Shown in pieces: positions 1 to 64,000 of a stretch of 64,000 bases of DNA; position 1 is the first letter of the stretch; each line of letters opens with the position of its first letter. Source of the stretch: Candidatus Nealsonbacteria bacterium. GTDB lineage: Bacteria > Patescibacteriota > Minisyncoccia > Minisyncoccales > RBG-13-36-15. The stretch lies in contig DRFQ01000009.1 in NCBI GenBank assembly GCA_011050465.1, positions 128,334 through 192,333 of the forward strand. Direction: 5' to 3'. The notes below the pieces were generated by a model. That model worked only from the letters and a program-made list of their open reading frames with translations. It had not been told where the DNA came from and did no database searches. A program made the position numbers and the translations under genes.

Positions 1-84
1 GCGACTGATTATGTAATTCTTTTGTAAATTAAAAAGCACCATAGATTGGTTTCTACGGCGCTAGAAAGATTTATAGGAAGAAGG

Positions 85-357
85 TTATTCTATATCAACA
101 ATTTTAGCAATTTTTTGAGAACTATCAAAGCGTCTGATCCGTTTTGTTCTAAATCGAACAACACCTTCTTTTGAAGCATAGAGAGTGTCATCTCTGCCTC
201 GTCTGACATTTTTACCGGGAATAAATTTGGTGCCTCGCTGACGAATAATTATCATTCCAGGTCTGGCTAATTGTCCATCAGAAAGCTTCACTCCCAGATA
301 TTTTGGCAGAGAATCTCTCCCTAATTTTGTTGCGCCTGCTGATTTAGTCTTTGCCAT
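85..357 (-). CDS. rpmA: 50S ribosomal protein bL27
   Basis: Track ORF 85..438 trimmed to the internal ATG (cat at 355-357). [16 protein letters not shown] and [18 protein letters not shown] match the bL27 signature regions. Confidence 0.9.
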
Positions 358-440
358 ATTTACTGCGTAAATATGGTAACCCCTCGCTAATTTTGCCGTT
401 GTAAATTTAGTGATGGGGTGGCCATACCTTATTCTCATCT

Positions 441-602
441 ATGTTATCAAGTATCCCGCAATTTGTCAAAAACCATCAAGATGATATAATTTTACTAATT
501 GGTGTTATTTTAATATCTTTGCTTTCTTTTGCTGCGGGCTACATATCAGGCGCCTTGCCAGAAAAAGAACTCATTCAATTTGAAGAGACGCAAAATTCAT
601 GA
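441..602 (+). CDS. possible 53-aa single-TM peptide upstream of uppS
   Basis: Below the track cutoff. MLSSIPQFVKNHQDDIILLIGVILISLLSFAAGYISGALPEKELIQFEETQNS has one hydrophobic helix, and its stop overlaps the uppS ATG (ATGA). Against it: no SD, and a TTGTCA-N16-TATAAT promoter-like site (463-490) lies inside it. Confidence 0.2.
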   Translation: MLSSIPQFVKNHQDDIILLIGVILISLLSFAAGYISGALPEKELIQFEETQNS

Positions 603-1288
603 AAGAAATTCCATATCACATTGGCATTATCATTGATGGTAATCGAAGGTGGGCCAAAAATAAAAGTTTGCCCTTTCTTGAGGGACATCGGCGGGGATTA
701 GAAAAAGTAAAAAAGATAGGGAGGTGGTGCAAAAAAAAGGGAATTAAGATTCTTACTCTATTTGCCTTTTCAACCGAAAATTGGAATAGGCCTAAAATTG
801 AAGTTAGCTATTTAATGAAGCTAATAATACAGGCCTTGTCTCAAAAAAATATCAAAGAAATCGATGAAGACGGTATTCGCATTAAAATTATTGGCCAAAA
901 AGAAAGACTATCTTCTCGACTGCAGGAAATAATAAAAAAGGCCGAAGCAACGACCCGAAACAACAGAGAAGGGATTTTAAATATTGCTTTAAATTATGGC
1001 GGGAAAGCCGAAATTGTGGAAGCTGTTAAAAAAATTATTAAAAAAAGAGTTCCATTTCATAAAATTAGCGAAAAATTAATTGAGGCAAACCTTTGGACTT
1101 CGGGCGAGCCTCATCCCGATCTGATTATTAGAACAGGAGGAGAAGAGCGTCTTTCGAATTTTTTAATCTGGCAGACAGCCTATTCCGAACTTTATTTTTC
1201 AAAGAAATATTGGCCGGATTTCACCGAGGAAGATTTAGACGAAATTTTGGAAGATTATTCTCATCGCCAAAGAAGGTTTGGGAAATAG
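599..1288 (+). CDS. uppS: undecaprenyl-diphosphate synthase (cis-isoprenyl transferase)
   Basis: GIIIDGNRRWA, FAFSTENWNRP and RTGGEERLSNFLIWQTAYSE motifs. Confidence 0.92.
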   Translation: MKEIPYHIGIIIDGNRRWAKNKSLPFLEGHRRGLEKVKKIGRWCKKKGIKILTLFAFSTENWNRPKIEVSYLMKLIIQALSQKNIKEIDEDGIRIKIIGQKERLSSRLQEIIKKAEATTRNNREGILNIALNYGGKAEIVEAVKKIIKKRVPFHKISEKLIEANLWTSGEPHPDLIIRTGGEERLSNFLIWQTAYSELYFSKKYWPDFTEEDLDEILEDYSHRQRRFGK

Positions 1289-1398
1289 GATAACGATCAT
1301 AGCCGTAAAGACAGTAGCTAATTAGGAACTACCTTTATGGCTTTTTTGTTTCCGAAATCTTGTCTTAGATAAAACTAAATTAAAATGGAGAAAGATAT

Positions 1399-1698
1399 AT
1401 GAAATTTATTATAGAAAGACCAGAAGAAAATATTGTAAACTTAGCCAGAAAATTAGGGTATATACCAAAAGATATAACAGGGGGAGAGTTTAATCTTGTA
1501 AGACCGCTTCGGGGCAGAGAATATCCAAGATTCCATCTTTATCTAAAGGAAGACAAAGGAAGGGGCGTTCTTTTGTTTAGTCTACACTTAGATCAAAAGA
1601 AGCCATCTTATACCGGTACTCCAGCTCACGGCGGAGAGTATGAAGGAGAAGTGGTTGAAAAAGAAAGAGAAAGAATAAAGGAAATTATTGGAGAATAA
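1399..1698 (+). CDS. hypothetical protein (99 aa)
   Basis: Clean ORF with GGAGAAAG upstream, followed by the hairpin terminator at 1723-1767. Confidence 0.5.
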   Translation: MKFIIERPEENIVNLARKLGYIPKDITGGEFNLVRPLRGREYPRFHLYLKEDKGRGVLLFSLHLDQKKPSYTGTPAHGGEYEGEVVEKERERIKEIIGE

Positions 1699-1722
1699 AT
1701 AACTTTCTCTTGCGGCGGGCTT

Positions 1723-1767
1723 GCCCACCTAAATTTCGAAGAAACTTAGGCGGGCTTGTTTTTTTGA
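1723..1767 (+). terminator. intrinsic terminator; short relative of the hairpin inside the 75-bp inverted repeats
   Basis: GCCCACCTAAATTTCGAAGAAACTTAGGCGGGC followed by a T-run. The flanks GGGCTTGCCC...CTTAGGCGGGCTTG match 41165-41213. Confidence 0.65.
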
Positions 1768-1827
1768 TAGAAATTTTATAAAATAGTTCTAGTATCTTTT
1801 ACAACCAAAGAAGGAGGAAAAGACAAA

Positions 1828-2010
1828 ATGCGGACTAGTCTTGAATGGATAGGTAAAATAATCAAATGGACAATTAAAGCAATTGAGATTTTTCTCGCTG
1901 CCATTGTGGCAATTTTGTTTATCTGTCTGTCTATAAGCGTCATTCCAATCGTAGGAACACTATATTTTGTTTCAACAATCCGTCGTGGATATCATGGAAT
2001 TTGTAAATAA
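1828..2010 (+). CDS. small membrane protein (60 aa)
   Basis: AAGGAGG lies about 8 nt upstream, and the protein has a long hydrophobic segment. Confidence 0.5.
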   Translation: MRTSLEWIGKIIKWTIKAIEIFLAAIVAILFICLSISVIPIVGTLYFVSTIRRGYHGICK

Positions 2011-2053
2011 GAAAAGATAAGTTTTTTGTGTATAGGTAGAAGGTGAGCCAAAC

Positions 2054-2371
2054 ATGGTAGAGGAAATAAATAACCATTTTTATTCTGGTAGAACTCTGAC
2101 GCCCGATGAACTGGAAATAATGAGATTCGTAAGGGATAAAAATCAATTGGAACGATACATATCCCAGCCGGATGGTTCTTATAAATGCCGATGTGGTAAA
2201 ATAATTCTAGCAGTTCACGTTATTTATCCTATTTTAGACGAATTACTCCCAATAATAGGAATAGACAATCATCTCTGTGAAGAAGTCCCATATTGTCCTA
2301 ATTGTGAAGAAAGACCAAAATCTTACGGTCCTCTTATTGATCCAAGGAATCATCCTAAAGGACGCAATTAA
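2054..2371 (+). CDS. zinc-ribbon protein, paralog of 41284..41568
   Basis: YKCRCGKIIL...CEEVPYCPNCEERP aligns with CYTHTCGTEIL...CEYEMVPYCPKCENKP. Confidence 0.6.
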   Translation: MVEEINNHFYSGRTLTPDELEIMRFVRDKNQLERYISQPDGSYKCRCGKIILAVHVIYPILDELLPIIGIDNHLCEEVPYCPNCEERPKSYGPLIDPRNHPKGRN

Positions 2372-2421
2372 TCGAGCGTCCTTTTTTATTTCACTAGAAT
2401 AAAAAAGATATACAAAAAAGC

Positions 2422-2449
2422 TTGACATTCTTTTATGATTTGATATAAT
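2422..2449 (+). promoter_or_regulatory. sigma70-type promoter
   Basis: TTGACA-N16-(TGa)TATAAT, then AAAGGAGGTGG SD and the ATG at 2477. Confidence 0.6.
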
Positions 2450-2476
2450 TTAAGAAGTCGGAAAGGAGGTGGCGAA

Positions 2477-2674
2477 ATGGTTCTGATGAGTACGGAACCA
2501 GTACGGGAGGTACCGGCCGGAAACGGACTTACTTCAACAGAGCAGTTGAAGATTCACATAGGTGAAGCCAATTTACTCGGAATTCATCCGAGGAGACTCG
2601 AAAAGATCTTGGCAATTGAATCAATCCGAGGAAAGATCGTTCGACTCCGACGATGGATCGCTGATAATTGGTGA
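2477..2674 (+). CDS. hypothetical protein (65 aa)
   Basis: Has its own consensus promoter, strong SD and terminator. Confidence 0.55.
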   Translation: MVLMSTEPVREVPAGNGLTSTEQLKIHIGEANLLGIHPRRLEKILAIESIRGKIVRLRRWIADNW

Positions 2675-2693
2675 ATAAGCCATCGCCTCCTAG

Positions 2694-2744
2694 CCCCCAG
2701 AGATCGCATCGCGTTGACGCAATCTCTGGGGGCTCATTTTTTTT
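2694..2744 (+). terminator. intrinsic terminator
   Basis: CCCCCAGAGAT...ATCTCTGGGGG stem followed by CTCATTTTTTTT. Confidence 0.8.
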
Positions 2745-2838
2745 GAGTGATTTACGTCCGTATAAAACTTCATATGGGGCAAGGTTTTTTGTTTACATTG
2801 AATCTGCCTGCAATAAGCTTGTCGAATTTGTCGAATGT

Positions 2839-2861
2839 GCTTGCCCTGAGTTTGTCGAGGG
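2839..2861. repeat. GC-rich mini-repeat copy (CTTGCCCTGAGYTTGTCGARGGG family)
   Basis: GCTTGCCCTGAGTTTGTCGAGGG, intergenic. Confidence 0.7.
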
Positions 2862-2882
2862 AGTAGAATGAGAGGAATATAA

Positions 2883-3162
2883 TACAAAGAAATTCTGAAA
2901 AAACTAAAATCACTCTCTAACAAAAAGGCGGTGGCCGGAATGTCGCGATTCGGGATTAATCCGAAAAATACTTTGGGTATTTCTGTTTATATTATATGAG
3001 GTATCGCAAAGAAAATTGGGAAAAGAAATATAAATTTGAACAGGAAAGCAATTAAGGCAGCCGGAGATTCAGAGAATAGATTCAAAAAGCGCCAAATGGA
3101 TAGCTTCTGATGCAATCAGAGAGTTAACAAGTAAAGCAGTTCAAAAAAGACTGCGTAAATAA
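2883..3162 (+). pseudogene. remnant of a DNA alkylation repair (AlkD-like HEAT-repeat) protein
   Basis: YKEILKKLKSLSNKKAVAGMSRFGINPKNTLGISVYII ends at a stop (2997-2999). In another frame, AKWIASDAIRELTSKAVQKRLRK ends at the trxA ATG. No start codon, and the middle of the gene is missing. Confidence 0.55.
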
Positions 3163-3476
3163 TGTTGGAATTTAATAGTCAAAATTTTGAAGAAGAAGTT
3201 TTAAGAAACGGAAAGCTGGTTTTAGTCAATTTCTGGAGGCCGGGATGTAAACCTTGTTTAGTGATTGAACCTATCATTGAAGAAGTGGCTAAAAAGTTTG
3301 AGGGTAGGGTAGAGGTTGGAAATTTTAATATAATGGAGAATCCTGAAATTGCCCAGAAATATAAAATTCCAGCGACCCCCACTCTTATCATTTTTAAAAA
3401 CGGGAAACCGATAGAAAAAGCAGTCGGCTTACGTCTCAAGCAAGTTTTAATCGATAAGATTAATTCACTATTATAA
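3162..3476 (+). CDS. trxA: thioredoxin
   Basis: FWRPGCKPC active-site CxxC, PTLIIFKNGKP, about 104 aa. Confidence 0.9.
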   Translation: MLEFNSQNFEEEVLRNGKLVLVNFWRPGCKPCLVIEPIIEEVAKKFEGRVEVGNFNIMENPEIAQKYKIPATPTLIIFKNGKPIEKAVGLRLKQVLIDKINSLL

Positions 3477-3552
3477 ATTCTACAAAAGTTCCATTTGGTA
3501 CTAAAATTTATTAACGGTTTTTATTTTTTTATAAACCTGATATAATTAAGCT

Positions 3553-3990
3553 ATGAAACACTATCCTTTAATCAGAACAATTTATCTCTATCTTTTTGCC
3601 TTGCTTGGTTTGGTGCTTTTGATTATCGGCGGAGTTCGCTTTGTTGATATGGGACTTAGGGCCTTTGTTTTTACTAAAGCCGAAGAAGAACAAAGACTTC
3701 TCCGCAAAGAGCCGCCTTATATGCCTTATTCGATTCAAAAAATTGAGGAGCTTCAAGAAAATGAGGAAAGGCTGTCTGAAGAAGAAAAAGCTGCCATTGG
3801 GCAATGGCTGACAGATTACAAAGACTGGCAGGAAAGAAGATCAAAAATTGATTATCTCACATCCAAAAGGCATCGGGATGCTTCTGTTAACTTAGCTTTG
3901 ATTTTAGTTGGTTTGCCCTTATATCTCTATCATTGGAGAATTATTAGGAAGGAGACAAAAAACAGAGAGGAAACCCAAACGGCTGCTTAA
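3553..3990 (+). CDS. membrane protein (2 TM, 145 aa)
   Basis: N- and C-terminal hydrophobic helices flank a charged coiled segment. Confidence 0.6.
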   Translation: MKHYPLIRTIYLYLFALLGLVLLIIGGVRFVDMGLRAFVFTKAEEEQRLLRKEPPYMPYSIQKIEELQENEERLSEEEKAAIGQWLTDYKDWQERRSKIDYLTSKRHRDASVNLALILVGLPLYLYHWRIIRKETKNREETQTAA

Positions 3991-4011
3991 TCGGGAAATT
4001 AAAAAATCAAT

Positions 4012-4923
4012 ATGAAAAGAGGAGTATATAAACGATGTAAGGGAAAATTAGACTCTTGTAAAGGTAAATCAATAAAAATATTGGGTATTTCGAGCGGGAA
4101 AAGAAGCTCACTTGAATGTGCAAGAGAAAATCCCGTAAGTTTGTATTACCTAAACCTTACTTTGAAAGCAGCGAGAAGGAAGGGGGCAGAAACACGGTTA
4201 ATTGATCTGAGAGATTTGAAAATTGGCGCCTGCAAGGAATGTTACAGTACTTGTCCTGCCCAGTGCCGATTTAATGAGAAAACAAATCAGTGCGATTGCT
4301 ATGCTTTCCAGAATGATTATATGTTTATCGATGAAAAAACGGCATTACCAATAGAAGAAGCATATGATAAGGTCAGTAAGAAAGAATTCTTTGAAATTTT
4401 TCGTGACGAAGGAAGATTCGCAGAAAAAGATGATATGTGGCAGGTTTACAAGGCAATGAGAGAGGCTGATGGAATTATTTTTGCGACCTCAACCAATTAT
4501 TATGGCCGGCCAGCTTTGTTGCAGACCATGATTTCAAGGCTTTGCGCTCTTGATGGAGGAGTGGAGGAGCTTTGGGGCGACGGGAAAAATCTGAAGAATT
4601 CCATATCCTATTCAAAAAATCCAAAAGCAAAATATAAACAAAGACTTTATGGCAAATGGACAGCTTTTATTAACTGCAGCAAAGAAGGCGACAGTGTGAC
4701 TCCTAATCTAATGAAAGCTTGTTCTATGATGGGAATGAAAATACTGCAACTAGGAGTTGCCTATAGGGTGAATTGGTATGACGATCCAACCCACAGAACA
4801 GATACCAGAGAATCAAAGAAAGATGAATACACATTGTCATTGGTGAAACATATCGGGGAAGAAATAGTAGAACAGATTAAAAAAAGTTCGAGAACTTACG
4901 GAATTTATTCTAGGATGGTTTAG
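4012..4923 (+). CDS. flavodoxin-fold / iron-sulfur flavoprotein-like reductase
   Basis: ILGISSG..., a Cys cluster CKECYSTCPAQC, and ADGIIFATSTNYYGRPALLQ, typical of NADPH-dependent FMN reductase-like proteins. Confidence 0.55.
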   Translation: MKRGVYKRCKGKLDSCKGKSIKILGISSGKRSSLECARENPVSLYYLNLTLKAARRKGAETRLIDLRDLKIGACKECYSTCPAQCRFNEKTNQCDCYAFQNDYMFIDEKTALPIEEAYDKVSKKEFFEIFRDEGRFAEKDDMWQVYKAMREADGIIFATSTNYYGRPALLQTMISRLCALDGGVEELWGDGKNLKNSISYSKNPKAKYKQRLYGKWTAFINCSKEGDSVTPNLMKACSMMGMKILQLGVAYRVNWYDDPTHRTDTRESKKDEYTLSLVKHIGEEIVEQIKKSSRTYGIYSRMV

Positions 4924-4946
4924 GGTATAATAGTTATGTTATATTG

Positions 4947-5486
4947 ATGAAGAAATTTATTCTCTTTTCGGGAATATTAATAATAGTTCTGGTTGTCGTC
5001 ATTATAGTTTGGAATGGCAAAGAAGCTGAGGAGTCCTTCATTGCCGTGAATAGTTTTGAAGAATGTTTAGCCCGAGGATATCCGGCTTTGGAATCTTATC
5101 CACGCCAGTGTAAAACAGACGGCAGAACATTCGTTGAAGATATAGGCAACGAGTTAGAAAAATTAGATCTCATTTTAATCAACAGTCCCCGGCCAAATGC
5201 CAAAATTAAAAGCCCCCTTGAGATTATGGGGCAGGCCAGGGGATACTGGTTTTTTGAGGGTGATTTCCCGGTGCAATTAGAAGATGGAAATGGCAAAGAA
5301 TTAGCTACAACTACAGCCCAAGCTTTTTCTGAATGGATGACAGATAAGTTTGTGCCATTTGAAGCTACTTTGGAATTTCAGAAACCTACAACAAATAGGG
5401 GAGTGTTAATCTTAGAAAAAGACAACCCTTCTGGTTTGCCGGAAAACGCCGACGAGTTAAGAGTCCCTGTGTACTTTGCTGATTAA
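4947..5486 (+). CDS. Gmad2 immunoglobulin-like domain protein (secreted)
   Basis: Signal anchor. GQARGYWFFEGDFPVQLEDGNG...FVPFEATLEF...ILEKDNPSGLPEN pattern. ATG at 4947 follows the track TTG. Confidence 0.65.
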   Translation: MKKFILFSGILIIVLVVVIIVWNGKEAEESFIAVNSFEECLARGYPALESYPRQCKTDGRTFVEDIGNELEKLDLILINSPRPNAKIKSPLEIMGQARGYWFFEGDFPVQLEDGNGKELATTTAQAFSEWMTDKFVPFEATLEFQKPTTNRGVLILEKDNPSGLPENADELRVPVYFAD

Positions 5487-5488
5487 TA

Positions 5489-5501
5489 TTGTGCGACATT
5501 T
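5489..5501 (+). repeat. TTGTGCGACATTT 13-mer copy
   Basis: The same 13-mer occurs at 25500-25512 and, reverse-complemented, at 36940-36952. Confidence 0.8.
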
Positions 5502-5597
5502 ATAGATTTGCTTTGTTAATTTTATTGTGTTAAAAAAAACATAAAAGGTCGAACGCTATTAAAGGGAAAATATATTATTGAAACAAGATACATAAAA

Positions 5598-6836
5598 ATG
5601 AAAAAAGTTATAGGAATTGGCATTGGCATATTGTTTATACTTAGTATTTTTGTTGTGCCTATTGTGGCAGAAGCAAAAAAGGCAAGCATAGCTGAATTGC
5701 AGGTCTTGATTGAACAATTACAGCAACAGATCGAAGAATTAGAAGCAAAGATAGCGGAATTTCAACAATCAAAAGCAGAAGTGAAAGAAGCAGGAAAGGA
5801 AGTTAAAACAACGCTCAGGTTTATCCGACAACTACAATGGGGTATGACCGGCGAAGACGTGGAATTACTGCAAGAAATATTAAAAACAGACCCTGAAATT
5901 TATCCTGAAGGATTGGTTACGGGATACTTCGGTCCTTTAACTTATAACGCCGTAAAGAAATTTCAAAGAGCAGCGGGTATTGAACAGGCTGGCCGGGTCG
6001 GACCAAAGACGCTGTCTAAAATAAATGAATTACTCATAGAAGGCGTTGGTAGTTCAGGGAAAGTACCGCCAGGATTATTAATTGCACCTGGAATTAGAAA
6101 AAAACTTGGCTATATACCCGCAGTACCATCTGGGCAAGAACTTCCTCCAGGTATAAGTAAAAAATTAGATGAAGAAGAAGAAGAGGAGGAGGAGGAGGAT
6201 GTCACACCACCTCTAATTTCTGGATTATCCGCAATTGAGACGACAACTAATTCGACAATGATTACCTGGGTTACCGATGAAGAAGCAGATAGTAAGGTTT
6301 GGCATAGCGAATCAACTCCGGTTGATACAGAAGGGCCAGATCCGACTGTAAGCGATTCTGAATTGGTATTAGAACACAGCTTGGCGATATTTGATTTAGT
6401 CCCAGACACCACCTACTATTATGTTGTTTCTTCTACTGATGATGCAGATAATGTCACGACTTCAAGTGAATCTTCTTTCATAACTCTAGAGGAAGACACA
6501 ACAGCCCCTGTTGCCGTAACTGATCTTTCTGCTTTAAATGAGACAACTTCGTCAATCGATCTTTCCTGGACCGCTCCCGGAGATGACGGAAACACAGGAA
6601 CTGCTGCAAGTTATGATGTTCGTTACTCAACATCAGAAATTACTTCAGATAATTGGTCCTCTGCGACCCAGGCAACAGAAGAGCCAACCCCATCAGTTGC
6701 TGGTGCAACAGAATCAATGACAATATCAGGATTATCTGCAGAAACCACTTATCACTTTGCACTTAAAACTTCAGATGAAGTCCCCAACGAATCAAGTCTT
6801 TCTAATGTACCAAGTTTGGCGACATCGTCAGAGTAA
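5598..6836 (+). CDS. secreted peptidoglycan-binding protein with FN3-like repeats
   Basis: Signal peptide and coiled coil. PG_binding_1-like GEDVELLQEIL...GYFGPLTYNAVKKFQ. Poly-Glu linker, then two FN3-like modules (IDLSWTAPGDDG). Confidence 0.75.
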   Translation: MKKVIGIGIGILFILSIFVVPIVAEAKKASIAELQVLIEQLQQQIEELEAKIAEFQQSKAEVKEAGKEVKTTLRFIRQLQWGMTGEDVELLQEILKTDPEIYPEGLVTGYFGPLTYNAVKKFQRAAGIEQAGRVGPKTLSKINELLIEGVGSSGKVPPGLLIAPGIRKKLGYIPAVPSGQELPPGISKKLDEEEEEEEEEDVTPPLISGLSAIETTTNSTMITWVTDEEADSKVWHSESTPVDTEGPDPTVSDSELVLEHSLAIFDLVPDTTYYYVVSSTDDADNVTTSSESSFITLEEDTTAPVAVTDLSALNETTSSIDLSWTAPGDDGNTGTAASYDVRYSTSEITSDNWSSATQATEEPTPSVAGATESMTISGLSAETTYHFALKTSDEVPNESSLSNVPSLATSSE

Positions 6837-6914
6837 ATTAGACGAAATAGTGTCATAAAAAAAACCGTTAGGCCCGCTTGCCGGTGAGGCAGGGAATAGA
6901 CCTTAACGGTTTTT

Positions 6915-7871
6915 TTATTCTTTTAGATTTTTGCCGCTGTGAAACTTGCGATGAATATCACGGAGACGTTTATTTGTTACATGGGTATATACTTGGGTTG
7001 TAACAATATTTCTATGGCCCAAAAACTCCTGAATGCTTCTTAAATCAACGCCCTGGCTTAACAGATCTGTAGCGTAAGAATGCCGAAGGGTGTGGGGGGT
7101 AGTAAAAACGGGGACACCGGCCAATACGGCGTATTTTTTTACGATTCTCTCTATGGACCGAGGCGTTAAACGACTCTCTGCATCTTTTCTGGCCCTATAA
7201 TGAATAAATAAGGCCTTTTCTTTGTCTTTTCGGGTATCCAGATATTTTTTAATCCAGGACAGAGCCCTTTCTGAAAAATAGACTGTTCTGGGATGGCTTC
7301 CTTTGCCAATAATACTAAGTTCTAAATCCTTCTTATCTCTTATATTAACAAATTGCTCTTGGTTAAGGGCAACTAATTCAGCTATTCTTAGGCCTGTTGA
7401 GAAAAAGGACTCTAAAATAGCCTTATCCCTTAAGCCAATAGTGTCTTTTAACTTGGGAGTTGTTAAAAGCTTCTCAATTTGCTCCAAATTAAGGAATTTT
7501 ACGGTTTTTTCCTTGCTGGCTGTCTTTGGAAGACCTATTTTATCTGCGGGGAGTGAAGCTATGTCTTTAGCTGTAAAATAGCCCAGAAGGGCTCTCAGGG
7601 CGATTAAATAGTAGTTCTGGGTGACTTTCTTGAGAGACTGGCCCTTATTGCCCTGAAATCTGGAAAGATAAAGTCTATAAGTCCAGATATCGTCAGCAGT
7701 CAATTCATGGGGTCTCAAATCCGCCTTTTTGGCTCCCTTAAGCCACGAAACAAACTTCCCAAGGTAATGCTTATAATTTTCCTGGGTTTTGTCTGCTAAA
7801 CCTTTTTCAACTTCGCAATAATCTAAAAAATCGGGAATATGTTTTAAAATTGGTTTATCTGATTGTTTCAT
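6915..7871 (-). CDS. tyrosine site-specific recombinase (XerC/D-like)
   Basis: C-terminal HTLRHSYATDLL...LGHRNIVTTQVYTHV (R-H-R-Y catalytic pattern) and an N-terminal SAM-like domain. Confidence 0.9.
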   Translation of the reverse strand: MKQSDKPILKHIPDFLDYCEVEKGLADKTQENYKHYLGKFVSWLKGAKKADLRPHELTADDIWTYRLYLSRFQGNKGQSLKKVTQNYYLIALRALLGYFTAKDIASLPADKIGLPKTASKEKTVKFLNLEQIEKLLTTPKLKDTIGLRDKAILESFFSTGLRIAELVALNQEQFVNIRDKKDLELSIIGKGSHPRTVYFSERALSWIKKYLDTRKDKEKALFIHYRARKDAESRLTPRSIERIVKKYAVLAGVPVFTTPHTLRHSYATDLLSQGVDLRSIQEFLGHRNIVTTQVYTHVTNKRLRDIHRKFHSGKNLKE

Positions 7872-8119
7872 ATCGCAATAGATTAACCGGCATTATTAGA
7901 GGAGTTTTTTAAGCCCGTATAATAATGTCGCTTTACCTACATTGTGCGACTATCTCTACCTCTATAATAAACGGGGCAAAAGGCCTTGTCAAGTGCTCCC
8001 CTATAGGTTTATATATAAAGTATTTTAGAAACAAAAAGTCAGCTTAATAAGCTGACCTTGATCCTCCTCTTTTCTTTACGACGTCGAGATATATTTGACA
8101 TTGTTTTTGGGTCCAATCG

Positions 8120-8431
8120 CTAGCGAGAAAAAAAGAAGATGCGCCAGATACAGTCTTCAATTGTAACAAGAAATTCATTTTCACGAGGATAGTCTTTCTT
8201 GAATAAACGCTTTACTCGAATATAATGAACCTCTGTTATTTCATCGTTTCTGAAATGACCCTTTTTTTTGGAATTGATTACTCTTCGTGCTTTTCTTAAT
8301 GCCTTTGCCTTACTGTTTGGAGCCTGGAATTTGCAGTAAATAACTAGTATGGTAGAGATTCGAACTCGACCGTCAGTATATGGCTGGACATAAACGCCAT
8401 TACAAAGAACTTCTGCCTGCCACCATCTCAT
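8120..8431 (-). CDS. hypothetical protein (103 aa), cassette gene
   Basis: AAAGGAGGCAAAG SD; own promoter at 8494-8522; terminator hairpin GTCAGCTTATTAAGCTGAC at about 8038-8056. Confidence 0.5.
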   Translation of the reverse strand: MRWWQAEVLCNGVYVQPYTDGRVRISTILVIYCKFQAPNSKAKALRKARRVINSKKKGHFRNDEITEVHYIRVKRLFKKDYPRENEFLVTIEDCIWRIFFFSR

Positions 8432-8493
8432 GGACTTTGCCTCCTTTTGGGACAGCTTTATTCAATTTTTTAGGTACGGTCCTCCTTTTTGTT

Positions 8494-8522
8494 AAACTAC
8501 CCTTTTATAAGAAAGAAATCAA
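8494..8522 (-). promoter_or_regulatory. promoter (CCTCGGGCTTGA family)
   Basis: Minus strand reads CCTCGGGCTTGATT-N17-TAGTTT. Confidence 0.4.
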
Positions 8523-8588
8523 GCCCGAGGTAATATGTTCTTTAAAAACAAAAAGGCGGTGCGTAGCACCGCTTTGAAAATTGCCTCC

Positions 8589-9056
8589 TTATCCGATTAG
8601 TACTCCTATGTTTTCAAGAGATTGGATAGCTGCCAGGAAAACTTCATACGGCATATAGCTCATAGATGGTGAAAGTATTCTGACCTCGTTGTCTTGAAGT
8701 TCAATGCCAATGAAGTATAGTTCTTGGTCTGGTATTAATACATCTTCGGTCTCTTTTTCTATGCCACTGAATTTATAAAGTATTCGTCCATAATAGGAGA
8801 ATCCATTTCGGGGTACTGTAATCTTTGGCAGGAGTTGATGCCTACCTATAACATCCTTAACCGCAGCCATGTCGGTCGGGTTATCTGTTTTTGGCAGAAG
8901 AATATACAGAATTCCTTTTTCCAATGAATCGACTGGACCCCTTGCGAATGTTTCATCGTATGATATCCTCGCGTCCGAAAGCCCTCTATAATAGAGAACC
9001 CAACCTTTTCCAGTAATAGCCTGGAAGATTTCTTGGGCTTGTTGGTCCATAGCCAA
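8589..9056 (-). CDS. hypothetical protein (155 aa), cassette gene
   Basis: GGAGGTATTGG SD; own promoter at 9112-9139. Confidence 0.55.
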   Translation of the reverse strand: MAMDQQAQEIFQAITGKGWVLYYRGLSDARISYDETFARGPVDSLEKGILYILLPKTDNPTDMAAVKDVIGRHQLLPKITVPRNGFSYYGRILYKFSGIEKETEDVLIPDQELYFIGIELQDNEVRILSPSMSYMPYEVFLAAIQSLENIGVLIG

Positions 9057-9111
9057 TACCTCCTTTTCCAGCTCTAATCTTTCTTTTGAAGGAACTATTC
9101 ATCCTAAAAAT

Positions 9112-9139
9112 AGTCTAATGCTTTCAAATAATAAGTCAA
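9112..9139 (-). promoter_or_regulatory. promoter (CCTCGGRCTTGACTTAT...TAGACTATT family)
   Basis: Minus strand reads CCTCGGACTTGACT-N16-TAGACT. Confidence 0.6.
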
Positions 9140-9224
9140 GTCCGAGGCATCATTTGGAAACAAAAAGGCCCGCTTTTCGGCAGGCATCTAATGATATTCC
9201 TTCATAAAAGAGCAAGCTAATAAA

Positions 9225-9527
9225 TTAATCAAACGACGCAGACGGTCCTCTTTCTGAGTTTATAACAAACTGTACCATGGCTTGAAGGTGGCGAAAGTTA
9301 GTTCTATCATAAACTCCAATGCCAATAGGTCGACCACCAGACCACCAAAATACTTGGTGTCTTCCAATGCCATTAGTCGAACCCTTATATGTCCATGTTC
9401 CCCTTCTTGTATTAATTTCTACTTCCTCTGGCGCCCTTTTTTGTAAACTAATGAAACTATGGTTATTTGGAACAGGCGCAAGAAAAACTAAGTTCCTTCT
9501 CTTGTACTTCACTCTGGGAGTCGACAT
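9225..9527 (-). CDS. hypothetical protein (100 aa), cassette gene
   Basis: AAGGAGGGGAAGG SD; promoter at 9564-9591; terminator at 9160-9190. Confidence 0.5.
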   Translation of the reverse strand: MSTPRVKYKRRNLVFLAPVPNNHSFISLQKRAPEEVEINTRRGTWTYKGSTNGIGRHQVFWWSGGRPIGIGVYDRTNFRHLQAMVQFVINSERGPSASFD

Positions 9528-9563
9528 CCTTCCCCTCCTTGTCTTGGTAATGCTGCTAAGAAT

Positions 9564-9591
9564 AGTCTACAAAATATTCGATATAAGTCAA
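9564..9591 (-). promoter_or_regulatory. promoter (same family as 9112-9139)
   Basis: Minus strand reads CCTCGGGCTTGACT-N16-TAGACT. Confidence 0.6.
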
Positions 9592-9609
9592 GCCCGAGGC
9601 AACCACAAA

Positions 9610-9800
9610 ACAAAAAGCCGAGGACACAATTTGGATTGGATTAACCAGAACTCGGGTTGTCCCCAGCCTTGGAGAATGGCATCGTACTTCGTGGGTTTAC
9701 CACCAGTAAGCTTTACCCCCTCCTTGATGGATGGGGTTGGTTGGCCAGGGTTGACGCGAGGGTTCGGCTCTAATCTTACTGACTTCCCAACCTCATCCGT
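9610..9800 (-). ncRNA. candidate about 190-nt structured transcript (motif X, copy 1)
   Basis: Consensus promoter at 9806-9834 and a hairpin plus T-run at about 9610-9660. No plausible start codon. The 5' end is homologous to the leader at 43876-44023. Confidence 0.35.
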
Positions 9801-9805
9801 CTTCA

Positions 9806-9834
9806 ATTTTAATTTAAACTTAATTTTTTGTCAA
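9806..9834 (-). promoter_or_regulatory. consensus promoter of the motif-X transcript
   Basis: Minus strand reads TTGACA-N17-TAAAAT. Confidence 0.6.
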
Positions 9835-10034
9835 TAAAAAAAATGTTTGGAAAAAATAAAAATTGTTCAGCGATAATTTCTTTTAAAGTTAATAAACAAA
9901 CTATTAGTCCCCTACCCTGTCTCGCCTTGGTTTTGGAACAATTTTCCAATAATTAAACCAATAAGACTATAGTTTTTTCCGCTAACTCTTTAGTCTTACC
10001 TGTCAAAAAAATAGGTACTTTAAAAGAGGTTTAT

Positions 10035-11222
10035 TCAGAAAGAGTTCCTAGCTTCTTCTTCTTTGCCAGCTATTAAAGATAGTTCGTCTATCGTGGGTTT
10101 TTTCAAATATAAATTACCAGCTTCTCTATAGAGATTAGCGGCATTTTGATAGCCATTCCTTTCCAAAAATTTTGCAAATTCCAAACGGCCTACCGCCATT
10201 TCCCCGAGGAAGAAAGAATTCAGAGCTTCTCCTATTTCGAAAGCAGCATTCTCGGATATCTCTCTGTTCCAGGCCATTATCTCTTTTATTGATTTTCTTT
10301 TAGCTTTATCTTTAAGATAAAGCATCCAATAAGGACCAAGCTTGTGGCCCTCCATCTGAGGATTAGCACCATTTTCCCAAGCTTCTAAAAAGTTTTTGTA
10401 TGAAGCTGGCATATTTTTTATGGCTAAATCAGGGTCGTCAGGATCATTAATATAAACATAATTCTCATCATAACCAGTAACGATCATAAAGTGAGAGGCA
10501 TGAAATTTTTCCCATGCCCAGCTAGGAGAAATTTTGGCAAAATCATCGGTAACATAATAAAGATCTAAATGAACCAAAACTGGTTTGTCAGAGGAGATTA
10601 TACTTTTTAAATAGCGGGTAGCTTCTTCCTTATTACTAAAATATTTAACTTCTTTAGCGCTTTCCTTAAAATTAAATTGAGTTGGAGGTTCTGATCCAGC
10701 TGGAGGCGGAGGTGGTGGCGGAGGTGGTGGTGAAGTGCCAGGTGGTGGCGGAGGTGGTGGCGGTGGCAAATGATTGATTGAATCTTTGCCTCCAGACAAA
10801 AGTCCTAGTCCAAAATTATAGCCAAGGTTTTCGGCTCCAGTTATAATAGAATTTCCTTGGAAATCATTCGTTAAGCCAATAAAAGGAACAACATTTTTAG
10901 CTGTTACTCCAATCCCAGAATAGGCAACGATTTCAGTGAAATCTAAATCTGGATCATCAAATAAAGCCAACATCGCAAAAGCTCCAAGATAACATAAACC
11001 CGGCCCCTCTTCGGTTTCTTTTTCTTTTAGAACTTCCCCAGCAAAAACTCTTGAAACATTTAATTGGTAAGCCTGAGGAATAACTTTTTCCTTTTCCTCT
11101 AAAGAAGGTTCTTCTTCTGGGGCTGTCTCTTCTTCGGGAACAGAAATATTTTTCCACACAAAAAACCCTCCTACACCTAAGCCGATTAAAATTATTAAAA
11201 TGATTGAAATTTTGGTTTTCAT
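10035..11222 (-). CDS. secreted C39-like (BtrH/DUF4872-like) cysteine peptidase domain protein with a poly-Pro linker
   Basis: Signal anchor, GLCYLGAFAM (Cys), PPPPPPPPPPGTSPPPPPPPPPP linker, and HFMIVTGYDENYVYINDP (His). Confidence 0.6.
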   Translation of the reverse strand: MKTKISIILIILIGLGVGGFFVWKNISVPEEETAPEEEPSLEEKEKVIPQAYQLNVSRVFAGEVLKEKETEEGPGLCYLGAFAMLALFDDPDLDFTEIVAYSGIGVTAKNVVPFIGLTNDFQGNSIITGAENLGYNFGLGLLSGGKDSINHLPPPPPPPPPGTSPPPPPPPPPPAGSEPPTQFNFKESAKEVKYFSNKEEATRYLKSIISSDKPVLVHLDLYYVTDDFAKISPSWAWEKFHASHFMIVTGYDENYVYINDPDDPDLAIKNMPASYKNFLEAWENGANPQMEGHKLGPYWMLYLKDKAKRKSIKEIMAWNREISENAAFEIGEALNSFFLGEMAVGRLEFAKFLERNGYQNAANLYREAGNLYLKKPTIDELSLIAGKEEEARNSF

Positions 11223-11275
11223 TACCTTATTTTACTAAAAAACCGTCAGTCCCCTACTCCAACAGTTTGAGATAT

Positions 11276-11644
11276 TTAGTAATTTTTATATCTTCGTTCG
11301 TTAGTTTTATAACCGGTATCTGACGACCAAAAAAGAAATAATCTTTTTTTAAATCCACCTTTCTTTTTATTGCTTTCTTTTTGCGCTCTTTTTATCTGTT
11401 GGCTTGTAATTCCTTTAAATCTCTTTATTTCCTGAATAACATCTAAAACATCAGCCAACTCTGAAATTAACTTCTTTTTGGTTTTTGCTGCGAGCAAGCC
11501 ATCTGATTCCTCGCCTACTTTCTTTATAAGCTCTTTTTCAAATTCTTTTACCTTTAATTTTTTTATTTTAAAGTCTCCCCCGCTCTTTTTAATCTTTTCG
11601 GGAATTTTATCGCGAATTAGTTTGTTGTAGTAAATTCTTTTCAT
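11276..11644 (-). CDS. MazG-like / phosphoribosyl-ATP pyrophosphohydrolase-like NTP pyrophosphatase
   Basis: YNKLIRDKIPEKI N-terminus and the EESDGLL...ELADVLDVI helix pattern. Confidence 0.65.
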   Translation of the reverse strand: MKRIYYNKLIRDKIPEKIKKSGGDFKIKKLKVKEFEKELIKKVGEESDGLLAAKTKKKLISELADVLDVIQEIKRFKGITSQQIKRAQKESNKKKGGFKKRLFLFWSSDTGYKTNERRYKNY

Positions 11645-11799
11645 ACCCCATTTTTGTTTTATATTTTTAAATCAATAGGATTTCAAATAACATAATTAAA
11701 GAACCAAAAATAAGAGAAATTAAGATTACCATCCACCATTTTATTTTCTTATTAAGCAAACTCATATTTTTTCACGCTTTCATTAACTCTAAGAAAAGA

Positions 11800-12531
11800 T
11801 TATTCTGGCAGCCGAAGCCTGACAAAAGCCTCAGCAAAACGAAACCCTTCTTTCTTGCCAAACTCACCCGCTCTGTCTTTAATTCTCTTTTCCAAATTTT
11901 TGAAGTTCCCTATCTGGGATTTATGAACCATTAAAGCTTTAATTTTGATATCCATAGTTGCGGTCACGTCAATAAAGTAGTTGGCATCTTCTATTAAAAA
12001 GGTAGTAATAAATAACTCTTTTACTTTATGGGGCTGAAGTCCTGTTTTTTTGTGCTCGGGAAACGAGAGGCTGTCTCTGGCCAAAGGATAAGTAGCATCT
12101 AAAACAGCTTCTCCTATTGCCCGATGATCAGAGTGGTTAATAAAACCATATTCTTTGTAATAATAATGAACGGGGTTCATAGTAAAAACAAAATTTGGTT
12201 TATATCGCCTGATAAAACGAACTACCCTCTCTTTTAGTTCAATGTTGGGAACCAATTCTCCATCGTGATAATCCAGGAAGTGAACCTCTGCCACGCCCAG
12301 AATTTTAGCTGCCTCTATCTGTTCAGCTCTCCTTATCTCTCCCAGCTCCTCCGGGGTAATATTTTCATCGCTACTCCCCCTCTGACCGGAGGTGGCGATT
12401 AAATAGATGACCTTGGATCCTTCTTTTGTCGCTTTGGCAACGGTTGCTCCACAGACGAAATCATTGTCATCAGGATGGGCGCCAACTACCATTATTGTTT
12501 TATTTTTGAAATTAATTTCATTCATATTCAA
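11800..12531 (-). CDS. PIG-L/LmbE family deacetylase
   Basis: VVGAHPDDNDF and HSDH motifs. Confidence 0.85.
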   Translation of the reverse strand: MNMNEINFKNKTIMVVGAHPDDNDFVCGATVAKATKEGSKVIYLIATSGQRGSSDENITPEELGEIRRAEQIEAAKILGVAEVHFLDYHDGELVPNIELKERVVRFIRRYKPNFVFTMNPVHYYYKEYGFINHSDHRAIGEAVLDATYPLARDSLSFPEHKKTGLQPHKVKELFITTFLIEDANYFIDVTATMDIKIKALMVHKSQIGNFKNLEKRIKDRAGEFGKKEGFRFAEAFVRLRLPE

Positions 12532-13723
12532 TTAATAAACCGAGAATATTAAATGTTTTAACTAAGAAAGATTTGGCATCAGCCAAACTCATACTCCTAT
12601 TGGCACTTAAAGTTTTTTTGGCTAACTCCGCCAAAACGCTAATTGCTTTCTTGGTATCAAAATCATTGTTCATTGCTTCAAAAAATCTCTTTTCATAGCT
12701 CTTCACATTAAATGTTCTACCTGTGCCGGAAGATAAAAACCAAACCCTTTTAAATAAATCAGCAAGCCTTTCCGCTTTTTGAAGGTCCTGTTTATAAAAC
12801 TCCCAAACTGAACGATAATGATGAGAAAGAAGCAGAAGCCTTATCGTGTTAGCGCTATATATTTTCCGTAAATCATCAATTAAAATTAAGTTCCCCAAAG
12901 ACTTGCTCATTTTTTTTCTTCGATAGCGCAGCATTCCAGTATGCAGCCAATATCTGACAAATGGCTGGCCGGTTGCTTTCTCCGACTGGGCGATTGAACT
13001 TTCGTGATGAGGAAAAATCAAATCAGACCCTCCCCCATAAATATCAATTGTTTCGCCGAGGTATTTTTGTGACATAGCGCTGCATTCGATATGCCAACCC
13101 GGCCTTCCTTCGCCCCAGGGAGAAGGCCAAAAGGGTTCTTTGGGTTTTTGGGCTTGCCAAAGAACAAAATCAAGGGGATTTTTCTTGTTGGGATCATTTG
13201 GGTTATTGCCCCGTTCATTGGCAATGAGCAGCATTTTCTTTTTCGAGAGTTTGCTCAGCTTTCCGTATTCCTTATCTTTCTTAATTGAAAAGTAAACATT
13301 TCCTTTTCTTTCATAGGCAAAGCCATTCTTCTGAAGCTTTTTAACTATTTCTATCATTTCTTTGATGTGATCAGTAGCTCGAGGATAAAAATCAGGTTGG
13401 AGGTTGTTGAGCCATTTCATTTCTTCCAGAAATTTTTGAGAATTATTTCTAACCACTTCCCTCCAATTCTTCCTCAACTTAGCAGATTCTTTCAGGATAT
13501 CATCATCAATATCTGTCAGATTTTGCACATAGATAACCTTATAACCAAGAAACTTTAAATATCTGATTACCACGTCAAAAAAAACGTAAGTGAAAGCATG
13601 CCCTAAATGGGTAACGTCATAGGGGGTAATGCCGCAAACATAAATGCCTGTTCTTTTATTGGAATTTTGCCGAAAGACTTCTCTTTTTCTTGTTTGCGAA
13701 TTAAAGATTTTCAGTCCTTTCAT
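12518..13723 (-). CDS. cysS: cysteine--tRNA ligase (short form)
   Basis: THLGHAFTY (HIGH-type) and KMSKSLGN motifs. Confidence 0.92.
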
Positions 13724-13739
13724 AACATTAACAAGCTTT

Positions 13740-14027
13740 TTATTTTATTATCTCTTTTTCGTATTCGGGAAAATATTTACTAATCACGTTGAGGTTAAAC
13801 TCTCTAAGGATTGATTCTTTCGGTTCCCTTTCAAGCAAGAATTCAAAAGATTTTCTTACAAGTTCTTCCGGCGTGAGCTGACCGTGTGCTTGCCCTGAGC
13901 TTGTCGAAGGGGTTAATTTTTCCCAATATTCTTTATCAAGCGTTACTGCATATTCAATGTCATCAATCCCAACCAAAAAATTCCATCCACTCTCAATTTG
14001 TTCCTTTTTTTTAATTTCAACATCCAT
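13740..14027 (-). CDS. hypothetical protein (95 aa) carrying an in-frame GC-rich mini-repeat
   Basis: The PSTSSGQAHGQ segment is encoded by repeat copy 13888-13912. TAGAAT-N6-ATG start context. Confidence 0.5.
   Translation of the reverse strand: MDVEIKKKEQIESGWNFLVGIDDIEYAVTLDKEYWEKLTPSTSSGQAHGQLTPEELVRKSFEFLLEREPKESILREFNLNVISKYFPEYEKEIIK
13888..13912. repeat. GC-rich mini-repeat copy
   Basis: GCTTGCCCTGAGCTTGTCGAAGGGG, inside the ORF. Confidence 0.75.
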
Positions 14028-14104
14028 TTTTAAATTCTACCAGAAAACCGCTTTTTTGGCACTGTTAATCCCCCACTCTATCTTGATTAAAAAAACTTTT
14101 CCAC

Positions 14105-14133
14105 TTGACATGCTTTTATGAATTTGTTATTAA
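14105..14133 (+). promoter_or_regulatory. promoter of the orphan small transcript
   Basis: TTGACA-N17-TATTAA. Confidence 0.45.
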
Positions 14134-14139
14134 ATAAGC

Positions 14140-14256
14140 AGTACACTAAGTTAAATAATGAGCCGCATGGCTCACCAAATGGTGGAAGCGTAGAGAAACC
14201 TCTTTCTCTCCTCCCCATCCTCAACAGGGTTTTTTCGGAAACCCTTCTTTTTTTTA
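14140..14256 (+). ncRNA. candidate CU-rich small RNA (about 115 nt)
   Basis: Promoter, GAGCCGCATGGCTC hairpin, CCTCTTTCTCTCCTCCCC tract, then GGGTTT-TTTCGG-AAACCC plus a T-run. No + strand gene lies downstream. Confidence 0.3.
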
Positions 14257-14260
14257 TTAA

Positions 14261-14294
14261 AACAAAGAGGCCAGCTCAGCTGGCCTCTTTGTTT
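14261..14294. terminator. bidirectional hairpin terminator
   Basis: AAACAAAGAGGCCAGCTCAGCTGGCCTCTTTGTTT. Confidence 0.75.
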
Positions 14295-14347
14295 ATGAAT
14301 TAGAAATGTCCTTTCTACGCCTTTTGTGATTCCCTCTTCTATTTTAG

Positions 14348-14785
14348 TTAATAATCTAATTTATTGATCCAATCCGGAACTTCGGCATCGGTGACGGCAT
14401 CATATTGCGGCGTATATGGTTTGATATCAAGAATTGGGGTATCTTTGACAACATCGAGACCTTGTACGGTTACAACATTATCTTTAATGCCGATAATCTT
14501 TACTGTTGAGACGCCAATCGGGTTTGGTCGCTGGGCACAGCGACAGGCAAAAATTCCGACTTCTGGCACCTCGCCCACTTTATCTTGCGGTACATGGCGG
14601 ATATCGCAAGTTTTAACTTCGTGCATCCAATAAATCACGATAAGATGAGAATAATCCTCCAATCCCTTCAAAGCTTTTTGATATTTCTCATCAATAACCA
14701 AATCAGTAGCCACCTTATCCCATGATCCAAAATGTTGCTTTTCCTGGTTTTTAGCAAAGCCAATCGGCTTTAATTTAATTTCCAT
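14348..14785 (-). CDS. trmO: tRNA methyltransferase TrmO/TsaA (YaeB family)
   Basis: RPNPIGVSTVKI and LDIKPY motifs. Confidence 0.85.
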   Translation of the reverse strand: MEIKLKPIGFAKNQEKQHFGSWDKVATDLVIDEKYQKALKGLEDYSHLIVIYWMHEVKTCDIRHVPQDKVGEVPEVGIFACRCAQRPNPIGVSTVKIIGIKDNVVTVQGLDVVKDTPILDIKPYTPQYDAVTDAEVPDWINKLDY

Positions 14786-14800
14786 AAATTTATTCTAACA

Positions 14801-14825
14801 AAAAATCGCCGTTTAGGCGATTTTT
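14801..14825. terminator. AATCGCC-loop-GGCGATT hairpin fused to a downstream -10 box
   Basis: AAAAATCGCCGTTTAGGCGATTTTT lies directly after the stop at 14827, then TGtTAGAAT-N6-ATG of trmO. Confidence 0.7.
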
Positions 14826-14826
14826 A

Positions 14827-15627
14827 TTAAGTTTTTACTGAAATACCAATCTCTATCGCTCTTTTAATTTGCGGTAATTCCCAGGGATCGATATCTTTGA
14901 GCGAATTACCATTAAAACTCTGGATTATTTTTATACCTTCGACATCAATAGCAACTCTGTCAGTTGAAGCTAAAATCAAACCTGGCTCGCGAACCTCACC
15001 CTCGGCAGGTCCTTTAGTAATGAAACACTTTCTTGCGTCCATAATAACCAAATCGGGATTGATTATTTTATTTAGTTCAGCTACTTTTTCCTGGAGATGC
15101 CTTGTGTGAAGACGAATACGCTGGATTGGTTTCATAAAGCCAACAGAAAGCTTTAAACTGCCGGTAAATTCAGCATAAGAATGGGTTTTTAAATTAGGAA
15201 GGAATATTAACTTATCAGCTCGATCTAAAAATTCGGTTACCGAAACGTTTTTTAGATACTTTCCGCCCGGTATCTTTTTATTTACCCACTTCCGTTCTTC
15301 AAAGACATAAATCCGGGGAGGCCGCTTCATCTTTTCCAAATCAAAAATTTTAAGCTTTTCCATTACTTTGCGAGTATTTAAACTCATGGTCGCAGAATCA
15401 CCAATCATTACTATTTTAACCCCACAATCATAAACCAACTCAACCACAGCTTTTATAAATTCCGGATCAGAAGAAGCCGGAAAGGGGTCGGTAGTATTAA
15501 AATTGGGCTTTAATAAAACCACCTCTCCGGGCTTGATAAATCGCTTAAAACCACCAATTGAATTCACCGATTCTAAAATAGACTTTTTTAAATCGTCTCC
15601 AATTTTTACTTTTGATACTTTTTCCAT
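14827..15627 (-). CDS. DUF362 domain protein
   Basis: Overall DUF362-like pattern (KPN...D, HxxxxxTGxLK); assigned from memory of the family. Confidence 0.65.
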   Translation of the reverse strand: MEKVSKVKIGDDLKKSILESVNSIGGFKRFIKPGEVVLLKPNFNTTDPFPASSDPEFIKAVVELVYDCGVKIVMIGDSATMSLNTRKVMEKLKIFDLEKMKRPPRIYVFEERKWVNKKIPGGKYLKNVSVTEFLDRADKLIFLPNLKTHSYAEFTGSLKLSVGFMKPIQRIRLHTRHLQEKVAELNKIINPDLVIMDARKCFITKGPAEGEVREPGLILASTDRVAIDVEGIKIIQSFNGNSLKDIDPWELPQIKRAIEIGISVKT

Positions 15628-15635
15628 ATCTTTAA

Positions 15636-16127
15636 TTAATTAGAATATTGGAAATAAAGCTGGCTGCCATTCCATCCGGAACTATCAGCTTTTAAAACGC
15701 CTGTTCCTCCTCCTGGCGTGGGAACCGTAATCGCTAAAGTTACGGGTTCTGAAGAACTTTCAAGATTTGCGTAAAGGGCACATTTGCCATCTGTTGTCAC
15801 GGTATAAATATATTTTGATTCGGCTTCAGTGCCTGTTTTAGGATCTTTGGGTATATTTGAAAGAAATTTACTATATTGAGGATACTTGGCAAGAATTTCA
15901 TTTACCAGCGGAATAAGGTCGTATTCTCCTTCTCCCCCGTCTGGCAGGTAGCAAGAAAACACTAAGAACTTTCCGAGTTGAGAGATTTCTGCTTTTCGTC
16001 TTACATCCTGAGCTTTCCCTCGTACATTAACAAGGAATACCAACGTAATTGATGCTAAAATTCCGATAATAGCAATAACAACCAATAATTCAATTAAAGA
16101 AAATCCTTGTTTTTTACGACAAATCAT
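15636..16127 (-). CDS. type IV pilin-like protein (prepilin N-terminal methylation motif)
   Basis: [19 protein letters not shown]. Confidence 0.85.
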
Positions 16128-16133
16128 ATCAAT

Positions 16134-16949
16134 TTATTCTATCCTATTAAAGGAAATTGCAGAAAGAGAAACCACGATTAATGTAAATGAAAGAAAAATA
16201 AGAAGACTGATAGAAAAAGTTAGTGATTGTCCGAAAATCGTAGTGGAAAAAGATTGAATAATTTCTTTCGATATATCTTCTCCGCTAAAAATTATATGTC
16301 TTAAAATATTAACTCCATAAGTAAGTGGATTAAATTGTGCAAGTCCAGCAAGCCACGCTGGCACTCCCTGTAGAGGAAATAGAGCTCCGCTAAGAAAAAA
16401 CATCGGCATCATAATAAACTGCATAACCATTGGAAAGCTTTCCGTACTCTTCATTTGCGAAGCTAAAAGTACGCCCAATGAACTCATTCCAAAAGCAATA
16501 AGGAACATTGCTGGAAATAATATAATTATAGTTAAAAAAGATATTTTTATTCCAATTAACGGCGTTAAAAGAAGCATTAAGGAAGCTTGAATAGTGGCAG
16601 TAGTGGCCCCACCAAGAATTTTGCCTATAACTATTGAAGTGCGAGAAATGGGAGCCACAAAAAATTCTTTAGAAAATCCGAATTCCCTATCATAAACAAT
16701 AGTTAGAGCTCCAAATATTGAAGAAAATAAAATAATCATTGCTAAAATTCCCGGAAAAATAAAATTAATGTAGTTAAAGCTTTCTGTTCCTGATGGAGCA
16801 AAGCTTAGCGAAGCAGAAATTCCAGATCCTAAAATCACAAGCCATAAAATCGGCATTATCAGACTAGAAACTGATCTTATCCAATTTCTCCAATATCTTA
16901 TAATCTCCCTTAGCCAAATGATATAAATTGCTTTAAGTTCGTGTTTCAT
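16134..16949 (-). CDS. ABC-2 type transporter permease
   Basis: Six hydrophobic segments; adjacent to the ATPase. Confidence 0.85.
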   Translation of the reverse strand: MKHELKAIYIIWLREIIRYWRNWIRSVSSLIMPILWLVILGSGISASLSFAPSGTESFNYINFIFPGILAMIILFSSIFGALTIVYDREFGFSKEFFVAPISRTSIVIGKILGGATTATIQASLMLLLTPLIGIKISFLTIIILFPAMFLIAFGMSSLGVLLASQMKSTESFPMVMQFIMMPMFFLSGALFPLQGVPAWLAGLAQFNPLTYGVNILRHIIFSGEDISKEIIQSFSTTIFGQSLTFSISLLIFLSFTLIVVSLSAISFNRIE

Positions 16950-16955
16950 ATTAGT

Positions 16956-17750
16956 TTAACGATTCCTAAGTTTTAGATCCTGACGTATTTTTTCTTTAGC
17001 GTCATAAGTTTCTTCATCACGAAAATCCCGACCAGTAATCTTTAAAAACATATCGTTCATCGTTTCTGTTCCAGTCGCTTTTTTAAGTTGTTCTGGAGTA
17101 TCAAGAACTATAATCTTTCCGTGATCAATAATAGCGACTCTGGTGCAATTTTCCGCCTCTTCCATTGAATGAGTGGTTAAAAAGATAGTCATTTTGTGTT
17201 CTTTCTGAATTTTGAAAACATAATCCCAGATATGAGTTCGAGTTTGGGGATCAAGCCCAAGCGTTGGTTCATCAAGAAATAAAATTCTAGGCTCATGAAG
17301 AAGACCCCTGGCAACTTCAAGTCGTCTTTTCATTCCCCCAGAAAACTTTTTCACAATAGTATTTTCCCTGCCTTGAAGCCCAACCATTTCTAAAAGTTCT
17401 TTTGATTTCTTTTTCGTTTTAGGACCAGGAATATTATATAACATAGCGTGAAATTTCAAATTTTCCCAGGCAGTAAGTTCAAGATCTAAAGAAGGATCTT
17501 GAAAAACAATTCCAAAACATCGCCTCGCGTTATTAGGATCTGAAACAACATTAAATCCAGCAAGAATTGCTGTTCCCTTGGTAGGCTTTAGTTGGGTTGT
17601 AAGTATATTAATAGTTGTTGTTTTGCCGGCTCCATTTGGCCCCAAAAAACCAAAAATTTCTCCCTCTTTGACTTCAAAAGAAATATCATTAACCGCCAAA
17701 AAACTATTAAATTTTTTGGTAAGATTTTCAACTTTAATGATTGAATCCAT
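16956..17750 (-). CDS. ABC transporter ATP-binding protein
   Basis: GPNGAGKTT Walker A, FSGGMKRRLEVA signature, LFLDEPT Walker B. Confidence 0.93.
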   Translation of the reverse strand: MDSIIKVENLTKKFNSFLAVNDISFEVKEGEIFGFLGPNGAGKTTTINILTTQLKPTKGTAILAGFNVVSDPNNARRCFGIVFQDPSLDLELTAWENLKFHAMLYNIPGPKTKKKSKELLEMVGLQGRENTIVKKFSGGMKRRLEVARGLLHEPRILFLDEPTLGLDPQTRTHIWDYVFKIQKEHKMTIFLTTHSMEEAENCTRVAIIDHGKIIVLDTPEQLKKATGTETMNDMFLKITGRDFRDEETYDAKEKIRQDLKLRNR

Positions 17751-17769
17751 AGTAATATTTATTCTATCT

Positions 17770-17808
17770 TTAATTACGGAATAATTACAGGGAATGAAAT
17801 GACCGGTT
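17770..17808. repeat. TTAATTACGRARTAATTACAGGGAA...TGACYGGTT element
   Basis: Upstream of the ABC operon. Two more tandem copies sit upstream of pyrB. Confidence 0.75.
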
Positions 17809-17811
17809 TGT

Positions 17812-17836
17812 AAAAATCGCCCTTCAGGCGATTTTT
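17812..17836 (-). terminator. AATCGCC-loop-GGCGATT hairpin terminator
   Basis: AAAATCGCCCTTCAGGCGATTTTT after the stop at 17841. Confidence 0.7.
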
Positions 17837-17840
17837 GGGA

Positions 17841-18125
17841 TCATAACCGGTTGAACGCTTTTCGCAGTTCAACCTTTGCTTGCTCAAGGATTTTTTTCCT
17901 TTTTGACGGCAAATTTTTTCCTGCCCGGTTAATGTAGAAATTAAGCATAGACATTGCTGATTGAAAAGGTTCAGCTTTGCGGCGACAGCTTATTTCCGCC
18001 GACAGTTTTAATGACCTTGCAATACGCTTCGGATTTTTCCAGGTAAATACGTTGCGATCCAAATCTAAAGCATTGCTGTATTTTGTCACATATCCAGACC
18101 AATACTTTTTACTCTTTCTTCTCAT
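17841..18125 (-). CDS. DUF3175 family protein
   Basis: SAMSMLNFYINRAGKNL and RKKILEQAKVELRK pattern. Confidence 0.65.
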   Translation of the reverse strand: MRRKSKKYWSGYVTKYSNALDLDRNVFTWKNPKRIARSLKLSAEISCRRKAEPFQSAMSMLNFYINRAGKNLPSKRKKILEQAKVELRKAFNRL

Positions 18126-18144
18126 AGATTTATTCTATTTTAAC

Positions 18145-18170
18145 AAAAAATCGCCCGAATGGCGATTTTG
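18145..18170 (-). terminator. AATCGCC-loop-GGCGATT hairpin terminator
   Basis: AAAAAATCGCCCGAATGGCGATTTT, then TAGAAT-N6-ATG of the DUF3175 gene. Confidence 0.7.
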
Positions 18171-18220
18171 TGGTTGTAGCTAAATCCTCCTTTTTTAGAC
18201 GGGACGTAGGAATACTCTAA

Positions 18221-18337
18221 TTATTTCGGCTTTTTGCCGTGTCTTTGTTTTGGTGAAATCTTTTTCCTGTGCCTTTTTAGAAATCTGCGGCGTCTCGTCC
18301 GGTTTCGATTTCTATTTGGGTTGTGCGAATTTTTCAT
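18221..18337 (-). CDS. possible 38-aa highly basic peptide
   Basis: Below the track cutoff. MKNSHNPNRNRNRTRRRRFLKRHRKKISPKQRHGKKPK. No SD; family not recognised. Confidence 0.25.
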   Translation of the reverse strand: MKNSHNPNRNRNRTRRRRFLKRHRKKISPKQRHGKKPK

Positions 18338-18363
18338 ATTTTTTACAGATTAATAAATTAATA

Positions 18364-18867
18364 TTATGGGATTTCTAATTGGTTAGTTATCCAGCTAATA
18401 CATTTCGGAATATAAATGTCTCTAATATGTTTTTCTAATTTTCCTCCTGAGCAAAAAAAGATATTGTCAATTTTAAAAAATTCAGGATACTTTTTGCATG
18501 TCTCTTCTTTGATTTTCATTTCTTCCTGGACTGCCTTTGTTCCACTCTCCTTCAACCTCCTTTCCCACTCTTCTTCTAATTTATTATACTTTTCATCACA
18601 CCACGATTGAAATGGCGACCTATAATCCATCAGGCCTCCTTCTATTATTTCTTGCATTAATTCCTCAGCATTCTTCAATTTTTCTTGAAGCTCAGCCATT
18701 CTCTGAGATTCTTCTTTTGTAATAGTTCTTGGTTTTTGAAAAACATCAGAGATACTGGCCGTAGAAGAAGTAAATATGTCCAGCTGGTACACAATAATCC
18801 CTAAAAGTATAATGGTAGCTAAAGTTGCTATTATGAATGGAATTTTAGTAAAATTTCGTTGTTCCAT
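18364..18867 (-). CDS. membrane-anchored hypothetical protein (167 aa)
   Basis: N-terminal TM helix and a charged coiled region. Confidence 0.55.
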   Translation of the reverse strand: MEQRNFTKIPFIIATLATIILLGIIVYQLDIFTSSTASISDVFQKPRTITKEESQRMAELQEKLKNAEELMQEIIEGGLMDYRSPFQSWCDEKYNKLEEEWERRLKESGTKAVQEEMKIKEETCKKYPEFFKIDNIFFCSGGKLEKHIRDIYIPKCISWITNQLEIP

Positions 18868-19102
18868 TTCATTTTATGTTTTTTTATTATCCTCTACTCC
18901 CTCGGGCATAGTCCCATGGGACTCACGACGGTTTTTATACCTTTTGAAACCCTTAATAGAGTTTAGATCGTCTTTATCTATTATCTTCCCCTCGAGATTC
19001 TTAACACAACAGGGTATCCTAACGCCATGCGGGGCTTGGACGACGTTAGAACCTGGTATTTGGAGAATTGTGAGGGAGGTAAGGGTGTCGGTTTTAACTC
19101 CT

Positions 19103-19717
19103 TTAGCTATCTAATCTTAGGAAAGGGAGCATCTTTTCGATTCGTAAAACCAATTCATCTTTAGTAAATTGCGTAATGTCAATGACGTGATGGGCATATT
19201 GTTTCGTTGGCTCAAGGTATTGATTATACATAGGACGGAGTATTTTTTCAATGTATTCCTCATAATGCTCATCTCGTAGTTTTGTTCTTCGTTGGTTACG
19301 AATCTCCTCTGGAGCGTCACAATAGAGCATAAGGTCGAGGAATTCTCTAACTTCTGGTTTATAGAACGTTAAATATCCTTCAAGTATAATAACAGCTTTT
19401 GGCTGAATCTCCATTGGCACTCTTTTCTTTTTATGTGCGTAGTCTGGGTTTAGTCTTTCGTCGCACCACGTAAACACCGTAATCGTCTCACCATTTTTTA
19501 GTGTATTGAGGTCGTGTATTAATTCCTCAAAATCAATTGCTTCAGGATGGTCCCAGTTTTCAAACCCGTGGAGTATGGGGATTTCTCCACTCTTTTTCTG
19601 ATAATCATCAAAGTGAAGAACGCTGATTTGTTTAGGATATTTATCCATAAGTGCGAATGCGAGCGTTGATTTTCCAGTTCCTGAACCCCCAGCTATGCCT
19701 AGAAAAAATGAAGTCAT
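19103..19717 (-). CDS. uridine kinase-like P-loop kinase
   Basis: GIAGGSGTGKSTLA Walker A and overall Udk/PRK-like length. Confidence 0.7.
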   Translation of the reverse strand: MTSFFLGIAGGSGTGKSTLAFALMDKYPKQISVLHFDDYQKKSGEIPILHGFENWDHPEAIDFEELIHDLNTLKNGETITVFTWCDERLNPDYAHKKKRVPMEIQPKAVIILEGYLTFYKPEVREFLDLMLYCDAPEEIRNQRRTKLRDEHYEEYIEKILRPMYNQYLEPTKQYAHHVIDITQFTKDELVLRIEKMLPFLRLDS

Positions 19718-19738
19718 AGTGTCATTTTATTAAAGAGT

Positions 19739-20296
19739 TTACCATTTTTCCCAATGAATGTTGTTTTCTTTGAATTTGTCTTTTGGCGGTTGGTTTTTTT
19801 TAACCGGCACGCCAATCGGAATAACATTTAAAGGAATAACATATTCAGGAACTCCTAGAATTTTCTGAACATTTTTAACTAATGCCTCGGCGGGAAAAAT
19901 CGCAGTCCAAACCGCGCCATAGCCCAAAGCATGCGCGGCTAATAAAATATTTTCTGAGGCGGCTGAGCAGTCCTGAACCCAAAAATCTTTGAGTAACGAC
20001 TTTATCACCACTTTAAGCACAAGATTTAAAAGCTTTGATTTGTCGGGTAAACCGCAAACCACAATGGCCGCGCCGGCTTTTGAAAGCATTTTGGCGTAAG
20101 GCAGCTTTTCACAAAGTGCGTCTAAAGTTTCCCGCTTAGTCACAACGACAAATGACCAGGGCTGTTGATTAACGGCCGATGGCGCCGACATCGCTGCTTT
20201 TAATATCGTCAACAAATCCTCTTTTTTAACTTCATTCCCCGTGAATTCCCGGATGCTATGGCGAGTAAGAATATTTTTTAGAGCTTCGTTTTCCAT
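19739..20296 (-). CDS. nitroreductase family protein
   Basis: RHSIREF, APSAVNQQPW and GAVW pattern. Confidence 0.85.
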   Translation of the reverse strand: MENEALKNILTRHSIREFTGNEVKKEDLLTILKAAMSAPSAVNQQPWSFVVVTKRETLDALCEKLPYAKMLSKAGAAIVVCGLPDKSKLLNLVLKVVIKSLLKDFWVQDCSAASENILLAAHALGYGAVWTAIFPAEALVKNVQKILGVPEYVIPLNVIPIGVPVKKNQPPKDKFKENNIHWEKW

Positions 20297-20517
20297 AAAA
20301 TATTAAACGTGATTATTTAATTTTTATCACATTTTTTAATTTTTTCTTTCATAAATTTTCTTTACCCATATACCTATTTTGGGTAGTGGTTGGCTCAACT
20401 TCCCTTGTCCGTCCGAAGCCCAAAGGGCGAAGAAGGAGGCCTGCCCTGAATCGACTGATTCCGGAGCCTAAATTCCTGCCCCGTAGTTCTGCCTCAGGCG
20501 GATACTGCTGGGGTTAG

Positions 20518-21144
20518 TTATTTATTTTTACCGTCAATGACAATTAAAGCATGGAAATCTTGATATAATCGAAAATCTTTTCTTAGTTTCTGTTCGAATA
20601 GTTTTTGCAAAAATGCGTAGGATAAATCCTTGGCCAGGCTTCGTTTTTGAACTAAGCGTCGAGTATACTCATCGATGACAAAAACTGGTTTATCTAAAGC
20701 ATAAAGTAAAATGCTGTCAGATGTTTCCGGACCAATGCCTTTTAATGTTAATAATTGTTCCCTCAACTCCTTAAGTTTTGCTTTTTTCATTCTTTCCGAA
20801 TCACTATAATTATTAAGAATAAATTCTGCCAGATAAAAAAGATAATCTCCTTTGACCTGGTAAAATCCCGATGGTTTGATTAAAGGTGCTAGCTTTTTAG
20901 CACCTAATTTATAAATATTTTTTAAAGAATTTATCTTCGTTCTCTTTAAATTATTTAAAGCTAATTCTACATTTTTCCAGTTCGTTCTTTGGGTTAAAAT
21001 CGCGCCAATCATCACTTCTTCTCTTTCTTTTCTGGTTTTAGGTCTTTTACACCAAAGAACCCATTGTCCTTTAGGTAACCCGTATTTTCTTTTCAACTCT
21101 TTGTATAATTTCTCAAAAGCATTCATTCTCAATTTTAAGTTCAA
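20518..21144 (-). CDS. HhH-GPD (endonuclease III-like) DNA glycosylase domain protein
   Basis: LLTLKGIGPETSDSILLYALDKPVFVIDEYTRR. An alternative start at 21126 (MNAFEKL) is possible. Confidence 0.8.
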   Translation of the reverse strand: MNLKLRMNAFEKLYKELKRKYGLPKGQWVLWCKRPKTRKEREEVMIGAILTQRTNWKNVELALNNLKRTKINSLKNIYKLGAKKLAPLIKPSGFYQVKGDYLFYLAEFILNNYSDSERMKKAKLKELREQLLTLKGIGPETSDSILLYALDKPVFVIDEYTRRLVQKRSLAKDLSYAFLQKLFEQKLRKDFRLYQDFHALIVIDGKNK

Positions 21145-21182
21145 CTTCGGCTTTTTCGTCCGTAGCCTTGGCGTAGGATGAG

Positions 21183-21416
21183 CTAAATTCTAGACTTGGG
21201 ATCCTTGCCGACTTCGCAGTAGTACTGATTTTTAAAACGGTTAATTTTCCAAACTATACATTTTGAACAAATACAGCCTCGTTTATCTGTCGGGTATTCA
21301 CTTTTTCCGTATTCGCAATAAACTTTTGGATCTTTTTTGCCGGGGTAGCTCGGGCATCTGCTGCAAATACAAAAAGGCGAAGTTGTATTCCGAATAAGTT
21401 TTTTGAATAAATTCAT
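21183..21416 (-). CDS. Cys-rich small protein (DUF2769-like)
   Basis: CICSRCPSY...CEYG...CICSKC pattern. Confidence 0.5.
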   Translation of the reverse strand: MNLFKKLIRNTTSPFCICSRCPSYPGKKDPKVYCEYGKSEYPTDKRGCICSKCIVWKINRFKNQYYCEVGKDPKSRI

Positions 21417-21423
21417 TTTATTA

Positions 21424-21451
21424 ACATTCTCATATTCTCAAGAATGTTGGA
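21424..21451. promoter_or_regulatory. candidate ArsR operator copy A
   Basis: ACATTCTCATATTCTCAAGAATGTTGGA with inverted repeat ATATTC-TCAA-GAATGT. Spans the ArsR stop and the gap before the ATG at 21416. Confidence 0.4.
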
Positions 21452-21743
21452 AGGTTATAATAAAATTGCAGAACACTTTACCATAAGGCGACAGTGTATG
21501 AATAACCATACGACCCTGATATTTTTTATTTAGAAGCCCAGCTTGGACTAACCGACGAGTATGTTCGGAAATTGTTTTAATATTGCACTCAAGCGCTTCA
21601 GCAATTCCTTCAAGAGTAATCCCCTCTGACTCGCCGACTAAAATAAGGATGGCTATTCTCCGATGGTTAGCCACGCCCTTAAAATGCCTTTCCAATTGCT
21701 TTGCTGTTTTTGCTATTTTTGCTGTTTTTGTCGTTTTTGCCAT
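21438..21743 (-). CDS. ArsR-family winged-helix transcriptional regulator
   Basis: ANHRRIAILILV...ISEHTRRLVQAGLL. Start moved to ATG 21743 (TATAAT-N7-ATG). Confidence 0.8.
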   Translation of the reverse strand: MAKTTKTAKIAKTAKQLERHFKGVANHRRIAILILVGESEGITLEGIAEALECNIKTISEHTRRLVQAGLLNKKYQGRMVIHTLSPYGKVFCNFIITFQHS

Positions 21744-21772
21744 AATCTTCATTATATTAACACGATATCATG

Positions 21773-21800
21773 ACATTCTTATATTCTCAAGAATATTGGA
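21773..21800. promoter_or_regulatory. candidate ArsR operator copy B
   Basis: ACATTCTTATATTCTCAAGAATATTGGA with a perfect ATATTC-TCAA-GAATAT inverted repeat, just upstream of the ArsR promoter. Confidence 0.45.
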
Positions 21801-21821
21801 ATAATTTAACTTATTTGGTGG

Positions 21822-22388
21822 TTATTTTTTTAATTTAATATCATAGATAATATTTTCTAACTTCCTTAAATTTCTTTCTGTTTCATCATATTTTTGCCTC
21901 AGTTTGCCCTGAAAACCAACCTTGGTAAGTTCTTGGACAATATTCTCCACTGTTCTTTGATATGAAATTAATTCTTTAAGATTTTTAGGGCTGGCTATAG
22001 TTATTGCTCTCCTTACTAGCTCGCCGGTAAAATCGCAAATTCCCGAAATAAATTCTTTAGGTTCTACTTTGATAAACTTAGAAGTTTTTTTCTTGGATTT
22101 GGTTAGAAAATTATAGAAAGTTATCGCCTCGATGTATTCTTCCACTGCTTCTTTATAGAAATTTTGATTTAATAAATCTTTGTGCTGCTCAACGACTTCA
22201 TTAATTAATTGAAATCGGTCCTCTATATTTTTAAACGTCTTTTCACTCTCTTTAATATTTTCTCTACGCAATAAAGCAATTACTTTTTTAGAATTTGCCC
22301 TAATTTCATTAGAAAGTTTTTGGATTCCATATAATAAATCCTGATTTTCTTGATACTCTTTGATTAATTTCCTTAATATATTATTCAT
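21822..22388 (-). CDS. translin-like family protein
   Basis: Helical protein with GICDFTGELVRRAI (the D..GEL.R pattern of translin-like proteins). Confidence 0.45.
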   Translation of the reverse strand: MNNILRKLIKEYQENQDLLYGIQKLSNEIRANSKKVIALLRRENIKESEKTFKNIEDRFQLINEVVEQHKDLLNQNFYKEAVEEYIEAITFYNFLTKSKKKTSKFIKVEPKEFISGICDFTGELVRRAITIASPKNLKELISYQRTVENIVQELTKVGFQGKLRQKYDETERNLRKLENIIYDIKLKK

Positions 22389-22551
22389 AATTCTCTTTCT
22401 TACCCCAGCACCAGAACGAAGTTCGGTGCTGGGGTAAATGTTTTATGTTTTAAGTGATGTTTCCTTTCTATATTCTACCAAAAAAACCATCAGTTCCCTA
22501 CTTTGTCCTTTCGAGGGACGGACGATATTAGGACCTGTTTGATAAGAAAAT

Positions 22552-22893
22552 TTATTTAAATCTTACTGCGATTAATCCAAATTTCTTAATTTTTTCTTGA
22601 TAACCCGGAAAACAATAATAAACAGCTTTCATTTCTTTTAAAGAAGAAATTTGAGGCATTACTTTCTTAATATCTAAGTTTTTTGCCATATTATCAATGC
22701 TTTTAAAATGTTTTACTTCTATCACCTCTTTATTGAACTTTTCTTTATCGCACAAAAAAACTAAAGTATCTCCCTTTTTTATATTGCGGAATTTAATTGT
22801 AGCTGCACGAGTTTCTATGGTTTTTAATCCCTTTTTAATGTCATCAAAAATTCCCTTATCTATTTTTCTGAATCTTAGTATATGTTTTTTCAT
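22552..22893 (-). CDS. ASCH domain protein
   Basis: FDDIKKGLKTIETRAAT...IKKGDTLVF pattern. Confidence 0.6.
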   Translation of the reverse strand: MKKHILRFRKIDKGIFDDIKKGLKTIETRAATIKFRNIKKGDTLVFLCDKEKFNKEVIEVKHFKSIDNMAKNLDIKKVMPQISSLKEMKAVYYCFPGYQEKIKKFGLIAVRFK

Positions 22894-22931
22894 ACTTCAA
22901 CTCTACTAAAAAACCGCCTTTTATACGATTT

Positions 22932-23717
22932 TTAATTATGGGTTGCTATTCCTCGAACTTCAATATTCTCTGAAGAGATAATATTCTTGCATTCCTGAAT
23001 GAATTTTAGAAATTTCTTCCTATCTTTTAAAATATTATAACTTTTAGGAAATTTTTCTTTTAATATGTCCATGAATTCTTTTCCGGCCCCTCTTACGTTA
23101 ATCATTTCAAAAAAATAATAATCAACGAATTTTTTCGTTTTCTCAATTACATCTTTTAAGTTTATTAAACCTGGAATTATAGGGCTGACAAAGGCATAGG
23201 TTTTAAATCCCTCTTCTTTAAGATTCTTTAAAGTATTAATTCTCCTTTCATTTGAGGTCGAAAATGGCTCAAAGATGCGTTTTGTCTCGCCATCAAAACT
23301 ATTTATCGTTAAGCCAATTTCAATATTTTTAAATTTTTTGAAGATATCTATATCTCGTAAAACTAAATCTGATTTTGTTTGAATAGAAAGCTTTATTTTT
23401 TTGTCTAAATTCTCCAAAATTCTCTTGGTTAGTTTCAAGTCTTTCTCAATTGGTTGATAGGGGTCAGTAATAGAACTCATATAGACCCAACCGTCTACAT
23501 ACTTCCCTTTTACTAATTCTGGAGCGTTTATCTTTATTTCAATCCAAGTCCCCCACTTTCCGTAATTGGGCGGCCGCCATTTAGATATAAATTTGGCATA
23601 GCAATAAAGGCAGGCATGTTGGCATCCAACATATTGATTGATTGCCCACTTTACTCCCGGCAGTTTGCTTCTAGTAAAAATTGATTTCGCTTTTACCTTA
23701 ATTAATTTAATTTTCAT
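22932..23717 (-). CDS. radical SAM protein (SplB-like DNA repair photolyase family)
   Basis: Canonical VGCQHACLYCYA (Cx3Cx2C). Confidence 0.8.
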   Translation of the reverse strand: MKIKLIKVKAKSIFTRSKLPGVKWAINQYVGCQHACLYCYAKFISKWRPPNYGKWGTWIEIKINAPELVKGKYVDGWVYMSSITDPYQPIEKDLKLTKRILENLDKKIKLSIQTKSDLVLRDIDIFKKFKNIEIGLTINSFDGETKRIFEPFSTSNERRINTLKNLKEEGFKTYAFVSPIIPGLINLKDVIEKTKKFVDYYFFEMINVRGAGKEFMDILKEKFPKSYNILKDRKKFLKFIQECKNIISSENIEVRGIATHN

Positions 23718-23799
23718 ATTTCTACTCTATCAAAAAATCGCCCTCGGCCATAGCTCTACGGGCAAGGCCTTCTTGGCGACTTCTTATTTCCCTACCCTG

Positions 23800-24729
23800 C
23801 TATTCACTATTAAAAATCAACCGTAAAAGAGCCATTCTAATATATAACCCATTTTGGGCTTGCCTGAAATATACAGCTCTTTTATCATTATCTACCTCGG
23901 GAGAAATTTCGTTTACTCTTGGTAATGGATGCATTATTATTGTATTTTCTTTAAGTTGATTTACAATTTTTTTATCAATTATATAAGCGTCTTTTGCCTG
24001 TTCATACTCTTGTTTAGACTTAAATCGCTCTTTCTGAATTCTTGTAATATATAAGACGTCTATTTTATCTAAAACTTCATTTAAATTTGTTAATTCTTCA
24101 AATTCTATTTCCTTTTGTGTTAAATAGTCCTTATCCTTTTCAGGAAGTTTTAATTGAGTCGGCGAAATGAGATAAACCTTCACTCCTCTATACAGAGCAA
24201 GCAGATAAATTAAAGAATGTATTGTTCTGCCATATAATAAATCACCAATCAAAGCTATTTTTAGATTATCAATTTTCCCGAACTCCTTTTGGATCGTGTA
24301 TAGGTCTAATAATGCTTGGGTGGGGTGTTCTCCAATTCCATCTCCTGCGTTTATTATAGGCACAGATGAAATTCCTGAAGCAATTTTCGCTGAACCTTCT
24401 TCATAATGCCTTAGGACGATTGCATCAACATATCCACTTATTACTTTAATCGTATCCTGAAGCGTTTCTCCTTTTGTAACCGACGAGAAATGAGAGGCAC
24501 TTTCTGTGGTTATCACATCTCCACCAAGTTTATGCATTGCGGATTCAAAAGAAAATCTTGTTCTTGTGCTTGGTTCATAGAATACTGTCGCTAAAATCTT
24601 CCCTTTTAAAGAATCTTGTAACTTATTTGCCTTATCGTTTTTTTTCATTTCATCTGCAAGCTGAAAAATCTTATCTAAAATGTTCGTATCTAAAAATTGT
24701 TTCACGCTAATTATATGCTTGAACCGCAT
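23800..24729 (-). CDS. pyrB: aspartate carbamoyltransferase catalytic subunit
   Basis: STRTRFSFE, HPTQALLD and HPLPR motifs. Confidence 0.93.
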   Translation of the reverse strand: MRFKHIISVKQFLDTNILDKIFQLADEMKKNDKANKLQDSLKGKILATVFYEPSTRTRFSFESAMHKLGGDVITTESASHFSSVTKGETLQDTIKVISGYVDAIVLRHYEEGSAKIASGISSVPIINAGDGIGEHPTQALLDLYTIQKEFGKIDNLKIALIGDLLYGRTIHSLIYLLALYRGVKVYLISPTQLKLPEKDKDYLTQKEIEFEELTNLNEVLDKIDVLYITRIQKERFKSKQEYEQAKDAYIIDKKIVNQLKENTIIMHPLPRVNEISPEVDNDKRAVYFRQAQNGLYIRMALLRLIFNSE

Positions 24730-24744
24730 ATTTTTATTCTATCG

Positions 24745-24831
24745 TTAATTACGAAATAATTACAGGGAAGAGCGAAGCGATGACTGGTTTACTTAATTAC
24801 GAAGTAATTACAGGGAACGCAGTGACCGGTT
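24745..24831. repeat. two tandem TTAATTACGAARTAATTACAGGGAA...TGACYGGTT elements
   Basis: Copies at 24745-24789 and 24793-24831, upstream of the pyrB TAGAAT-N6-ATG. Confidence 0.8.
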
Positions 24832-24869
24832 CGAAAAAATCGCTGTTTAGGCGATTAAATTTTCTTTAT

Positions 24870-24888
24870 CCTGAGCTTGTCGAACGGG
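24870..24888. repeat. GC-rich mini-repeat (partial copy)
   Basis: CCTGAGCTTGTCGAACGGG. Confidence 0.6.
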
Positions 24889-24907
24889 CTCCTCTGGCTG
24901 GACGTAT

Positions 24908-25462
24908 TTACAATCCAAGATCTTTATTAATTTTTTGCATTGCTTGAAGTCCAGTTTTAACAAATTCCTCTAACTTTATATCAAGTAATCCTTCGGATTG
25001 CTTAATAATTTCCCTATTTATCCCCCTGGCAAAAGCCTTCTCTTTAAAACGGTTTAAAACATTTTCTACAGTTAAATCTGTTATTTTTTTTGATGGTAAA
25101 ACTAATGTTGCCGCGACAATCAAACCAGTTAAAGGATCAATCGTAAAAAGGGCCTTGTCCATTGGAGCTTCTGGCTGAATCCCGTGAATTTCATTATGAA
25201 CCTTTACTGCCTGGCAAATTTCTTTACTTAATCCTGCCTCTTCAAGCATTTGAGCTCCAACTAAAGAATGCTTATTTGGATCATCTTTAGTTTTTTCATA
25301 ATCAATGTCGTGTAATAATCCGGCTATCCCCCATTGATCCTCATTTTCTCCAAGTTGGCGAGCCAAAGCCCGCATTACAGCTTCTACTGCCAAGCAATGC
25401 TTAATTAAATTTTGATTATCAAGATTTTGTTTTAATAATTCTAAAGCTTGATCTCTGTTCAT
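24908..25462 (-). CDS. HD-domain phosphohydrolase
   Basis: HCLAVE...LLHDIDYE. Confidence 0.85.
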   Translation of the reverse strand: MNRDQALELLKQNLDNQNLIKHCLAVEAVMRALARQLGENEDQWGIAGLLHDIDYEKTKDDPNKHSLVGAQMLEEAGLSKEICQAVKVHNEIHGIQPEAPMDKALFTIDPLTGLIVAATLVLPSKKITDLTVENVLNRFKEKAFARGINREIIKQSEGLLDIKLEEFVKTGLQAMQKINKDLGL

Positions 25463-25498
25463 GTTTTACTCTTAACGGCTCCACGACGCTTTTTATAC

Positions 25499-25512
25499 CT
25501 TGTGCGACATTT
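25499..25512 (+). repeat. left copy of the 14-bp inverted repeat CTTGTGCGACATTT
   Basis: Its exact reverse complement lies at 36940-36953. Confidence 0.85.
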
Positions 25513-25560
25513 GGTTTTAAACAAAATCTTCCTGGCCACATGGGATTATGCTAGAACATT

Positions 25561-27534
25561 TTATTCTAAATAGTCCTTGATCCATTCGATAAGAGTGGGG
25601 GGATCTTTCTTTTGGCTATAAATATATAGTTTTTTCTTTACTCGCGTGATAGACACTATAAATTGGCACAAAAGTTCATTTGTCACCTTGTCTTCATTAA
25701 AATTTACGAGAAAAACATAATCCGCACTAAGCCCTTTTGATCCCAGCGGATTAACAATCTTAATAGAAATATCTTTGTGACCCTCTTTACGAACGTTACT
25801 TCCCTTTATTTCCTTTTTTAATTTATTAAAAGCAATTTCAGAAGGATTATAACTAAACTGATTGAGGATAAATTTTCTTTCCTCATCGTTTATTTTTATG
25901 TTGTCATTAATCTTCTTTAATATTTTTAATACTTTCTTAATCTCACTTTGAATAGTTTTGGGTAATAGACTTCTAAAAACATCTTGTTCTGATTTGCTCT
26001 TCACGATGATTCTTTTAAATTCGGCTGATTTCATCTTGTCCTTAGACAGGATTCTCCAACCAAGATTGCGATCACTGTCCTTTAAAAGAAGCTCGTACCC
26101 CTCCATTTTGATATCATCTTTTCTTTTATTCTGAATATTCCTAAAACCTTTCTCGCGAAGATAATTTTCCATTTCATCTTTTTGCTTAGGAGATCCATGT
26201 GCACAAATTATTAATACAGAAAAATTTCTATCTCGTTCAAAAATCTCCTTAATATCCTTATCAATAAAGAAATCTACCCTCTGTACTTCTCCCCTATAAG
26301 AGATGTTTTGGTATTTTTTAGATATTGCATCTTTTTCTTCTGAACAAAAATACTCAAATCTTTTAGGAATCCTTTTTTTTAGAAATCCCCCTTTCTCGGC
26401 CTTAGATATGAGAGTATTAACAGAATCTATTATTACTTTTGGACAACGAGAACAAAAAGGAAGGGAACGATAAAAATAATTACTTTTAAAATTAAGGCAT
26501 CTAGAACGTATTTCTTCTGGATAAGCGTTTTTAAAATCATAAAGTGATTGATCGTCATCACCAACTATCAGAATCGGGCTTTCATCAGCTAATAAATCTA
26601 ACAATTTTATTTCTAACTTATTAAAATCTTGGAATTCGTCGATTAATATTTGAGAATATTGAGGTATTTCTTTTTTGTCTTTTTCGAAATGCTTTATTAA
26701 ATCGTAGACAGCACAACTCGGACCAATACAGTCATAGTATTTTCTTCTTTTAAAATAAAAAGCTAAAGCTTTAGAATTATTTCTATCCAATAAGTCATTA
26801 AAAATATCCTTAAAGGAAATCTTTCTCCCCTCGATAATATTAAAGTCCTCGCTTATAACATCCGCTATTTGCATAAAAACTTCGGGTTTCTCTGTGGAGC
26901 CTGGGAATAATTCATTCATAACAAAGCTATGCAATGTCCTTACATCGGCCAACTGTCCTAACCCAAACTTTAAATCATTCACTAATTCATTAATGAAGGT
27001 CATGATAAGGTTGTTATCATTTTCTTTCTTTTTACAAACCTTCTCAAACAAGAAAGTTTTTCCTGTTCCGGGCCCGGCCGCAACAACTATTTTAGGTTTA
27101 CTTGATATAATTATTTCATCGGTATGTATTTTTCTTTCTGCTTGATATAAAATTCTTCTCGAAACTTCAGGAGTAAGCCTACTTATAGTTTCTTTAAAAG
27201 TAAACCAATTTCCTTTCTTCTCTACTTTCTGTTCTTTTATTTTTTCACTTTCTGGCACTTCAGATAAATAGAAAAGAAAAAAGTGTATTGTCCTTGAAAT
27301 AGCAGAATCATCTTGATCTACTCTACCAATTTCTCCTTTGCATTCTATGTGGGCATAACCTGTTTTGTGCCTAATACTCTTTATGGCAGTTCCTTCTATG
27401 TTTATCAGATCGGTGTCGCATTTGACTCTGTCACCAATGAGTGACCACTCGTTATTACTTTTTCTCTGAATCAAATAATATTTTCCGTCACTAGGAGACC
27501 AAAGAACACTGACTATAAAAAACTCTTTCTTCAT
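25561..27534 (-). CDS. Nudix-like N-terminal domain fused to a UvrD/PcrA-type SF1 helicase
   Basis: First about 130 aa: Nudix-fold-like with a degenerate box (GDRVKCDTDLINIEGTAIKSIRHKTGY). Then AAGPGTGKTF (motif I), ILIDEFQDFN (II) and IVGDDDQSLY (III). Confidence 0.8.
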   Translation of the reverse strand: MKKEFFIVSVLWSPSDGKYYLIQRKSNNEWSLIGDRVKCDTDLINIEGTAIKSIRHKTGYAHIECKGEIGRVDQDDSAISRTIHFFLFYLSEVPESEKIKEQKVEKKGNWFTFKETISRLTPEVSRRILYQAERKIHTDEIIISSKPKIVVAAGPGTGKTFLFEKVCKKKENDNNLIMTFINELVNDLKFGLGQLADVRTLHSFVMNELFPGSTEKPEVFMQIADVISEDFNIIEGRKISFKDIFNDLLDRNNSKALAFYFKRRKYYDCIGPSCAVYDLIKHFEKDKKEIPQYSQILIDEFQDFNKLEIKLLDLLADESPILIVGDDDQSLYDFKNAYPEEIRSRCLNFKSNYFYRSLPFCSRCPKVIIDSVNTLISKAEKGGFLKKRIPKRFEYFCSEEKDAISKKYQNISYRGEVQRVDFFIDKDIKEIFERDRNFSVLIICAHGSPKQKDEMENYLREKGFRNIQNKRKDDIKMEGYELLLKDSDRNLGWRILSKDKMKSAEFKRIIVKSKSEQDVFRSLLPKTIQSEIKKVLKILKKINDNIKINDEERKFILNQFSYNPSEIAFNKLKKEIKGSNVRKEGHKDISIKIVNPLGSKGLSADYVFLVNFNEDKVTNELLCQFIVSITRVKKKLYIYSQKKDPPTLIEWIKDYLE

Positions 27535-27539
27535 ATGTT

Positions 27540-28193
27540 TTAATTACGAGATTTTCCTGTACGGGTTCTATAATAACACCACTTACAGTTGTTTGGGTCT
27601 TCTTTCGGAGTAGATCCATTTAGAAGTGCAGAAACCGCTGATATAAAAGAATAAAACCCCTTCATATCTTCCTTTATTTCAAACCAATGTGGCTTTGTCT
27701 TAAAAATAACATCATCTCCAGGAAATAAAATTTCCTCTGGACTTATAGCAACAACACCCATTTTACTCACCTTCCTTGGAGAACCAATTTCTGGATTTTC
27801 TAAAGAAAATTTGTATGCGTGTAATTGAGGAAAAAACTTGTTAAGTTTATCTTCACCAGGATTGGTTATCTTAAAGTCAATAACCGCATGCGTTCCATCC
27901 TCTAAACGAGAAACTATATCAAACCTACCGCTAATATAACAATCATCTGTAGGAGGTATGGGTTTTGATTTCAGAAATCCTTCCTTTACTTCAATTTTTC
28001 CTGCTGGCAATCCAGAATTAATCTCTCTTAAATCCATCCCAATAATCGCGTTTTGCAACAACGAATTCATTTTTGTAAAAACTCCTGGCATTCCTATCGA
28101 TGGAAGAGATACGCCATATTTTATCTTTTGGTAATAACAATACTTACAATCCTCGTAAAGATACTTAAAGTCAGATGGACTTAATTTAAACAT
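27540..28193 (-). CDS. Cas4/RecB-like PD-(D/E)xK nuclease with four Cys
   Basis: CKYC near the N-terminus, GRFD, VIDFK, QLHAYKF and C-terminal CKWC. Confidence 0.8.
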   Translation of the reverse strand: MFKLSPSDFKYLYEDCKYCYYQKIKYGVSLPSIGMPGVFTKMNSLLQNAIIGMDLREINSGLPAGKIEVKEGFLKSKPIPPTDDCYISGRFDIVSRLEDGTHAVIDFKITNPGEDKLNKFFPQLHAYKFSLENPEIGSPRKVSKMGVVAISPEEILFPGDDVIFKTKPHWFEIKEDMKGFYSFISAVSALLNGSTPKEDPNNCKWCYYRTRTGKSRN

Positions 28194-28225
28194 AATTTTA
28201 TTTCTTAATTAATTCTTTAACTTTG

Positions 28226-28504
28226 TTATTCTCCAAATCCAGCGCGCTTCATTTTCTCATTAATCGTTCTTTTCTCGCCCGGCAACCGCACCTTCACTAC
28301 TGGACGACCATATGATTTTCCTATCTCCTGAATATAAACCTGCTCTTCCTCTATCATTTCCCTTAATATCTCTTTCGCTTTCTTATAACCTCTTTGACCT
28401 TTTTCTGGCGCATATACTTCAGCAAGGCGATAAAATTGTCCTCTCGGGCCCTGAAAAGTATCTCCATCGCGAACTTTTTTAACGGTGATTTTTTTCATAG
28501 CCAA
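28226..28504 (-). CDS. miniature SNase (thermonuclease)-like protein
   Basis: KVRDGDTF...YRLAEVYAPE resembles the DGDT...RL.GIDTPE core, but the protein is only 92 aa and the catalytic set is incomplete. Confidence 0.4.
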   Translation of the reverse strand: MAMKKITVKKVRDGDTFQGPRGQFYRLAEVYAPEKGQRGYKKAKEILREMIEEEQVYIQEIGKSYGRPVVKVRLPGEKRTINEKMKRAGFGE

Positions 28505-28620
28505 TTATTAACTTTGGTTAATTATATCTTCGACCTTATATTTTATACCAAACAAAAAAAGGGGTCAAACCCTTTCTTAAGTTAAATTTCCCTCGACTTT
28601 GAGCTAAATTTTAGTTATTT

Positions 28621-29001
28621 TTACTCTCGGCTATACCATTCGTCTTCCTCGGATATTTTTGAAGGATAAAAATCGAGTTGTTCTGCCGGAATACTTAATT
28701 TAAACGCACCGAAGGCACGTGCTTCCTGCCAGGTGGATTTGTTATTAGGATCGATATTAAAAACTTTATCTTTAAAAATCACAATTAAATCTTTTCCCTC
28801 ATCATAAATGTGAAAATAATCAGGTCTATCCCCTATCATTGCATTCTGAATTTCTTTTATAGCGTCTTCTACCGGTTCTGTAATTTCAACGATATGCAAA
28901 TGCCAATTCTGCCTTTCTGAGAACTTCGTTCTAAGAATTCTATAATTCTCTAAAATTCTTGGATTTTCTAAGCTTTCCTCAATGATTATAGAGTGATACA
29001 T
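28621..29001 (-). CDS. hypothetical protein (126 aa)
   Basis: GAGGGA SD; sits in an operon with Dam. Confidence 0.5.
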   Translation of the reverse strand: MYHSIIIEESLENPRILENYRILRTKFSERQNWHLHIVEITEPVEDAIKEIQNAMIGDRPDYFHIYDEGKDLIVIFKDKVFNIDPNNKSTWQEARAFGAFKLSIPAEQLDFYPSKISEEDEWYSRE

Positions 29002-29041
29002 AAATTTCCCTCAATTTCGGGCTAAATTTTGATTAAAATAA

Positions 29042-29887
29042 CTATCGAGCTGCAGTTTTCGCTCTTGAGATTGAATCAGAAAAAATCATCAACTCGCGAG
29101 CCTTTCTAATCTTGCAAGAATCATAGACACTATACTTCAAACTAAGGCGTTTTCTCATCCTGTCGGGATAAAATTCTCTGATTTTTTTTACTTCATCGTA
29201 AGTCAATACCCAATTATAGTTAGTATTTGTATTTAATAAATCGGCGAGTTTCTTGTGATCATCCTCTTTATAGTGATTGAGATATAACATTGCACCCTTT
29301 TTAAAATATGGGGGATCTAAGTAAATAAAAGTGTTATTTCTATTTAAATATCTTCTCGTAAGTTGTATTCCATCTTTATTTAATACTGAAATACGGTCTT
29401 GAAATTTCCCAATCTTGCGAACCCGTAAAGCCAGTTTTTTCTTATTGTATCGCATATTTATTTTGTACGGACCGTCTTGATTCTTTCCCCCAATCGGCCC
29501 CGCATTCATTACGCCAGATCTATTAGTTCGATTAAGGAAAAAAGTGGCGAACCCTTTTTCAAAAATATTGGCATTCTTATTTAAATAAATTTGCTTTTGT
29601 TTTTTCCATTCAGTAATAGTCACTGGAGTCGTTATAATTTTCTGCGCAAATCGTTCTGAATTCTGGGTTACTGATTTCCAAAATGCATAAATCGTTTTGT
29701 CTAGATCATTTATGACTATTTGCCTGACCCTATTGTCAAACAACAAAGTTAAGGCTACCCCTGCGCCACCCGCATAAGGTTCGACGTAGGTCGGTTTATC
29801 CAAACCAATGGCAACCAAAATTCTTTTAAGCTCGTCTGCTAAAAATGTTTTACCTCCGGGATATCTTAATGGAGAATAAAATTCCAT
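29042..29887 (-). CDS. Dam-family (D12 class) N6-adenine DNA methyltransferase
   Basis: RYPGGK N-terminal motif and IYLDPPY catalytic motif. Confidence 0.9.
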   Translation of the reverse strand: MEFYSPLRYPGGKTFLADELKRILVAIGLDKPTYVEPYAGGAGVALTLLFDNRVRQIVINDLDKTIYAFWKSVTQNSERFAQKIITTPVTITEWKKQKQIYLNKNANIFEKGFATFFLNRTNRSGVMNAGPIGGKNQDGPYKINMRYNKKKLALRVRKIGKFQDRISVLNKDGIQLTRRYLNRNNTFIYLDPPYFKKGAMLYLNHYKEDDHKKLADLLNTNTNYNWVLTYDEVKKIREFYPDRMRKRLSLKYSVYDSCKIRKARELMIFSDSISRAKTAAR

Positions 29888-29894
29888 ATATAAA

Positions 29895-31331
29895 TCACCC
29901 TCTATTAATAATAAGAGATACTTTGATGTTCTTCAGTCTATCGTGGGTAAATGCTCTTTCTAGGGTAGAGTGTTTTTTAATCTTTTTTTCAGGATCATAG
30001 ATAAAGAAATAGATTCTTTTACAATCCGGACGTCTACTGTACTTAACTAAATCATCGTTCAATTCTTTCTCGATATTTTTTCTTATGCTTTTGTCGCCAC
30101 CTTTTCTTTTAAGAGTTGTTTTTACTTCAATAATAGTGCCGTTATCAAGAAGCAAGAAATCGCCTCTTGATGGCGAAGCTCCGTCTGAAGGATTCCATAC
30201 TTCATTCTCTACATCATCAAAAAACATAGTTAAAAGTGCGTGTAATAAATCTTGTACGTCATATTCATCGCCCATATTCAATGTTTCTCTATTCTTATAT
30301 CTATCTTTCAATTGTTCAGCAACAGCATCAAAATGGATTAAAACATGATCGACTATCTCTACCGCCTCTTGGAGTGGATACTTAACTGAGTTCCGTCGTC
30401 TTCTCAGTTTTAGACTTGGAATATTAGGACTTCTTCTTTTGCTTTTCTTTTTTTTCCGTAGCTTCGTTTTAGGAAACTTGATAGGATCTATTTTAGAAAA
30501 TACATTATCTAATAAATAATCTTTTGTAGCTTGTGCGGGTATCTTTTTCTCTCCAACAATATATGGGAGTAATTTCTTCAGATTACTTTCAGCATTTTTT
30601 CTATTTTTAAAGATGATATTCCCTTTATCGTCGATTAAATAATCAATTAGTTTTTTACCGTTTGCGCTTATAATTAACCTTTCAATTGTATTAAATCCTG
30701 TTTTGAGTAACTCCTCTTCTTTTTTTGCGCCCTCAACCTGGTCTAAAATGTATTCGTAGAAATATAATTTGCCTAACTCGTCTTTAAACTTTGCAGTAGT
30801 AGTCCCATATTCCTTAGAGGCGGAATCAACAGTATATTCACCCCCGTCTATCAAATTTCTGTACATTCTTAATCTCTGTAGAACTTGCCACGGTTTTAAG
30901 AGTTGGTTTACGTGAATATCCCAAATTTCCTTTTCTGCTTCTTTACGCGAGGGCGCAATAGTAATCTTTACACTTTTAAGTTGTCTTTTATTAAGAATCT
31001 TACCTAAACCTTCTAATTCCTTTTTGTTCCGTGCACCAGGGGCGAGTTTAGGATTTAATAGCAACTGACAAGCAGCTAATCTCCTATTTCCATCTAATAC
31101 AATTGATTCCCCATTTTCTTCACAAATAATAGCCACAGCGCTCCTGTGGTAACCATTATTAGCAATACTTCTAGCTATCATCATTACACCTTCTTTTTCT
31201 AAAAGATAATTACGTACTTGATTGACATCTTTTAATTCTTTTACGTGTTTTGGCACCCGAGGATTTTGCAAATCCAAGCTTAGTTCACTTATAGATACTT
31301 TTTTATCACGCCATTGTTTTTTTGCATCCAT
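29895..31331 (-). CDS. ParB/Srx-like N-terminal domain fused to a C-terminal PD-(D/E)xK-like nuclease domain
   Basis: IVLDGNRRLAA (ParB-N). C-terminus has DEYDVQD...RGDFLLLDNGTIIEVK (D...ExK). Confidence 0.65.
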   Translation of the reverse strand: MDAKKQWRDKKVSISELSLDLQNPRVPKHVKELKDVNQVRNYLLEKEGVMMIARSIANNGYHRSAVAIICEENGESIVLDGNRRLAACQLLLNPKLAPGARNKKELEGLGKILNKRQLKSVKITIAPSRKEAEKEIWDIHVNQLLKPWQVLQRLRMYRNLIDGGEYTVDSASKEYGTTTAKFKDELGKLYFYEYILDQVEGAKKEEELLKTGFNTIERLIISANGKKLIDYLIDDKGNIIFKNRKNAESNLKKLLPYIVGEKKIPAQATKDYLLDNVFSKIDPIKFPKTKLRKKKKSKRRSPNIPSLKLRRRRNSVKYPLQEAVEIVDHVLIHFDAVAEQLKDRYKNRETLNMGDEYDVQDLLHALLTMFFDDVENEVWNPSDGASPSRGDFLLLDNGTIIEVKTTLKRKGGDKSIRKNIEKELNDDLVKYSRRPDCKRIYFFIYDPEKKIKKHSTLERAFTHDRLKNIKVSLIINRG

Positions 31332-31359
31332 ATAATTATATTTTAATTTTATCTATCAA

Positions 31360-31530
31360 TTAACTCTTCAAGTTTTTACGATTCATGTGATAACGCATTT
31401 GTTCTCTGGTTCTCATGGTTTTTTCATCGGCAATATCAACCTTACCACATTTTGGGCATTTTTCCTTACAAACAGGACAATAAAACTCTCCGCACTTCTT
31501 ACATTTTATTTGCATAAATTGATGTGGCAT
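31360..31530 (-). CDS. 56-aa zinc-ribbon protein (below the track cutoff)
   Basis: MPHQFMQIKCKKCGEFYCPVCKEKCPKCGKVD... has three CxxC pairs. It lies 28 nt upstream of the ParB-fusion gene. No clear SD. Confidence 0.4.
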   Translation of the reverse strand: MPHQFMQIKCKKCGEFYCPVCKEKCPKCGKVDIADEKTMRTREQMRYHMNRKNLKS

Positions 31531-31592
31531 ATTGAGCTGAATTTGTCGCTTTTTGTGCCTTGCGCGACGTTTTTAGGCTAAATTTTAGTTAT

Positions 31593-31883
31593 TTATACAC
31601 TCAAACCAGCTTCTTTTCTAAAGGCTGGACGACTACATGCTAAAGAAGGGCTATATTTATAGGCCTTCAGGTGATGTTCAATGACTTCTTCTTTATTTTT
31701 TTCAAACCCGCCATATCCCAATAGCTTTTTAACAGCCAATTCTTCTAAAGATGAAGCAATTTTCCTTTGTATGGTCCAATTTACATTGTATTTTTTCCAA
31801 AGACTGACATCCTTCCATTTAAAAAATTCAAATTCTTCTTTTGTAAGCCGCGGGAATTTGTAGTTATACTTAGCAATTTTCAT
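31593..31883 (-). CDS. hypothetical protein (96 aa)
   Basis: 14-nt gap after the upstream gene. Confidence 0.5.
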   Translation of the reverse strand: MKIAKYNYKFPRLTKEEFEFFKWKDVSLWKKYNVNWTIQRKIASSLEELAVKKLLGYGGFEKNKEEVIEHHLKAYKYSPSLACSRPAFRKEAGLSV

Positions 31884-31897
31884 AAATTTGAGTTATT

Positions 31898-32842
31898 TTA
31901 GCCTAAACGTCGAATATACTCTTTGAAAGCTCTCTCTAAACGAATCATTGCATCAATCATTTTGTCTTGTAATTTCTCCCAATTTTCTTTATCGTTCAAT
32001 CCTTTCCCCTTAAATTTAATAGAAATTCGGGACGCACGAGCATTATCTAATCTTTCCCAATTTAGTCTTCCCTTAAACTTTTTTTCAATTTGATTCTTAT
32101 GTTTATATAATTTATCGAAACGAATTTTATTAATATTTGGCTTTATATAATCCTTACCTTTATCAAAATATATTTCACAACCACCGTATTTTTTTGTTAT
32201 TACGTAGCTGTAAATTATCCCTTGTTTGCCAGCACCGGTCCCAATCCAAGAATAAATACCGGGAGTAATATTTGAATGTAAAGATGTCTTTCCTTTAGCT
32301 TTTTCTAAAAGTGCTGTCCAAAATTCTTTTCTTAAAATGTGTCTTTTAGCATATTCCTTTTTCTTTTTACCAATAGTCTCAGACCCTTCTGATGGCCCGG
32401 CGATAATGGAAAATTTGGCAGCCGGATTGGAATTTCCTATTTTGTATGCTTCTATTTGTACTAAATAAAAAGCTGTCTCTGGGCCAAATTCATTCAACCA
32501 GTCAATTGCTCTTTCGTGCTCCTGCCTAGGGTTACTTGATATCCAGATAGCAATTTTTGCATCTAAATTTGCTAGATAAGTTAAAATTTTACCCAAATGT
32601 TCATGGTTTGTTTTCTCTAATTGATTTTCTATAACTACTTTCTGTCCGTTTTCGTCTTCTGCAATGATATCCACAGAAAAAGAACCCGCGTCACCTTCTC
32701 TGTCAATGGCTGTTAAATCCATATCTAATTCTTCTCCCAAAATTTCAATGTTATCGAAAAGCCAAGAGGTGAAATCTCTAGCTTCATTCTTCCAAACTTC
32801 CCTTAAAGGAACTTTTTTTATTCTTTCTATATGCTTTTTCAT
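31898..32842 (-). CDS. DUF4268-type protein with an N-terminal PD-(D/E)xK-like module
   Basis: FSVDIIAEDENGQKVVIENQLEKTNHEHLGKILTY pattern. Confidence 0.65.
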   Translation of the reverse strand: MKKHIERIKKVPLREVWKNEARDFTSWLFDNIEILGEELDMDLTAIDREGDAGSFSVDIIAEDENGQKVVIENQLEKTNHEHLGKILTYLANLDAKIAIWISSNPRQEHERAIDWLNEFGPETAFYLVQIEAYKIGNSNPAAKFSIIAGPSEGSETIGKKKKEYAKRHILRKEFWTALLEKAKGKTSLHSNITPGIYSWIGTGAGKQGIIYSYVITKKYGGCEIYFDKGKDYIKPNINKIRFDKLYKHKNQIEKKFKGRLNWERLDNARASRISIKFKGKGLNDKENWEKLQDKMIDAMIRLERAFKEYIRRLG

Positions 32843-32878
32843 GATTTTATTTCTAAATTAATTCTTCGATTTTTTCTT

Positions 32879-33736
32879 CTAAGCCGGGCAGTAATTTGAA
32901 AGCACTTTCTTATAACTATTCGTGTAGTTTTCGCTCTTTCTGAAATATTTTCTATCAACTGTCCCTTCTTTTATGTGATATTCTATCCCTTTCTCCTCGC
33001 AGAATTTTATAACTCTGTAGGCGCAATCATTGTAGAATGTTTTGTAACTATCAAAATAAGTAGTCAAGGCATTATAATTCCATCTACCGAAAACTATTTT
33101 ATCGACAAAAGCTATTTTTTCCAATATTTTGGTTAGATCCTGTTCAATAAGGTTAGGCGTAGGATAAGGTTCCATACTTACCCAAGTTTTCAAACCTTTA
33201 TTATGTAAGAACTTAAGGGTTTTTACTCTTTTTTCTATCGACACAGCGAATGGCTCTTTACTTCTTCTGAATTTTTCAGACAAAGTGATTATAGTCGAAC
33301 CGTATTCATTATCCCTGCCGTAAATATTTTTTTTAGTCAAAATTTTAGGATATATACCTTTACTTATAGTTACCACTTTTATATTGTCTTCATTCAATCT
33401 TTTGATAATTTCTAAGCTAAGATCTACTACTTCTTTTTGTTTATACATAAAAGGGTCTGTCGAAAAACACAAGTAGACATATTTTATATCTTTTTTATAT
33501 TTCGGAATTTCTAGATCTAATAATTCTAAGGCGTTGCTAACAATTTTAGGTCTTATCCATTCTTTGTAATTTTTAATGATCCCACACCTTTTTTTCATCA
33601 GCATTGCATAGCAAGGATAAGTACACCCATGAGAACATCCCTCAACGTGATTAATGCAATAATCAGCGTATTCTACCCCGCTTTTATATAAAAGAGATTT
33701 TCTAATGATTCTCTGCATACTATTATTATATATCAA
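32879..33736 (-). CDS. radical-SAM-like protein with a non-canonical Cx3Cx3C motif
   Basis: INHVEGCSHGCTYPCYAM, versus the canonical Cx3Cx2C in the paralog 22932..23717. Overlaps the upstream gene by 11 nt. Confidence 0.65.
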   Translation of the reverse strand: MIYNNSMQRIIRKSLLYKSGVEYADYCINHVEGCSHGCTYPCYAMLMKKRCGIIKNYKEWIRPKIVSNALELLDLEIPKYKKDIKYVYLCFSTDPFMYKQKEVVDLSLEIIKRLNEDNIKVVTISKGIYPKILTKKNIYGRDNEYGSTIITLSEKFRRSKEPFAVSIEKRVKTLKFLHNKGLKTWVSMEPYPTPNLIEQDLTKILEKIAFVDKIVFGRWNYNALTTYFDSYKTFYNDCAYRVIKFCEEKGIEYHIKEGTVDRKYFRKSENYTNSYKKVLSNYCPA

Positions 33737-34616
33737 AAAGAGCCTTCTGTGGATTTCTCGCCCTGAAGACTTTGGTTTTTTTCTCCCAGAATTCGATCCC
33801 CCTTTCGTGTTTACTGAATAAAATTAAATAATATAAGGAGGTGTTTTTAATATTTTTAAATATGACCAGTGACGGACTCGAGAAATAACCCAAACCTTTT
33901 ATCATATCGATATAATTCTTACATAAATTTCTGATATTTATTTCTTTACTATTTCCCCAGGTTTTTTTATTAGCAATGTCTTTCCATCCAGGATGGAACT
34001 TATCTAATTTCTTAGAATTTAATTTTCTAATTAAGGCAGCAGAAACCGCTCTTTCAACAGAAGCTATTGGGTAATTCACTATTAAGTCTATCTTCCTTTT
34101 TGCTAATTGTTTGTAAGAACTGAAATGAAATTGCAAACTGTCGGGATCTATAACGGCTAAACTTAAAGAATTATCAGAAATAGATTTTTTTATAATGTTT
34201 CCTATAGCCAAATTACAGTCTTCGTTATAATATTCTACACTGTTTTTTTCTTTTGCTCTTTGTTTTAAGCTGTTTATACAGACTGGATTTTTGTCTATTA
34301 AAAAATATTTTGTAAATTTATTCTTTAAATTTATTGCCTCTAGGCAGGTTCCATCTATTTCTTTTAATCCCTCTCTAATAATACACTTTCCTGGGCCCGA
34401 AAATAAATCTATATAATAAAGTTTTGGCCATTTCTTTTTCATCGCCCCCGAAAAAATATCAATGAAATATTTCAAATGTTCAATTTTATCCTTTGACCAA
34501 TAACCGGAACAACGCAAAGCCAACCCGTCATTTTTAGATTTATATTTTTGACATATTCCATCGTTATTATTTACGCAATTACCGTTTTTATAAAACTTAC
34601 ATTTTTTCATAATCAA
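33726..34616 (-). CDS. TcmP-like (three-Cys-motif partner protein) candidate
   Basis: YWSKDKIEHLKYFIDIF...KLYYIDLFSGPGKC fits the remembered W.x.K...L..Y...Y(I/V)D.F(A/S)G.G pattern. Has an extra Cys-rich N-terminus. Confidence 0.55.
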   Translation of the reverse strand: MIMKKCKFYKNGNCVNNNDGICQKYKSKNDGLALRCSGYWSKDKIEHLKYFIDIFSGAMKKKWPKLYYIDLFSGPGKCIIREGLKEIDGTCLEAINLKNKFTKYFLIDKNPVCINSLKQRAKEKNSVEYYNEDCNLAIGNIIKKSISDNSLSLAVIDPDSLQFHFSSYKQLAKRKIDLIVNYPIASVERAVSAALIRKLNSKKLDKFHPGWKDIANKKTWGNSKEINIRNLCKNYIDMIKGLGYFSSPSLVIFKNIKNTSLYYLILFSKHERGIEFWEKKTKVFRARNPQKALFDI

Positions 34617-34688
34617 AAAACCGTCCTAATGAGTGACCTCTACTCTGTTCAATTTTCTGTAATTTAATTTTCTTCATTTTCCATAATT

Positions 34689-35777
34689 TTATTTTCCAGA
34701 TTTAGTTCGATTGTCTTGTTTACACAACATCTGGCAATTCTCTGAAATAGTTTTTCCACCTTCATGCCAAGGCTTTATGTGGTCAGCTTCCATTTCTTCT
34801 ATTTCGAAATACTTCTTGCATTTTGTGCAGACACCTTTTTGTCTCTCATACGCCTCTCGTTTCATTTTGTCAGTAAACGCGCGTATTGAGAGATATTTTT
34901 CTTGTCTAGTCAATACATAAGGGTAAATGCCTGGTTTTTTCGTTACGTCTTCATCTTGCATTAATTCAGCAATCTCGGTTTCTAGTTTATCGACACTTAG
35001 TTTTTTGTCTTTGAATTGATTGTATGGTTCACCCCATTGCACGCTCTTCATCTCTCTGCGATAATTCGTGAAAGTCTTCCTCACCCACGCTATTACATTT
35101 TGGAAATAGTCCCACAGCTCGTCGGCATTCATGTATTGTTGGTGTTTGGCCATGTAATCTTCAATTTTTCCATAGTTGATCCACGAAAGAACAGTTTCCA
35201 AATATTCTTGTCGGATTGGTTTACCGCTGACTAATTGCCCACCGTCATTTGCCAGCAGATACGCAGCGCAGTTTGTTTTGCTAAATTTTAATTTAGCGTC
35301 GGAGAGCCATGGTCCAGTGTAAACTGCATTCCTCAGTTCTTGGTCGGTCAGTTTTTCACCGGCGATATTGATAATTCTAAACCAATCAAGGCGTTCTTTG
35401 TCTGTGCCCTCGCAGATGTAAATCATGAGCTTATAATCCAAAATCTGTTTTTTTTCTTCGCCAGTTAAGTTGTGGAAATAGAGATTATCCAGTGAAAAAT
35501 CTCCGTTCACATATTGCCCAATGCTAATGGTGCGCTGTTGACCATCAAGCATCTCAAAACAATTTTTGTTTTTCAACCAATACATTACATTGAGTGGAAA
35601 ATTCTTGCGTATGGATTCGATAACTTCTTTGCGTTGTTTATCGTTATAGATAAATTCACGTTGATATTTTGGGCGAATATCGAGTTTATCACCATAAGCC
35701 ACAACACCTTCTTCGGCACTGTCTTTGTAGTCCTCGATCACTTCGCGTATTGAAATTTGGTGTAGTTTAATTTTCAT
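34689..35777 (-). CDS. DUF262 (GmrSD N-terminal, ParB-like) domain fused to an HNH endonuclease
   Basis: IRPKYQREF and LDGQQRT (DUF262). C-terminal CTKCKK...ADHIKPWHEGGKT...NCQMLCKQDNRTK (HNH). Confidence 0.85.
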   Translation of the reverse strand: MKIKLHQISIREVIEDYKDSAEEGVVAYGDKLDIRPKYQREFIYNDKQRKEVIESIRKNFPLNVMYWLKNKNCFEMLDGQQRTISIGQYVNGDFSLDNLYFHNLTGEEKKQILDYKLMIYICEGTDKERLDWFRIINIAGEKLTDQELRNAVYTGPWLSDAKLKFSKTNCAAYLLANDGGQLVSGKPIRQEYLETVLSWINYGKIEDYMAKHQQYMNADELWDYFQNVIAWVRKTFTNYRREMKSVQWGEPYNQFKDKKLSVDKLETEIAELMQDEDVTKKPGIYPYVLTRQEKYLSIRAFTDKMKREAYERQKGVCTKCKKYFEIEEMEADHIKPWHEGGKTISENCQMLCKQDNRTKSGK

Positions 35778-35786
35778 ACTAATTCT

Positions 35787-36830
35787 TTATTTTTTATTTT
35801 TAATTAAAATGCGCGCGTAGATTTCTTTGCCGTCTATCGTAAACCTTTTTCCGTAATTTGGATTGTCTTCGACATACCTGTCTATGCCGATAATCTCAAA
35901 CTGCTTGGGATTATATTTATCAACAAATGTAATTGGAACACCCATTACACCTTTGTAGTCCATTGGAATATCAACATACCGATTTATATTGATAGCATCA
36001 TAGTCGTCATACTTGGGATATTCTTCTGAGCTGTACTTTTTATACAAAGTAAGTTCTTCGTGACGTTTTGTTGTATCAAGATTTGTAAACCACGCGATAT
36101 TGCCCATGCTAAAATATTTCACACCATCTTCAATTTTTATTCTCGACTCAGTTTGTATGTCATAGTTCTCGGGAACTTGAAACCACTTTGTGCCGCCATT
36201 GTCATATCCAAGCCATAACCTATTTTCTTTAATTAGTTTGAAAATTTCTTTGTACGTAATGGCGTTTTGATTACCAAGGATCAAAAACTTTCTGTTGTAT
36301 TCCATAAGTTGCTCAACGTATTCACGAAATAGTGAAAACGGGGGGTTTGTTACCACTATATCAGCTCGTTTGAGCAGTTCTGTGCACTCATCGCTTCGAA
36401 AATCACCTTCTCTATTTAAGGGGGTTGCGGTGTTTTTGTCGTGCTTTAGTAAATACTTTACATCGTCGAGGTTTACCGCACCATCGCCGTCGATATCCGA
36501 CACTTCTTTGATTTCGATTTTGAACGGCTCCTTGCCCGTCGGCTTTAGTCCTTCCACCTCAAACAGTGGCAATTGCCCGCCGGCAATCGGCGATTTAACA
36601 TAACTCGTAGTGATGAGTTTTGTTAACCCCAGCGCGTTGAAATTAGCAGCAAAATACTTAAAGAAGTTGCTCTCGAACGGATCATCGCAGTTACAGTACA
36701 CAACTTTACCACGGAATTGGTCCTTGTAGTGCTTCGCCTCTTTTTCAATATCAGAAAGCTGCGTATAAAACTCGTCTTTCTTTGCTTTGTTTGCTCTAAG
36801 GAAAGATGTATTTAAAGATTTAGTTTTCAT
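35787..36830 (-). CDS. EcoRI-methylase-like N6-adenine DNA methyltransferase
   Basis: DEFYTQLSDIEKE...YCNCDDPFESNFFKYF and DIVVTNPPFSLFREY. Confidence 0.8.
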   Translation of the reverse strand: MKTKSLNTSFLRANKAKKDEFYTQLSDIEKEAKHYKDQFRGKVVYCNCDDPFESNFFKYFAANFNALGLTKLITTSYVKSPIAGGQLPLFEVEGLKPTGKEPFKIEIKEVSDIDGDGAVNLDDVKYLLKHDKNTATPLNREGDFRSDECTELLKRADIVVTNPPFSLFREYVEQLMEYNRKFLILGNQNAITYKEIFKLIKENRLWLGYDNGGTKWFQVPENYDIQTESRIKIEDGVKYFSMGNIAWFTNLDTTKRHEELTLYKKYSSEEYPKYDDYDAININRYVDIPMDYKGVMGVPITFVDKYNPKQFEIIGIDRYVEDNPNYGKRFTIDGKEIYARILIKNKK

Positions 36831-36905
36831 AAGGTTATTTTAATTAATCTACCTTAATTTTGCCACTTTTGGATTATTTTGTCTATTTATCAAAGATCTA
36901 AATAC

Positions 36906-36935
36906 TCGACATTTGTCGACATTTGTCGACATTTT
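36906..36935. repeat. three 10-bp-phased TGTCGACA palindromes (iteron/operator-like)
   Basis: TCGACATTTGTCGACATTTGTCGACATTTT, 76-105 bp upstream of the methylase ATG. Confidence 0.8.
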
Positions 36936-36939
36936 CTTG

Positions 36940-36953
36940 AAATGTCGCACAAG
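36940..36953 (-). repeat. right copy of the 14-bp inverted repeat
   Basis: Plus strand reads AAATGTCGCACAAG, the reverse complement of 25499-25512. Confidence 0.85.
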
Positions 36954-36994
36954 ATGCGTTATGCGACGCACATCATGATTATACGTATCAGGGA

Positions 36995-37027
36995 AACAAA
37001 AAAGGCCTCTGGCTGGTGCCTGAGGCT
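36995..37027 (-). terminator. T1-family terminator (cassette a)
   Basis: Minus strand reads GCCTCAGGCACCAGCCAGAGGCC plus a T-run. The 30 nt at 36999-37028 are identical to 37464-37493. Confidence 0.8.
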
Positions 37028-37040
37028 AAGGAATTCTTGA

Positions 37041-37388
37041 TTAGAGGGCTGCGAAAAGTTCTTTTAGTGCAGGAAGCTCCTCTTTGCAAATAGTAAGGTG
37101 TCGAGATGGCCATCCGCCAAAACTCATTTTTGATTTATTCCCTATCAATAGTCTGTAATAGTATTCTTCTTCTACTAATCGTGCTACCCTTGGTGCTTTT
37201 TCTGTTGCTATGGAGCCTCTAAGCCGAACTTCTCCTACGATTCTTGTTTTATTTCCCCTTTCCTTTTCCATTTTTGGGTCTACTCTACGAATAGTCTCAA
37301 CGAAAGCTGAAATCGAGTGTGTTCCGCTTCTTCTTCTGGCAGAACGACGAGCACTTAGAACTATTGCACTTGTTGTTCTTTTTGCCAT
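37041..37388 (-). CDS. hypothetical protein (115 aa), cassette a
   Basis: Track ORF trimmed: the -10 box sits at 37432-37437, and GGAGGTGAAAACAATG gives MAKRTTSAIV... Confidence 0.55.
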   Translation of the reverse strand: MAKRTTSAIVLSARRSARRRSGTHSISAFVETIRRVDPKMEKERGNKTRIVGEVRLRGSIATEKAPRVARLVEEEYYYRLLIGNKSKMSFGGWPSRHLTICKEELPALKELFAAL

Positions 37389-37431
37389 TGTTTTCACCTC
37401 CACAGGTTGTATAAGAGCTATTTGATACTTC

Positions 37432-37460
37432 ACCCTATTACATCCTTAGTTTTTTGTCAA
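37432..37460 (-). promoter_or_regulatory. P1-family promoter (cassette a)
   Basis: Minus strand reads TTGACAAAAAACTAAGGATGTAATAGGGT. Confidence 0.65.
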
Positions 37461-37462
37461 AA

Positions 37463-37491
37463 CAAAAAGGCCTCTGGCTGGTGCCTGAGGC
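37463..37491 (-). terminator. T1-family terminator (cassette b)
   Basis: Identical hairpin to cassette a. Its T-run runs straight into the -35 of promoter a. Confidence 0.8.
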
Positions 37492-37534
37492 TATGGAAAG
37501 AACAAAAAAACCTTGTATTGTATGTGAAGGTTCT

Positions 37535-37777
37535 TTAATACCCCGTCGTAAAAATTGTAATCGTTATAAAAAACGATAATAATACATATAGTAAAATGAA
37601 GGTTCTCTTGCCTTCTTGCAACCAAAAGGTGAACGAGGCTATCCACATACTAACTGCCATAATAAAATGCAAGAAAATGGAACCAAAAAAGATATTTAAC
37701 ATACTCATAACAACCACAAAAAAAATAATTCTTAGGGCGATACTTCTCTTCTCTATACTTTGATCCATTGTCCTCAT
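37535..37777 (-). CDS. small membrane protein (80 aa, 3 TM), cassette b
   Basis: Hydrophobic throughout; own promoter and terminator. Confidence 0.55.
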   Translation of the reverse strand: MRTMDQSIEKRSIALRIIFFVVVMSMLNIFFGSIFLHFIMAVSMWIASFTFWLQEGKRTFILLYVLLSFFITITIFTTGY

Positions 37778-37813
37778 TTCCTAGTTTGGAACGAACTAAC
37801 GAAGAACTGCTTA

Positions 37814-37842
37814 ACTCTATTACAACCTTAGTTATTTGTCAA
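37814..37842 (-). promoter_or_regulatory. P1-family promoter (cassette b)
   Basis: Minus strand reads TTGACAAATAACTAAGGTTGTAATAGAGT. Confidence 0.65.
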
Positions 37843-37843
37843 A

Positions 37844-37867
37844 CCCTTCGATAAACTCAGGGTAAAC
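37844..37867. repeat. GC-rich mini-repeat copy (inverted orientation)
   Basis: CCCTTCGATAAACTCAGGGTAAAC, wedged between terminator c and promoter b. Confidence 0.6.
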
Positions 37868-37900
37868 AAAAAGGCCTCGATGCTCTGCTGAGCCGAGGCT
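37866..37900 (-). terminator. terminator (cassette c)
   Basis: Minus strand reads GCCTCGGCTCAGCAGAGCATCGAGGCC plus TTTTTGTTT. Confidence 0.7.
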
Positions 37901-37917
37901 TGTACAGAATATGTCTC

Positions 37918-38235
37918 TTAGTTCAAAAGTTTTTGAAGATCTTCTCCTTGTAGAACTTGCCGTTGACCTTCTGTTGGCTCAAAAGTTAGCTGTTCTGAAA
38001 CCCAGATAAATAGGGATCCTCTTTGAAGAAATCTTTCTCTTTGAAGAAAAATAAATCTTCCCTTTGGAGTTACGATCGAGACCTCACGGTTACAAAGATC
38101 GCTTGGTATTCCAAAGGGATCGCCGAACGTTACAACTTGAAGATCAGAAAGACTCAAAGCAATATTGTTGGTTGCTGCCAGTTTTTCTGCGGCTTTCATC
38201 TCTTCTGAAATTTCGGTTAGGTCGATTCTGTCCAC
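37918..38235 (-). CDS. hypothetical protein (105 aa), cassette c
   Basis: GTG start 6 nt after AAGGAGG. Confidence 0.55.
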   Translation of the reverse strand: MDRIDLTEISEEMKAAEKLAATNNIALSLSDLQVVTFGDPFGIPSDLCNREVSIVTPKGRFIFLQRERFLQRGSLFIWVSEQLTFEPTEGQRQVLQGEDLQKLLN

Positions 38236-38282
38236 GTTTCCCCTCCTTATTTAGGAATGAATGAACTAATTAACGATTTTTA

Positions 38283-38311
38283 ATTATATTACATCCTTAG
38301 TTATTTGTCAA
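38283..38311 (-). promoter_or_regulatory. P1-family promoter (cassette c)
   Basis: Minus strand reads TTGACAAATAACTAAGGATGTAATATAAT. Confidence 0.7.
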
Positions 38312-38451
38312 CTCAAAATAGCCCTATTTTTGGAAAAAATCAAATTCCTTCCCCACCCCGCCTATCGATATCTGTCTACCGACAAATCCACAAAAAATAC
38401 CATAGCGGGAACAAGCTAAAAAATTATTAGGGCTTTAACGACGTGCAACCG

Positions 38452-38480
38452 TTGACAAATCACTAAAAATATAATATGGT
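38452..38480 (+). promoter_or_regulatory. P1-family promoter (cassette d)
   Basis: TTGACAAATCACTAAAAATATAATATGGT. The 5'UTR (CTTATACAACGGAGGTAAAAACAATG) is homologous to that of cassette a. Confidence 0.65.
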
Positions 38481-38522
38481 TAGATATCAATAGATAGCCC
38501 TTATACAACGGAGGTAAAAACA

Positions 38523-38717
38523 ATGAAAGGAAGCGAAGTAGTAGGAAAGTGCCCACACTGTGGAGGAGACATTATTGACCGAAAAAAGCTCGTGGGTATA
38601 GTTGCCATTTTGATGCAAAGTCCGACACCAGAACTGGCTGTTGAAAAAATAACAGAGAATGAAAAGCCATATTTCTGCGGCGATTGTAGTGAGGAATTCG
38701 ACACTGTTCCGTCGTAA
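38523..38717 (+). CDS. zinc-ribbon protein (64 aa), cassette d
   Basis: CPHCGG...CGDC. Confidence 0.6.
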   Translation: MKGSEVVGKCPHCGGDIIDRKKLVGIVAILMQSPTPELAVEKITENEKPYFCGDCSEEFDTVPS

Positions 38718-38742
38718 CCGATTAGAGAGCTTTCGTTCATAT

Positions 38743-38776
38743 CCTCAGGCGCAAGCCAGAGGCCTTTTTTGTTTTT
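38743..38776 (+). terminator. T1-family terminator (cassette d)
   Basis: CCTCAGGCGCAAGCCAGAGGCC plus TTTTTTGTTTTT. Confidence 0.8.
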
Positions 38777-38847
38777 CTCTTGATCCCCTACCACTTTTTA
38801 TCTTTTATGTTTACATTCTATCTCAAACCTAAAAAAGTGGTGGGGGG

Positions 38848-38875
38848 TTGACTAAAGCTGTAGAAGAATTATCAT
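38848..38875 (+). promoter_or_regulatory. promoter of structured element copy 1
   Basis: GGTGGGGGGTTGACT-N16-TATCAT, about 85% identical to 44487-44520 on the minus strand. Confidence 0.6.
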
Positions 38876-38881
38876 TAACTC

Positions 38882-39079
38882 AGGAGAGAGGAGGTGGTCG
38901 CTTTTACCTTCGCGAACAACCCAGGCTGGGGCGGCCTGGGACGAATGACCTCCCTCTGGTCATTGGTCACTTTCTCTCTCCTATCAACTCTTTACAGTTC
39001 TTTCTACGACAAGCTCTTTGGGACGTATGTCCCACATCGCAGGGCCACCACCAACAACAACATCGGTGGCCTTTTTTTT
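38882..39079 (+). ncRNA. structured non-coding element, copy 1 (about 200 nt)
   Basis: 15-bp closing helix GGAGAGAGGAGGTGG / CCACTTTCTCTCTCC. Inner hairpins CCCAGGC/GCCTGGG and AATGACC/GGTCATT. 3' hairpin TGGGAC-GTAT-GTCCCA, then terminator GGCCACC...GGTGGCC plus T8. Confidence 0.5.
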
Positions 39080-39106
39080 GACAAATCATTAAGGATGTAA
39101 TATGGT
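39078..39106 (+). promoter_or_regulatory. P1-family promoter
   Basis: TTGACAAATCATTAAGGATGTAATATGGT; its -35 overlaps the preceding T-run. Confidence 0.65.
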
Positions 39107-39151
39107 TAAGTAGCAATAAACAGCACATTCCCAAGAAGAAGGGAATCAAAG

Positions 39152-39550
39152 ATGGCTCAAAGCCCATCGGAAATAGAAAAGAAAACCCGCCTTAAAGAAT
39201 TATGGATGTTACTATTTGGTAACCCAATCAATCTAACTGACCCCGAGATTGAAAGATTACTTGAGTCTGAAAAAGAACTTAGAACAATTTTGCATTTTAC
39301 CTACAGTGGATTTCCCCATCAGATAGAAAGAGTAAAAAAACATCATGCCAAAAAGAAAGAGCTATCTGAACTGCCTACAGAGAAGTTGGTGGAAATGAAA
39401 TGTGCGATAGAAGAAAATAGACTGGCTGTTCTTAGGTCAACCAACGAGGAAGAACTTTCAGATTCATTCTTTGAGGCTCCTCCCATTGACTCCAATGAAC
39501 ACATCCTGAATGAGATTCTAAAAGAACGGGGTGTTGACTGGCGAAAATAG
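39152..39550 (+). CDS. hypothetical protein (132 aa), cassette e
   Basis: Own P1 promoter and terminator. Confidence 0.55.
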   Translation: MAQSPSEIEKKTRLKELWMLLFGNPINLTDPEIERLLESEKELRTILHFTYSGFPHQIERVKKHHAKKKELSELPTEKLVEMKCAIEENRLAVLRSTNEEELSDSFFEAPPIDSNEHILNEILKERGVDWRK

Positions 39551-39588
39551 AAAGATTCTTAAACAGGCAATCCCGATTCGATATATAA

Positions 39589-39622
39589 GCCTCTGGCTCA
39601 CGCTAAGAGGCCTTTTTGTTTT
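39589..39622 (+). terminator. T1-like terminator (cassette e)
   Basis: GCCTCTGGCTCACGCTAAGAGGCC plus TTTTTGTTTT. Confidence 0.75.
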
Positions 39623-39720
39623 CCGGCTTGCCTCGGGCTTGAATTCTTTTATTTAACATGATAGGCTAAAAATCCAAACATAGCACCTTTACAGCTTAGA
39701 CCGAAAAGGGGGTAAGAAAA

Positions 39721-40293
39721 GTGAAATACCTCTTGTTGCTTTATCTAATCCAGCCCTACATAGATGTTTTCATTGGCGAAGAACCGCCCGACGTAAAGAA
39801 AAAATTTGCTGCCCTCTATAAAAAGATTGTGCGAGAAAGATATCCAGGGTTCCAAGTAGTTTGTGTATTTTTTTCTAAACCAAGCGAAAAAAAAGAACCT
39901 GACCTTTCTCAGAAGTGGGATATTTTTTCACTTGAAGAAAGCTATACTATAGAGGCCTGTGGAGTAACATTCGCTGATCATTGTGATAATCAAACATATC
40001 CCAAAGAAAACGACATTCTTGAATTATGTCCTGGCCCAATTGATGAATTGATTGTTAGCGGATTCCATTTTTCTGATTGCGTAGAAAAAATTGCCAAGTT
40101 TGCCCACAAGCAAGGCATTCAAGTTTTTGTAGATGAAGATCTAACAGAATTATTCTTTTATGGAATAAAAATGGGAGTTCCAATTTCTCGTGAAGCAAGC
40201 ATAAGAAGAACAAAAAAGTTGTTCAGAGAAAGTTTGCTTCTGGATTTTGTGCGCGAAAACCGTAAAGGGAGACCATGGCTGGTCCAGCTTTAA
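39721..40293 (+). CDS. hypothetical protein (190 aa), weak isochorismatase/cysteine-hydrolase-like C-terminal pattern
   Basis: GTG start after AAGGGGG. LIVSGFHFSDCVEKIAKFAHKQGIQVFVDEDL resembles the isochorismatase-fold core. Promoter CCTCGGGCTTGAAT at about 39633-39670. Confidence 0.5.
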   Translation: MKYLLLLYLIQPYIDVFIGEEPPDVKKKFAALYKKIVRERYPGFQVVCVFFSKPSEKKEPDLSQKWDIFSLEESYTIEACGVTFADHCDNQTYPKENDILELCPGPIDELIVSGFHFSDCVEKIAKFAHKQGIQVFVDEDLTELFFYGIKMGVPISREASIRRTKKLFRESLLLDFVRENRKGRPWLVQL

Positions 40294-40493
40294 GCTGAGT
40301 CACCAATACGACTTGGCTTTTTTTGTTCTTAATGACCAATAGTAGCTCGCCGTTTGTAACCTAAGAAGCCATGGATAATGGTCTGCTAATCTCTCGACTC
40401 CGCTCAGGGTGGTAAGCCTATCGAACCATTGGCTTAAGTTTGAGATGGAGGCAAGGATTTAATGCCCGAGAGTTGTTGCCCCTCGTGAAAAAC

Positions 40494-40522
40494 TTGACAA
40501 ATTCAAAGTATGGGAGTATAAT
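40494..40522 (+). promoter_or_regulatory. consensus promoter of structured element copy 2
   Basis: TTGACA-N17-TATAAT. Confidence 0.65.
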
Positions 40523-40528
40523 GCTATT

Positions 40529-40797
40529 ATTGACTGATATTCGTTCTTTTTGAAAAAATGTTGTCAGCTATTCAGCAAATTGTTCATCTGAAAAGGTGGT
40601 CAGCTTGCTGGACAGATGAAAGGAGACGTTCGCCAATAGCCCAAGATGGTGGAGCTGTCGCAGGCGCCGGCCAGCTTGGGCGCACTAGATCAACCAGATC
40701 ATCCGCGCGTATACCTGCCATCTGTTCGGCACAGCACTTTTCGAGGACTTATGTCCTCACCTATAGGGTCACCCATAACAACAACGGTGGCCCTTTT
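40529..40797 (+). ncRNA. candidate non-coding transcript sharing the 3' module of copy 1
   Basis: GAGGAC-TTAT-GTCCTC hairpin plus GGGTCACC..AACAACAAC..GGTGGCCC terminator. There are two compensatory changes relative to 39019-39071. Confidence 0.35.
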
Positions 40798-40829
40798 ACT
40801 TTCTACCTATCTTTTAGATGGGTTTTTGT

Positions 40830-40858
40830 TTGACAAATAACTAGAAATGTAATAATAT
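40830..40858 (+). promoter_or_regulatory. P1-family promoter
   Basis: TTGACAAATAACTAGAAATGTAATAATAT. Confidence 0.6.
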
Positions 40859-40903
40859 CGAATTAAATAGTACATTTGTCGCCATAACGACAAGGAGGTA
40901 GTA

Positions 40904-41083
40904 ATGGCGAACGAGATTTTATTATGCGGCGGCGCAGTTTTACAAGGCGTCGAGAGAGCGGTTGATGAGGGGGGTGAGGATCTTGTTGTCACCCTAGAAA
41001 ATGTAGGGACAGTTCTTGTTCCTAAAGGGAATATAGCAAAGATTGACATACTAATAGAAACCGAAGAAGAACCCGACGAATAA
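40904..41083 (+). CDS. hypothetical acidic protein (59 aa, below the track cutoff), cassette f
   Basis: AAGGAGGTAGTAATG. MANEILLCGGAVLQGVERAVDEGGEDLVVTLENVGTVLVPKGNIAKIDILIETEEEPDE. Terminator at 41124-41151. Confidence 0.55.
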   Translation: MANEILLCGGAVLQGVERAVDEGGEDLVVTLENVGTVLVPKGNIAKIDILIETEEEPDE

Positions 41084-41123
41084 ATAATTTCTAGTTCTTT
41101 ACTTACTATTCAATCCTTCTTCA

Positions 41124-41151
41124 AGGTCTCGCTCAGAGACCTTTTTGTTTT
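41124..41151 (+). terminator. intrinsic terminator (cassette f)
   Basis: AGGTCTC-GCTCA-GAGACCT plus TTTTGTTTT. Confidence 0.75.
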
Positions 41152-41171
41152 CAAAAGGAGTTATTGGGCTT

Positions 41172-41246
41172 GCCCTCCCAAATTCGCCGCAGAGGCGAAC
41201 TTAGGCGGGCTTGACTTATTTATTGAGGTTGTTATGATATAAAATC
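41172..41246 (+). repeat. 75-bp inverted repeat, left arm (hairpin plus promoter)
   Basis: GCCCTCCCAAATTCGCCGCAGAGGCGAACTTAGGCGGGCTTGACTTATTTATTGAGGTTGTTATGATATAAAATC. 74/75 identical to the reverse complement of 45285-45359. Confidence 0.9.
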
Positions 41247-41283
41247 GTAGAGGAAGGACAGCACTTTCAAGGAGGTTAAAAAG

Positions 41284-41568
41284 GTGGCAGAGACAACCGA
41301 AAACAAACGGCAAAGTGGACAAGTCAAAGATGGAAAATGGTTGGTGCTAACCGAGAGTACTAGAAAGCCAGACAAGTGCTATACACATACCTGTGGCACA
41401 GAAATTTTAGGCGAAAAAATAGCTCATCCTGTTTGGGATGGTCCGACTCCACTTTCTGGACACGGTCAGTGCGAATATGAAATGGTTCCTTATTGTCCAA
41501 AATGCGAAAATAAACCAAACCCTCAAGGGGTGCCGATAACTCCCAAGGGTAGCCATCGTAATCTTTGA
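41284..41568 (+). CDS. zinc-ribbon protein, paralog of 2054..2371
   Basis: GTG start 8 nt after AAGGAGG; shared C..CG..IL...VPYCP.CE..P pattern. Confidence 0.6.
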   Translation: MAETTENKRQSGQVKDGKWLVLTESTRKPDKCYTHTCGTEILGEKIAHPVWDGPTPLSGHGQCEYEMVPYCPKCENKPNPQGVPITPKGSHRNL

Positions 41569-41752
41569 CCTAATTACTTTATAGGTTCTTGGTAGAAGTT
41601 CTTTTAATTAATCCGATATAAACCGCAATCCGGCTCAAGGTCCTCCCGACACTCGTCAGGAGGCTTTTTTATTTCCCCGATACGCTCACAGGACAGAAAC
41701 TAAAAAAAACGGCACGAAATTATCGTACCGACCAAAACAGCAACACGTATTT

Positions 41753-42724
41753 TTAATGTACCTGCTTTTGCCTGATTATTTCCCGCAATACTCCCTCAAC
41801 TAATTTCAGGCTTTTTTCGTCTATTATAGAGACAGCCAGCACTTCTTTTCCTGTTTTTTTGAGGAGGGCCATTTTCTTTTTAATGTCTTTTTCGGGCAGT
41901 AAGTCGGTTTTGGTCAGAAAAACGTATTCCGGCTTTAATAAAAGCTCCTTATTGTAAACCTCAAGTTCATTCCTGATGGTTTTGTAGTCTGCCAAAGGAT
42001 CTTGGGATTCAGACGAAATAAAATGGAAAAGGATTTTTGTTCTTTCAATGTGCCGAAGGAATTTAATGCCTAAACCCTTGCCTAAAGAAGCTCCCTCAAT
42101 AAGGCCCGGGACGTCAGCCAAAACGAGCCCGTAATAAACTCCCAAGTTGGGATTCAGGGTCGTAAAAAGATAATTAGCCACTTTACTTTTAGCCTTGGTC
42201 AGCTCGTTTAATAAACTGGATTTACCGACATTCGGCAAGCCGACAAACCCAACATCAGCTATCATCTTCAATTCCAATCTCAATTCGTATTCCTGCCCCA
42301 AAGAACCTTCTTCAAATTCCCTGGGAGTCGTATTAATAGATGATCTAAATTTAAAGTTGCCCCGCCCTCCTTTGCCGCCTTCAGCCATCAATGAACGCTG
42401 CCCTACAAAAACAATTTCTGAATCCTGTTTCAAGAACAAATTATGAATGACCGTACCCACGGGTACCTTTAAGAAAAGGTCTTTACCGTCTGCGCCGTCG
42501 TTGAATCCCTTTTTGCCGTTTTCCCCATTTTCAGCTGACAGTTCTTTTTTGTAGCGAAATTGATTCAAAACACTTAGATCAGAAACCCCTTCAAGATAAA
42601 CACTGCCTCCCCGACCGCCGTCCCCACCGGTAGGCCCGAGAGTCATTTTAACCTTACTGAAAGCCACGGCCCCCCTGCCGCCGTCACCAGCTTTCACCCT
42701 AATTTTGACGTCGTCAATCAGCAT
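41753..42724 (-). CDS. obg: GTPase Obg
   Basis: Gly-rich Obg fold (GGDGGRGG, GGKGGRGN) and GLPNVGKSS G1 motif. Confidence 0.93.
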   Translation of the reverse strand: MLIDDVKIRVKAGDGGRGAVAFSKVKMTLGPTGGDGGRGGSVYLEGVSDLSVLNQFRYKKELSAENGENGKKGFNDGADGKDLFLKVPVGTVIHNLFLKQDSEIVFVGQRSLMAEGGKGGRGNFKFRSSINTTPREFEEGSLGQEYELRLELKMIADVGFVGLPNVGKSSLLNELTKAKSKVANYLFTTLNPNLGVYYGLVLADVPGLIEGASLGKGLGIKFLRHIERTKILFHFISSESQDPLADYKTIRNELEVYNKELLLKPEYVFLTKTDLLPEKDIKKKMALLKKTGKEVLAVSIIDEKSLKLVEGVLREIIRQKQVH

Positions 42725-42898
42725 ATTATTTAATTATTTTGCGCGTGGACTATAAAGCAACCTTATAATATCATATAATCCATAGATGCTAGAAGCCCAT
42801 ACATCTGGCATAGATTGTACGCTTTTTCATATAGCCTTATCCTGGATTTTTACTTGCTTTTTTATATATTTTTCCTATAATTAAAACGGAAGACAAAA

Positions 42899-43117
42899 AT
42901 GACAATAGAAACTATTTTTGATATTATAGGTTCCATCTCTTTCTTGATTATCGCAATATTTATCTGTGTCACATTTTACTATTTAATTAAAATCCTTAGA
43001 GATATTTCAAAAATAACCTACCGATTTCGCGAAAAAAGTGAGCAATTTGCAGGTTTAATTACAGCTCTAATAGCAATGCTTAAAAAGACAATAATCGGCA
43101 GAAAAAAAAGAAAATAA
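42899..43117 (+). CDS. small membrane protein (72 aa)
   Basis: One TM helix followed by an amphipathic helix. Confidence 0.5.
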   Translation: MTIETIFDIIGSISFLIIAIFICVTFYYLIKILRDISKITYRFREKSEQFAGLITALIAMLKKTIIGRKKRK

Positions 43118-43137
43118 TAAATATAAATATTAACAAT

Positions 43138-43470
43138 ATGACAGTCCAAAAAACCACAAAAAAAGGAACAGGCAAAAAAATATTGGCAGCCGCGATTTTG
43201 GGTGTGCTTGCCGGAATGCTGTTAGCTCCCAAGGCTGGCAAAAAACTAAGGAAGGATCTGAAAAATATTGCCCAAAAGATGGAGAAGGAGATAATTCGAC
43301 AGGCCGGAAGAACCAAGAAGCTAACTCAAGGAAAATATGAAGATATTGTGGAAACGATGGTCAATTCTTATACCAAGGCGAAAAAGATTAAAAAAGAGGA
43401 TGTGAAAGCGATAACCAGGAACCTCAAAAAAATCTGGATTGACTTGGTAAAGAAGATAAAATCGAGATAA
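43138..43470 (+). CDS. YtxH-like protein
   Basis: ILGVLAGMLLAPKAGKKLRKDLK. Confidence 0.7.
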   Translation: MTVQKTTKKGTGKKILAAAILGVLAGMLLAPKAGKKLRKDLKNIAQKMEKEIIRQAGRTKKLTQGKYEDIVETMVNSYTKAKKIKKEDVKAITRNLKKIWIDLVKKIKSR

Positions 43471-43510
43471 GCTTCGTGCAATTAATGGTTGATTTTTTAC
43501 CCCAGCGTGC

Positions 43511-43538
43511 GTCACGCTGGGTTTTTTCTTGCTCTTCT
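43511..43538 (+). terminator. intrinsic terminator
   Basis: CCCAGCGTG-CGT-CACGCTGGG plus TTTTTTC. Confidence 0.8.
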
Positions 43539-43632
43539 CCTATTTTTAGAAAAAGACGAATTTGTTCAATGGGACAAAAAAAAGCTCGCCGGAATGGCGA
43601 GTTTTAAAACGCAAAATTAACTAAGGTACTAT

Positions 43633-43875
43633 TCATAGACAAAAATAGCTGCCCAGACCATTACTCCAAGGGATGTAAATACTGTACTTTATCTTTCCTA
43701 ATCCATCGCAATACACACATTGGCTAAAGATACATTCAGGACAATTATCAGGCACGCCGCTGCGTTCGCAGCTTACATTTAATCTACCTGTACCGTTACA
43801 CATTATGCAAGGTTTTCCGCGCCAGTTCTTTAAAAACGTTGTAATAGCCTTCAATATATTCCTTATTGCCGTCAT
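43633..43875 (-). CDS. DnaJ-type CxxCxGxG zinc-finger protein (80 aa)
   Basis: CIMCNGTGRL and CVYCDGLGKI. Start moved to the ATG 8 nt after GGAGG. Confidence 0.6.
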   Translation of the reverse strand: MTAIRNILKAITTFLKNWRGKPCIMCNGTGRLNVSCERSGVPDNCPECIFSQCVYCDGLGKIKYSIYIPWSNGLGSYFCL

Positions 43876-44023
43876 ATTCTCCACCTCCAAGTTGGGAATG
43901 TACTGATTTCCTTGTCCCGTAGTAGAGAAAAATCTCGTTCAGGGGTTTGAAAGGATGAAGTTGGTTGGTCGCCACGGATAAACCTTACTGCCTATTCGAT
44001 TCCTTGACCTTCCAACCCCATCC
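43876..44023 (-). ncRNA. structured 5' leader (motif X, copy 2)
   Basis: GCGGATGGGGTTGGAAGGTCA...GCGACCAACCAACTTCATCC is homologous to 9700-9800 on the minus strand. Confidence 0.4.
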
Positions 44024-44029
44024 GCATTC

Positions 44030-44058
44030 AATTTATCTTTAATCTGGACGATTGTCAA
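44030..44058 (-). promoter_or_regulatory. consensus promoter
   Basis: Minus strand reads TTGACA-N17-TAAATT. Confidence 0.6.
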
Positions 44059-44135
44059 TATAAAAAGCCCGAAAAACATTTTATGTGGAGGCAAAACATT
44101 TCTTTGGAAACAAAAAACCCGCGTTAGAGACGGAG

Positions 44136-44171
44136 CAAAAATAGTAAGAGCTCATCTTATGATGAGCTCTT
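44136..44171 (-). terminator. intrinsic terminator
   Basis: AAGAGCTCATC-ATAA-GATGAGCTCTT plus ACTATTTTT on the minus strand. Confidence 0.8.
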
Positions 44172-44307
44172 GAGCAATGTGCCCTTGTGCGTCTTCCGGC
44201 TGTTCTCCAACCGGAGCTTCTGCATAAAGAGTTGCAAGCAAAGGAAGGTGAAGAAGACATGGATCCTTCCTAATCAGTTCTATGATTTTCTTGAAAACAT
44301 TTATCAA
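44152..44307 (-). CDS. possible 51-aa protein downstream of structured element copy 3
   Basis: TTG start 9 nt after AGGAGG. (M)INVFKKIIELIRKDPCLLHLPLLATLYAEAPVGEQPEDAQGHIAQELIIR. The stop lies inside the terminator stem. Confidence 0.3.
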   Translation of the reverse strand: MINVFKKIIELIRKDPCLLHLPLLATLYAEAPVGEQPEDAQGHIAQELIIR

Positions 44308-44351
44308 TTCGGTTTACCTCCTTTCCTGCAATCATTCTTAAAAGAACTAGT

Positions 44352-44480
44352 AGGAGAGAGAAAGTGGCAGGGTTATGGGGGGAACACAGCAGGTCACGTG
44401 CGTTCCCGTGGCACCTTGGGTGAAGGTGATAGCTCTCTCTCCGCGTGAAGAGGGAGGTCAAGAACCACCTTCTCTCTCCC
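44352..44480 (-). ncRNA. structured non-coding element, copy 3 (acts as a 5' leader)
   Basis: 15-bp helix GGAGAGAGAAGGTGG / CCACTTTCTCTCTCC encloses a divergent 97-nt core with GGGAAC/GTTCCC and CACCTT/AAGGTG hairpins. Confidence 0.45.
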
Positions 44481-44486
44481 AAGTTA

Positions 44487-44514
44487 ATTATAGCTCTTCT
44501 ACATTTTTAGTCAA
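44487..44514 (-). promoter_or_regulatory. promoter of structured element copy 3
   Basis: Minus strand reads GGTGGGGTTGACT-N16-TATAAT. Confidence 0.65.
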
Positions 44515-44688
44515 CCCCACCACCAATCCTAGGTTAGTCTATTGAACTTACAACGACTTAAGCCGATAGGCGGCTTCGCCTTATGGCTTTTTTAAATTCA
44601 TCATGCCTTGGCTGGGACTGGTGGGGGGCCAAGAAACAAACAAAAAGGCCTCTTGGCATAAGCCAGAGGCTATAAAAAGATTGGTTTT

Positions 44689-45207
44689 TCAATGATTCAC
44701 CGCTCTTAACGTTTCCTCTTCTAATCTAGAGATAAGATCTTGATTAGCGTTAAAAAAGTAGCGATGTGTCCTTCCTTCTTTTTCTATGCGAATCAAATTT
44801 GCTCTCCGAAGATTACCCACCATTCCCCAAACAGACCTTCTGGTTAAGTATCTTGCTTCGGCAATATCTTTTATGGTACAGCCAGGGTTTTTTATAATAT
44901 AAAGCAGAGTGAAACCTTCTGTGGTGAAAAATTGGCGTTCGGGAGAATTATTGTCTGCATTTTGTATAATATCTAAAGGGTTACGGCTGGCAGAGTGATA
45001 GTGTTTTCTACCTATTTTTTCAAAAGATATATATTCCCCTTGAATTAAGAGACATGTATGGTCAAAAAATCCCCAGACAGTTCGTCTGGTCAAACCCAAG
45101 GCATCGCCAATCTGAGAAACTGTTGGTTCTTCTCCTTTTTGATTTTTTTGTCTAATAAAAAAGTAAACCGAACCAACGGTTGACAGAAGCCGAATATCTT
45201 CTCCCAT
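44689..45207 (-). CDS. tandem winged-helix (HTH) DNA-binding protein
   Basis: Two repeats: VSQIGDALGLTRRTVWGFF and IKDIAEARYLTRRSVWGMVGNL. Confidence 0.7.
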   Translation of the reverse strand: MGEDIRLLSTVGSVYFFIRQKNQKGEEPTVSQIGDALGLTRRTVWGFFDHTCLLIQGEYISFEKIGRKHYHSASRNPLDIIQNADNNSPERQFFTTEGFTLLYIIKNPGCTIKDIAEARYLTRRSVWGMVGNLRRANLIRIEKEGRTHRYFFNANQDLISRLEEETLRAVNH

Positions 45208-45284
45208 CGTTCTCTCCTTTCCTTGTTCGCCTTTTTCGCAGCTACTCTCTATTCAATTAGGAAGGTACAGACCCTCCTGCCTAT

Positions 45285-45359
45285 GATTTTATATCTTAAC
45301 AACCTCAATAAATAAGTCAAGCCCGCCTAAGTTCGCCTCTGCGGCGAATTTGGGAGGGC
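45285..45359 (-). repeat. 75-bp inverted repeat, right arm
   Basis: Reverse complement of 41172-41246 with one mismatch in the -10 box (TAAGAT versus TATGAT). Confidence 0.9.
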
Positions 45360-45375
45360 AAATTTAAGAAACCCT

Positions 45376-45831
45376 TTATTTCCTTATCCAGCCTTTTAGT
45401 CTTTCCCAGAAGTTTTTGCCGGCTTTGGAAACTTCTTCTTTTATTTCCTGCTTTTCTTTTTCTAACTCCCTGGGTATTGCTTCTTTTCTTTTTTCCACTT
45501 CTTTATTAAAAATACCAAAAATCTTTTGCCATATCCAATCAACCTTGGGCCAGATTTTAGAATCCCAGATGTCTATGAACCAATTCGCCATTCTTTGCCA
45601 AATCTCTACAGCTTGCTGCCAAACTCCCTTTACGGCCCTTGGTAAAGGTTCAATGATTTTTTTAACAAAAGACCAAACTTCCTCAAAAGTCTCTGGCACC
45701 TTCGGCGACTGCTTTACGTCTTGAGCCAAAGCGAAACTTGGCAGGAGTAAACTAAAAACAAAAAACAAAAAACAAAAAACAAGGAACGGGGAGCGAGACT
45801 CATTATTGATTATTCTTTGTTCTTTATTCAT
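45376..45831 (-). CDS. secreted/membrane-anchored hypothetical protein (151 aa)
   Basis: N-terminal hydrophobic segment; Trp-rich helical body. Confidence 0.55.
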   Translation of the reverse strand: MNKEQRIINNESRSPFLVFCFLFFVFSLLLPSFALAQDVKQSPKVPETFEEVWSFVKKIIEPLPRAVKGVWQQAVEIWQRMANWFIDIWDSKIWPKVDWIWQKIFGIFNKEVEKRKEAIPRELEKEKQEIKEEVSKAGKNFWERLKGWIRK

Positions 45832-45910
45832 TATTTTCTATTTATTAATTTTTTTGCTTCTTCCAAAGCACCAAGCACATAAAATGTTAGTTATGTGCTT
45901 CGGCGCTCGG

Positions 45911-47464
45911 TCAAGCACATAATATATTATGTGCTCTGATTATTCTTTTTAGAGTTTTTTCTTTTCCTAAAACCTCGGCAATCTCAAAGGGAGACGCCGA
46001 AGCCTCTTTACCGGTTAAAGCTACTCTGAAAGGCCAGAGCATGTATCCCCTGTCCCCCGCCTTCTCTGCTTCCGGCATAATTTGCTTTTCTAAATTTTCT
46101 TTATCCCAGTCTTCTGTTTTAATTTTAGATATTATCTTCTCTAATTTATCAAGGGATTTTCTTATTTCTTTATCCGATGCTTCTTTCCACCTTAAAAGAC
46201 CTTTTTGATATTCTAATTTATCTTTAAAGAAAAAGCTAGTAAAATCTACAATTTCTGATATTTTTTTCAGTCTTTCTTGATAAATAGCAATAATTTTTTC
46301 CAGATAATTTAACTCAATAATCTCTCCTGTCTCTTTAATTTTATATTTTGGTTTTTTTTCTTCAAAAAGTTTTAATTTTTCCGGATTATCCGGACTGCCC
46401 GGATTACCAGGATTATTTTTTAGTGCCTTAATAAACCCAGCCTCAATTAAATAAGGCAGGCAGATTTTAGTTAATCTTTCAATAGATTTTTGGCGGATAT
46501 AAAATCCATTTAGAAAATCCAATCTTTTGATATTAAAAATTGCCCCTCCTTTTTGACATTTCTCAAGCGAAAATTCTTTAATCAGAGACTGCATTGAATA
46601 AATTTCTCTCTCAATTCCCGGATTCCAACCCAAGAAAGCCATAAAATTAACCAGGGTTTCGGGCAGATACCCTTCTTTTCTATATTCTGTAACAGCCACT
46701 GCTCCATGTCTCTTGCTTAATTTAGCTCTGTCGGGCCCAAGAATTAATGGTAAATGAACATATTTTGGCTGAGAAAAATTTAAAGCCCCTTGAAGCAGAA
46801 TCTGTTTTGGTGTGTTGGGCAGAAGATCTTCACCTCTAATGATATAAGTTATTTTCATTTCGTAGTCATCAACCACTACAACAAAATTATACAAAGGGTG
46901 AGATAAATCTTTTGCGATAATAAAATCTCCAATTAAACCAGAATCAAATTCTATCTGCCCGCGGATAAGATCTTGAAAGACAATTTTCTTAACCGGCACT
47001 TTAAACCGAATAACAGATTTTTTGCCTTCGGCTAAATACTTCTTTGTTTCTTTTCCAGTCAATTGACGGCATTTTCCATCGTATAGTGGGGGCTGGCCAA
47101 TCGACATTCGATATTGCCTTTGAGCCTCTAACTCTTCTTCCGAACAGAAACAATGGTAAGCTTTTTCTTCTTTTAAAAGTTCCTCTAAGTATTTGGCATA
47201 AATGTCCAGCCTTTCTGACTGGCGGTAGGGTCCCTCTGACCATTCAATGCCCAACCATTTCAAACTGTCCAAAATCTCTTTTTCAAATCTGGGATTTGAT
47301 TTTGCGAAATCTGTATCTTCAATCCTTAGAATAAAACTGCCTTTATTCTTTTTCGCAAAAAGATAATTAAAAAGAGCGGTTTTAGCTCCCCCAATATGTA
47401 AAAATCCTGTGGGAGCCGGAGCGAATCTTACCCGGATTTCATTTTCTAAACTTTTTTCAGGCAT
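45911..47464 (-). CDS. gltX: glutamate--tRNA ligase
   Basis: RFAPAPTGFLHIGGAKTA (HIGH) and KLSKRHG (KMSKS). Start trimmed to MPEKS at 47464, so it no longer overlaps murG. Confidence 0.93.
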   Translation of the reverse strand: MPEKSLENEIRVRFAPAPTGFLHIGGAKTALFNYLFAKKNKGSFILRIEDTDFAKSNPRFEKEILDSLKWLGIEWSEGPYRQSERLDIYAKYLEELLKEEKAYHCFCSEEELEAQRQYRMSIGQPPLYDGKCRQLTGKETKKYLAEGKKSVIRFKVPVKKIVFQDLIRGQIEFDSGLIGDFIIAKDLSHPLYNFVVVVDDYEMKITYIIRGEDLLPNTPKQILLQGALNFSQPKYVHLPLILGPDRAKLSKRHGAVAVTEYRKEGYLPETLVNFMAFLGWNPGIEREIYSMQSLIKEFSLEKCQKGGAIFNIKRLDFLNGFYIRQKSIERLTKICLPYLIEAGFIKALKNNPGNPGSPDNPEKLKLFEEKKPKYKIKETGEIIELNYLEKIIAIYQERLKKISEIVDFTSFFFKDKLEYQKGLLRWKEASDKEIRKSLDKLEKIISKIKTEDWDKENLEKQIMPEAEKAGDRGYMLWPFRVALTGKEASASPFEIAEVLGKEKTLKRIIRAHNILCA

Positions 47465-47474
47465 AGTTTCATTT

Positions 47475-48623
47475 TCAACCCAATAAATAACTAACGATAC
47501 TTTGAGCAATTTTTTTTGCAGCTTCTGGCCGAGAAAATCTTATCGCTTCTTCTTTCATTTTTTCTAAATTTTCTGGATGAGAGAATAAAGAATTTAATCT
47601 ATCAAGAAAAAAATGGGGAGTTAAATTGGCCTCTTCGATTATTAAAGTTGCTCCTGTTTTGGCATAGACTTGAGCGTTCTTGGCCTGATGATTCTGGGCA
47701 GCTTCTGGTAAAGGAACTAAGATACTGGGTTTTCCGAAGGCCGATATCTCAAAGATACTACTTGACCCTGATCTGCAGATTACCAAATCACAGGCTTTGT
47801 AAGCATGTTTTATTTCTCCTTCTCTTAAGAAAGGATAGAGATGATAATATTCTTGTTGTTCTTTTTTTATCACAATATTAGCTTCAGCCCGAACCTGTTT
47901 GAAATTTTTGTCGCCGCATTGATGAATAATTTCAAAATCATTTAGAAGTTGAGGCAAAATATTCAAAACCAAATCATTAATTCGCCGGGCTCCCTGGCTT
48001 CCACCCAAAATTAAAATTAAAGGCCTGTTTTTTTCTGCCCTTAGTTTAAAAACTTTTTTAGCTTCATTTACAGAACCATCTAAAAGTTCTCTTCTTATCG
48101 GATTGCTTACTAAGGCTGTTTTTGAAAGCGGGAAATACTCGGTTTTCGGGAAAGAAACGAAAATTAATGAGGAAAACCGGCTTAAAATCCTATTAGAGAG
48201 ACCGGGAATTACGTCTGATTCGTGAAGAAAAATTGGGACTCCTAGAATCCAACTCGTCAAAACAGGGGGCAAAGATCCATAGCCGCCTTTACTGAAAATA
48301 AGGTCTGGAGATAAAAAGAAAATATAGAAAAAAGACTGAAAGATGCCTATTGGAATTTTAAAGAAAATATCTATAAAGTTTTGGACCAAAGCATCTGCAT
48401 CAAGATATCTTCTAAATTTTCCAGCATAGATTGATTTTATCTTAATTCCTTCTTGAGAAAGGAAAATTTCCCCAAAAGGGTCTCTTGGGCCAATATAAAA
48501 TAATTTTAGTTTTGTTTTAGATTGTTCGGGAGCGGAGATCTGAAGTTTTTTTATTTCTCGGGCAACAGCTATTATTGGAAAAATATGGCCACCAGTCCCG
48601 CCCCCGGTAAAAAGTATCTTCAT
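47475..48623 (-). CDS. murG: UDP-GlcNAc:lipid I N-acetylglucosamine transferase
   Basis: TGGGTGGHIFP and a GGSQGA-type motif (LGGSQGARRIN). Confidence 0.92.
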   Translation of the reverse strand: MKILFTGGGTGGHIFPIIAVAREIKKLQISAPEQSKTKLKLFYIGPRDPFGEIFLSQEGIKIKSIYAGKFRRYLDADALVQNFIDIFFKIPIGIFQSFFYIFFLSPDLIFSKGGYGSLPPVLTSWILGVPIFLHESDVIPGLSNRILSRFSSLIFVSFPKTEYFPLSKTALVSNPIRRELLDGSVNEAKKVFKLRAEKNRPLILILGGSQGARRINDLVLNILPQLLNDFEIIHQCGDKNFKQVRAEANIVIKKEQQEYYHLYPFLREGEIKHAYKACDLVICRSGSSSIFEISAFGKPSILVPLPEAAQNHQAKNAQVYAKTGATLIIEEANLTPHFFLDRLNSLFSHPENLEKMKEEAIRFSRPEAAKKIAQSIVSYLLG

Positions 48624-48705
48624 AAATTCCTACGAATTACGCTGTCGCATTGAGCGACTCCCCGGAGGGTTAATTAATACGAATATACGAATAGAGGATG
48701 AACGA

Positions 48706-48831
48706 GGCAACAAGTTCTCAAAGTAGCTTTTATTACTCCAAAATTGCTTCGCAATTTTGGAGGCCTCGTGTGGTCTCCAAATCGCGAAAGCGATTTGGAG
48801 TTGTAGTTCGGTACTTTGAGACTTCGTTGCC
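48706..48831. other. three-way-junction-forming intergenic element between ftsW and murG
   Basis: Outer helix GGCAACAAGTTCTCAAAGTA / TACTTTGAGACTTCGTTGCC encloses hairpins CTCCAAAATTGC-TTC-GCAATTTTGGAG and CTCCAAATCGC-GAAA-GCGATTTGGAG. Confidence 0.5.
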
Positions 48832-48837
48832 GAGTAA

Positions 48838-49950
48838 TCATGTGTTTTTCGAAATATTTAACAATATCCCTACTCCAATTAATTCAGCTATTAAGTGTGA
48901 ACCACCATAACTGACAAACGGCAAAGGAATGCCGGTTAAGGGCAGAATGCCTATCATTGCTCCCATGTTCACGAAAGCCTGAATACTAATCCAAGAAACA
49001 ATACCTAAGGCGGCTAGTTGAGAAAATTTATCTGGAGCTTTTTTTAAAATCTTAAATCCTCGCCAGACAAAAAACAGAAAAAGAGAAATCAAAATGATGA
49101 CCCCGATAAATCCCCCCTCTTCAGCAAATATGGCAAAGATTGAATCTCCAATTGATTGAGGTAAAAAACCAAATTTCTGACGGGAAAGACCCAACCCTAG
49201 ACCGAAAATTCCTCCTGATCCTATTGCGATCAGCGCTTGTTTTATCTGATAACCTTTTCCTAAAGGATCAATTTCTGGGTTAACAAAGACCAAAAAGCGC
49301 GACAATCTATAGGGGGCGATTTTTATTAAGGCAAAAAGTAATCCTATGCCCATTGAGATTATAAGAGCTGTATGCCAAAGGGGGGTCCCTGCGGCAAAAT
49401 ACATCAAGAGAGCAACCGCAAAGATTATTCCTAAAGTTCCAATATTGGGCTGAAAAATTAAAAATATGCTTAGAATTCCGATTATAACCAGAAAAGCTCC
49501 CAATATTATATTAAATTCTTTTTGTTTTCTTTGTCGAAAAGCGGAAGGATTAGCTATGCTGGAGAACCAAGCAGCTAAATAAAGAATAAAGCTAACTTTC
49601 AAAAATTCAGCCGGTTGAAGAGAAAGAGGCCCTAGATTAATCCAGCGAGATGCTCCTCCCGCCTGAAGACCAATTTTAGGAGCAAAAACCAATCCCAGAA
49701 TTATTAAATTTATTATGAATAGAGTAAAAGCCCATTTTTTAAGAAAAGATAGTGGGATTTTAAAAGCTAAAAAAGCCAAAATTAATCCTGGGATTAAACC
49801 ATAACTTATCTGATGAAACCAATAATAGGTCGGGTAATCAAACTTTTCTTGAGAAAGAACAGCCGAAACACTAACTAAAATTAGAACGCCCAGACTTATT
49901 AAAATGGCTAGTGTGCCGATTAAAGGATAGTCGGGTGGATGAGTTTTCAT
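48838..49950 (-). CDS. ftsW: SEDS-family peptidoglycan glycosyltransferase FtsW/RodA
   Basis: About 10 TM segments, GASRWINLG, LPFVSYGGS, and dcw context. Confidence 0.9.
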   Translation of the reverse strand: MKTHPPDYPLIGTLAILISLGVLILVSVSAVLSQEKFDYPTYYWFHQISYGLIPGLILAFLAFKIPLSFLKKWAFTLFIINLIILGLVFAPKIGLQAGGASRWINLGPLSLQPAEFLKVSFILYLAAWFSSIANPSAFRQRKQKEFNIILGAFLVIIGILSIFLIFQPNIGTLGIIFAVALLMYFAAGTPLWHTALIISMGIGLLFALIKIAPYRLSRFLVFVNPEIDPLGKGYQIKQALIAIGSGGIFGLGLGLSRQKFGFLPQSIGDSIFAIFAEEGGFIGVIILISLFLFFVWRGFKILKKAPDKFSQLAALGIVSWISIQAFVNMGAMIGILPLTGIPLPFVSYGGSHLIAELIGVGILLNISKNT

Positions 49951-51302
49951 AATTTTCTTACGGCTTTATTGAATTGTTCTCCCCGGTCAAATTCGTTATT
50001 AAAAAAATTAAAACTGGCTGCAGCAGGTGACAAAAGTATTATGTCTCCCCTATCGGCTGTCTTCGAAGCTGTCTTTACTGCTTTTTTCATCGAGTCGACT
50101 TTTGGAGTAATTGATAACGAAGATTTCTTCGCTGTTTCTAAAGCCTTAAGTTCTTTTTTAATTTTAAAAGAAGCTGTTCCGGGAAGAAGAATTAAATGAT
50201 CTACTCTTTTTAAAATTTCTTTAGCTAAGTTTTTATAGTTCAGTTTTTTATCCTGACCGCCGGCAATCAAGATAATTTTTGATTTAGGAAATCTTTCGGA
50301 GAGCATTCTAAGCGTTAAAACTACGGCCTCTGGTATGGTGGCTGTGGTATCGTTGAAATATCTTACTCCTTGAACCCGGGCAATAAATTCCTCTCTGCCT
50401 GAAATTCCTTTGAAACTTTTTAATACTTTTTTGATATTCTTTAAGGGAATTTTATATATTTTAGCTACCGACAAGGCAGCTAAAATATTGGAAATATTAT
50501 GTTCTCCTTTGATATTTAAATTTCCAATAGTTTTTTTTAAATCTTTAGATATTTTTCTTTTTGAGAAATAATCAACTTTTGATTTCGCCAATTTAGAAAA
50601 TTTCCTAACAGTTAAATTATCATAATTCAAAAGAAGAATATCTTTTGGCTTTTGAAAAAGGAAAATTATTTTTTTTGAATTGATATAATTTTCAAAGCTC
50701 TTATGCCGATTCAAATGATCAGGATAAATATTGGTAATTAAGGCTACTTTCGGGCTTTTTCTGTGTTTTTTTAGCCCTTCTAACTGCCAACTTGAAAGCT
50801 CAAGAACTACCTTGCTTTTATTAGTTATCTTTTCTAAAGACTCAAGGGGTGAAGTCCCGATATTGCCAGCCAAAATAATATTTGGATATTTACTCTTTAG
50901 AAGTCGGTAGATTAAAGTAACAACTGTCGATTTGCCTTTGGTGCCGGTAACCCCAATAATGGGAGCCGAACAAAGTTTAAAAAAGATGCCAATATCAGTT
51001 TCTATTGGAATGTTATTTTTTTTGGCAATTTTGAGATAAGGGGAATCGTCTGGTACACCCGGATTTTTGATGATTAAGTCAACTTCGACAAAGTCTCTGG
51101 GTCTGTGTTTCCCTAAAACCAATTTTGCAGGCAACCCTTTTATTTTTTTTAAAGAGCTTTCCAGCTCTTTTCTTGTCTTTAAATCAGTAACCAGAACCTT
51201 GGCTTCGGCCTTCACTAAGAATTTCACCGTTCCCACTCCTCCGCCAATAATTCCTAATCCCATCACTGTCGCTTTTTTTCCTTTGAAATCACTTAGCTTC
51301 AT
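49947..51302 (-). CDS. murD: UDP-N-acetylmuramoylalanine--D-glutamate ligase
   Basis: VMGLGIIGGG and GVTGTKGKST. Confidence 0.92.
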   Translation of the reverse strand: MKLSDFKGKKATVMGLGIIGGGVGTVKFLVKAEAKVLVTDLKTRKELESSLKKIKGLPAKLVLGKHRPRDFVEVDLIIKNPGVPDDSPYLKIAKKNNIPIETDIGIFFKLCSAPIIGVTGTKGKSTVVTLIYRLLKSKYPNIILAGNIGTSPLESLEKITNKSKVVLELSSWQLEGLKKHRKSPKVALITNIYPDHLNRHKSFENYINSKKIIFLFQKPKDILLLNYDNLTVRKFSKLAKSKVDYFSKRKISKDLKKTIGNLNIKGEHNISNILAALSVAKIYKIPLKNIKKVLKSFKGISGREEFIARVQGVRYFNDTTATIPEAVVLTLRMLSERFPKSKIILIAGGQDKKLNYKNLAKEILKRVDHLILLPGTASFKIKKELKALETAKKSSLSITPKVDSMKKAVKTASKTADRGDIILLSPAAASFNFFNNEFDRGEQFNKAVRKL

Positions 51303-51473
51303 TCTAATTACAAGATAACATAAATTTTCAACAAAAAATAGGTTTTAAAAACGAAAAGAGCCCTGCTGGTGTAGTACCTTGCCGGGACTCTTGCGTATCC
51401 TTTTAAACCTGCCCTGCCGTGGATCAGGTGAGACATCCGTCCGTTGAACGAATTGTCCGGGATATTTGAGGAG

Positions 51474-52550
51474 CTAACCGAGCAAACGAACAGTAACTCC
51501 CATAATAGCCAGAACTACCCCAATAATCCAAAACCGCATTGTTACTTTATAAGGAGGCCAGCCCTTGGCTTCAAAGTGATGATGAATTGGAGTGCAAAGC
51601 CAGATTTTTTTCTTCCGAAATTTCTTAGATAAAAGCTGTAAAATTACAGAGCCAGATTCTAAAACTAAAAGTCCTCCAATGATCGGTAAAACAAGCACCG
51701 AATCTGTTAAGAAGGCCACCACAGCCAAGGTAGTAGTTAACCCCAACATTCCGGTTTCTCCCATATAAAATCTGGCAGGAGGGATATTGAACCACAAAAA
51801 AGCAAAAATAGCGCCCGCGATTACTGCCGAGAAAGCAGCTAAATCGAATTTCCCTTGAGCAAAAGCAATAAGCGAAAAAGCACCGAAAATTGAAGCAAAA
51901 ACTCCTCCAGCCAAACCATCTAAGCCATCAATCACTCCGCCAGACCAGGAAGCCAATATAACAATAATAAAAAGAGGAATGTACCAGAGTCCGATAGTAA
52001 TATCTCCTACAAAAGGAATATGAAGAGTGTCCCAACCAAGTTTAAAGTAAAACCACCAAGCCCCTATCAAGCCAATAAAGATAACCAGCAAGAGCCGTTT
52101 AGTAAAAGTGATCCCTCCAGCGACATATTTTCCCTTGCCAAAAACTTGAAAAATATCATCAAAGAAACCCAGAATAGAGGCCGTAACCAAGGTAAACAGA
52201 GGCAGCCAGGTTTCGGGACGAGATAAGAAATTCAACTTCTGAGCCCAAAAATTGTCAAAAAATCTGGAAATTGCAAAAAATGAAACTGCCATTAAAAGAC
52301 AGGTTACCCAGATTAAAAGCCCTCCAAGCCGAGGAACTTTTGTTTCTCGTTCTTTATGAAGTTTTAAAAAGACAGGAGCTTCTTCGCCGGTAATTGTTTT
52401 TTCTCTTGCTTCTTTGCGCCAGAGCTTATATTTATATAAAAAATGGGTTAGAAGGGGGGTTAAGGCCATAGCTATTACAAAAGCTGTGGCCGTCAATACA
52501 AAAATCTTAACTATATTTAAGAGTAAAAAAATATCTTGATTAAAAAGCAT
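51474..52550 (-). CDS. mraY: phospho-N-acetylmuramoyl-pentapeptide transferase
   Basis: 10 TM, DGLDGLAGG and HHHFE motifs. Confidence 0.93.
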   Translation of the reverse strand: MLFNQDIFLLLNIVKIFVLTATAFVIAMALTPLLTHFLYKYKLWRKEAREKTITGEEAPVFLKLHKERETKVPRLGGLLIWVTCLLMAVSFFAISRFFDNFWAQKLNFLSRPETWLPLFTLVTASILGFFDDIFQVFGKGKYVAGGITFTKRLLLVIFIGLIGAWWFYFKLGWDTLHIPFVGDITIGLWYIPLFIIVILASWSGGVIDGLDGLAGGVFASIFGAFSLIAFAQGKFDLAAFSAVIAGAIFAFLWFNIPPARFYMGETGMLGLTTTLAVVAFLTDSVLVLPIIGGLLVLESGSVILQLLSKKFRKKKIWLCTPIHHHFEAKGWPPYKVTMRFWIIGVVLAIMGVTVRLLG

Positions 52551-52558
52551 AATATTTC

Positions 52559-53467
52559 CTACCGGACATAATTTATCAGTTTCTTCATATCTTCAAAACG
52601 ATTATCTGATCTTAAAATAACATTTATAAAAATATTTTCTGTTCTTTTATCTTTAAGAACCAAAATTAAGCAGCCTTTTGCTTCTAGAGTATAACCTGTT
52701 TTACCACCAATTATTTCCGGGAATTCGTTGATGATTTCATTAGTAGTTAGAAGTTGATGATGAAAAACACCATCCAGATCATAAAGTTCAAACTCCGGAT
52801 TTACGGTAATCTCCCAGATTTCTGGTCTTTTATCCAGTAAATACCTGGCAAACTTTACTAAGTCTTGAACGGTTGAGTGATTTTCAGAATCGTAGCCTGC
52901 AGGATCTGTAAAATAAGTATTTTTTAAACCCAGATATTCAGCTTCGATATTCATTAAATCCACAAAAGCTTCTTTGCTCATTAATTCTGAAAGCGCATAA
53001 GCTGAATCATTGCTCGATTCAATGAGTGTAATGTATAGAAGGTTTTCTACTGATAATCTTTCCCCTACTTTGAGTTGGCCGAAATCTTCCGGTTGGGCGA
53101 CAGCTTCCTTGCTAATTCTTGCCATTTCAGAAGAATCATAATATTCCAGAGCAACAAAAGCTGTCATCAATTTAGTTAAAGAGGCAATCGGCAAAATTTC
53201 ATCAGAATTTTTCTCAAAAATAATCTTTTCATTACCTTGTTTGTCAATCTTAACCGAAATAACAGATTTAGCCTCAATCTCTGGGGTTTCTTTGTCCAGA
53301 TTCCTGGAAACTTGAAGATTGATTTGGGCCAATAATGGTTGGGAAGACAAACGATAAACTTCAGAAAATAAAAAATCTTCAAGATTGTCAGTCAAAATAT
53401 TCATGCCTGCCCAAATAAATATACTAGCCGAAAAAGCTATGAAAAAAAACTTTAAATTTCTACTCAT
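52559..53467 (-). CDS. serine-type D-Ala-D-Ala carboxypeptidase (PBP5 family)
   Basis: SLTKLMT (SxxK), SSND (SxN) and KTGYT (KTG). Confidence 0.87.
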   Translation of the reverse strand: MSRNLKFFFIAFSASIFIWAGMNILTDNLEDFLFSEVYRLSSQPLLAQINLQVSRNLDKETPEIEAKSVISVKIDKQGNEKIIFEKNSDEILPIASLTKLMTAFVALEYYDSSEMARISKEAVAQPEDFGQLKVGERLSVENLLYITLIESSNDSAYALSELMSKEAFVDLMNIEAEYLGLKNTYFTDPAGYDSENHSTVQDLVKFARYLLDKRPEIWEITVNPEFELYDLDGVFHHQLLTTNEIINEFPEIIGGKTGYTLEAKGCLILVLKDKRTENIFINVILRSDNRFEDMKKLINYVR

Positions 53468-53490
53468 AGAATATTCCCTCCTTTGCGATA

Positions 53491-54939
53491 TTATTTCTTC
53501 TTTCTTATTTCGATATGCAACTCTCTTAATTGTTCTTTTTCAACCTCTGACGGTACTCCCATCATTGGGTCTCTGGAGTCTCCTGTCTTTGGAAATGCCA
53601 TCGTTTCCCGAATATTCTTTTCATTTCTTAAAATCATCAATAATCTTTCCAATCCCAGGGCTATACCGCCGTGAGGAGGTACCCCATACTCAAAAGCTCT
53701 AAGTAGATGGCCAAATTTCTCTTTTATTTCTGGTTTTTTGTGACCCATTACTTCAAAAATTACTTCAAGTATTTCTGGTCGGTAAGATCTTAAGCTTCCC
53801 CCGCCAATTTCAGCGCCATTCAAAACAAAATCATACTGAAAAGCCAAAACTTTTTCGGGGTCTGCTTTAATTTTCCTGATATCATTTTCTTTAGGACGGG
53901 TAAATGGATGGTGACAAGCTACCCACCTTTTATCGTTCTTTGACCATTCAAACATCGGAAAGTCATAAACTATGACAAAAGCCAGTTCCTCTGAATTTTT
54001 TTTATTTTTTCTTAAATCTGGCCTGTCGGTCTTGTATTTTTTTATTACTTCTTTATAAGTTAATTTTGGGAAGGGAATTTTTAGAATTCTCTTTTCTGGA
54101 AAAGTTTTTCTAACTATATGAATATAAAGATTCTCAATCAATTTTAAAATATCCTTTTGTTCAATAAACGACATCTCAATATCTATCTGGGTAAATTCTG
54201 CCTGGCGGTCGGCCCGAGGGTCTTCATCTCTAAAACATCTGGCTATTTGAAAATATTTTTCAATTCCGCCAACTATTAAAAGCTGCTTGTATTGCTGAGG
54301 GCTTTGAGGCAAGGCATAGAATCTCCCGGGCTGTAATCTCGAAGGAACTAGAAAATCTCTTGCCCCTTCTGGGGTAGATTTGGTTAAAATCGGCGTTTCA
54401 ACTTCAATAAAATCTTCATTAAATAGAAATTCCCTCGTTGCCTGAATTACTCTTTGTCGAGAGATTAAATTCTCTTTCATTCTTTCTCTTCTTAAATCTA
54501 AATAACGGTATTTTAATCTTTTTTCTTCTGAAATTTCGTAACCGGAAGTTTCAATAGAAAAAGGTAAGGTTTTAGCTTTTGAAAAAACTTCTAACCTTTC
54601 GGGTTTGAATTCAACCTGGCCGGTTTCAATTTTGGGATTTACCATTCCAGGTGGCCTCTTTTGAACTTTACCCTCTATACCAATCACCCACTCTGATCTC
54701 AAGCTTTTTGCCAGCTCATAGAGATTCTCTTGTCTGGGGTCTTGCCCTGAGCCATTCGGTACTGAGCTCATGGCCGAAGTGCTTGTCGAAGGGGTAAAAA
54801 TTACTTGTAAAAAACCCGACCTGTCTCTTAGATCAACAAAAATGATTTTACCGTGAGATCTCACGGTATTAATCCAACCTGCAACTTTTACCTTTTTCCC
54901 TAAGTATTTTGGAGTTTCTTTGTTAAGAATTCTTTTCAT
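53491..54939 (-). CDS. aspS: aspartate--tRNA ligase (compact type) with an in-frame repeat-encoded insertion
   Basis: FRDEDPRADRQAEFTQIDIEMSF (motif 2) and GGIALGLERL (motif 3). Start at ATG 54939 (TATAAT-N6-ATG). Confidence 0.92.
   Translation of the reverse strand: MKRILNKETPKYLGKKVKVAGWINTVRSHGKIIFVDLRDRSGFLQVIFTPSTSTSAMSSVPNGSGQDPRQENLYELAKSLRSEWVIGIEGKVQKRPPGMVNPKIETGQVEFKPERLEVFSKAKTLPFSIETSGYEISEEKRLKYRYLDLRRERMKENLISRQRVIQATREFLFNEDFIEVETPILTKSTPEGARDFLVPSRLQPGRFYALPQSPQQYKQLLIVGGIEKYFQIARCFRDEDPRADRQAEFTQIDIEMSFIEQKDILKLIENLYIHIVRKTFPEKRILKIPFPKLTYKEVIKKYKTDRPDLRKNKKNSEELAFVIVYDFPMFEWSKNDKRWVACHHPFTRPKENDIRKIKADPEKVLAFQYDFVLNGAEIGGGSLRSYRPEILEVIFEVMGHKKPEIKEKFGHLLRAFEYGVPPHGGIALGLERLLMILRNEKNIRETMAFPKTGDSRDPMMGVPSEVEKEQLRELHIEIRKKK
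54741..54794. repeat. GC-rich mini-repeat, split copy with a nested 29-nt insert, inside aspS
   Basis: CTTGCCCTGAG-[CCATTCGGTACTGAGCTCATGGCCGAAGT]-GCTTGTCGAAGGGG encodes PSTSTSAMSSVPNGSGQ on the coding strand. Confidence 0.75.
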
Positions 54940-55054
54940 TGGCTCATTATAACGCAAGATTTTTGGGATATCAAGCATGATTTACCGGTAAAAAGAGCGC
55001 CTTTTGACGCTCTTTTTTGTTTATTTTATATAAAAACTAAGGCTCAGGTAAAGT

Positions 55055-55513
55055 CTATAGGAATTTCTTTCTTTTTGAATAATCTTCTTCCCCTTTTATG
55101 CCGAGTTCTCTGGCAACCTTTGGATCGATATTGGTTGTAAAGAGTTTTTTAATTTCTTCTGGTTGGACCCATTTAATTTCGGCTACCTCGTGGGGTTCTG
55201 AAGGCTTGGCAATGGATTTTGGTTTAATTAACCTGCAGTAATGATACACAATAAAAACATCAAAGTGAGGATGAGATCTTAAAGATATTTCTTTAATCGA
55301 TTCAACGTCATAGCCGGTCTCGGCCAATATCTCTCTTTTAACGCATTCTGTTCTGGTCTCTTTTAGTTTTTGTCTGCCCCCGGGAAAAGCCCAGGTTAAA
55401 ATCGAACCGTCGTTGCCGGTTTCTTGTATAACTCGGCGGATTATCAAAACCTCTTTCCTGTTATTAGCAACTACTCCCAAATTAATAAAATCTTCAATTT
55501 CTAAATCTTCCAT
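55055..55513 (-). CDS. Nudix hydrolase
   Basis: GGRQKLKETRTECVKREILAETGY (Nudix box). Confidence 0.87.
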   Translation of the reverse strand: MEDLEIEDFINLGVVANNRKEVLIIRRVIQETGNDGSILTWAFPGGRQKLKETRTECVKREILAETGYDVESIKEISLRSHPHFDVFIVYHYCRLIKPKSIAKPSEPHEVAEIKWVQPEEIKKLFTTNIDPKVARELGIKGEEDYSKRKKFL

Positions 55514-55556
55514 AATTTAGTTTACCCCGTACTTTTACAAGCAAAAAGTGCGGGGT

Positions 55557-57107
55557 CTATTTTTCTCTTTCTAAAATAAAGTCTGCCAGTTTTTTCAAGG
55601 TAGTATTCCATTCGTTCTTCGGCAGAATATCCAAAGAATCTTTTGCTTTTTGAACAAATTTCTTGCCCAACCGATAAGCTTTCTGCCTGCTATTTGTTTC
55701 TCTGATTAATTGTATTGCTTTTTTAACATCCTTTTTATTAATTCTATTTTTTTTTATTATTTTAAAAAGTTTATTTTTACCGGCCGTATTCAGTTCTTTT
55801 AGGGATAAAAGAATAACGATATTCCCTCCCTTTCTTTCTTCAATGTCTTTACCTACCTTTTTGCCAAAAGATTTTTCTTTTCCAAAGATATCTAAAATAT
55901 CGTCTTGAATTTGAAAAGCCATCCCAAAGTTAAAACCATATTTCTTTAAGGCCTCTGTCTCTTTCTTTTTAGCTCCAGCTACTATTCCTCCCAATTCACA
56001 GCAAGTCCGGAACAAAGAGGCTGTTTTTTCACCGATCATCTTAAAATAATCTTTTTCAGTAATTTTTCGATAACGATTCTTTACAACATAAAGCTCGTTT
56101 TCTCTGCCTGATTTTTCAAATAAAATATCTAATATCTCTCCCCCCATAACAATCTTTAAGGTTTTAGCTAAAAGCTCAGATATCAGAGCTGATTTTTTGG
56201 ATTTACCTGTTGTCTGGAAAATAGCAGCTGAATAATTTACTCCTATACATTCGGCAATAGATTTTCCAAATTTTGCCCAAGTGGTTGGCTTTCCCCGTCT
56301 TAAATTACTGTTATCAATTATATCGTCAACAATTAAAGTCATATTGTGTAAAATTTCCAGGCTGGCGGCAGGATATAAAACATCTTTTAATTTTCCGCCA
56401 AGCATCTTACAGGAAATTATAGCCAAGGCCGGTCTTAGTCTTTTTCCGCCAGTTGAAATCTGATAACTGACAATTTTTTTAAATTTTTTATCAACATTAG
56501 AAACCAAAACTCTTTCAATGGCAGGATTAACAGTCTTTGTGAGTTTAATTAGAATCGAATTCAACTTTTTTTTATCTATTTTTTCACCTAAAATATTCTT
56601 CTTTTTCAAATATATTCTGAAACCAATCTTTAGCCAGGGAGTATATTTTCTAGGACTATTTTCAATATCTTTTTGAAGCCCGGGAACATCCAACCATTTC
56701 CAATCAGCAATCTCTTCGGGATTAGGTTTAATCTTTTTTTTGTTATATTCTCCCACTAACAAAGCGCATACTTCGTTTTCTGATCCTGTATTCTTATATT
56801 GAGCCTGATATTGGAATTTATCTATTAGTCTAAGAGGGCAAGTCAATCTTAACTCTTTTTTAAGCCTCTTCTCTCCCGTCCTCTCATAATTCTCATCCTT
56901 GAAAGGATGGCTGCTGCAGGCATTATCCCAGAATAAAGGCCAAAGTCTTTTAAATTTACTTCTTCTGGAAAGTAAAATTTGCCCTTTGTTATTAAAAATT
57001 AAAATGGAAAAACCCCGATGCAAGATCCCATTATTGTCATGACATTTTTCTTTGTCCTCGGTTCCTATAATCTCGTCTCTTTTGTTTACAATTAATATTT
57101 TTGCCAT
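55557..57107 (-). CDS. fusion of type-1 isopentenyl-diphosphate isomerase and polyprenyl diphosphate synthase
   Basis: N-terminus: LHRGFSILIFN...WDNACSSHP (IDI-1). C-terminus: LIVDDIIDN (FARM) and FQIQDDILD (SARM). Confidence 0.85.
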   Translation of the reverse strand: MAKILIVNKRDEIIGTEDKEKCHDNNGILHRGFSILIFNNKGQILLSRRSKFKRLWPLFWDNACSSHPFKDENYERTGEKRLKKELRLTCPLRLIDKFQYQAQYKNTGSENEVCALLVGEYNKKKIKPNPEEIADWKWLDVPGLQKDIENSPRKYTPWLKIGFRIYLKKKNILGEKIDKKKLNSILIKLTKTVNPAIERVLVSNVDKKFKKIVSYQISTGGKRLRPALAIISCKMLGGKLKDVLYPAASLEILHNMTLIVDDIIDNSNLRRGKPTTWAKFGKSIAECIGVNYSAAIFQTTGKSKKSALISELLAKTLKIVMGGEILDILFEKSGRENELYVVKNRYRKITEKDYFKMIGEKTASLFRTCCELGGIVAGAKKKETEALKKYGFNFGMAFQIQDDILDIFGKEKSFGKKVGKDIEERKGGNIVILLSLKELNTAGKNKLFKIIKKNRINKKDVKKAIQLIRETNSRQKAYRLGKKFVQKAKDSLDILPKNEWNTTLKKLADFILEREK

Positions 57108-57244
57108 AAAGCTGTTGTCTAATTTATCTTAGCAATTTACCGCGTATTTTGAAAGCCAAAGTGCGGAATTGGTTGGAAAAATAAAAAGAGGACCTCAGGG
57201 TCCTCTTTAGCCAAAACGCGCAATTATTTTCTTCTCCTTTTTTG

Positions 57245-57379
57245 TTAAAGGATTTTCTTTGGTTTTTCTTGCTTATTGTGATTTCCTACAAATAAAAGAC
57301 ACAAGAAATATCCTCCAAGGAAACCTATTACTATTCCGATCCAAAAATTACTATGGTCTTTTTTCGGCTTCGAGTTCAA
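57245..57379 (-). CDS. possible 44-aa single-TM peptide
   Basis: TTG start 5 nt after AAAGGAGGG. (M)NSKPKKDHSNFWIGIVIGFLGGYFLCLLFVGNHNKQEKPKKIL. Confidence 0.3.
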   Translation of the reverse strand: MNSKPKKDHSNFWIGIVIGFLGGYFLCLLFVGNHNKQEKPKKIL

Positions 57380-57447
57380 TTTAGCCCTCCTTTCCTTTTG
57401 TCCGTTGTCCTCCCTAATGAGCTATTTCAACCATCCTTAAAAGAAAG

Positions 57448-57523
57448 TTGACCCCGTAGAAAAATTTTGACTAATTGTTTGCTTTGCTGTTCCGCAGCAG
57501 TCAAAATTTCTCTACGGGGTCAA
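57448..57523. repeat. 25-bp-arm inverted repeat with a 26-nt loop
   Basis: TTGACCCCGTAGAAAAATTTTGACT ... AGTCAAAATTTCTCTACGGGGTCAA (24/25), followed by a C9 run. Confidence 0.85.
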
Positions 57524-57553
57524 TCCCCCCCCCACACTGATAAAACGCAATAC

Positions 57554-57676
57554 TTATTCTTTTTCCTCTCCTGCTTTATTCTCAATACCGGCTTTAACTC
57601 CTTTTTGGCGATACCGCCAGTAACCGAGCGAAACAACGATAACTACTAAAACAAAAATAATTAATGGCAAATCCAT
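57554..57676 (-). CDS. possible 40-aa single-TM peptide
   Basis: MDLPLIIFVLVVIVVSLGYWRYRQKGVKAGIENKAGEEKE. Confidence 0.35.
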   Translation of the reverse strand: MDLPLIIFVLVVIVVSLGYWRYRQKGVKAGIENKAGEEKE

Positions 57677-57704
57677 AAAATTCGTTTATTTATTAATCTA
57701 TTTT

Positions 57705-57854
57705 TTAAATTGTTGGAGGCTCTGAAGGCTGCTGAGGAAATTCTGGGCCCTTAGGCGTTCTCCCTTTTCTCTTGACTATCAGAAAATAAACCACTATTGC
57801 AATTATGACCAACGCTATGATTATTCCAATAATAGGAGTAATAAGTTCTACCAT
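57705..57854 (-). CDS. small single-TM protein (49 aa)
   Basis: Track ORF trimmed from its TTG to ATG 57854. MVELITPIIGIIIALVIIAIVVYFLIVKRKGR... Confidence 0.4.
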   Translation of the reverse strand: MVELITPIIGIIIALVIIAIVVYFLIVKRKGRTPKGPEFPQQPSEPPTI

Positions 57855-58019
57855 GTTTAACGTTTTACCCAAATTTTTGCTTTCAGATAAAAACTTGGAC
57901 TTAATTGACAAAATAAATCAACCTTTATTCTATTCTCTCTTTATTATTAGAGGCTGTCAACTCCTTTAAAGTAACTACAGCTCTGTTTTTTTGAACTTTA
58001 TTGTCTGGAGAAAAAGTTC

Positions 58020-59393
58020 TTAGAATTTATTAACTAATGTATAAATATCGCCTGCGCCCATTATTAAAATAATATCTTCCGGTTTTACTTTTTTTCTTAA
58101 AAATTGAGGTATTTTCCGGAAATTTTCAATAAAGTGGGCACTCTCCCCTCTTTTTTTAAGGGAACTGGCTAATTTTTTTATGCTCACTTTTTTTGAAATT
58201 TTTTTTGTCTCACGACCGGCTACATCATAGACTGCGGTTAAAATAATTTCATCTGCTAAATCGAAAGCTTTAACAAATTCATTAAAAAAATAATAAGTCC
58301 TTTGATATTGGTGAGGCTGAAAAATAACCCAGATTTTCCGCTTTCTAAACTTTTCTCTGGCAGCTTTCAGAGTGGCTCTAATCTCTGTTGGATGATGAGC
58401 GTAATCCGAAATGATTGTTAATTTCCGTCCGTCAAAATCTGTTTGTATAACCTCGAAACGTCGCCAGGCCCCATTATATTCTGACAACGCTTCGTAAGCA
58501 ATCTTATCTGAGACTTTCAGCACCCTGGCAACGGCCAAGGCAGCTAAAGCGTTAGAGACGTTATGGTCTCCGAAAACTTTCAGAGTCTTTTTCATTTTTT
58601 TTGCTTCTTTTTGTTTAAGCGAATAGAAAATATTTGGCTTCCTGTTCTTTGTCGCTAATCGATAAACATTCTCATCATTTCTGTTGGATACCAAGATTCC
58701 ATCTTCTGGCAAACGACTGATATATTTTTTGTAAGTTCTAAGGATATGGGTTAGATTTTTGAAATAATCAAGATGTTCTCTTTCAATGTTGGTTAAAACA
58801 ATAATTTTGGGAAAATAATTTAAAAAAGAAGCCTGCCATTCATCGGCTTCAATGACTAAATATTTATCTATCTGGCGAGAAACCGACCTGCCCCGTAGCT
58901 CGCCGGAGGCGATGGTATGGGGAGGTTTTCCTCCGGGGAATTGGCCCATTCTAAAATTACTGTTGCCAAATTCTTTCAACTTTGTTCCTAAAATTACGGT
59001 AGGATTTAAACCTGCTTTAATTAAAATTAAAGCAATCATTGCTACGGTTGTGCTTTTGCCGTGGGTGCCGGAAACAGCTATTGTAAAATATCCTTTCGTA
59101 ATCTCGCCTAGGGCTCGAGGATAAGACTTAGTTTTTAATTTATAGCTCTTGGCTTTTAGTAATTCTGGATTATTCGAGCTCACAGCCGGGCTATAAATTA
59201 CCAAATCAATATCTTTTGAAATATTTGTTTCTTTGTGCTTGCCGATGTAAATTTTAACCCTCTGTTTTCTCAAAAAGTCTGTAATTTCTGAAGAAACCAA
59301 ATCAGAGCCGGTAACTGTGTCTCCTTTTTTCAGGAAATATTGAGCCAACGCCGAAACACCGATACCCCCAATGCCAATAAAATGAACTTTCAT
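58020..59393 (-). CDS. murC: UDP-N-acetylmuramate--L-alanine ligase
   Basis: HFIGIGGIGVSALA and VSGTHGKSTT. Confidence 0.92.
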   Translation of the reverse strand: MKVHFIGIGGIGVSALAQYFLKKGDTVTGSDLVSSEITDFLRKQRVKIYIGKHKETNISKDIDLVIYSPAVSSNNPELLKAKSYKLKTKSYPRALGEITKGYFTIAVSGTHGKSTTVAMIALILIKAGLNPTVILGTKLKEFGNSNFRMGQFPGGKPPHTIASGELRGRSVSRQIDKYLVIEADEWQASFLNYFPKIIVLTNIEREHLDYFKNLTHILRTYKKYISRLPEDGILVSNRNDENVYRLATKNRKPNIFYSLKQKEAKKMKKTLKVFGDHNVSNALAALAVARVLKVSDKIAYEALSEYNGAWRRFEVIQTDFDGRKLTIISDYAHHPTEIRATLKAAREKFRKRKIWVIFQPHQYQRTYYFFNEFVKAFDLADEIILTAVYDVAGRETKKISKKVSIKKLASSLKKRGESAHFIENFRKIPQFLRKKVKPEDIILIMGAGDIYTLVNKF

Positions 59394-59410
59394 AGGTTAT
59401 AAGTTAAAAA

Positions 59411-59983
59411 TCATGATTTTAGCGGACAGGCTTCTAAGATAATATATTCTGCCCCTCCCCTCTTTAATCGGCTTTCCATTACTTCAATCGACCTAACTTC
59501 AAAGCTTAAGGAAAGTTCTTCTTCTACCGTTATTCTCTCTTCTGGCTCAATCTGACACCATTCCCATTGCCTTATTCTTCCTAAAGTAATATGAGGTGAA
59601 AATGCCCGAATGTCTGTTTTAAGATGATTTAGATTAGGCATTGTTAATAGCTCTTTTTCTAAATTATCTTTCAGCTTGGCTAATTCTAAAGATTTTTCGC
59701 CTAAAATCCAGACCATTCGCGGTGGAGTTTTTCCCGGAGGACCATAACAAACTTCTTTTAATTTTATTGAAAAAGGAGCAGTTCTTTGAACTATTTCTTT
59801 AGTAGTTTTGCATACTTCTGCTATTTCTTCGTCTTTAAGGTGACCAAGAAAAATTAAAGTAATGTGTAAATTGTCCTTCTTCACCCAACGGATTGGCAAA
59901 TTTCCCAATCTTTTCTGCTGGGCTAAGAATTGTTCTTTAATGTCTTTTGGCAGGTTGACTGCTATGAAAATTCGATGGATCAT
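59411..59983 (-). CDS. thpR: RNA 2',3'-cyclic phosphodiesterase (2H family, LigT/ThpR)
   Basis: Two HxT motifs: HITLIFLG and HITLGR. Confidence 0.87.
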   Translation of the reverse strand: MIHRIFIAVNLPKDIKEQFLAQQKRLGNLPIRWVKKDNLHITLIFLGHLKDEEIAEVCKTTKEIVQRTAPFSIKLKEVCYGPPGKTPPRMVWILGEKSLELAKLKDNLEKELLTMPNLNHLKTDIRAFSPHITLGRIRQWEWCQIEPEERITVEEELSLSFEVRSIEVMESRLKRGGAEYIILEACPLKS

Positions 59984-60204
59984 GTCTTTATATCTTTATT
60001 TTTACCTTTAAATTATACCTTATCTATGTTAAAATTAAAATAGTTAGAGCAGAAAGACCATGGATTATGGAGGAAGATCTATTATATAAAAACCTAAGTA
60101 AAAAAAATGGTTCAGAAGAGAAAATTATCTTAAAACTACTCAAGGTCGTAAATTTTTAAAATTATTGGAATAGAAAAATTCTATTCGAAATTCCTCTACT
60201 GGGT

Positions 60205-60873
60205 ATGGCCAATAAAGAGCTTGTTAAAATATTCAATGAAATCGCCAAGCTTTTGGAAGTAAAAGGGACGGCTTTTAAACCGGCGGCTTATCGTCGAGCG
60301 GCCAAAGCCCTGGAAAATTTGGAAAAAGATATTTCTTTGATTTATAAGGAAAAAGGTATTAAAGGTATTAAGAAAATAACCAGGATTGGAGAAAGTACTG
60401 CCAAGAAAATTGAAGAATACTTGAAAAAGGGGAAAATTAGATATTTTGAAGAGTTAAAAGAGGAAACTGCTATTCGGCAGATTATTACTCATTATTTCGA
60501 AACTAAAGGTCTTTCTTTGAAGGAACTTAAAAAAAACGCCAAAAAGAAAAAAATAATTTACTCAAGATTTACCAGACCGGCCAAACAACTCTTGGAATTG
60601 GCAGGTTCTGTAAAAAAAGCAAAAGAAGCTATTAGTAAAGTCGCTCAATGGGCAACATCAAGAAATTTAGATTATGCCATTGAAACCGTTTTTAAAAAAT
60701 GGCTGGAATTGGACAAATTAAAACCAAAAGAAATAGTCAAGAAGCCCTATTTCCAAGAAAACCCTATGGTTTGGTCAGAGACCAAAAGGAAATGGTATGT
60801 CATTGATGAAGGCGGGAATTGGTTAGAATTTGCCGGGAAAGAATCGGAAGTTGAGTGGCGAATTGTAAAATAA
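60205..60873 (+). CDS. helix-hairpin-helix protein resembling the PolX N-terminal (8-kDa/fingers) region
   Basis: NKELVKIFNEIAKLLEVKG..FKPAAYRRAAKALE...ITRIGESTAKKIEEYL. No polymerase palm domain. Confidence 0.55.
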   Translation: MANKELVKIFNEIAKLLEVKGTAFKPAAYRRAAKALENLEKDISLIYKEKGIKGIKKITRIGESTAKKIEEYLKKGKIRYFEELKEETAIRQIITHYFETKGLSLKELKKNAKKKKIIYSRFTRPAKQLLELAGSVKKAKEAISKVAQWATSRNLDYAIETVFKKWLELDKLKPKEIVKKPYFQENPMVWSETKRKWYVIDEGGNWLEFAGKESEVEWRIVK

Positions 60874-60899
60874 CCTCCTAATTAGTGATAATGTTTAGT

Positions 60900-61859
60900 A
60901 TGACCAGTAAACCAAAAATTATTTTTATTGGAACTCCTAAGTTTGGGGCAATTATTTTGGATGGATTGATTCAAGATAATCTTAAACCTGTTTTAGTGGT
61001 AACGGCTCCCGACAAACCGGTTGGCCGGAAACAGATTTTAACTCCTTCGCCAGTAAAAGTTCTGGCAGAAAAATATGAAATTTCAGTTTTACAGCCAAAA
61101 AAGCTATTAACGGTCGCAAGGGAACTATCGGCAGTAAATCCCGATCTAATCATTGTTGCGGCTTACGGACAGATTCTTTCAAAAGAAATTTTAGAAATAC
61201 CAAAATATGGCTCTCTAAATCTTCACCCTTCCCTACTCCCTCGCTGGCGAGGAGCTTCTCCTGTTCAATCTACAATTCTGGCCGGAGATAAAGAAACGGG
61301 AACAACAATAATACTAATGAATAACAAAATGGACCATGGGCCAATTATAGCCGGCGGAAAATTAAGAATAAAAAACGAGAAATGGACTTATAGAAAACTG
61401 GAGGAAGAATTAGCTAATTTAGGGGCAGAACTATTGATAAAAACTATTCCAAAATGGATAAAAGAAGAAATAAAGCCCGCCGTCCAAAATGAAGCTGATG
61501 CAACTTATACTAAAATTATAAGAAAAGAGGACGGAAGAATTGATTGGAAAAAACCAGCTCAAGAAATTGAGAGGCAGATTAGAGCTTTCGAAAAATGGCC
61601 GGGAAGTTTCTGTTTCTGGCCAAAAAATGGTCAAAACATAAGATTTAAAATCCTAAAAGCTGAAACTCTGATACAGAGCTCTCATGGTCCATTTGGCGCC
61701 TTGGGAAAAACTTTTCAGGCTTCTAATAATAAAATTGCCGTTCAAACTGGTAAAGATTTTCTGATTATTGAAGAACTGCAGCCCGAAAGTAAAAAACCTC
61801 AAAGATCGGAAGATTTTTTAAGAGGTCATCCTGATTTTGTCGGAATAATATTAGAATAA
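60900..61859 (+). CDS. fmt: methionyl-tRNA formyltransferase
   Basis: IIFIGTPKFG and NLHPSLLPRWRGASPV. The track ORF begins at GTG 60885; ATG 60900 fits the family N-terminus. Confidence 0.92.
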   Translation: MTSKPKIIFIGTPKFGAIILDGLIQDNLKPVLVVTAPDKPVGRKQILTPSPVKVLAEKYEISVLQPKKLLTVARELSAVNPDLIIVAAYGQILSKEILEIPKYGSLNLHPSLLPRWRGASPVQSTILAGDKETGTTIILMNNKMDHGPIIAGGKLRIKNEKWTYRKLEEELANLGAELLIKTIPKWIKEEIKPAVQNEADATYTKIIRKEDGRIDWKKPAQEIERQIRAFEKWPGSFCFWPKNGQNIRFKILKAETLIQSSHGPFGALGKTFQASNNKIAVQTGKDFLIIEELQPESKKPQRSEDFLRGHPDFVGIILE

Positions 61860-61861
61860 TT

Positions 61862-62521
61862 ATGTTAACATACGCTGATTTAAAAAAAGGAGTGAAAATT
61901 ATTCTTCAAGGAGAGCCTTATGAAATTTTGGAAGCTCAGCCTCTAAAGAAAGCTCAGCGAAGAGTGATAATCCAAACTAGAATTAAAAATCTTATTACCG
62001 GCAATGTTATTTCCAGAAACTTTCATCAAAACGAAACTGCCGAAGAAGCCAATCTTTCAAAAACTGAAGTAAAGTTCTTATTTTCGAAAGAAGAGAGAAA
62101 ACAAGGTTCTGGCAAAGACAGGTTCTTATTTTCGAAAGAAGAGAGAAAACAAGGTTCTGGCACTTCGTCTTCCGAGAAGGTGAATCGCCATCGATATTTC
62201 TTTTGCGAGAAAGATAATCCTGCCAAACGTTTTGATTTAACTAAAACACAAATAGGCCCACAGGCTCAGTTCTTAAAACCGAACCAAGTTGTCAGCACAA
62301 TAATTTTCGAGGACAAAGTCATTAGTGTTTCCTTACCGATAAAAATTCAACTAAAAATTATTGAAGCTCCGCCGGGTATAAAAGGCAATAGATCACAGCC
62401 AGGAACCAAAATAGCAACCATAGAAACTGGGGCTAAAATAAATGTTCCTCTTTTTATTAAAGAAGGTGATATTATTGAAATAAATACAGAAACCGGAGAA
62501 TATGTGAAAAGAATTAATTAA
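61862..62521 (+). CDS. efp: elongation factor P with an internal duplication-derived insertion
   Basis: YADLKKG..I..GEPYEILEA N-terminus and C-terminal VPLFIKEGDIIEINTETGEYVKR. 219 aa versus about 185 typical. Confidence 0.9.
   Translation: MLTYADLKKGVKIILQGEPYEILEAQPLKKAQRRVIIQTRIKNLITGNVISRNFHQNETAEEANLSKTEVKFLFSKEERKQGSGKDRFLFSKEERKQGSGTSSSEKVNRHRYFFCEKDNPAKRFDLTKTQIGPQAQFLKPNQVVSTIIFEDKVISVSLPIKIQLKIIEAPPGIKGNRSQPGTKIATIETGAKINVPLFIKEGDIIEINTETGEYVKRIN
62074..62162 (+). repeat. 48-bp tandem duplication inside efp
   Basis: GTTCTTATTTTCGAAAGAAGAGAGAAAACAAGGTTCTGGCA occurs at 62074 and again at 62122 (41 nt identical). It encodes FLFSKEERKQGSG twice. Confidence 0.95.
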
Positions 62522-62581
62522 AAAATATTTTCTTTCTCGTATAAAACAAAAAGTGGTCCAGATATGGACCACTTTAATAAT

Positions 62582-63583
62582 TTAGTAACAAATTCCTTCC
62601 AATTGTTCCTTGGGAAGTATGCCCCCGGCGACAATGGTATCTGCGCCGCCGTAGTAGACATAGATGTCATCTCCCCCGGTATCTACCGCTGCGCAACAGA
62701 AGCATACGTTGGGCACGCATCCAGTAGTTTCGTATTCTTCGGTGGGCCACAAAATGGGCTCAGGATGAATATAGTTTACCTTGGTTGGATCGTGTAGATC
62801 CAAAACCGCGAATCCGAGGCTGTATACCACCCTCTCCACATCATAACGACTCTCTTTGCTAGAAGTATTAATTAGCAATAACCACCCCTTTGGAGTTTTG
62901 ATTGGTGGAGAGGCAATGCTAATTTTCCAGGGCTTAATTTCGTTGCGTGGATTTGGATATAATTCTTCTGATTTAATAAGAATCTGACCATCCGGCCAGT
63001 TGTTATTAAGGTTGAGGTCTTCATTCCTTGAAATCCAGATATGTGGATACGTTCTGTGAAGCAAAAATGCGCAATTCCCTATTGGTTCAGGGAAGACCAC
63101 AGTATTCCTGTCTACTCGATTAAAAGAAAAACCTACCCATTCATATTCAAAGAAGTCTCTTGTTCTGAAAATTCCCACTCGCACATTGTCAGATTTGGCA
63201 GTGGCAGATTTGACGGCGGTAAAGATATAATACCATCCGTCGACCCATTGAATGATTCTCGGATCTTCAATTCCCCGTGCACAGTATTGATTAAAGCCAC
63301 TTCTTAATACCGGCTCATCATGGATAGACCAGTTTTTTCCGTCCTCACTCAAGGCCAGCCCAATATCAGAATATTGGTGGTCCTTGCGAGAAGTGGCTCT
63401 AAATAACATTTTATAAAAACCATCTTTATCATCTTTGATTACGCCGCAATTAAATACGGCGACTTTCATCCAGGAACTATTTGGATCAGGAACTATCAGG
63501 GGATTGTGAGAAAACCTCTTAATCTGAATTTTTTTGGTGTATGTCCCGCTTCTTTTTGGACGAGAAACCTCAGGAGTTACCAT
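62582..63583 (-). CDS. GH130-like glycoside phosphorylase/hydrolase (DUF377-type beta-propeller)
   Basis: NPLIVP..., AVFNCGVI, GIEDPRI and YYGGADT pattern. Confidence 0.7.
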   Translation of the reverse strand: MVTPEVSRPKRSGTYTKKIQIKRFSHNPLIVPDPNSSWMKVAVFNCGVIKDDKDGFYKMLFRATSRKDHQYSDIGLALSEDGKNWSIHDEPVLRSGFNQYCARGIEDPRIIQWVDGWYYIFTAVKSATAKSDNVRVGIFRTRDFFEYEWVGFSFNRVDRNTVVFPEPIGNCAFLLHRTYPHIWISRNEDLNLNNNWPDGQILIKSEELYPNPRNEIKPWKISIASPPIKTPKGWLLLINTSSKESRYDVERVVYSLGFAVLDLHDPTKVNYIHPEPILWPTEEYETTGCVPNVCFCCAAVDTGGDDIYVYYGGADTIVAGGILPKEQLEGICY

Positions 63584-63785
63584 GTTCCATTCCTTTCCTC
63601 ACTGTTGTTTCTTGCGTTTCGTGCAGAATATTCAATTATTAACGAACACTCCCCCTTTAGTATGATGACGCAGGGAAATTCACCTTATTACACTTACGAC
63701 ATAACATATTTTAAAAAATATGTCAATATTAAAATTGTCTTTTCAAATAAAAATCGCCAATTTGGCACTAACCCCGCAGGGAAAC

Positions 63786-64000
63786 TTATTTTTCCTTTAG
63801 CCACACCACCGCCTTTTTTTTGGAATTAAAGAATCCCGTCCTTGGCAATTTGCCGGACAGTTTTACTATCAAATACGCCACCGTTCTGTAGAAAGGATTC
63901 AGTCCAATACAAGCAATCTTATTTACTTGTTGTTTGGCTATCATCTTTATATAACGTTCCTGCTCTCTGGGTGACATGGGTTTAAACTTTTTAATACGAG
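63786..64000 (-). CDS. STAS/SpoIIAA-like protein, 5'-truncated by the window edge
   Basis: The reading frame stays open to position 64000. The C-terminal FFNSKKKAVVWLKE pattern is typical of DUF3478/STAS proteins. Confidence 0.35.
   Translation of the reverse strand, partial: RIKKFKPMSPREQERYIKMIAKQQVNKIACIGLNPFYRTVAYLIVKLSGKLPRTGFFNSKKKAVVWLKEK

Follow-up and report, generated by a model that had tools for sequence, protein, structure and literature searches.

A locus of Candidatus Nealsonbacteria, a tiny uncultured bacterium, raises the question of why a run of small, unrelated genes should be furnished with near-identical promoters and terminators. The genes lie within the window, by which we mean the whole 64-kb stretch of DNA analyzed here, with the Mur-GltX block on one side and a variable RM/defence island on the other. 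The reading we consider best, at a probability of roughly 0.6, is that the region is a hypervariable chromosomal slot beside the defence island, packed with autonomous one-gene expression cassettes that are shuffled by recombination. The sequence-only reading of this DNA was confirmed in nearly every detail, and its interpretation was supported.

Within 37.4-40.9 kb, a 35-nt promoter module resembling TTGACAAATAACTAAGGATGTAATAGGGTTAAGTA, designated A-type, was observed six times (Table 1). The TTGACAAATMACTAAGGATGTAATAT pattern with up to 3 mismatches matched at 37460-, 37842-, 38311-, 38452+, and 39078+, with zero matches expected in shuffles, and a looser sixth copy is found at 40830+, in keeping with the six near-identical promoters originally described. 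Each copy has a -35 TTGACA, a 17-nt spacer, and TAGGGT, TATGGT, TATAAT, TAGAGT, or TAATAT as the -10, and is followed by a leader of 28-45 nt with a GGAGG RBS, an ORFan 59-132 aa in length, and a hairpin with a T-run. The 190-aa gene had been singled out as the exception and indeed uses a C-type CCTCGGGCTTGA promoter, further copies of which lie at 41207+, 45324-, 8526-, 9140-, and 9595-. Two of the C-type promoters are borne on a pair of 81-nt repeats that are 97.5% identical and serve two unrelated genes.

The modules were observed to be regionally restricted. The TTGACAAATMACTAAGGATGTAATAT-type promoter had no match elsewhere in the 64-kb window, and the A-type promoter, the C-type promoter, and the T1 hairpin described below were absent from the rest of the window and from 20 kb past its ends. 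About 84 kb of this genome was examined in this way, and the approximately 80 kb without the array includes highly expressed core genes, with grpE-dnaK-dnaJ, L9, L27, pyrG, and EF-P carried in the 20 kb beyond the window ends. The modules are thus not the general expression signals of the organism.

Identical copies of GCCTCTGGCTGGTGCCTGAGGC are present at 37005 and 37470 in the terminators of cassettes a and b (T1), which with their flanks are 93% identical over 40 nt, as the claim of identical terminators had implied. Together with the 81-nt repeats, these T1 copies speak for copying of parts inside the genome. Variants of the T1 hairpin are found 3' of d (38740-38775), e (39588-39624), and the HTH gene (44641-44675); c, f, and the 190-aa gene carry hairpins of other kinds. 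One unpaired A is kept in all T1 variants. At 37468-, 39070+, and 40823+ the T-runs adjoin the -35 box that follows, just as had been noted from the letters alone.

The contrast in translation signals was real as well. A 5-mer SD precedes 3 of 51 ORFs of at least 120 aa compared to 10 of the 13 cassette-type genes, every one of which has an SD of at least 4 nt, while the core genes (dnaK, L9, L27, EF-P, and Mur genes) lack an RBS and appear leaderless. The leaders of cassettes a and d do share sequence. The description of the ORFs as family-less also stood, with no Pfam, PHROG, or PADLOC family found for a through f or the 190-aa gene. ORF a falls into only 3 clusters among 5.8 billion proteins, and ORF c, searched against 1.84 billion representatives, matched only itself and weak repeats.

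Table 1. Positions of the array genes, their putative signals, and associated units in the window.
Feature	Position	Strand	Description
T1 terminator, cassette a	36994-37033	-	AGCCTCAGGCACCAGCCAGAGGCC + T-run; RNA fold -13.9 kcal/mol, one unpaired A
ORF a	37041-37388	-	115 aa, ORFan, N-terminus Arg-rich
Pa, A-type promoter	37426-37460	-	-35 at 37455-37460, -10 TAGGGT at 37432-37437; 2 mismatches to 35-nt consensus
T1 terminator, cassette b	37459-37498	-	T-run enters Pa
ORF b	37535-37768	-	77 aa, hydrophobic, ~3 membrane segments
Pb, A-type promoter	37808-37842	-	
Terminator, cassette c	37866-37903	-	Different hairpin, GCCTCGGCTCAGCAGAGCATCGAGGCC + T-run
ORF c	37918-38235	-	105 aa, GTG start after AGGAGG
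Pc, A-type promoter	38277-38311	-	-10 TATAAT
Pd, A-type promoter	38452-38486	+	Most diverged copy
ORF d	38523-38717	+	64 aa, CxxC...CxxC zinc ribbon
T1-type terminator, d	38740-38778	+	
R1, non-coding	38848-39077	+	B-type promoter 38848-38875, structured RNA, terminator hairpins; fold z = -6.7
Pe, A-type promoter	39078-39112	+	
ORF e	39152-39550	+	132 aa, all-helical ORFan
T1-variant terminator, e	39588-39624	+	GCCTCTGGCTCACGCTAAGAGGCC + T-run
C-type promoter, 190-aa gene	39630-39667	+	GCCTCGGGCTTGAATTC...TAGGCT; kept with gene in L058, L060
190-aa gene	39721-40293	+	Distant isochorismatase/cysteine-hydrolase-like fold
Terminator, 190-aa gene	40292-40330	+	Conserved in L058, L060
R3, non-coding	40494-40830	+	Consensus promoter 40494-40522, structured G+C-rich RNA; fold z = -5.5
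T4, double terminator of R3	40765-40828	+	Common to 6 other loci
Pf, A-type promoter	40830-40864	+	
ORF f	40904-41083	+	59 aa, acidic
Terminator, f	41123-41152	+	
81-nt repeat	41170-41250	+	Bears gene g C-type promoter; inverted partner 45281-45361
ORF g	41284-41568	+	94 aa, Cys-rich, GTG start after AGGAGG
R2	44146-44521	-	B-type promoter, structured leader paralogous to R1, 51-aa ORF 44152-44307, terminator
Double winged-helix (MarR-like) gene	44641-45207	-	172 aa; T1-type terminator 44641-44678
Inverted copy of 81-nt C-type promoter repeat	45281-45361	-	Site of extra 496-nt cassette in L004
Second array	7900-9850	-	One RNA-like unit + three C-type-promoter cassettes (100, 153, 103 aa)

Three features go beyond the earlier account. 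Gene g is a member of the array too; the plus arm contains two structured-RNA units, R1 and R3, with no Rfam family matched by R1; and a second array is found at 7.9-9.85 kb, in which each cassette has its own hairpin and CTTTTTGTTT and whose end adjoins an Xer-like recombinase.

Relatives were observed to differ by whole cassettes, and the region is not collinear among them, with both cassette content and neighbours changing. Neither of the two outcomes that the sequence-only reading had named as fatal to it, modules serving core genes in general and an invariant, collinear region, was thus obtained. In strain L004, whose flanks are 99.9% identical, a divergent tract of approximately 0.7 kb (38929-39612) places a different cassette, encoding an unrelated 70-aa membrane ORF, where e would be, and an extra 496-nt cassette is found at a C-type -35 box between CGGGCTTG repeats. 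On the left, this tract ends within R1 and not in the promoter module; the modules mark the end of inter-allele homology and are not necessarily crossover sites. L027 shares gene a at 98.8% and one core gene at 96% aa identity, but carries three different A-type cassettes, and another RM system takes the place of 22.4-36.9 kb of the window. Cassette content of the Mur-GltX/defence slot differs among the window, L027, and L058, which fits the proposed moron-style accretion beside the defence island.

Single cassettes were found to retain the same limits in different surroundings. In L047, conservation of cassette a extends from the -35 box to the T-tract (~93% nt, leader 100%) with different upstream neighbours, and 11 synonymous and 9 non-synonymous codon differences separate its ORF from ORF a, to which it is 91% identical. 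The 190-aa cassette is conserved over the same extent in L058 and L060 with differing flanks, and in L058 its orientation is opposite to the Mur block. L023 has a cassette after its homolog of window gene 11276-11644, a position at which the window lacks one. The conserved unit is one gene's putative -35 box through its T-tract. The fused terminator-promoter that had been proposed as a mobile punctuation element was rejected, as at least four hairpin types stand 5' of the A-type promoter across loci and the conserved unit spans a single gene instead. Only two strain-level events are available in this species, and most public copies represent one clone with an identical arrangement; between more distant genomes, plain divergence also would end homology at functional elements.

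Conservation of the modules around unrelated ORFs was likewise observed outside this genome. Approximately 21 more small, unrelated ORFs, spread over 18 contigs of other Nealsonbacteria/Patescibacteria, are flanked by the same promoter and terminator modules, and core proteins are 67-87% identical in genomes where the modules are identical. The 35-nt promoter was present in 2 of 9 hits in GTDB, namely Ca. Nealsonbacteria RBG_13_36_15 and Patescibacteria Bin_194, and in 16 of 24 hits in metagenomes. In those loci it is always 3' of a hairpin plus TTTTTGT and always before a leader, a GGAGG, and an ORF 49-112 aa long, usually with the T1 hairpin downstream. Among 26 distinct ORFs compared by BLASTP there was one related pair only. 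When 28 unique A-type instances were aligned, conservation was ~2 bits/position through the spacer, and GGGTTAAGTA, outside the search pattern, was likewise conserved. The collection scans required an exact match to a degenerate pattern, and the apparent invariance of the promoter is therefore partly ascertainment; diverged copies, of which L007:902 and L029:482 are examples, do exist. More distant relatives carry e homologs under non-A-type promoters of their own, and the A module is therefore not bound to its ORF over long time spans.

This invariance could also be that of a regulon without shuffling, an explanation we consider unlikely but not negligible, in which the spacer and -10 region of the A-type module are recognised by a specialised sigma factor or some unknown DNA-binding factor, the small genes are co-regulated accessory genes, and strain differences are ordinary island turnover independent of the modules. 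That the spacer and the bases just past the -10 are as invariant as the -35 across such diverged genomes is characteristic of operator sites and uncommon in sigma-70 promoters; a -10 as weak as TAGGGT would fit an activator-dependent promoter, the MarR-like gene in the same region is a candidate factor, and the other promoters of distant e homologs are also consistent with regulation. However, on direct reading the A-type module has no dyad symmetry, and a regulon leaves unexplained the equally stereotyped terminators with their unpaired A across loci, the leader sequence shared between unrelated ORFs, the 81-nt repeat extending 45 nt upstream of the -35, and the whole-cassette indels between near-identical strains. 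Regulation of this kind is compatible with the cassette reading and does not exclude it.

The coinciding limits of two cassettes in three genomes might instead reflect an integron-like or Xer-driven system, in which cassettes excise as circles and are inserted by an unidentified recombinase at a defined core, be it the TTTTTGT/TTGACA junction, the GGGCTTG box, or the T1 hairpin, whose unpaired A recalls the extrahelical bases of attC. Such a system would accommodate the repeats bounding the 496-nt insertion, a two-cassette block in L007 between direct repeats of ~30 nt, and GGCTTGCC scars beside intact GGGCTTGA boxes at 39624-39642 and 41173. We nonetheless find it improbable. The tyrosine recombinase at the end of the C-type array scores as a generic XerC/D (216 bits), the integron-integrase model matches only its C-terminus (90 bits versus a cut-off of 265), and the A-type array has no adjoining recombinase. 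The hairpins are 22-nt terminators with T-runs compared to 57-141 nt for attC sites, the junctions as read lack the GTTRRRY core, and the cassettes have their own promoters and sit in two divergent arms. The L004 replacement, moreover, resembles a 0.7-kb homologous import with diverged flanking RNA sequence and not a precise swap.

Tandem duplication of one ancestral small-gene unit, with variants arising as chimeric metagenome assemblies joined at repeats, is very improbable: contig breaks do fall on or close to modules (both ends of L005, the start of L004, and L035, L038, L047, and L050), so assemblers struggle at these sites and mis-assembly is not fully excluded, but the ORFs between modules are mutually unrelated, which excludes whole-unit duplication, many studies contributed independent assemblies that contain the modules, as do two named MAGs, the window arrangement is found base-for-base in ENA, JGI, NCBI, and Logan assemblies, and sequence identity at the L004 junctions extends over short stretches only, with just ~13 nt at the left shareable with a consensus-type donor, below assembler k-mer length.

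Under the cassette reading, each unit would comprise a promoter of sigma-70 type, a leader of 28-45 nt carrying a strong GGAGG RBS, one small ORF or structured RNA, and an intrinsic terminator whose T-run would abut the -35 box of the following cassette. The lineage would draw on a small set of parts (promoters A, B, and C; terminators T1, T2, and T4; a few leader types), stereotyped and shared among unrelated ORFs and across species. Autonomy implies real promoter and terminator activity, which is inferred from sequence and hairpin energies without expression data. Such parts may insulate each gene, allowing expression regardless of neighbours and without read-through into them, and may also supply the same short homologies at both cassette ends. 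Recombination at these homologies and at conserved neighbouring units could then replace, add, delete, or invert cassettes. The pathway, too, is inferred, and might be of RecA type between strains, the DNA probably being acquired by uptake from relatives, and microhomology-mediated between -35 boxes.

We do not regard the array as an integron, but read it as a cellular analogue of the PeSL promoter/stem-loop motifs of T4-type phages (for PeSL properties, see PMC2839356 and PMC4122927) and of phage morons, the same logic being found here in a cellular genome. The cassette differences between near-identical Nealsonbacteria strains resemble the shuffled gene modules of T4-type phages. The GC3 of cassettes is near that of core genes (0.34 versus 0.32), and the cassettes therefore circulate within the lineage. 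Their proteins probably provide strain-specific accessory functions in the cell envelope or in phage/host conflict, a role inferred because the array adjoins the defence island and membrane proteins make up ~40% of them.

The array between about 37 and 41 kb is best supported as a set of autonomous expression cassettes, each with a promoter, a leader, one gene or RNA, and a terminator, occupying a hypervariable slot beside a variable defence island; their expression is untested, and the mechanism of their exchange is inferred. This retains one half of what the sequence-only reading had proposed, cassette accretion next to the defence island, and abandons the other half, a fused terminator-promoter unit serving as mobile punctuation. 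All the features listed in that reading proved to be present, and two structured non-coding units, one more cassette gene (g), and a second array were added to them.

The A-type promoter, a 35-nt module that had been said to recur in front of the small genes, gave five matches at no more than three mismatches and a sixth, looser one, all within 37432-40858 and with none expected by chance. The module comprises TTGACA, a 17-nt spacer, and a -10 hexamer, with the register fixed by the copy at 38283-38311 because this copy has a perfect TATAAT. Identical terminators had also been claimed, and GCCTCTGGCTGGTGCCTGAGGC is indeed present exactly at both 37005 and 37470; variants lie downstream of d, of e, and of a gene for a 172-aa double winged-helix, MarR-like protein (the HTH gene). 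For these T1-type hairpins the folding energy is -13 to -15 kcal/mol, with a U-run coming next, and on reading the sequence the T-run was found to adjoin the -35 box of the next cassette directly, as had been described. In 23 of 23 hairpins of the T1 family, a single unpaired A lies in the middle of the GC stem, either in an A.A mismatch or bulged out on the 5' or the 3' side, according to the variant. The 190-aa gene stands, as proposed, under a separate promoter, CCTCGGGCTTGA, here called C-type.

The modules could be supposed to be merely the consensus signals of the organism. As far as could be tested they are not, since they are absent from the rest of the genome examined. Neither the A-type spacer nor the T1 hairpin occurs in the other 60 kb of the window, where the C-type box is likewise missing outside two arrays, bar two isolated 8-mers, and the same modules are absent from the 20 kb beyond the window ends, including grpE-dnaK-dnaJ, L9, L27, and pyrG. 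A-type copies number six within 3.4 kb and zero in approximately 80 kb of flanking genome. Recognizable core promoters have only TTGACAAAT in common with the A module, and while the tail CTTTTTGTTT is the general terminator style of this genome, the T1 hairpin sequence is not general. The counts cover 84 kb of this genome; none could be obtained genome-wide because the JGI contigs of 258 kb and 362 kb were missing from the returns of the metagenome pattern scan.

The same sequence is found in contigs assembled independently by ENA, JGI, NCBI (GCA_011049515.1), and Logan from marine-sediment and other metagenomes, and one window protein carries the NCBI label 'Candidatus Nealsonbacteria bacterium'. 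To the left of the array is the defence island and to the right a conserved MraY-MurD-FtsW-MurG-GltX block. The array region of the window contains no phage genes and has essential genes interspersed, and ARAGORN detected no tRNA or tmRNA that might mark an integration site. A boundary sequence, TGATACGTATAATCATG..TCGCATAACGCATCTTGTGCGACATT followed by tandem (A)ATGTCGACA repeats, was observed 5' of three different RM systems (window 36900-36995; L027 2700-2880; L058 10600-10790), and may act as a control region that the RM modules have in common or as a site where they land. Elsewhere, where two small genes follow uppS, strain BAEC19-1 (contig L050) has 100 nt in place of 25 nt at window 1723-1749, with the remaining flanks 99.7-100% identical to the window.

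Features of the array region, the second array, and their surroundings
Feature	Position	Strand	Description
Xer-like tyrosine recombinase	6915-7871		adjoins the end of the second array
Second array	7900-9850	-	RNA-like unit 9800-9612 (z = -2.7) and three C-type cassettes
Defence island	25561-36830		GajB-like UvrD helicase with Cas4-like nuclease; PD-Lambda-5 A+B; PDC-S11; PDC-M41 A/B; GmrSD/HNH-type (type II) REase and EcoRI-like methylase
T1 terminator	36999-37028		
T1 terminator	37464-37493		
T1 terminator	38743-38775		
R1	38848-39077	+	non-coding, own promoter and terminator; fold z = -6.7
T1 terminator	39590-39622		
R3	40494-40830	+	perfect consensus promoter; G+C-rich transcript of ~300 nt, strongly folding, z = -5.5
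81-nt inverted repeat, first copy	41170-41250		C-type promoter of gene g
Gene g	41284-41568		additional cassette, not listed in the sequence-only reading
obg	41753-42724		within the small-gene region
R2	44521-44310	-	R1 paralogue; fold z = -4.1; leader of a 51-aa ORF
T1 terminator	44641-44669		
81-nt inverted repeat, second copy	45281-45361		C-type promoter of the HTH gene

An invariant, collinear region would have spoken against the gain and loss of cassettes, and in relatives the region proved not to be collinear, with cassette content differing in contigs L004, L027, and L058. L004 is 99.9% identical to the window over 39607-45325. Its divergent tract, at 38929-39612, takes in the strain-variable interior of the structured RNA R1 (altered by a 25-nt insertion), a few R1 substitutions, and the promoter -10 and leader, and within it the place of e is taken by an unrelated membrane ORF of 70 aa, which has a T1-type hairpin of its own. 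To the left, the tract ends outside the promoter module, and the crossover sites there are unresolved. L004 also has an extra cassette of 496 nt, consisting of a leader, a 108-aa ORF, and a terminator, at the -35 box of the C-type promoter that precedes the HTH gene; CGGGCTTG is found at either border of this insertion, which separates genes adjacent in the window. In L027, the 3' end of gene a is 98.8% identical and a homolog of the gene at 21822-22388 has 96% amino acid identity. The interval holds another promoter/terminator unit ending in the double terminator T4, three different A-type cassettes, and a nuclease gene, and window 22.4-36.9 kb is replaced by a different RM system, which follows the same ATGTCGACA-repeat boundary.

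Single cassettes were also found in other surroundings. Cassette a is kept from the -35 box to the T-tract in L047, with 91% amino acid identity, a leader 100% identical, and 11 synonymous and 9 non-synonymous codon changes in the gene, and is preceded there by a different gene with a C-type promoter. The 190-aa cassette is kept between the same limits in L058/L059 (78% amino acid identity) and in L060, with different flanks each time. The Mur-GltX block of L058 is syntenic, and the slot contains AIRS, thioredoxin, two RNA-like units, and the 190-aa cassette, which is reversed relative to the Mur block and directly followed by the same RM-boundary sequence and another RM system. In a further contig (L023), a homolog of window gene 11276-11644 is followed by a cassette that has no counterpart at this place in the window. 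The conserved, moving unit is one gene together with its own promoter and terminator. Many assemblies are interrupted at the modules, which is what multi-copy repeats would lead one to expect.

Collections of GTDB species representatives, metagenomes, and IMG/VR were scanned for exact matches to the module patterns. Genuine loci numbered two in GTDB (Ca. Nealsonbacteria RBG_13_36_15 and one Patescibacteria MAG) and 16 in the metagenomes, out of 24 pattern matches. The other matches (7 of 9 in GTDB and 8 of 24 in the metagenomes), in AT-rich Firmicutes and others, lacked the hairpin, leader, and downstream conserved bases and were set aside as chance, as was the only IMG/VR promoter match (L040), which is AT-rich and without GGGTTAAGTA. 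For a phage or plasmid origin we found no support, with zero blastn matches in INPHARED and PLSDB and the terminator pattern missing from IMG/VR. All genuine loci have a hairpin and TTTTTGT, then TTGACAAATAACTAAGGATGTAATAGGGTTAAGTA, a GGAGG leader, and an ORF of 49-112 aa, and most end in AGCCTCAGGC-loop-GCCAGAGGCC-TTTTTGTTT. Units of this kind form arrays of two or three cassettes in L007, L020, L027, and L029, and consensus-identical modules occur in genomes whose core proteins are only 67-87% identical to those of the window. The 26 distinct ORFs are mutually unrelated except for one pair (36% identity); approximately 40% are membrane proteins, and several are zinc ribbons.

Two further observations were made at these loci. 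A direct repeat of ~30 nt, AACAGGYTYTAATYT.GTCCGCTAGACGACCCT, brackets two A-type cassettes in RBG_13_36_15 (L007 512-545 / 1296-1330; also L028 512, minus strand), the trace expected of circle integration by a single crossover. In the relative L026 (526-1734, minus strand), a 402-aa gene lies between a T1 terminator and an A-type promoter; from its sequence we take it to be an IS-type transposase, without a check against a family library, and other mobile elements therefore also land in such arrays.

Across the 28 unique instances of the promoter module, the spacer is no less invariant than the -35 box, and the GGGTTAAGTA bases are conserved though they lie outside the search pattern. The apparent conservation is somewhat inflated by the pattern search, and more diverged copies exist at the same loci. 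A regulon, in which a factor reads the invariant promoter spacer, is a serious partial rival on this evidence, and it is compatible with shuffling of the cassettes.

Some cassettes appear to yield only RNA. R1 and its paralogue R2 have a common promoter, GGGGTTGACTAAA..TGTAGAAGA..TAT.AT, and a closing stem of 15-17 bp (GGAGAGAGRAGGTGG / CCACTTTCTCTCTCC) that encloses a three-hairpin junction. R1 ends in terminators without an ORF, whereas R2 leads the 51-aa ORF, and L047 has a related promoter and upstream hairpin. R3 has neither a Shine-Dalgarno-led ORF nor an Rfam match, and its double terminator (..CAACAACGGTGGCCCTTTTACTTTCTACCTATCTTTTAGATGGGTTTTTGTT) was found again at six other loci, before different cassettes. 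Rfam returned nothing for the RNA-like units, either at gathering thresholds over the whole window or in E-value mode over 36.8-44.8 kb. The stretch from the terminator of the 190-aa gene to the R3 promoter (40330-40490) contains no ORF and is conserved in L020 and L035 (TTCTTAATRACCAWTAGTAG...TTAAGTTTGAGATRGAGG).

The two copies of the 81-nt inverted repeat are 97.5% identical and bracket a 4.1-kb segment with obg, ytxH, R2, and the HTH gene; the repeat could mediate inversion of this segment. The three cassettes of the second array encode proteins of 100, 153, and 103 aa, all ORFans. As regards contig ends, Logan contig L005 starts and ends exactly inside the two 81-nt repeat copies, and the BAEC19-1 contig L050 breaks exactly at a promoter of the second array (window 9148).

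The seven array ORFs are family-less, as the sequence-only reading had held, with no match to Pfam, PHROG, or PADLOC families, and searches of Pfam, PHROGs, PADLOC, and NCBIfam assigned no function to the cassette ORFs. Proteins a and e each fall into 3 clusters among 5.8 billion proteins; e is predicted to be a helical bundle and has no structural matches in the PDB. Protein c has no credible relative, only weak, untrusted matches to repeats in giant Ig-like proteins. The 190-aa protein, with 9 clusters and a model that is confident (pLDDT 89), gives the sole functional lead: it has an invariant FHxxDC motif and a weak, distant likeness to the isochorismatase/cysteine-hydrolase fold. An action of the cassette proteins at the envelope or in phage/host conflict is inferred, without proof, from their turnover between strains, the proportion of membrane proteins among them, and the defence systems nearby. 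Foreign origin is rejected on composition (GC3 0.34 for cassettes versus 0.32 for core; GC 0.40 versus 0.37), and the native composition indicates circulation of the cassettes inside the lineage.

The contrast in translation signals that had been noted is strong. All cassette genes have a GGAGG-type site and a leader of 28-45 nt, and the similarity of the a and d 5' leaders is present in the sequence, whereas a 5-mer Shine-Dalgarno site occurs in only 3 of 51 ORFs of at least 120 aa, and dnaK, L9, L27, pyrG, and EF-P have no Shine-Dalgarno site at all. In many core genes a TAGAAT-like -10 box instead precedes the ATG by 6-10 nt, as in L27 with TTGACAAATTGCGGGATACTTGATAACATAGATG (window; L049 1-10000), and a box so close to the start codon suggests that core-gene mRNAs may be widely leaderless. 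GGAGG is carried by accessory and hypothetical genes, and nearly all core genes are without a Shine-Dalgarno site.

In the autonomous-cassette interpretation, the stereotyped regulatory parts would insulate each cassette gene, and the same parts would give every cassette short stretches of common homology at its ends. In L004, the replacement looks like one imported homologous tract of ~0.7 kb with its right end in the T-tract or the C promoter, and the insertion looks like recombination at an 8-nt -35 repeat. From the appearance of these two changes, homologous and microhomology recombination is favored over a dedicated site-specific system.

Integrons, including sedentary chromosomal ones, are strain-variable arrays of small, mostly ORFan genes with repeated hairpin-forming separators. 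Their cassettes are mostly promoterless, co-oriented, and expressed from Pc, and each ends in attC, an imperfect inverted repeat of 57-141 nt with a GTTRRRY core. The present array likewise has many small unrelated ORFans, repeated hairpins, and strain-variable content, and an integron-like system would gain from the sharp cassette limits, the GGCTTGCC 'scars', the single unpaired A in every T1 variant, and the two-cassette block of L007 inside its ~30-nt direct repeat. No IntI was found, however. The only recombinase scores as generic XerC/D, matches TIGR02249 with its C-terminus only (90 bits versus a cut-off of 265), and none adjoins the A-type array. The cassettes end in 22-nt GC hairpins and a U-run rather than attC, GTTRRRY was absent from the junctions read, each cassette has its own promoter, the arms are divergent, and the sole resolved replacement, in L004, resembles homologous import. 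An integron as such is rejected on the integrase score and the lack of attC architecture; an integron-like system is unlikely but still not excluded.

More ambitious is the idea of a dedicated Nealsonbacteria system for gene capture and expression, a promoter-bearing analogue of the integron, which, taken jointly with all its components, we consider improbable. Cassettes from -35 box to T-tract would move as units, possibly as circles; recombination would take place at a defined core, either at the TTTTTGT/TTGACA junction, at the GGGCTTG box, or at the T1 hairpin, whose unpaired A is conserved; the catalyst would be an unrecognized recombinase or Xer; and a dedicated factor would read the invariant promoter spacer. 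If true, it would mean Shine-Dalgarno-led, high-level expression of strain-specific envelope or conflict proteins in a genome with a leaderless core. A fused terminator-promoter moving as one element is rejected, since the same promoter is preceded by four different hairpin types (T1, T2, T3, and T4).

In the searchable literature, a non-exhaustive search met with no account of cassettes like these from Patescibacteria. Among known systems, the nearest is the PeSL (promoter-early stem-loop) of T4-type phages, a composite promoter/stem-loop motif before ORFans in hyperplastic regions that mediates indels and replacements between close relatives and forms mini-circles (Arbiol et al. 2010, PMC2839356; Comeau et al. 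2014, PMC4122927). Both systems combine a sigma-70-like promoter and a stem-loop terminator with a Shine-Dalgarno site at the 3' end, met in the array by a hairpin and T-run, TTGACA-N17-TAnnnT, and a GGAGG leader. Both are concentrated in hyperplastic regions immediately 5' of small ORFans and rare in the core, and in both, close relatives differ by indels and replacements in the regions that carry the motifs; recombination between motifs mediates these in the phages and may do so in the array (whole-cassette changes of L004 and other cassettes of L027), where the L004 tract has its left end beyond the promoter module. Unlike PeSLs, the array lies in a Patescibacteria chromosome with obg, Mur genes, and gltX, without phage, plasmid, or viral matches; its promoter is conserved throughout the spacer and into the leader, its terminator is that of the upstream gene and is freely combined with promoter types, and it includes RNA-only cassettes. 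In PeSLs, promoter and terminator activity has been shown by experiment; in the array it is inferred from sequence.

Phage morons are horizontally spread, often carry accessory functions, and usually differ in composition from their surroundings. They are reportedly described in Juhala et al. 2000. Each brings a promoter and a terminator of its own ('The moron comes of age', PMC3594210). The array cassettes resemble them, at the level of sequence, as independent transcription units between genes with their own promoter and terminator, and the 496-nt cassette of L004 sits between genes adjacent in the window with flanks 99.9% identical. They differ in lying outside any prophage, in occurring by the dozen with common regulatory parts, and in their native composition. 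Since it is on a cellular chromosome with no phage link, the locus is a member of neither group; the description that suits the array best is a new, cellular form of the PeSL/moron principle whose regulatory parts are unusually rigid, on the understanding that expression has not been tested and that the mechanism is an inference.

Two other comparisons are looser. In the Bacteroidales, rAID-1 arrays have a 5' XerD-like recombinase followed by co-directional low-GC homologs of immunity genes (Ross et al. 2019, bioRxiv 10.1101/471110). They too are chromosomal, strain-variable arrays of small diverse genes with repetitive intergenic sequence that suggest active gene acquisition. The main array, in contrast, has no adjacent recombinase, the Xer-like gene of the second array is last rather than first, and the array genes are not low in GC and match no immunity family in Pfam or PADLOC. 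MITEs such as the Correia elements of Neisseria are short intergenic repeats that supply promoter or terminator activity and mark rearrangement sites. The array modules are also short intergenic repeats at rearrangement sites, with an inferred promoter or terminator role, but they lack bounding terminal inverted repeats and target duplications and are never gene-free. The inverted repeats that were found are opposed promoter modules, each followed by a gene, and the promoter and terminator types assort independently.

The Patescibacteria (CPR) comprise ultra-small symbionts whose genomes are reduced and in which the acquisition and expression of strain-specific genes are poorly understood. The locus offers a sequence-defined candidate for such a mechanism, namely plug-in expression cassettes with interchangeable promoter and terminator parts that sit next to a variable defence island and turn over even where strains are 99.9% identical. 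With it the PeSL/moron principle, known from phages, reaches a cellular chromosome. The 35-nt promoter with the 22-nt hairpin is a searchable signature for accessory small proteins in metagenomes, and the modules are candidate expression parts for future genetics in uncultured lineages. Within one genome, two classes of translation signal would stand side by side, leaderless core genes and Shine-Dalgarno-led cassettes.

Follow-up and report, generated by a model that had tools for sequence, protein, structure and literature searches.

The closest described counterparts of the locus reported here are the C-rich-loop small RNAs (sRNAs), among them RsaE/RoxS, the UCCC-motif Rsa RNAs of S. aureus and sX13 of Xanthomonas. 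These RNAs are stand-alone transcripts with a promoter and an intrinsic terminator, fold into several hairpins and display a C/U-rich motif in a loop. In Gram-positive bacteria they pair with GGAGG-type ribosome-binding sites. Gram-positive mRNAs also have known stabilisers, such as the STAB-SD of cryIIIA, which acts by binding the 30S subunit, and the aprE and ermC leaders. An extreme 5' end that is Shine-Dalgarno (SD)-like or buried in a stem is found in these and in the ompA leader. Patescibacteria (CPR) have tiny genomes and are not culturable alone. To our knowledge hardly anything has been reported on their regulatory RNAs, and a full-text literature search on structured RNAs or sRNAs of CPR bacteria found no relevant paper.

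The locus belongs to an uncultivated Patescibacteria (CPR) bacterium of marine sediment, whose Obg protein is 93% identical to the Obg of a MAG labelled Minisyncoccales. In the window, which is the whole stretch of 64,000 nucleotides that was analysed, there are two copies of a repeated element on opposite strands (copies 1 and 3) and a third, related unit (copy 2). The three units lie within a gene-sparse 9-kb island (~36.8-45.9 kb; GC 0.40 vs 0.36). The island is strain-variable and made of promoter-gene-terminator cassettes, short units in which a strong promoter is followed by a small orphan gene and a terminator. The promoter and terminator sequences are reused many times, and between strains the cassettes are swapped or inserted at these reused sequences. 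The genes of the island use GGAGG-type SDs. Nothing informative came from scanning its proteins with Pfam and PHROGs. The positions of the features are given in Table 1.

Table 1. Features of the three units and of their surroundings (positions in the window; P1, closing helix; IR-A, second helix upstream of the promoter).
Feature	Position	Strand	Remarks
Copy 1 IR-A	38782-38849	+	arms 38782-38799 and 38832-38849; 32-nt loop; 18 bp, z -5.05
Copy 1 unit	38848-39079	+	
Copy 1 promoter TTGACT-16-TATCAT	38848-38875	+	10/12 consensus matches; both hexamers kept in copy 3
Copy 1 P1 5' strand AGGAGAGAGGAGGUGG	38882-38897	+	SD-like; starts ~7 nt past the -10 box
Copy 1 core	38898-38967	+	hairpins 38898-38915, 38920-38940 and 38944-38964
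Copy 1 shared motif GACCTCCCTCT	38947-38957	+	
Copy 1 P1 3' strand CACUUUCUCUCUCCU	38968-38982	+	anti-SD-like
Copy 1 U/C-rich linker	38983-39018	+	predicted unpaired; 2 strain substitutions inside
Copy 1 hairpin HP4 (UGGGAC-GUAU-GUCCCA)	39019-39034	+	common to copy 2
Copy 1 terminator	39042-39079	+	GGGCCACC, 15-nt loop with AACAACAAC, GGUGGCC, U8
Copy 2 unit	40494-40832	+	third, related unit
Copy 2 promoter TTGACA-17-TATAAT	40494-40522	+	12/12 consensus matches
Copy 2 predicted RNA	~40529 to 40832	+	
Copy 2 box AAAGGUGGUC	40592-40601	+	
Copy 2 long inner helix	40607-40618 and 40719-40730	+	the two strands pair
Copy 2 HP4	40743-40758	+	
Copy 2 terminators	40766-40793 and 40805-40823	+	the latter a second terminator
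Copy 3 IR-A	44630-44513	-	arms 44630-44615 and 44529-44513; structured ~85-nt core
Copy 3 unit	44514-44351	-	
Copy 3 promoter TTGACT-16-TATAAT	44514-44487	-	11/12 consensus matches
Copy 3 P1 domain	44481-44351	-	5' strand 44481-44464, 3' strand 44368-44351; core with three hairpins
Copy 3 shared motif GACCTCCCTCT	44459-44449	-	predicted paired with internal GGAGAGAGAG at 44442-44433
Copy 3 downstream part	44350-44146	-	linker, SD, ORF, terminator
Copy 3 strong SD GGAAAGGAGGU	44326-44316	-	
Copy 3 51-codon ORF	44307-44152	-	orphan
Copy 3 terminator after ORF	44171-44146	-	
Obg gene	middle of the 9-kb island		
Restriction-modification and GmrSD cluster	just left of the island		Pfam annotations
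Tyrosine recombinase gene	6915-7871		Pfam annotation; ~30 kb from the elements

The repeated element is very probably a structured RNA, as predicted from its sequence. Copies 1 and 3 share a 55-nt block with 85% identity, which contains the promoter that the earlier note had described (TTGACT-16-TAT(C/A)AT) followed by the purine strand GGAGAGAG(G/A)AGGTGG. The hexamers are kept and the spacer between them is variable. The 5' strand GGAGAGAGRAGGTGG (38883-38897 on the + strand, 44479-44465 on the - strand) has four matches at no more than two mismatches, all within the two copies, compared to 0.13 expected. The 3' strand CACTTTCTCTCTCCTA is a 16-nt sequence which is identical in both copies (38968-38983, + strand; 44366-44351, - strand), and the combined gapped arm pattern has 2 matches vs 0.00 expected. 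The earlier note had placed both strands at or within a few bases of these positions and was right that the 3' strand is shared, but in copy 1 it starts with TCAC and not CCAC.

The two strands pair to form the closing helix P1. Folding gives 15 bp including 2 G-U pairs for copy 1, which agrees with the 15-bp pairing reported before, but 17-18 bp for copy 3. P1 is predicted to be worth -27 to -32 kcal/mol. The P1 alignment has 17 pairs and is 95.6% paired; 12 of the pairs are invariant and the three variable positions are one-sided, with pairing kept via A-U/G-U/G-C changes. No two-sided compensatory change in P1 was found between the copies, and the arms may be so highly identical because of a recent duplication, or of gene conversion in an island that recombines, and not because of selection. 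The helix domains have fold z-scores of -5.76 (copy 1) and -6.39 (copy 3); in each case 0 of 200 shuffles fold equally well and the minimum free energy (MFE) structure is the same as the centroid. The structure is strand-specific: the antisense strands reach -43.9 and -54.8 kcal/mol compared to -56.8 and -60.8 kcal/mol for the sense strands, since each G-U pair turns into an A-C mismatch in the complement. The GC content of the cores is 57%, that of the genome 36.5% (0.57 for copy 1 vs 0.365 window-wide), and in a ranking of 100-nt windows by GC the three cores come 2nd, 6th and 7th. In AT-rich genomes, intergenic segments that are rich in GC typically point to structured RNA.

The cores of copies 1 and 3 cannot be aligned and have only an 11-nt motif, GACCTCCCTCT, in common, which is differently placed in the two. 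This is the anti-SD-like motif of the earlier note, and it occurs exactly twice in the window, once per core. The cores had also been described as folding into short GC hairpins and differing in sequence, which holds, and the core of copy 1 as 65 nt long, which is corrected here to 69-70 nt. In the predicted fold of copy 1, UCCCUCU (38951-38957) occupies the 7-nt loop of hairpin 3. Downstream of the P1 domain the two copies take the courses that had been proposed for them. Copy 1 ends in its own terminator, a hairpin followed by U8, which was missed by the terminator scan because of its loop limit of 8 nt. The U-run continues into the -35 box of the next promoter, and the gene 3' of copy 1 carries its own promoter. 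Copy 3 has no terminator between the P1 domain and the ORF and continues into an SD and 51 codons.

Copy 2 is related to copy 1 through the two-hairpin 3' module, which consists of HP4 and the homologous terminator with AACAACAAC in its loop. The local alignment of copies 1 and 2 scores 43 vs 16.9 +/- 2.1 for shuffles. In HP4 two of the six pairs are changed on both sides (U-A to G-C and G-C to A-U) and pairing is 100%. The fold of copy 2 has a z-score of -6.55, and none of the shuffles fold equally well. The AAAGGUGGUC/CACUUUU box of copy 2 resembles the inner part of P1; however, a P1-like pairing costs 7.3 kcal/mol relative to the MFE, so the homology of the 5' part is only suggestive.

The units also have a second helix, IR-A, upstream of the promoters of copies 1 and 3. 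The part of the repeat that the earlier note described is present, but the unit is larger and begins with this helix. In copy 3 IR-A has 16 bp with one bulge (z -5.13). The arms read CCCC(U/C)ACCA... and ...UGGUGGGG, and the right arm adjoins the -35 box and extends into it. The interiors are unlike each other (32 nt in copy 1 vs ~85 nt in copy 3). As read from the sequences, the arms of the two copies differ by three two-sided and three one-sided pair-preserving changes with no disruptions. The full repeated unit is thus an upstream terminator, IR-A, the promoter, P1 with its variable core, and a short shared linker AGTTCTTT. IR-A lies 5' of the predicted transcription start and is accounted for neither by the sRNA model nor by any of its rivals.

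Copy 1 has a strain variant (L084, contig BAEC19-1). All five of its point changes outside hairpin 3 are at unpaired positions, which lie in the loop of a hairpin, in the linker and in the loop of the terminator (chance ~0.02-0.05, with 93 of 201 positions unpaired). Hairpin 3 is remodelled by a 24-nt insertion, the alignment admitting a further 1-nt deletion, and the remodelling abolishes the sole ATG, which becomes AAA. The 132-aa gene 3' of copy 1 is replaced in the variant by a 70-aa membrane gene with the same promoter, and homology picks up again around the terminator. Since the downstream gene is swapped and the RNA is kept, the copy 1 RNA is not a dedicated cis-regulator of that gene. 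In copy 3, one strain SNP results in an A-C mismatch in P1.

The elements do not appear to encode a protein. The spacing of the arms differs by 28 nt between the copies, which is not a multiple of 3, and the frames of the 5' arms differ; the conserved blocks had already been assigned to different reading frames, and no ORF is conserved. The gene callers disagree over the elements or make no call. In a search of 5.8 billion proteins, the 51-aa ORF of copy 3 and the 91-aa ORF of copy 2 each matched only itself. A TTG located 3-6 nt 3' of the SD-like P1 strand in copy 3 is not conserved. Coding is excluded because of the 28-nt spacing difference with its incompatible arm frames, the disagreement of the gene callers, the orphan ORFs and the strain variant without an ATG, and the units are thus non-coding, as is expected of sRNA genes.

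The best explanation, with a probability put slightly above even, is that the units are independently transcribed, structured, non-coding sRNA genes which form a small paralogous family and expose a C/U-rich motif that would pair with SDs. An sRNA was one of the options in the earlier note, and it agrees best with the units having their own promoters, the terminator of copy 1, a strand-specific GC-rich structure, the lack of a conserved ORF and the retention of the RNA in a strain whose gene 3' of copy 1 is exchanged. Each unit has a predicted near-consensus sigma-70-type promoter (10-12 of 12 positions). According to the predictions, copies 1 and 2 have both their own promoter and an intrinsic terminator, and copy 3 is without a terminator before its ORF. 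The 5' strand of P1 in copy 1 is at or near the predicted 5' end of the transcript. The transcript would start at most a few bases away from P1, which would thus bury the 5' end in the helix and clamp a GC-rich multi-hairpin core. Copies 1 and 2 would then carry the shared hairpin and the intrinsic terminator; the same promoter and P1 would serve copy 3 as the leader of its orphan 51-codon ORF. Most likely the RNA would escape 5'-end-dependent decay because the clamp hides its 5' end, and would pair through its exposed C/U-rich motif with GGAGG-type ribosome-binding sites of target mRNAs. The cores would be exchangeable cargo and the clamp a conserved scaffold. The likeness of the P1 strands and of the shared motif to the SD and the anti-SD suggests SD-directed base-pairing or 5'-end stabilisation.

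The two strands of P1 also resemble the two partners of translation initiation. When paired with GGAUCACCUCCUUUCU, which we take from the textbook and not from this genome as the 3' tail of the 16S rRNA, the 5' arm of copy 1 forms 15 contiguous bp worth -25.0 kcal/mol. This compares with -26.6 kcal/mol for P1 and with -10 to -13 kcal/mol for the ordinary SDs of the island. We infer that the 5' strand of P1 may be an extended "super Shine-Dalgarno" (AGGAGGUG with its flanks), and that the 3' strand and the shared CCUCCCUCU motif may mimic the anti-SD tail of 16S rRNA. A 5' "super-SD" locked by an anti-SD mimic, with a second anti-SD-like motif on display, would be an unusual architecture. With its clear limits and strong structure, the family would offer candidates for the first sRNAs of CPR bacteria open to testing with sediment metatranscriptomes.

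Copies 1 and 2 are like the C-rich-loop sRNAs in being stand-alone units with a promoter and an intrinsic terminator, and hairpin 3 of copy 1 displays its C/U-rich motif in the same manner. However, homology in sequence or structure is lacking: sX13 scores 15.5 bits (gathering score 50) and there is no match to RsaE. The C-rich-loop sRNAs also lack a 15-18 bp SD/anti-SD-like clamp, and the motif of copy 3 is paired in the predicted fold. Within the 64-kb window no mRNA had extended complementarity that would mark it as a target, and a search of the window with the complement of CCUCCCUCU gave no specific site.

The main rival to the sRNA reading is a 5'-stabilising leader. The promoter and P1 would be a cis-acting 5' module, a generic stabiliser or leader that is intact in copy 3 and has an ORF-less derivative in copy 1, and there would be no role in trans. 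This is unlikely, but it is a real possibility. P1 is at or beside the predicted +1 in copies 1 and 3, and copy 3 reads without a terminator into an ORF with a very strong SD, which is worth -19.7 kcal/mol against the textbook 16S tail and is free in the MFE fold. Gram-positive bacteria also have stabilisers of the same kind, with an SD-like 5' end or a 5'-terminal stem. As in a STAB-SD, no start codon lies at translational distance from the SD-like sequence of copy 1, where UCGCUUUUACC comes after AGGAGGUGG. However, the SD-like strand is predicted to be fully paired within the RNA in both the MFE and the centroid fold, and would have to open before it could work like a STAB-SD, which binds the 30S subunit. 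Copies 1 and 2, two of the three units, have no ORF ahead of their terminators, and the 51-aa ORF of copy 3 is an orphan. The GC-rich multi-hairpin cores, which are maintained between strains, would be superfluous for a simple stabiliser.

It is rather doubtful that the elements are a non-functional by-product, a remnant of segmental duplication or gene conversion in which the helices are incidental purine/pyrimidine inverted repeats. The reuse of promoters and terminators in the island and the swapping of cassettes at those sequences would fit such an origin, as would the lack of two-sided covariation in P1. The elements are also absent from related sites. The neighbouring HTH (MarR-like) protein has just two relatives; in the relative with the 64%-identical protein, for which one contig was examined, a CheY-like gene is at the syntenic site in place of copy 3. 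The elements are absent as well from the flanks of the genome with the 93%-identical Obg. The pattern of conservation argues against a by-product, since what is conserved coincides exactly with the promoter hexamers and with the two strands of each of two separate helices, and everything between them is replaced. HP4 and IR-A have compensatory changes, the strain changes avoid stems, and the z-scores are extreme with a strong enrichment in GC.

A further reading is a natural "clamp-and-cargo" RNA scaffold, in which a conserved promoter and an SD:anti-SD-like helix host rapidly swapped hairpin cargos and either diversify sRNAs or make decoys for 30S subunits or for factors that recognise SD duplexes. 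This is a long shot. The cores are wholly different between the paralogues, one hairpin is remodelled between strains, and IR-A, which is no less conserved, lies just 5' of the promoter. The setting of the units is a hypervariable cassette island beside restriction-modification genes, in a CPR bacterium with a reduced genome. If such a scaffold proves to be general, it would be a way of diversifying RNAs in CPR genomes. The swapping of cassettes at reused regulatory sequences may matter as much as the RNAs themselves.

A DNA-level element is improbable. The arms of P1, and those of IR-A, would be recognised by a transposase or recombinase as in a MITE-like element or a recombination site, and the interior would be variable cargo. 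There are two pairs of inverted arms, nested or adjacent, that are conserved and enclose interiors that vary, with terminal repeats of 15-18 bp, in an island where cassettes are swapped and in a window that contains a tyrosine recombinase gene. Correia- and ERIC-type transcribed MITEs likewise have inverted arms beside promoter hexamers and a transcript that folds into a long stem. Those elements, however, are multi-copy, with conserved interiors and target-site duplications. Here there are two copies in ~84 kb, with unrelated interiors, and none in 1.3 Mb of relatives; the one true metagenome match is of the same species. The flanks (...TTAACTCA/GGAG...CTCC/TATCAAC and ...TTAACTTG/GGAG...CTCC/TACTAGT) contain no direct repeat. 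The helix is also strand-specific, with G-U pairs that would be A-C mismatches on the other strand, and the recombinase gene is 30 kb away. The MITE option in the earlier note is therefore disfavoured, given the copy number, the lack of a target-site duplication, the unrelated interiors and the absence of the arms from relatives. The arm ends do not fit the core sites of integron attC (RYYYAAC / GTTRRRY) and there is no adjacent IntI; the cassettes here carry their own promoters, and the sole tyrosine recombinase lies at a distance.

It is highly improbable that the downstream gene is controlled by a riboswitch or by another leader that senses a ligand or temperature. Like riboswitch aptamers, the elements have a multi-hairpin junction closed by a long P1; copy 3 sits in a 5' UTR, and its purine and pyrimidine tracts could in principle exchange partners. 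The alternative pairings are far weaker than P1, however, and there is no conserved core and probably no expression platform. The two cores cannot be aligned, so no aptamer is common to them. An ORF, itself an orphan, follows only copy 3, and copy 1 has its own terminator and is followed by a gene with a separate promoter that is replaced in the strain variant. The suggestion of a riboswitch or leader in the earlier note thus finds little agreement with the data.

The Rfam screen that had been proposed also returned no family. In gathering mode, Rfam 15 gave 0 matches over the whole window, and in E-value mode the island and each unit gave sub-threshold matches only. The best score on copy 1 was for the Chlorobi-RRM RNA (RF01697), with 27.5 bits vs a gathering score of 45. 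This RNA likewise has two adjacent hairpins followed by a pyrimidine tract; here, however, the tract is one strand of P1 and the RRM gene of the genome is far away. Four outer pairs of its stem 2 are non-canonical. The 5' UTR of the nearest RRM_1 gene (2606-2866 of L122, beyond the right edge of the window) has no Chlorobi-RRM match, and the candidate was dropped.

A small protein such as MTSLW...TFSLL, with its start at (A/T)TGACCTCCCTCT, is barely credible: (A/T)TGACC and ACTTTCTCTCTCCTA are in frame in both copies within open frames of 51-63 codons, but the strain variant L084, on which this ORF was rejected, has AAA for ATG and a remodelled hairpin with a 24-nt insertion, three downstream strain point differences comprise two non-synonymous and one synonymous change, copy 1 has no SD before the ATG, and the frame of the 5' arm differs between the copies. 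A type I toxin-antitoxin system was also rejected; the 51-aa product of copy 3 has no transmembrane-like stretch, and neither an antisense promoter nor a complementary RNA was found.

The family has so far been seen in one species only. No further copies were found in the window, its flanks or the related loci (two copies in ~84 kb of genome), and the element is absent from 1.3 Mb of related genomes. The 80 Obg loci of related genomes have only Obg in common with the window and lack the arms and promoters. A search with a regular expression for 12-bp polypurine helices in related loci gave nothing comparable, and blastn against phages and plasmids gave no match. In viral contigs the gapped arm pattern and the 3' module each had 0 matches and the promoter had one chance coding match. 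Since no homologue was found outside the species, the support is confined to three paralogues and one strain variant. From their sequences the units would be species-restricted sRNAs outside every described family.

A covariance-model search had been recommended, and a model of P1 (R1) was run on the window, 82 related loci and +/-10 kb flanks, 1.38 Mb in all. It found nothing from the family outside the species: its matches were the two copies and a weak match in locus L024, which is an analogous clamp RNA and not demonstrably related. In metagenome contigs the gapped arm pattern has 24 matches, 23 of them by chance and one from the same species. Contigs identical or near-identical to the window are present in several marine-sediment metagenomes, and one product has the NCBI name "LCGC14_... 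[marine sediment metagenome]".

The island, a gene-sparse stretch of the window at 36.8-45.9 kb with Obg in its middle, is a mosaic of cassettes, each made up of a promoter, a small gene and a terminator, in which regulatory sequences are reused. The sequence TTGACAAAT..ATGTAATA is present in about six copies, as is ..GAGGCCTTTTTGTTT, and a promoter block of 97 nt is 91% identical between 41154-41250 and 45281-45377. At 39072-39083, 40823-40835 and 45325-45335, the hairpin or U-tract of a terminator is fused without a gap to the -35 TTGAC of the promoter that follows. Very compact junctions of this kind, from terminator to promoter, occur repeatedly in the island and also in a relative, L117 (~330-350). 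Strain L084, a variant of the window's species (contig BAEC19-1), has a 70-aa membrane gene that replaces the 132-aa gene at 39125-39606, and an additional 500-nt cassette is inserted at 45314-45325 with a GGGCTTG junction. A defence-type cluster adjoins the left side of the island according to the precomputed Pfam annotations.

Features located in the window and in the compared loci
Feature	Position	Strand	Description
IR-A of copy 1	38782-38849	+	conserved inverted repeat directly upstream of promoter
IR-A of copy 3	44630-44513	-	conserved inverted repeat directly upstream of promoter
Third non-coding unit, promoter to terminator	40494-40832	+	perfect TTGACA-17-TATAAT; fold z -6.55
Defence-type cluster	27.5-36.8 kb		DpnII/MboI endonuclease, D12 and EcoRI-type methylases, GmrSD-HNH, radical-SAM protein, DUF4268
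Intergenic RNA candidate	L024 18365-18520	-	closing helix, small core, intrinsic terminator; z -6.2
RRM_1 RNA-binding protein gene, 86 aa	L122 2420-2866, ~7 kb past window's right edge		own promoter
Regions compared with island	L084 15602-15909 and 9380-9883

Of the genes in this part of the window, Obg (41695-42774) alone is also present in the Obg-anchored loci from related genomes (L001-L080). There is no synteny on either flank of Obg, even against a genome whose Obg is 93% identical; therefore, this core gene sits within hypervariable sequence. Among the few genes that were scored, those of the island have strong SDs of the GGAGG type, at -10 to -20 kcal/mol; Obg (start 42724) and the 151-aa gene (start 45831) are essentially without an SD, at -2 to -3 kcal/mol. 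One of the related loci, L001, has at 2700-3010 what looks from its sequence like two halves of a tRNA gene split by an insert of ~230 nt; ARAGORN makes no tRNA call there.

The two predicted structured RNA units with promoters, copies 1 and 3, each have an upstream inverted repeat (IR-A), the right arm of which enters the -35 box. The IR-A interior differs between the copies (32 nt versus ~85 nt), and the comparison of their arms gives three two-sided and three one-sided changes that preserve pairing. The G-U pairs in IR-A favour the sense strand. In both copies the predicted transcription start lies downstream of IR-A.

The third unit is probably the "copy 2" of the earlier note. It has a 3' module in common with copy 1, a hairpin plus terminator with two compensatory pairs. 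Elsewhere in the window, the intergenic stretch 20380-20520, which separates two minus-strand genes, is GC-rich (0.60); neither strand has an unusually good fold (z ~ -1).

The RNA candidate in relative L024, whose Obg is 64% identical to that of the window, is an analogue of the clamp (closing helix) design rather than a demonstrated homologue. Its closing helix is a GA/CU-repeat, CUGGAGCGAGAGAGCGG / CCGCCUCUCUCUCCAG. The candidate has no Rfam match and no homologue among the fetched loci.

Beyond the window in the same genome, the RRM_1 gene has a 5' UTR of ~155 nt starting ...CAGUUCUUUUUUUCUC. The unpaired linker of copy 1 carries a similar string, CAGUUCUUU, and copy 3 carries AGUUCUUU; this likeness may be due to chance.

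Follow-up and report, generated by a model that had tools for sequence, protein, structure and literature searches.

A shared two-hairpin 3' end on two predicted small RNAs in a mosaic cassette island of a Candidatus Nealsonbacteria contig

The window analyzed in this study comprises 64,000 nucleotides of contig DRFQ01000009.1 of a Candidatus Nealsonbacteria bacterium (assembly GCA_011050465.1). A 5-kb island (~36850-41700) made up of tightly packed cassettes is located in it between restriction-modification genes and obg. Virtually identical DNA is present in several assemblies obtained from marine sediment and from enrichment cultures, and the closest Obg proteins were those of Minisyncoccales/Nealsonbacteria, which places the host in the Patescibacteria (candidate phyla radiation). 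Direct repeats of ACATTTGTCGAC were found at 36905-36935, before an EcoRI-type methylase gene, and the same region is conserved beside a different methylase in a related locus (L123, 10595-10760); the repeats are possibly an operator of the restriction-modification system.

Two transcripts, RNA1 and RNA2, were predicted within the island, with the following features:

38848..38875, + strand, RNA1 promoter, type A, TTGACT-16-TATCAT (predicted, 10/12 matches to the sigma-70-type consensus)
38882-39079, + strand, RNA1, predicted transcript of ~198 nt
38882..38983, + strand, 5' domain of RNA1, a ~15-pair purine/pyrimidine clamp helix (GGAGAGAGGAGGUG / CACUUUCUCUCUCCU) around three hairpins, GC 58%
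38984..39018, + strand, RNA1 linker, predicted to be single-stranded, pyrimidine-rich, with AGUUCUUU
40494..40522, + strand, RNA2 promoter, perfect TTGACA-17-TATAAT (predicted, 12/12 matches to the consensus)
40529-40799 or 40832, + strand, RNA2, predicted transcript of ~270-300 nt
40529..40742, + strand, RNA2 body, long-range helix-rich fold, core GC 57%

From these consensus matches we infer that transcription starts and stops at the predicted sites. The RNA1 promoter is part of a block of 37 nt (GGGGTTGACTAAA..TGTAGAAGA..TAT.ATTAACT), a second occurrence of which was found on the - strand at 44518-44482. The bodies of RNA1 and RNA2 have a GC content of 49-58%, compared with 36.5% for the window, and both fold more stably than shuffled controls (RNA1, -82.8 kcal/mol, z -6.5; RNA2, z -4.9 to -6.9). 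No similarity between the two bodies was detected by BLAST, in agreement with the first-pass annotation, which had called the transcripts otherwise unrelated. Between the terminator of a gene for a 190-aa protein and the RNA2 promoter there is a stretch of 190 nt (40300-40490, 45% G+C) without a credible ORF.

Both transcripts are overlapped by ORFs, those of 68-91 aa having already been suspected of being non-coding. The codon scores of the overlapping ORFs were -0.03 to +0.12 per codon, compared with 0.28 ± 0.05 for 37 long genes and 0.21-0.48 for seven of eight real small genes of the island, the exception being an 80-aa membrane protein with a score of 0.06. None of the overlapping ORFs had a Pfam or PADLOC match, those on the + strand were left uncalled by the gene callers in the five assemblies listed, and the 91-aa ORF matched itself alone among 1.84 billion representative proteins. 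Low codon scores, the lack of domains and, for the 91-aa ORF, the lack of a homologue thus bear the suspicion out. No tRNA or tmRNA was found in the transcripts, and neither the window nor nine related loci gave a match at the gathering threshold when searched against Rfam release 15. Among sub-threshold matches, isrD scored highest over the shared 3' end described below (17.4 bits, threshold 37). In RNA1, two hairpins (38918-38984) weakly resembled the Chlorobi-RRM RNA (RF01697; 27.5 bits, E 0.005, gathering score 45), but this match does not cover the shared 3' end, the phylum differs, and it was treated as chance. Because of the promoters, the strong folds, the absence of an Rfam match and the absence of a coding signal, the best reading is that RNA1 and RNA2 are most probably structured, promoter-driven, non-coding RNAs.

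The two predicted transcripts end in two copies of one module:

39019-39034, + strand, copy 1, hairpin H1, TGGGAC-GUAU-GUCCCA (sequence, fold)
between 39034 (end of H1) and 39041 (start of the terminator), + strand, copy 1, spacer CATCGC
39041-39073, + strand, copy 1, terminator AGGGCCACC-(ACCAACAACAACATC)-GGTGGCCTT with arms 39041-39049 and 39065-39073 (sequence, fold); as RNA, a 9-bp stem AGGGCCACC/GGUGGCCUU and a 15-nt loop (39050-39064)
39053-39061, + strand, AACAACAAC within the copy 1 terminator loop
39072-39079, + strand, copy 1 tail, a run of 8 T (U), the last two of which open the -35 of the next promoter (39078)
40743-40758, + strand, copy 2, hairpin H1, GAGGAC-UUAU-GUCCUC (sequence, fold)
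between 40758 (end of H1) and 40765 (start of the terminator), + strand, copy 2, spacer ACCTAT
40765-40794, + strand, copy 2, terminator AGGGTCACC-(CATAACAACAAC)-GGTGGCCCT with arms 40765-40773 and 40786-40794 (sequence, fold); as RNA, a 9-bp stem AGGGUCACC/GGUGGCCCU with one U-G pair and a 12-nt loop CAUAACAACAAC
40765-40803, + strand, copy 2 terminator element including its tail TTTACTTTCT, the U tract of which is interrupted (UUUACUUUC)
40805-40832, + strand, backup (distal) terminator ACCUAUC-UUUU-AGAUGGGU followed by UUUUUGUUU (terminator scan)

The layout common to both copies is thus a 6-bp hairpin with a 4-nt loop, a 6-nt spacer and a 9-bp terminator stem with 6-7 G-C pairs, whose loop of 15 or 12 nt contains AACAACAAC. 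At both sites the sequence matches the earlier description of a 6-bp hairpin with an NTAT loop followed by a terminator with AACAACAAC in its loop; the terminator stems, however, are 9 bp in either copy and not 7 and 8 bp, as had been given. The module is indeed shared, as that description held, by the ends of two transcripts, whose promoters and extents are predictions rather than observations; in copy 2 the interrupted U tract is followed after 10 nt by the backup terminator, whose own U tract extends into the -35 of the promoter that follows (40830).

The resemblance of the two copies is beyond chance. The pattern GGACNTATGTCC-N(8-30)-AACAACAAC matched twice in the window against 0.00 matches expected, BLAST of either copy against the window retrieved the other one (E = 4e-4 to 7e-4), and a covariance model built from both copies found these two sites alone in 208 kb, with 88 and 80 bits. 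Between the copies, the loop of the hairpin and the bases that close it (TATGTCC) are identical. In the isolated modules both hairpins appeared in the minimum-free-energy and centroid folds (z -4.5 and -5.6), and both H1 hairpins were also present in the folds of the whole transcripts; the - strand of the modules folded more weakly. Pair probabilities were 0.86-1.0 for the hairpin and terminator of copy 2 and 0.95-1.0 for the terminator of copy 1, except for its outermost pair (0.66), while for the copy 1 hairpin the support comes from the folds of the isolated module and of whole RNA1 rather than from pair probabilities.

By sequence, the module is a predicted intrinsic terminator with an accessory hairpin, placed at the ends of unannotated, predicted small RNAs in a poorly studied phylum. 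As in Rho-independent terminators generally, a stable G+C-rich stem stands directly before a U-rich tract at the end of a transcription unit (8 U in copy 1; UUUACUUUC plus the backup in copy 2, which gives this copy a tandem, backed-up form). The module differs from this class in its loops, which measure 15 and 12 nt instead of the typical 3-8 nt and contain a conserved A/C word, and in the separate conserved 6-bp hairpin 6 nt upstream. Intrinsic termination works poorly with loops of 12-15 nt. Because of these loops, both terminators were missed by a simple scan and found with a relaxed one. Knowledge of non-coding RNAs in Patescibacteria is, as far as we are aware, very limited, and a literature search returned nothing relevant on such RNAs or on this motif.

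The island around the two RNAs is built from parts that are used repeatedly. A second promoter type, type B (TTGACAAATAACTAAGGATGTAATA), is present in six near-identical copies over 25 nt including the spacer, all within 37436-40854 and nowhere else in the window. A AGAGGCCTTTTTGTTT terminator family likewise recurs in the island, and its U tracts often abut or overlap the next -35. A paralogue of the RNA1 promoter and clamp helix, RNA3, lies beyond the island:

37436-37460, 37818-37842 and 38287-38311, - strand, type-B promoters (sequence identity)
38452-38476, 39078-39102 and 40830-40854, + strand, type-B promoters (sequence identity)
36994-37033, 37459-37498 and 37857-37900, terminators GCCTCWGGC-loop-GCCWGAGGCC-TTTTTGTTT after protein genes
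38743-38775, 39590-39622, 41127-41152 and 44638-44677, further terminators of the same family after protein genes
44341..44525, - strand, RNA3, paralogue of the RNA1 promoter and clamp helix (BLAST)

The identity of the type-B promoters suggests a common regulator or a very recent duplication of cassettes. They form two arms that diverge from ~38320-38450, and each would drive a small protein of unknown family. RNA3 is 85% identical to RNA1 over 62 nt and also shares the 3' strand of the helix, but its interior differs; it leads into a 51-codon TTG ORF (44307-44152) with a terminator of its own, not the module. In both RNA1 and RNA3 the clamp (GGAGAGAG.../...CUCUCUCC) is joined to a type-A promoter. 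The clamp helices form a family (GGGAGAGAG... / ...CUCUCUCCC) without an Rfam match, in which the helix starts only a few bases from the predicted transcript start and surrounds interiors that vary from 43 to 155 nt. Its members are RNA1, the RNA3 leader, a free-standing RNA in a related locus (L128, 1415-1665) and the leader of a 94-aa gene in another one (L126, 195-260). AGUUCUUU follows the clamp helix in RNA1, RNA3 and the L128 RNA, and the L126 leader has the variant AGUUUCUU. The L128 RNA adjoins a homologue of the 190-aa protein and ends in a plain UUCG terminator, from which it follows that the 3' end of this RNA family is interchangeable. By sequence, RNA1 would accordingly be a clamp plus the module with no coding sequence between them, and RNA2 a different body plus the module.

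Other repeats were observed in the same region. An 81-nt inverted repeat (41170-41250 and 45281-45361, 97.5% identical) covers the promoter region of a 94-aa gene (41284) and the region upstream of a MarR-like gene (44689-45207, - strand). A further inverted repeat, CCCCYACCA ... TGGTGGGG, is located upstream of both type-A promoters (38783-38847; 44523-44630, - strand), where it encloses ~40 and ~90 nt and its G-rich arm abuts the -35.

Further copies of the module were sought, as the first-pass annotation had proposed, and none was present in the window, in ~145 kb from relatives or among the matches listed from three public collections; the search did yield one related architecture, in L126. 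In 185,579 species genomes the pattern GGACNTATGTCC-N(8-30)-AACAACAAC matched 20 times, never with a terminator, and since ~25 were expected by chance according to our estimate, all 20 were treated as chance. In a metagenome scan with AACAACAAC-N(0-4)-GGTGGCC-N(0-1)-TTTT, the matches listed (at least 80 loci) were an unrelated repeat and coding sequences; the source contig itself was missing among them, and the pattern was poorly chosen. Six patterns, of which four represented the module or parts next to it, produced chance matches or none in viral contigs, and RNA1, RNA2 and the 190-aa protein were all without a match in a phage database. In four relatives with Obg proteins 86-93% identical, RNA1, RNA2 and RNA3 were absent near obg and only the immediate obg flanks were conserved. 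Homologues of a 132-aa protein of the island (54% identity) were found in other contexts, in which RNA1 was absent. The homologues of the 190-aa protein led to L126, with its related module, and to L128, with its RNA1 relative, while the other loci with such homologues, L123-L125 and L127, contained nothing relevant to the module. In L115 the covariance model (E 0.27) had picked up a tRNA gene, namely its T arm together with the terminator of the gene.

The contig L126, 2.4 kb in length, encodes a 190-aa protein with 84% identity to the one in the island. Its 94-aa gene has a transcript that opens with the GGAGAGAG clamp, as RNA1 does, and the gene is followed by a hairpin GAGCGU-GCCA-GCGUUC (6 bp, 4-nt loop, with a G-T pair), a spacer with unpaired ACAACAAC, so that the A/C word lies there in the spacer and not in the loop, and a terminator consisting of a 10-bp stem (GAGACCACAC...GUGUGGUCUC), a 12-nt loop and a U-rich tail. 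At 807-859 there is a backup terminator 79-83% identical to the one behind copy 2 (40805-40832). Of arbitrary points, 1.8% are expected to have a hairpin of 6 bp with a 4-nt loop at that distance, only 3/109 terminator-like sites in ~200 kb of the lineage showed this architecture with a G+C-rich hairpin, and the 8-mer ACAACAAC occurs nine times in 367 kb of single strand, or once per ~40 kb of strand. The homology of L126 to the module is based on the architecture, the ACAACAAC word and the flanking terminator; the two-copy covariance model scored 9.5 bits on L126 (E 0.1), on the terminator part alone. Since MAFFT failed to reproduce the structural alignment, the three-way alignment was scripted by hand, and in this structure-guided form L126 brings a further two double changes to the hairpin and four to the terminator, every pair staying intact. 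The locus supports a conserved two-hairpin 3' end. As the architecture follows a protein-coding gene there, the module would also serve an mRNA and is not special to RNA1 and RNA2. RNA2 was also considered as a decayed form of the L126 94-aa gene, and translated similarity was absent.

The covariation between the two copies had been the original argument for selection on RNA structure over coding. In the two-copy alignment all 30 stem cells pair. The hairpins (TGGGAC/GTCCCA versus GAGGAC/GTCCTC) differ by two double changes, T-A to G-C and G-C to A-U, and both are truly compensatory, as had been claimed. The terminator stems differ by two one-sided changes, which are paired solely as G-U on the + strand, and no change disrupts a pair. 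When the proposed statistical check was run on these n=2 copies, the two double and two one-sided changes were reached by 117 of 500 shuffles, and the chance of two changed positions re-pairing was 0.06-0.14. The original argument therefore holds in part: the G-U changes favour a constraint on the + strand RNA, and hence on RNA rather than a DNA palindrome, and the ORFs are without a coding signal, but the covariation is insignificant. Selection on structure gains indirect support from L126 as a single related locus, in which a hairpin of the same dimensions but another sequence stands equally far from a large-loop terminator.

Taken together, the module is probably a re-used 3'-end or terminator cassette, spread by duplication and shuffling and structurally constrained, that ends two small, probably non-coding RNAs. 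Both copies would derive from one ancestral sequence via duplication or recombination, in an island assembled from duplicated and shuffled parts, namely type-A and type-B promoters, the 5' clamp helix, the AGAGGCCTTTTTGTTT terminators and the module itself. The mosaic context, the occurrence on an mRNA in L126 and the re-used 5' half of RNA1 suggest that shuffling of cassettes, more than a regulatory function common to both RNAs, lies behind the shared end. The terminator with its large unpaired A/C-rich loop would stop transcription, and its stems would be kept because the RNA must fold to do so; the A/C loop would need no role beyond being unpaired. A leaky copy 2 terminator would account for the backup terminator. 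The stems probably also shield the 3' end from exonucleases, H1 and the terminator stem presumably protecting it together. This resembles 5'/3' stabiliser stem-loops (the ompA and aprE 5' hairpins; exonuclease-blocking 3' stem-loops), since RNA1 has a helix within a few bases of its predicted start as well as 3' stem-loops, and in L126 a protein gene is bounded by ends of both kinds. In contrast to such stabilisers, the ends of RNA1 enclose no coding sequence, and a stabilising role would be one by analogy. The identical hairpin loop and closing bases are not required by a structural role, and a recent duplication would give them. Plain termination accounts neither for the excess size of the loop nor for the exactness with which AACAACAAC is conserved or the persistence of unpaired ACAACAAC in L126, which hints at a further function.

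This hint bears on a possible but doubtful alternative, namely that the hairpin and the single-stranded AACAACAAC beside the terminator and U tail recruit an RNA chaperone or another RNA-binding protein. AACAACAAC is identical in the copies in spite of the divergence of the spacer and of the other loop positions, the rare ACAACAAC is kept unpaired in L126, albeit in the spacer, and the module loops are far larger than termination requires. AACAACAA fits (ARN)n and AAnAAnAA, which we take to be motifs bound by Hfq in other bacteria. The module would thus resemble the Hfq/ProQ-FinO 3' modules of enterobacterial small RNAs in its order of hairpin, single-stranded stretch, terminator hairpin and U tail behind differing bodies, and in its unpaired (ARN)3-like word; the unpaired stretch, however, is A/C-rich and inside the terminator loop here, whereas there it is U-rich and upstream of the terminator. 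AACAACAA, predicted to be unpaired, likewise matches the CA motifs (AAnAAnAA) of Pseudomonas CrcZ/CrcY and of Hfq/Crc targets, but each RNA has a single motif here, compared with several in CrcZ, and the lineage is unrelated. No Hfq/ProQ-type chaperone is known to us in this Patescibacteria genome. Moreover, the module or its A/C word is found in three instances only, domain searches recognised no RNA-binding domain in the island proteins, and the sequence identity is equally given by a recent duplication. A broader form of the idea is more doubtful still: a 3' tag marking a few island-encoded RNAs and mRNAs in these episymbiotic bacteria for a novel RNA-binding protein (for stabilisation, sequestration or delivery), which would make RNA1, RNA2 and the clamp RNAs founding members of regulatory families specific to this lineage of the candidate phyla radiation. 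If the A/C word is a binding site, a factor that binds RNA would be expected in these organisms, whose genomes are very reduced. If it is not, the module is a cautionary case in which two paralogous terminators of a mosaic island, differing by two compensatory changes, mimic covariation with almost no statistical weight.

The remaining alternatives fit the evidence less well than the cassette reading. A conditional terminator, in which upstream domains of RNA1 and RNA2 sense a signal and gate read-through into the next gene, seems improbable to us. Each module does have a small gene of its own strand immediately downstream (132 aa at 39152; 59 aa at 40904), the weak U tract of copy 2 needs a backup terminator, and the clamp domain is the 5' leader of an ORF in RNA3 and L126; but the downstream genes each have their own type-B promoter after the terminator, copy 1 combines a strong stem with eight U, and folds of the transcripts, complete or cut before the 3' arm, revealed no strong alternative partner of the terminator 5' arm, and none common to RNA1 and RNA2, that could act as an antiterminator. 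There is very little probability in a very small protein opened by the ATG in the hairpin loop (21 codons, 39027-39092; 29 codons, 40751-40840). The start codon does occupy the same place in copies 1 and 2, with a GTG ORF of L126 in the matching frame, and the frame is kept by the 3-nt loop indel and by the 24-nt difference from L126; Thr-Thr-Thr is encoded in all three micro-ORFs and ST(Y/H)LLDGFL is common to copy 2 and L126, and GAGG lies 4 nt before the copy 2 ATG. The stop codons, however, lie past the U tracts, so that terminated transcripts would be without a stop, and the Shine-Dalgarno-like sequence, weak in copy 1, is buried with the start in the hairpin. The copies differ mostly at codon positions 1 and 2, only one of the five codons changed between copy 2 and L126 is synonymous, two of these codon changes are C-G/U-G swaps that keep the stem of the backup terminator paired, and the codon score of the copy 1 micro-ORF is 0.05. 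An element acting at the DNA level, with the palindromes as a recombination site or an operator for shuffling or regulating cassettes, would suit the visibly mosaic island and is just as improbable as the micro-ORF. Compensatory changes are required by a perfect palindrome as well, so that the two double changes fit DNA and RNA alike, but the G-T pairs in both terminator stems and in the L126 hairpin would be mismatches in DNA or on the other strand, where the module folds more weakly. In addition, the spacing between module and following promoter is not constant (51 versus 79 nt), the island has no recombinase gene, no integrase is present among the called genes of the region, and inspection of both copies found no attC core sites (RYYYAAC/GTTRRRY). 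As for the loop as a base-pairing seed, its 9-nt complements in the window lie inside a wrong-strand gene, a promoter or the middle of a coding region. We consider the base-pairing seed, the micro-ORF and the DNA-level site unlikely.

The value of the locus lies more in its unannotated Patescibacteria RNAs and its mosaic cassette island than in the covariation. The window offers three predicted promoter-driven, strongly folded, G+C-rich RNAs outside every Rfam family, and their 5' and 3' ends appear interchangeable and are common to protein-coding cassettes in relatives.

Several elements in the related loci are of interest in their own right. L123 contains two tandem units (9505-9790), each opening with GTAGGTCTGGCTGTGGTGCT behind the promoter TTGACAnACATTYGTAATCTATGYTAATTTATATG; the first one ends in a hairpin terminator, the second enters a stretch of N, and both adjoin a homologue of the 190-aa protein. 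From their sequence, these units are candidate small RNAs of the lineage. L126 (1-60, 1621-1690 and 2240-2275) and L125 (3715-3770) contain copies of an intergenic repeat (..GGTTCTAAAGTCGTCCAAGCCCC..) with the terminator AAATCGCCAAGAAGGCGGTTTTTTG behind it, and this terminator type recurs in L030 and L032. In L115, a relative with an Obg protein 91% identical and a locus without an Rfam match at the gathering score, ARAGORN predicted an 85-nt tRNA (19952-20036) beside an IS1595 transposase. Its anticodon, TTA, would read the UAA stop, and this gene may be a suppressor tRNA or a miscall.
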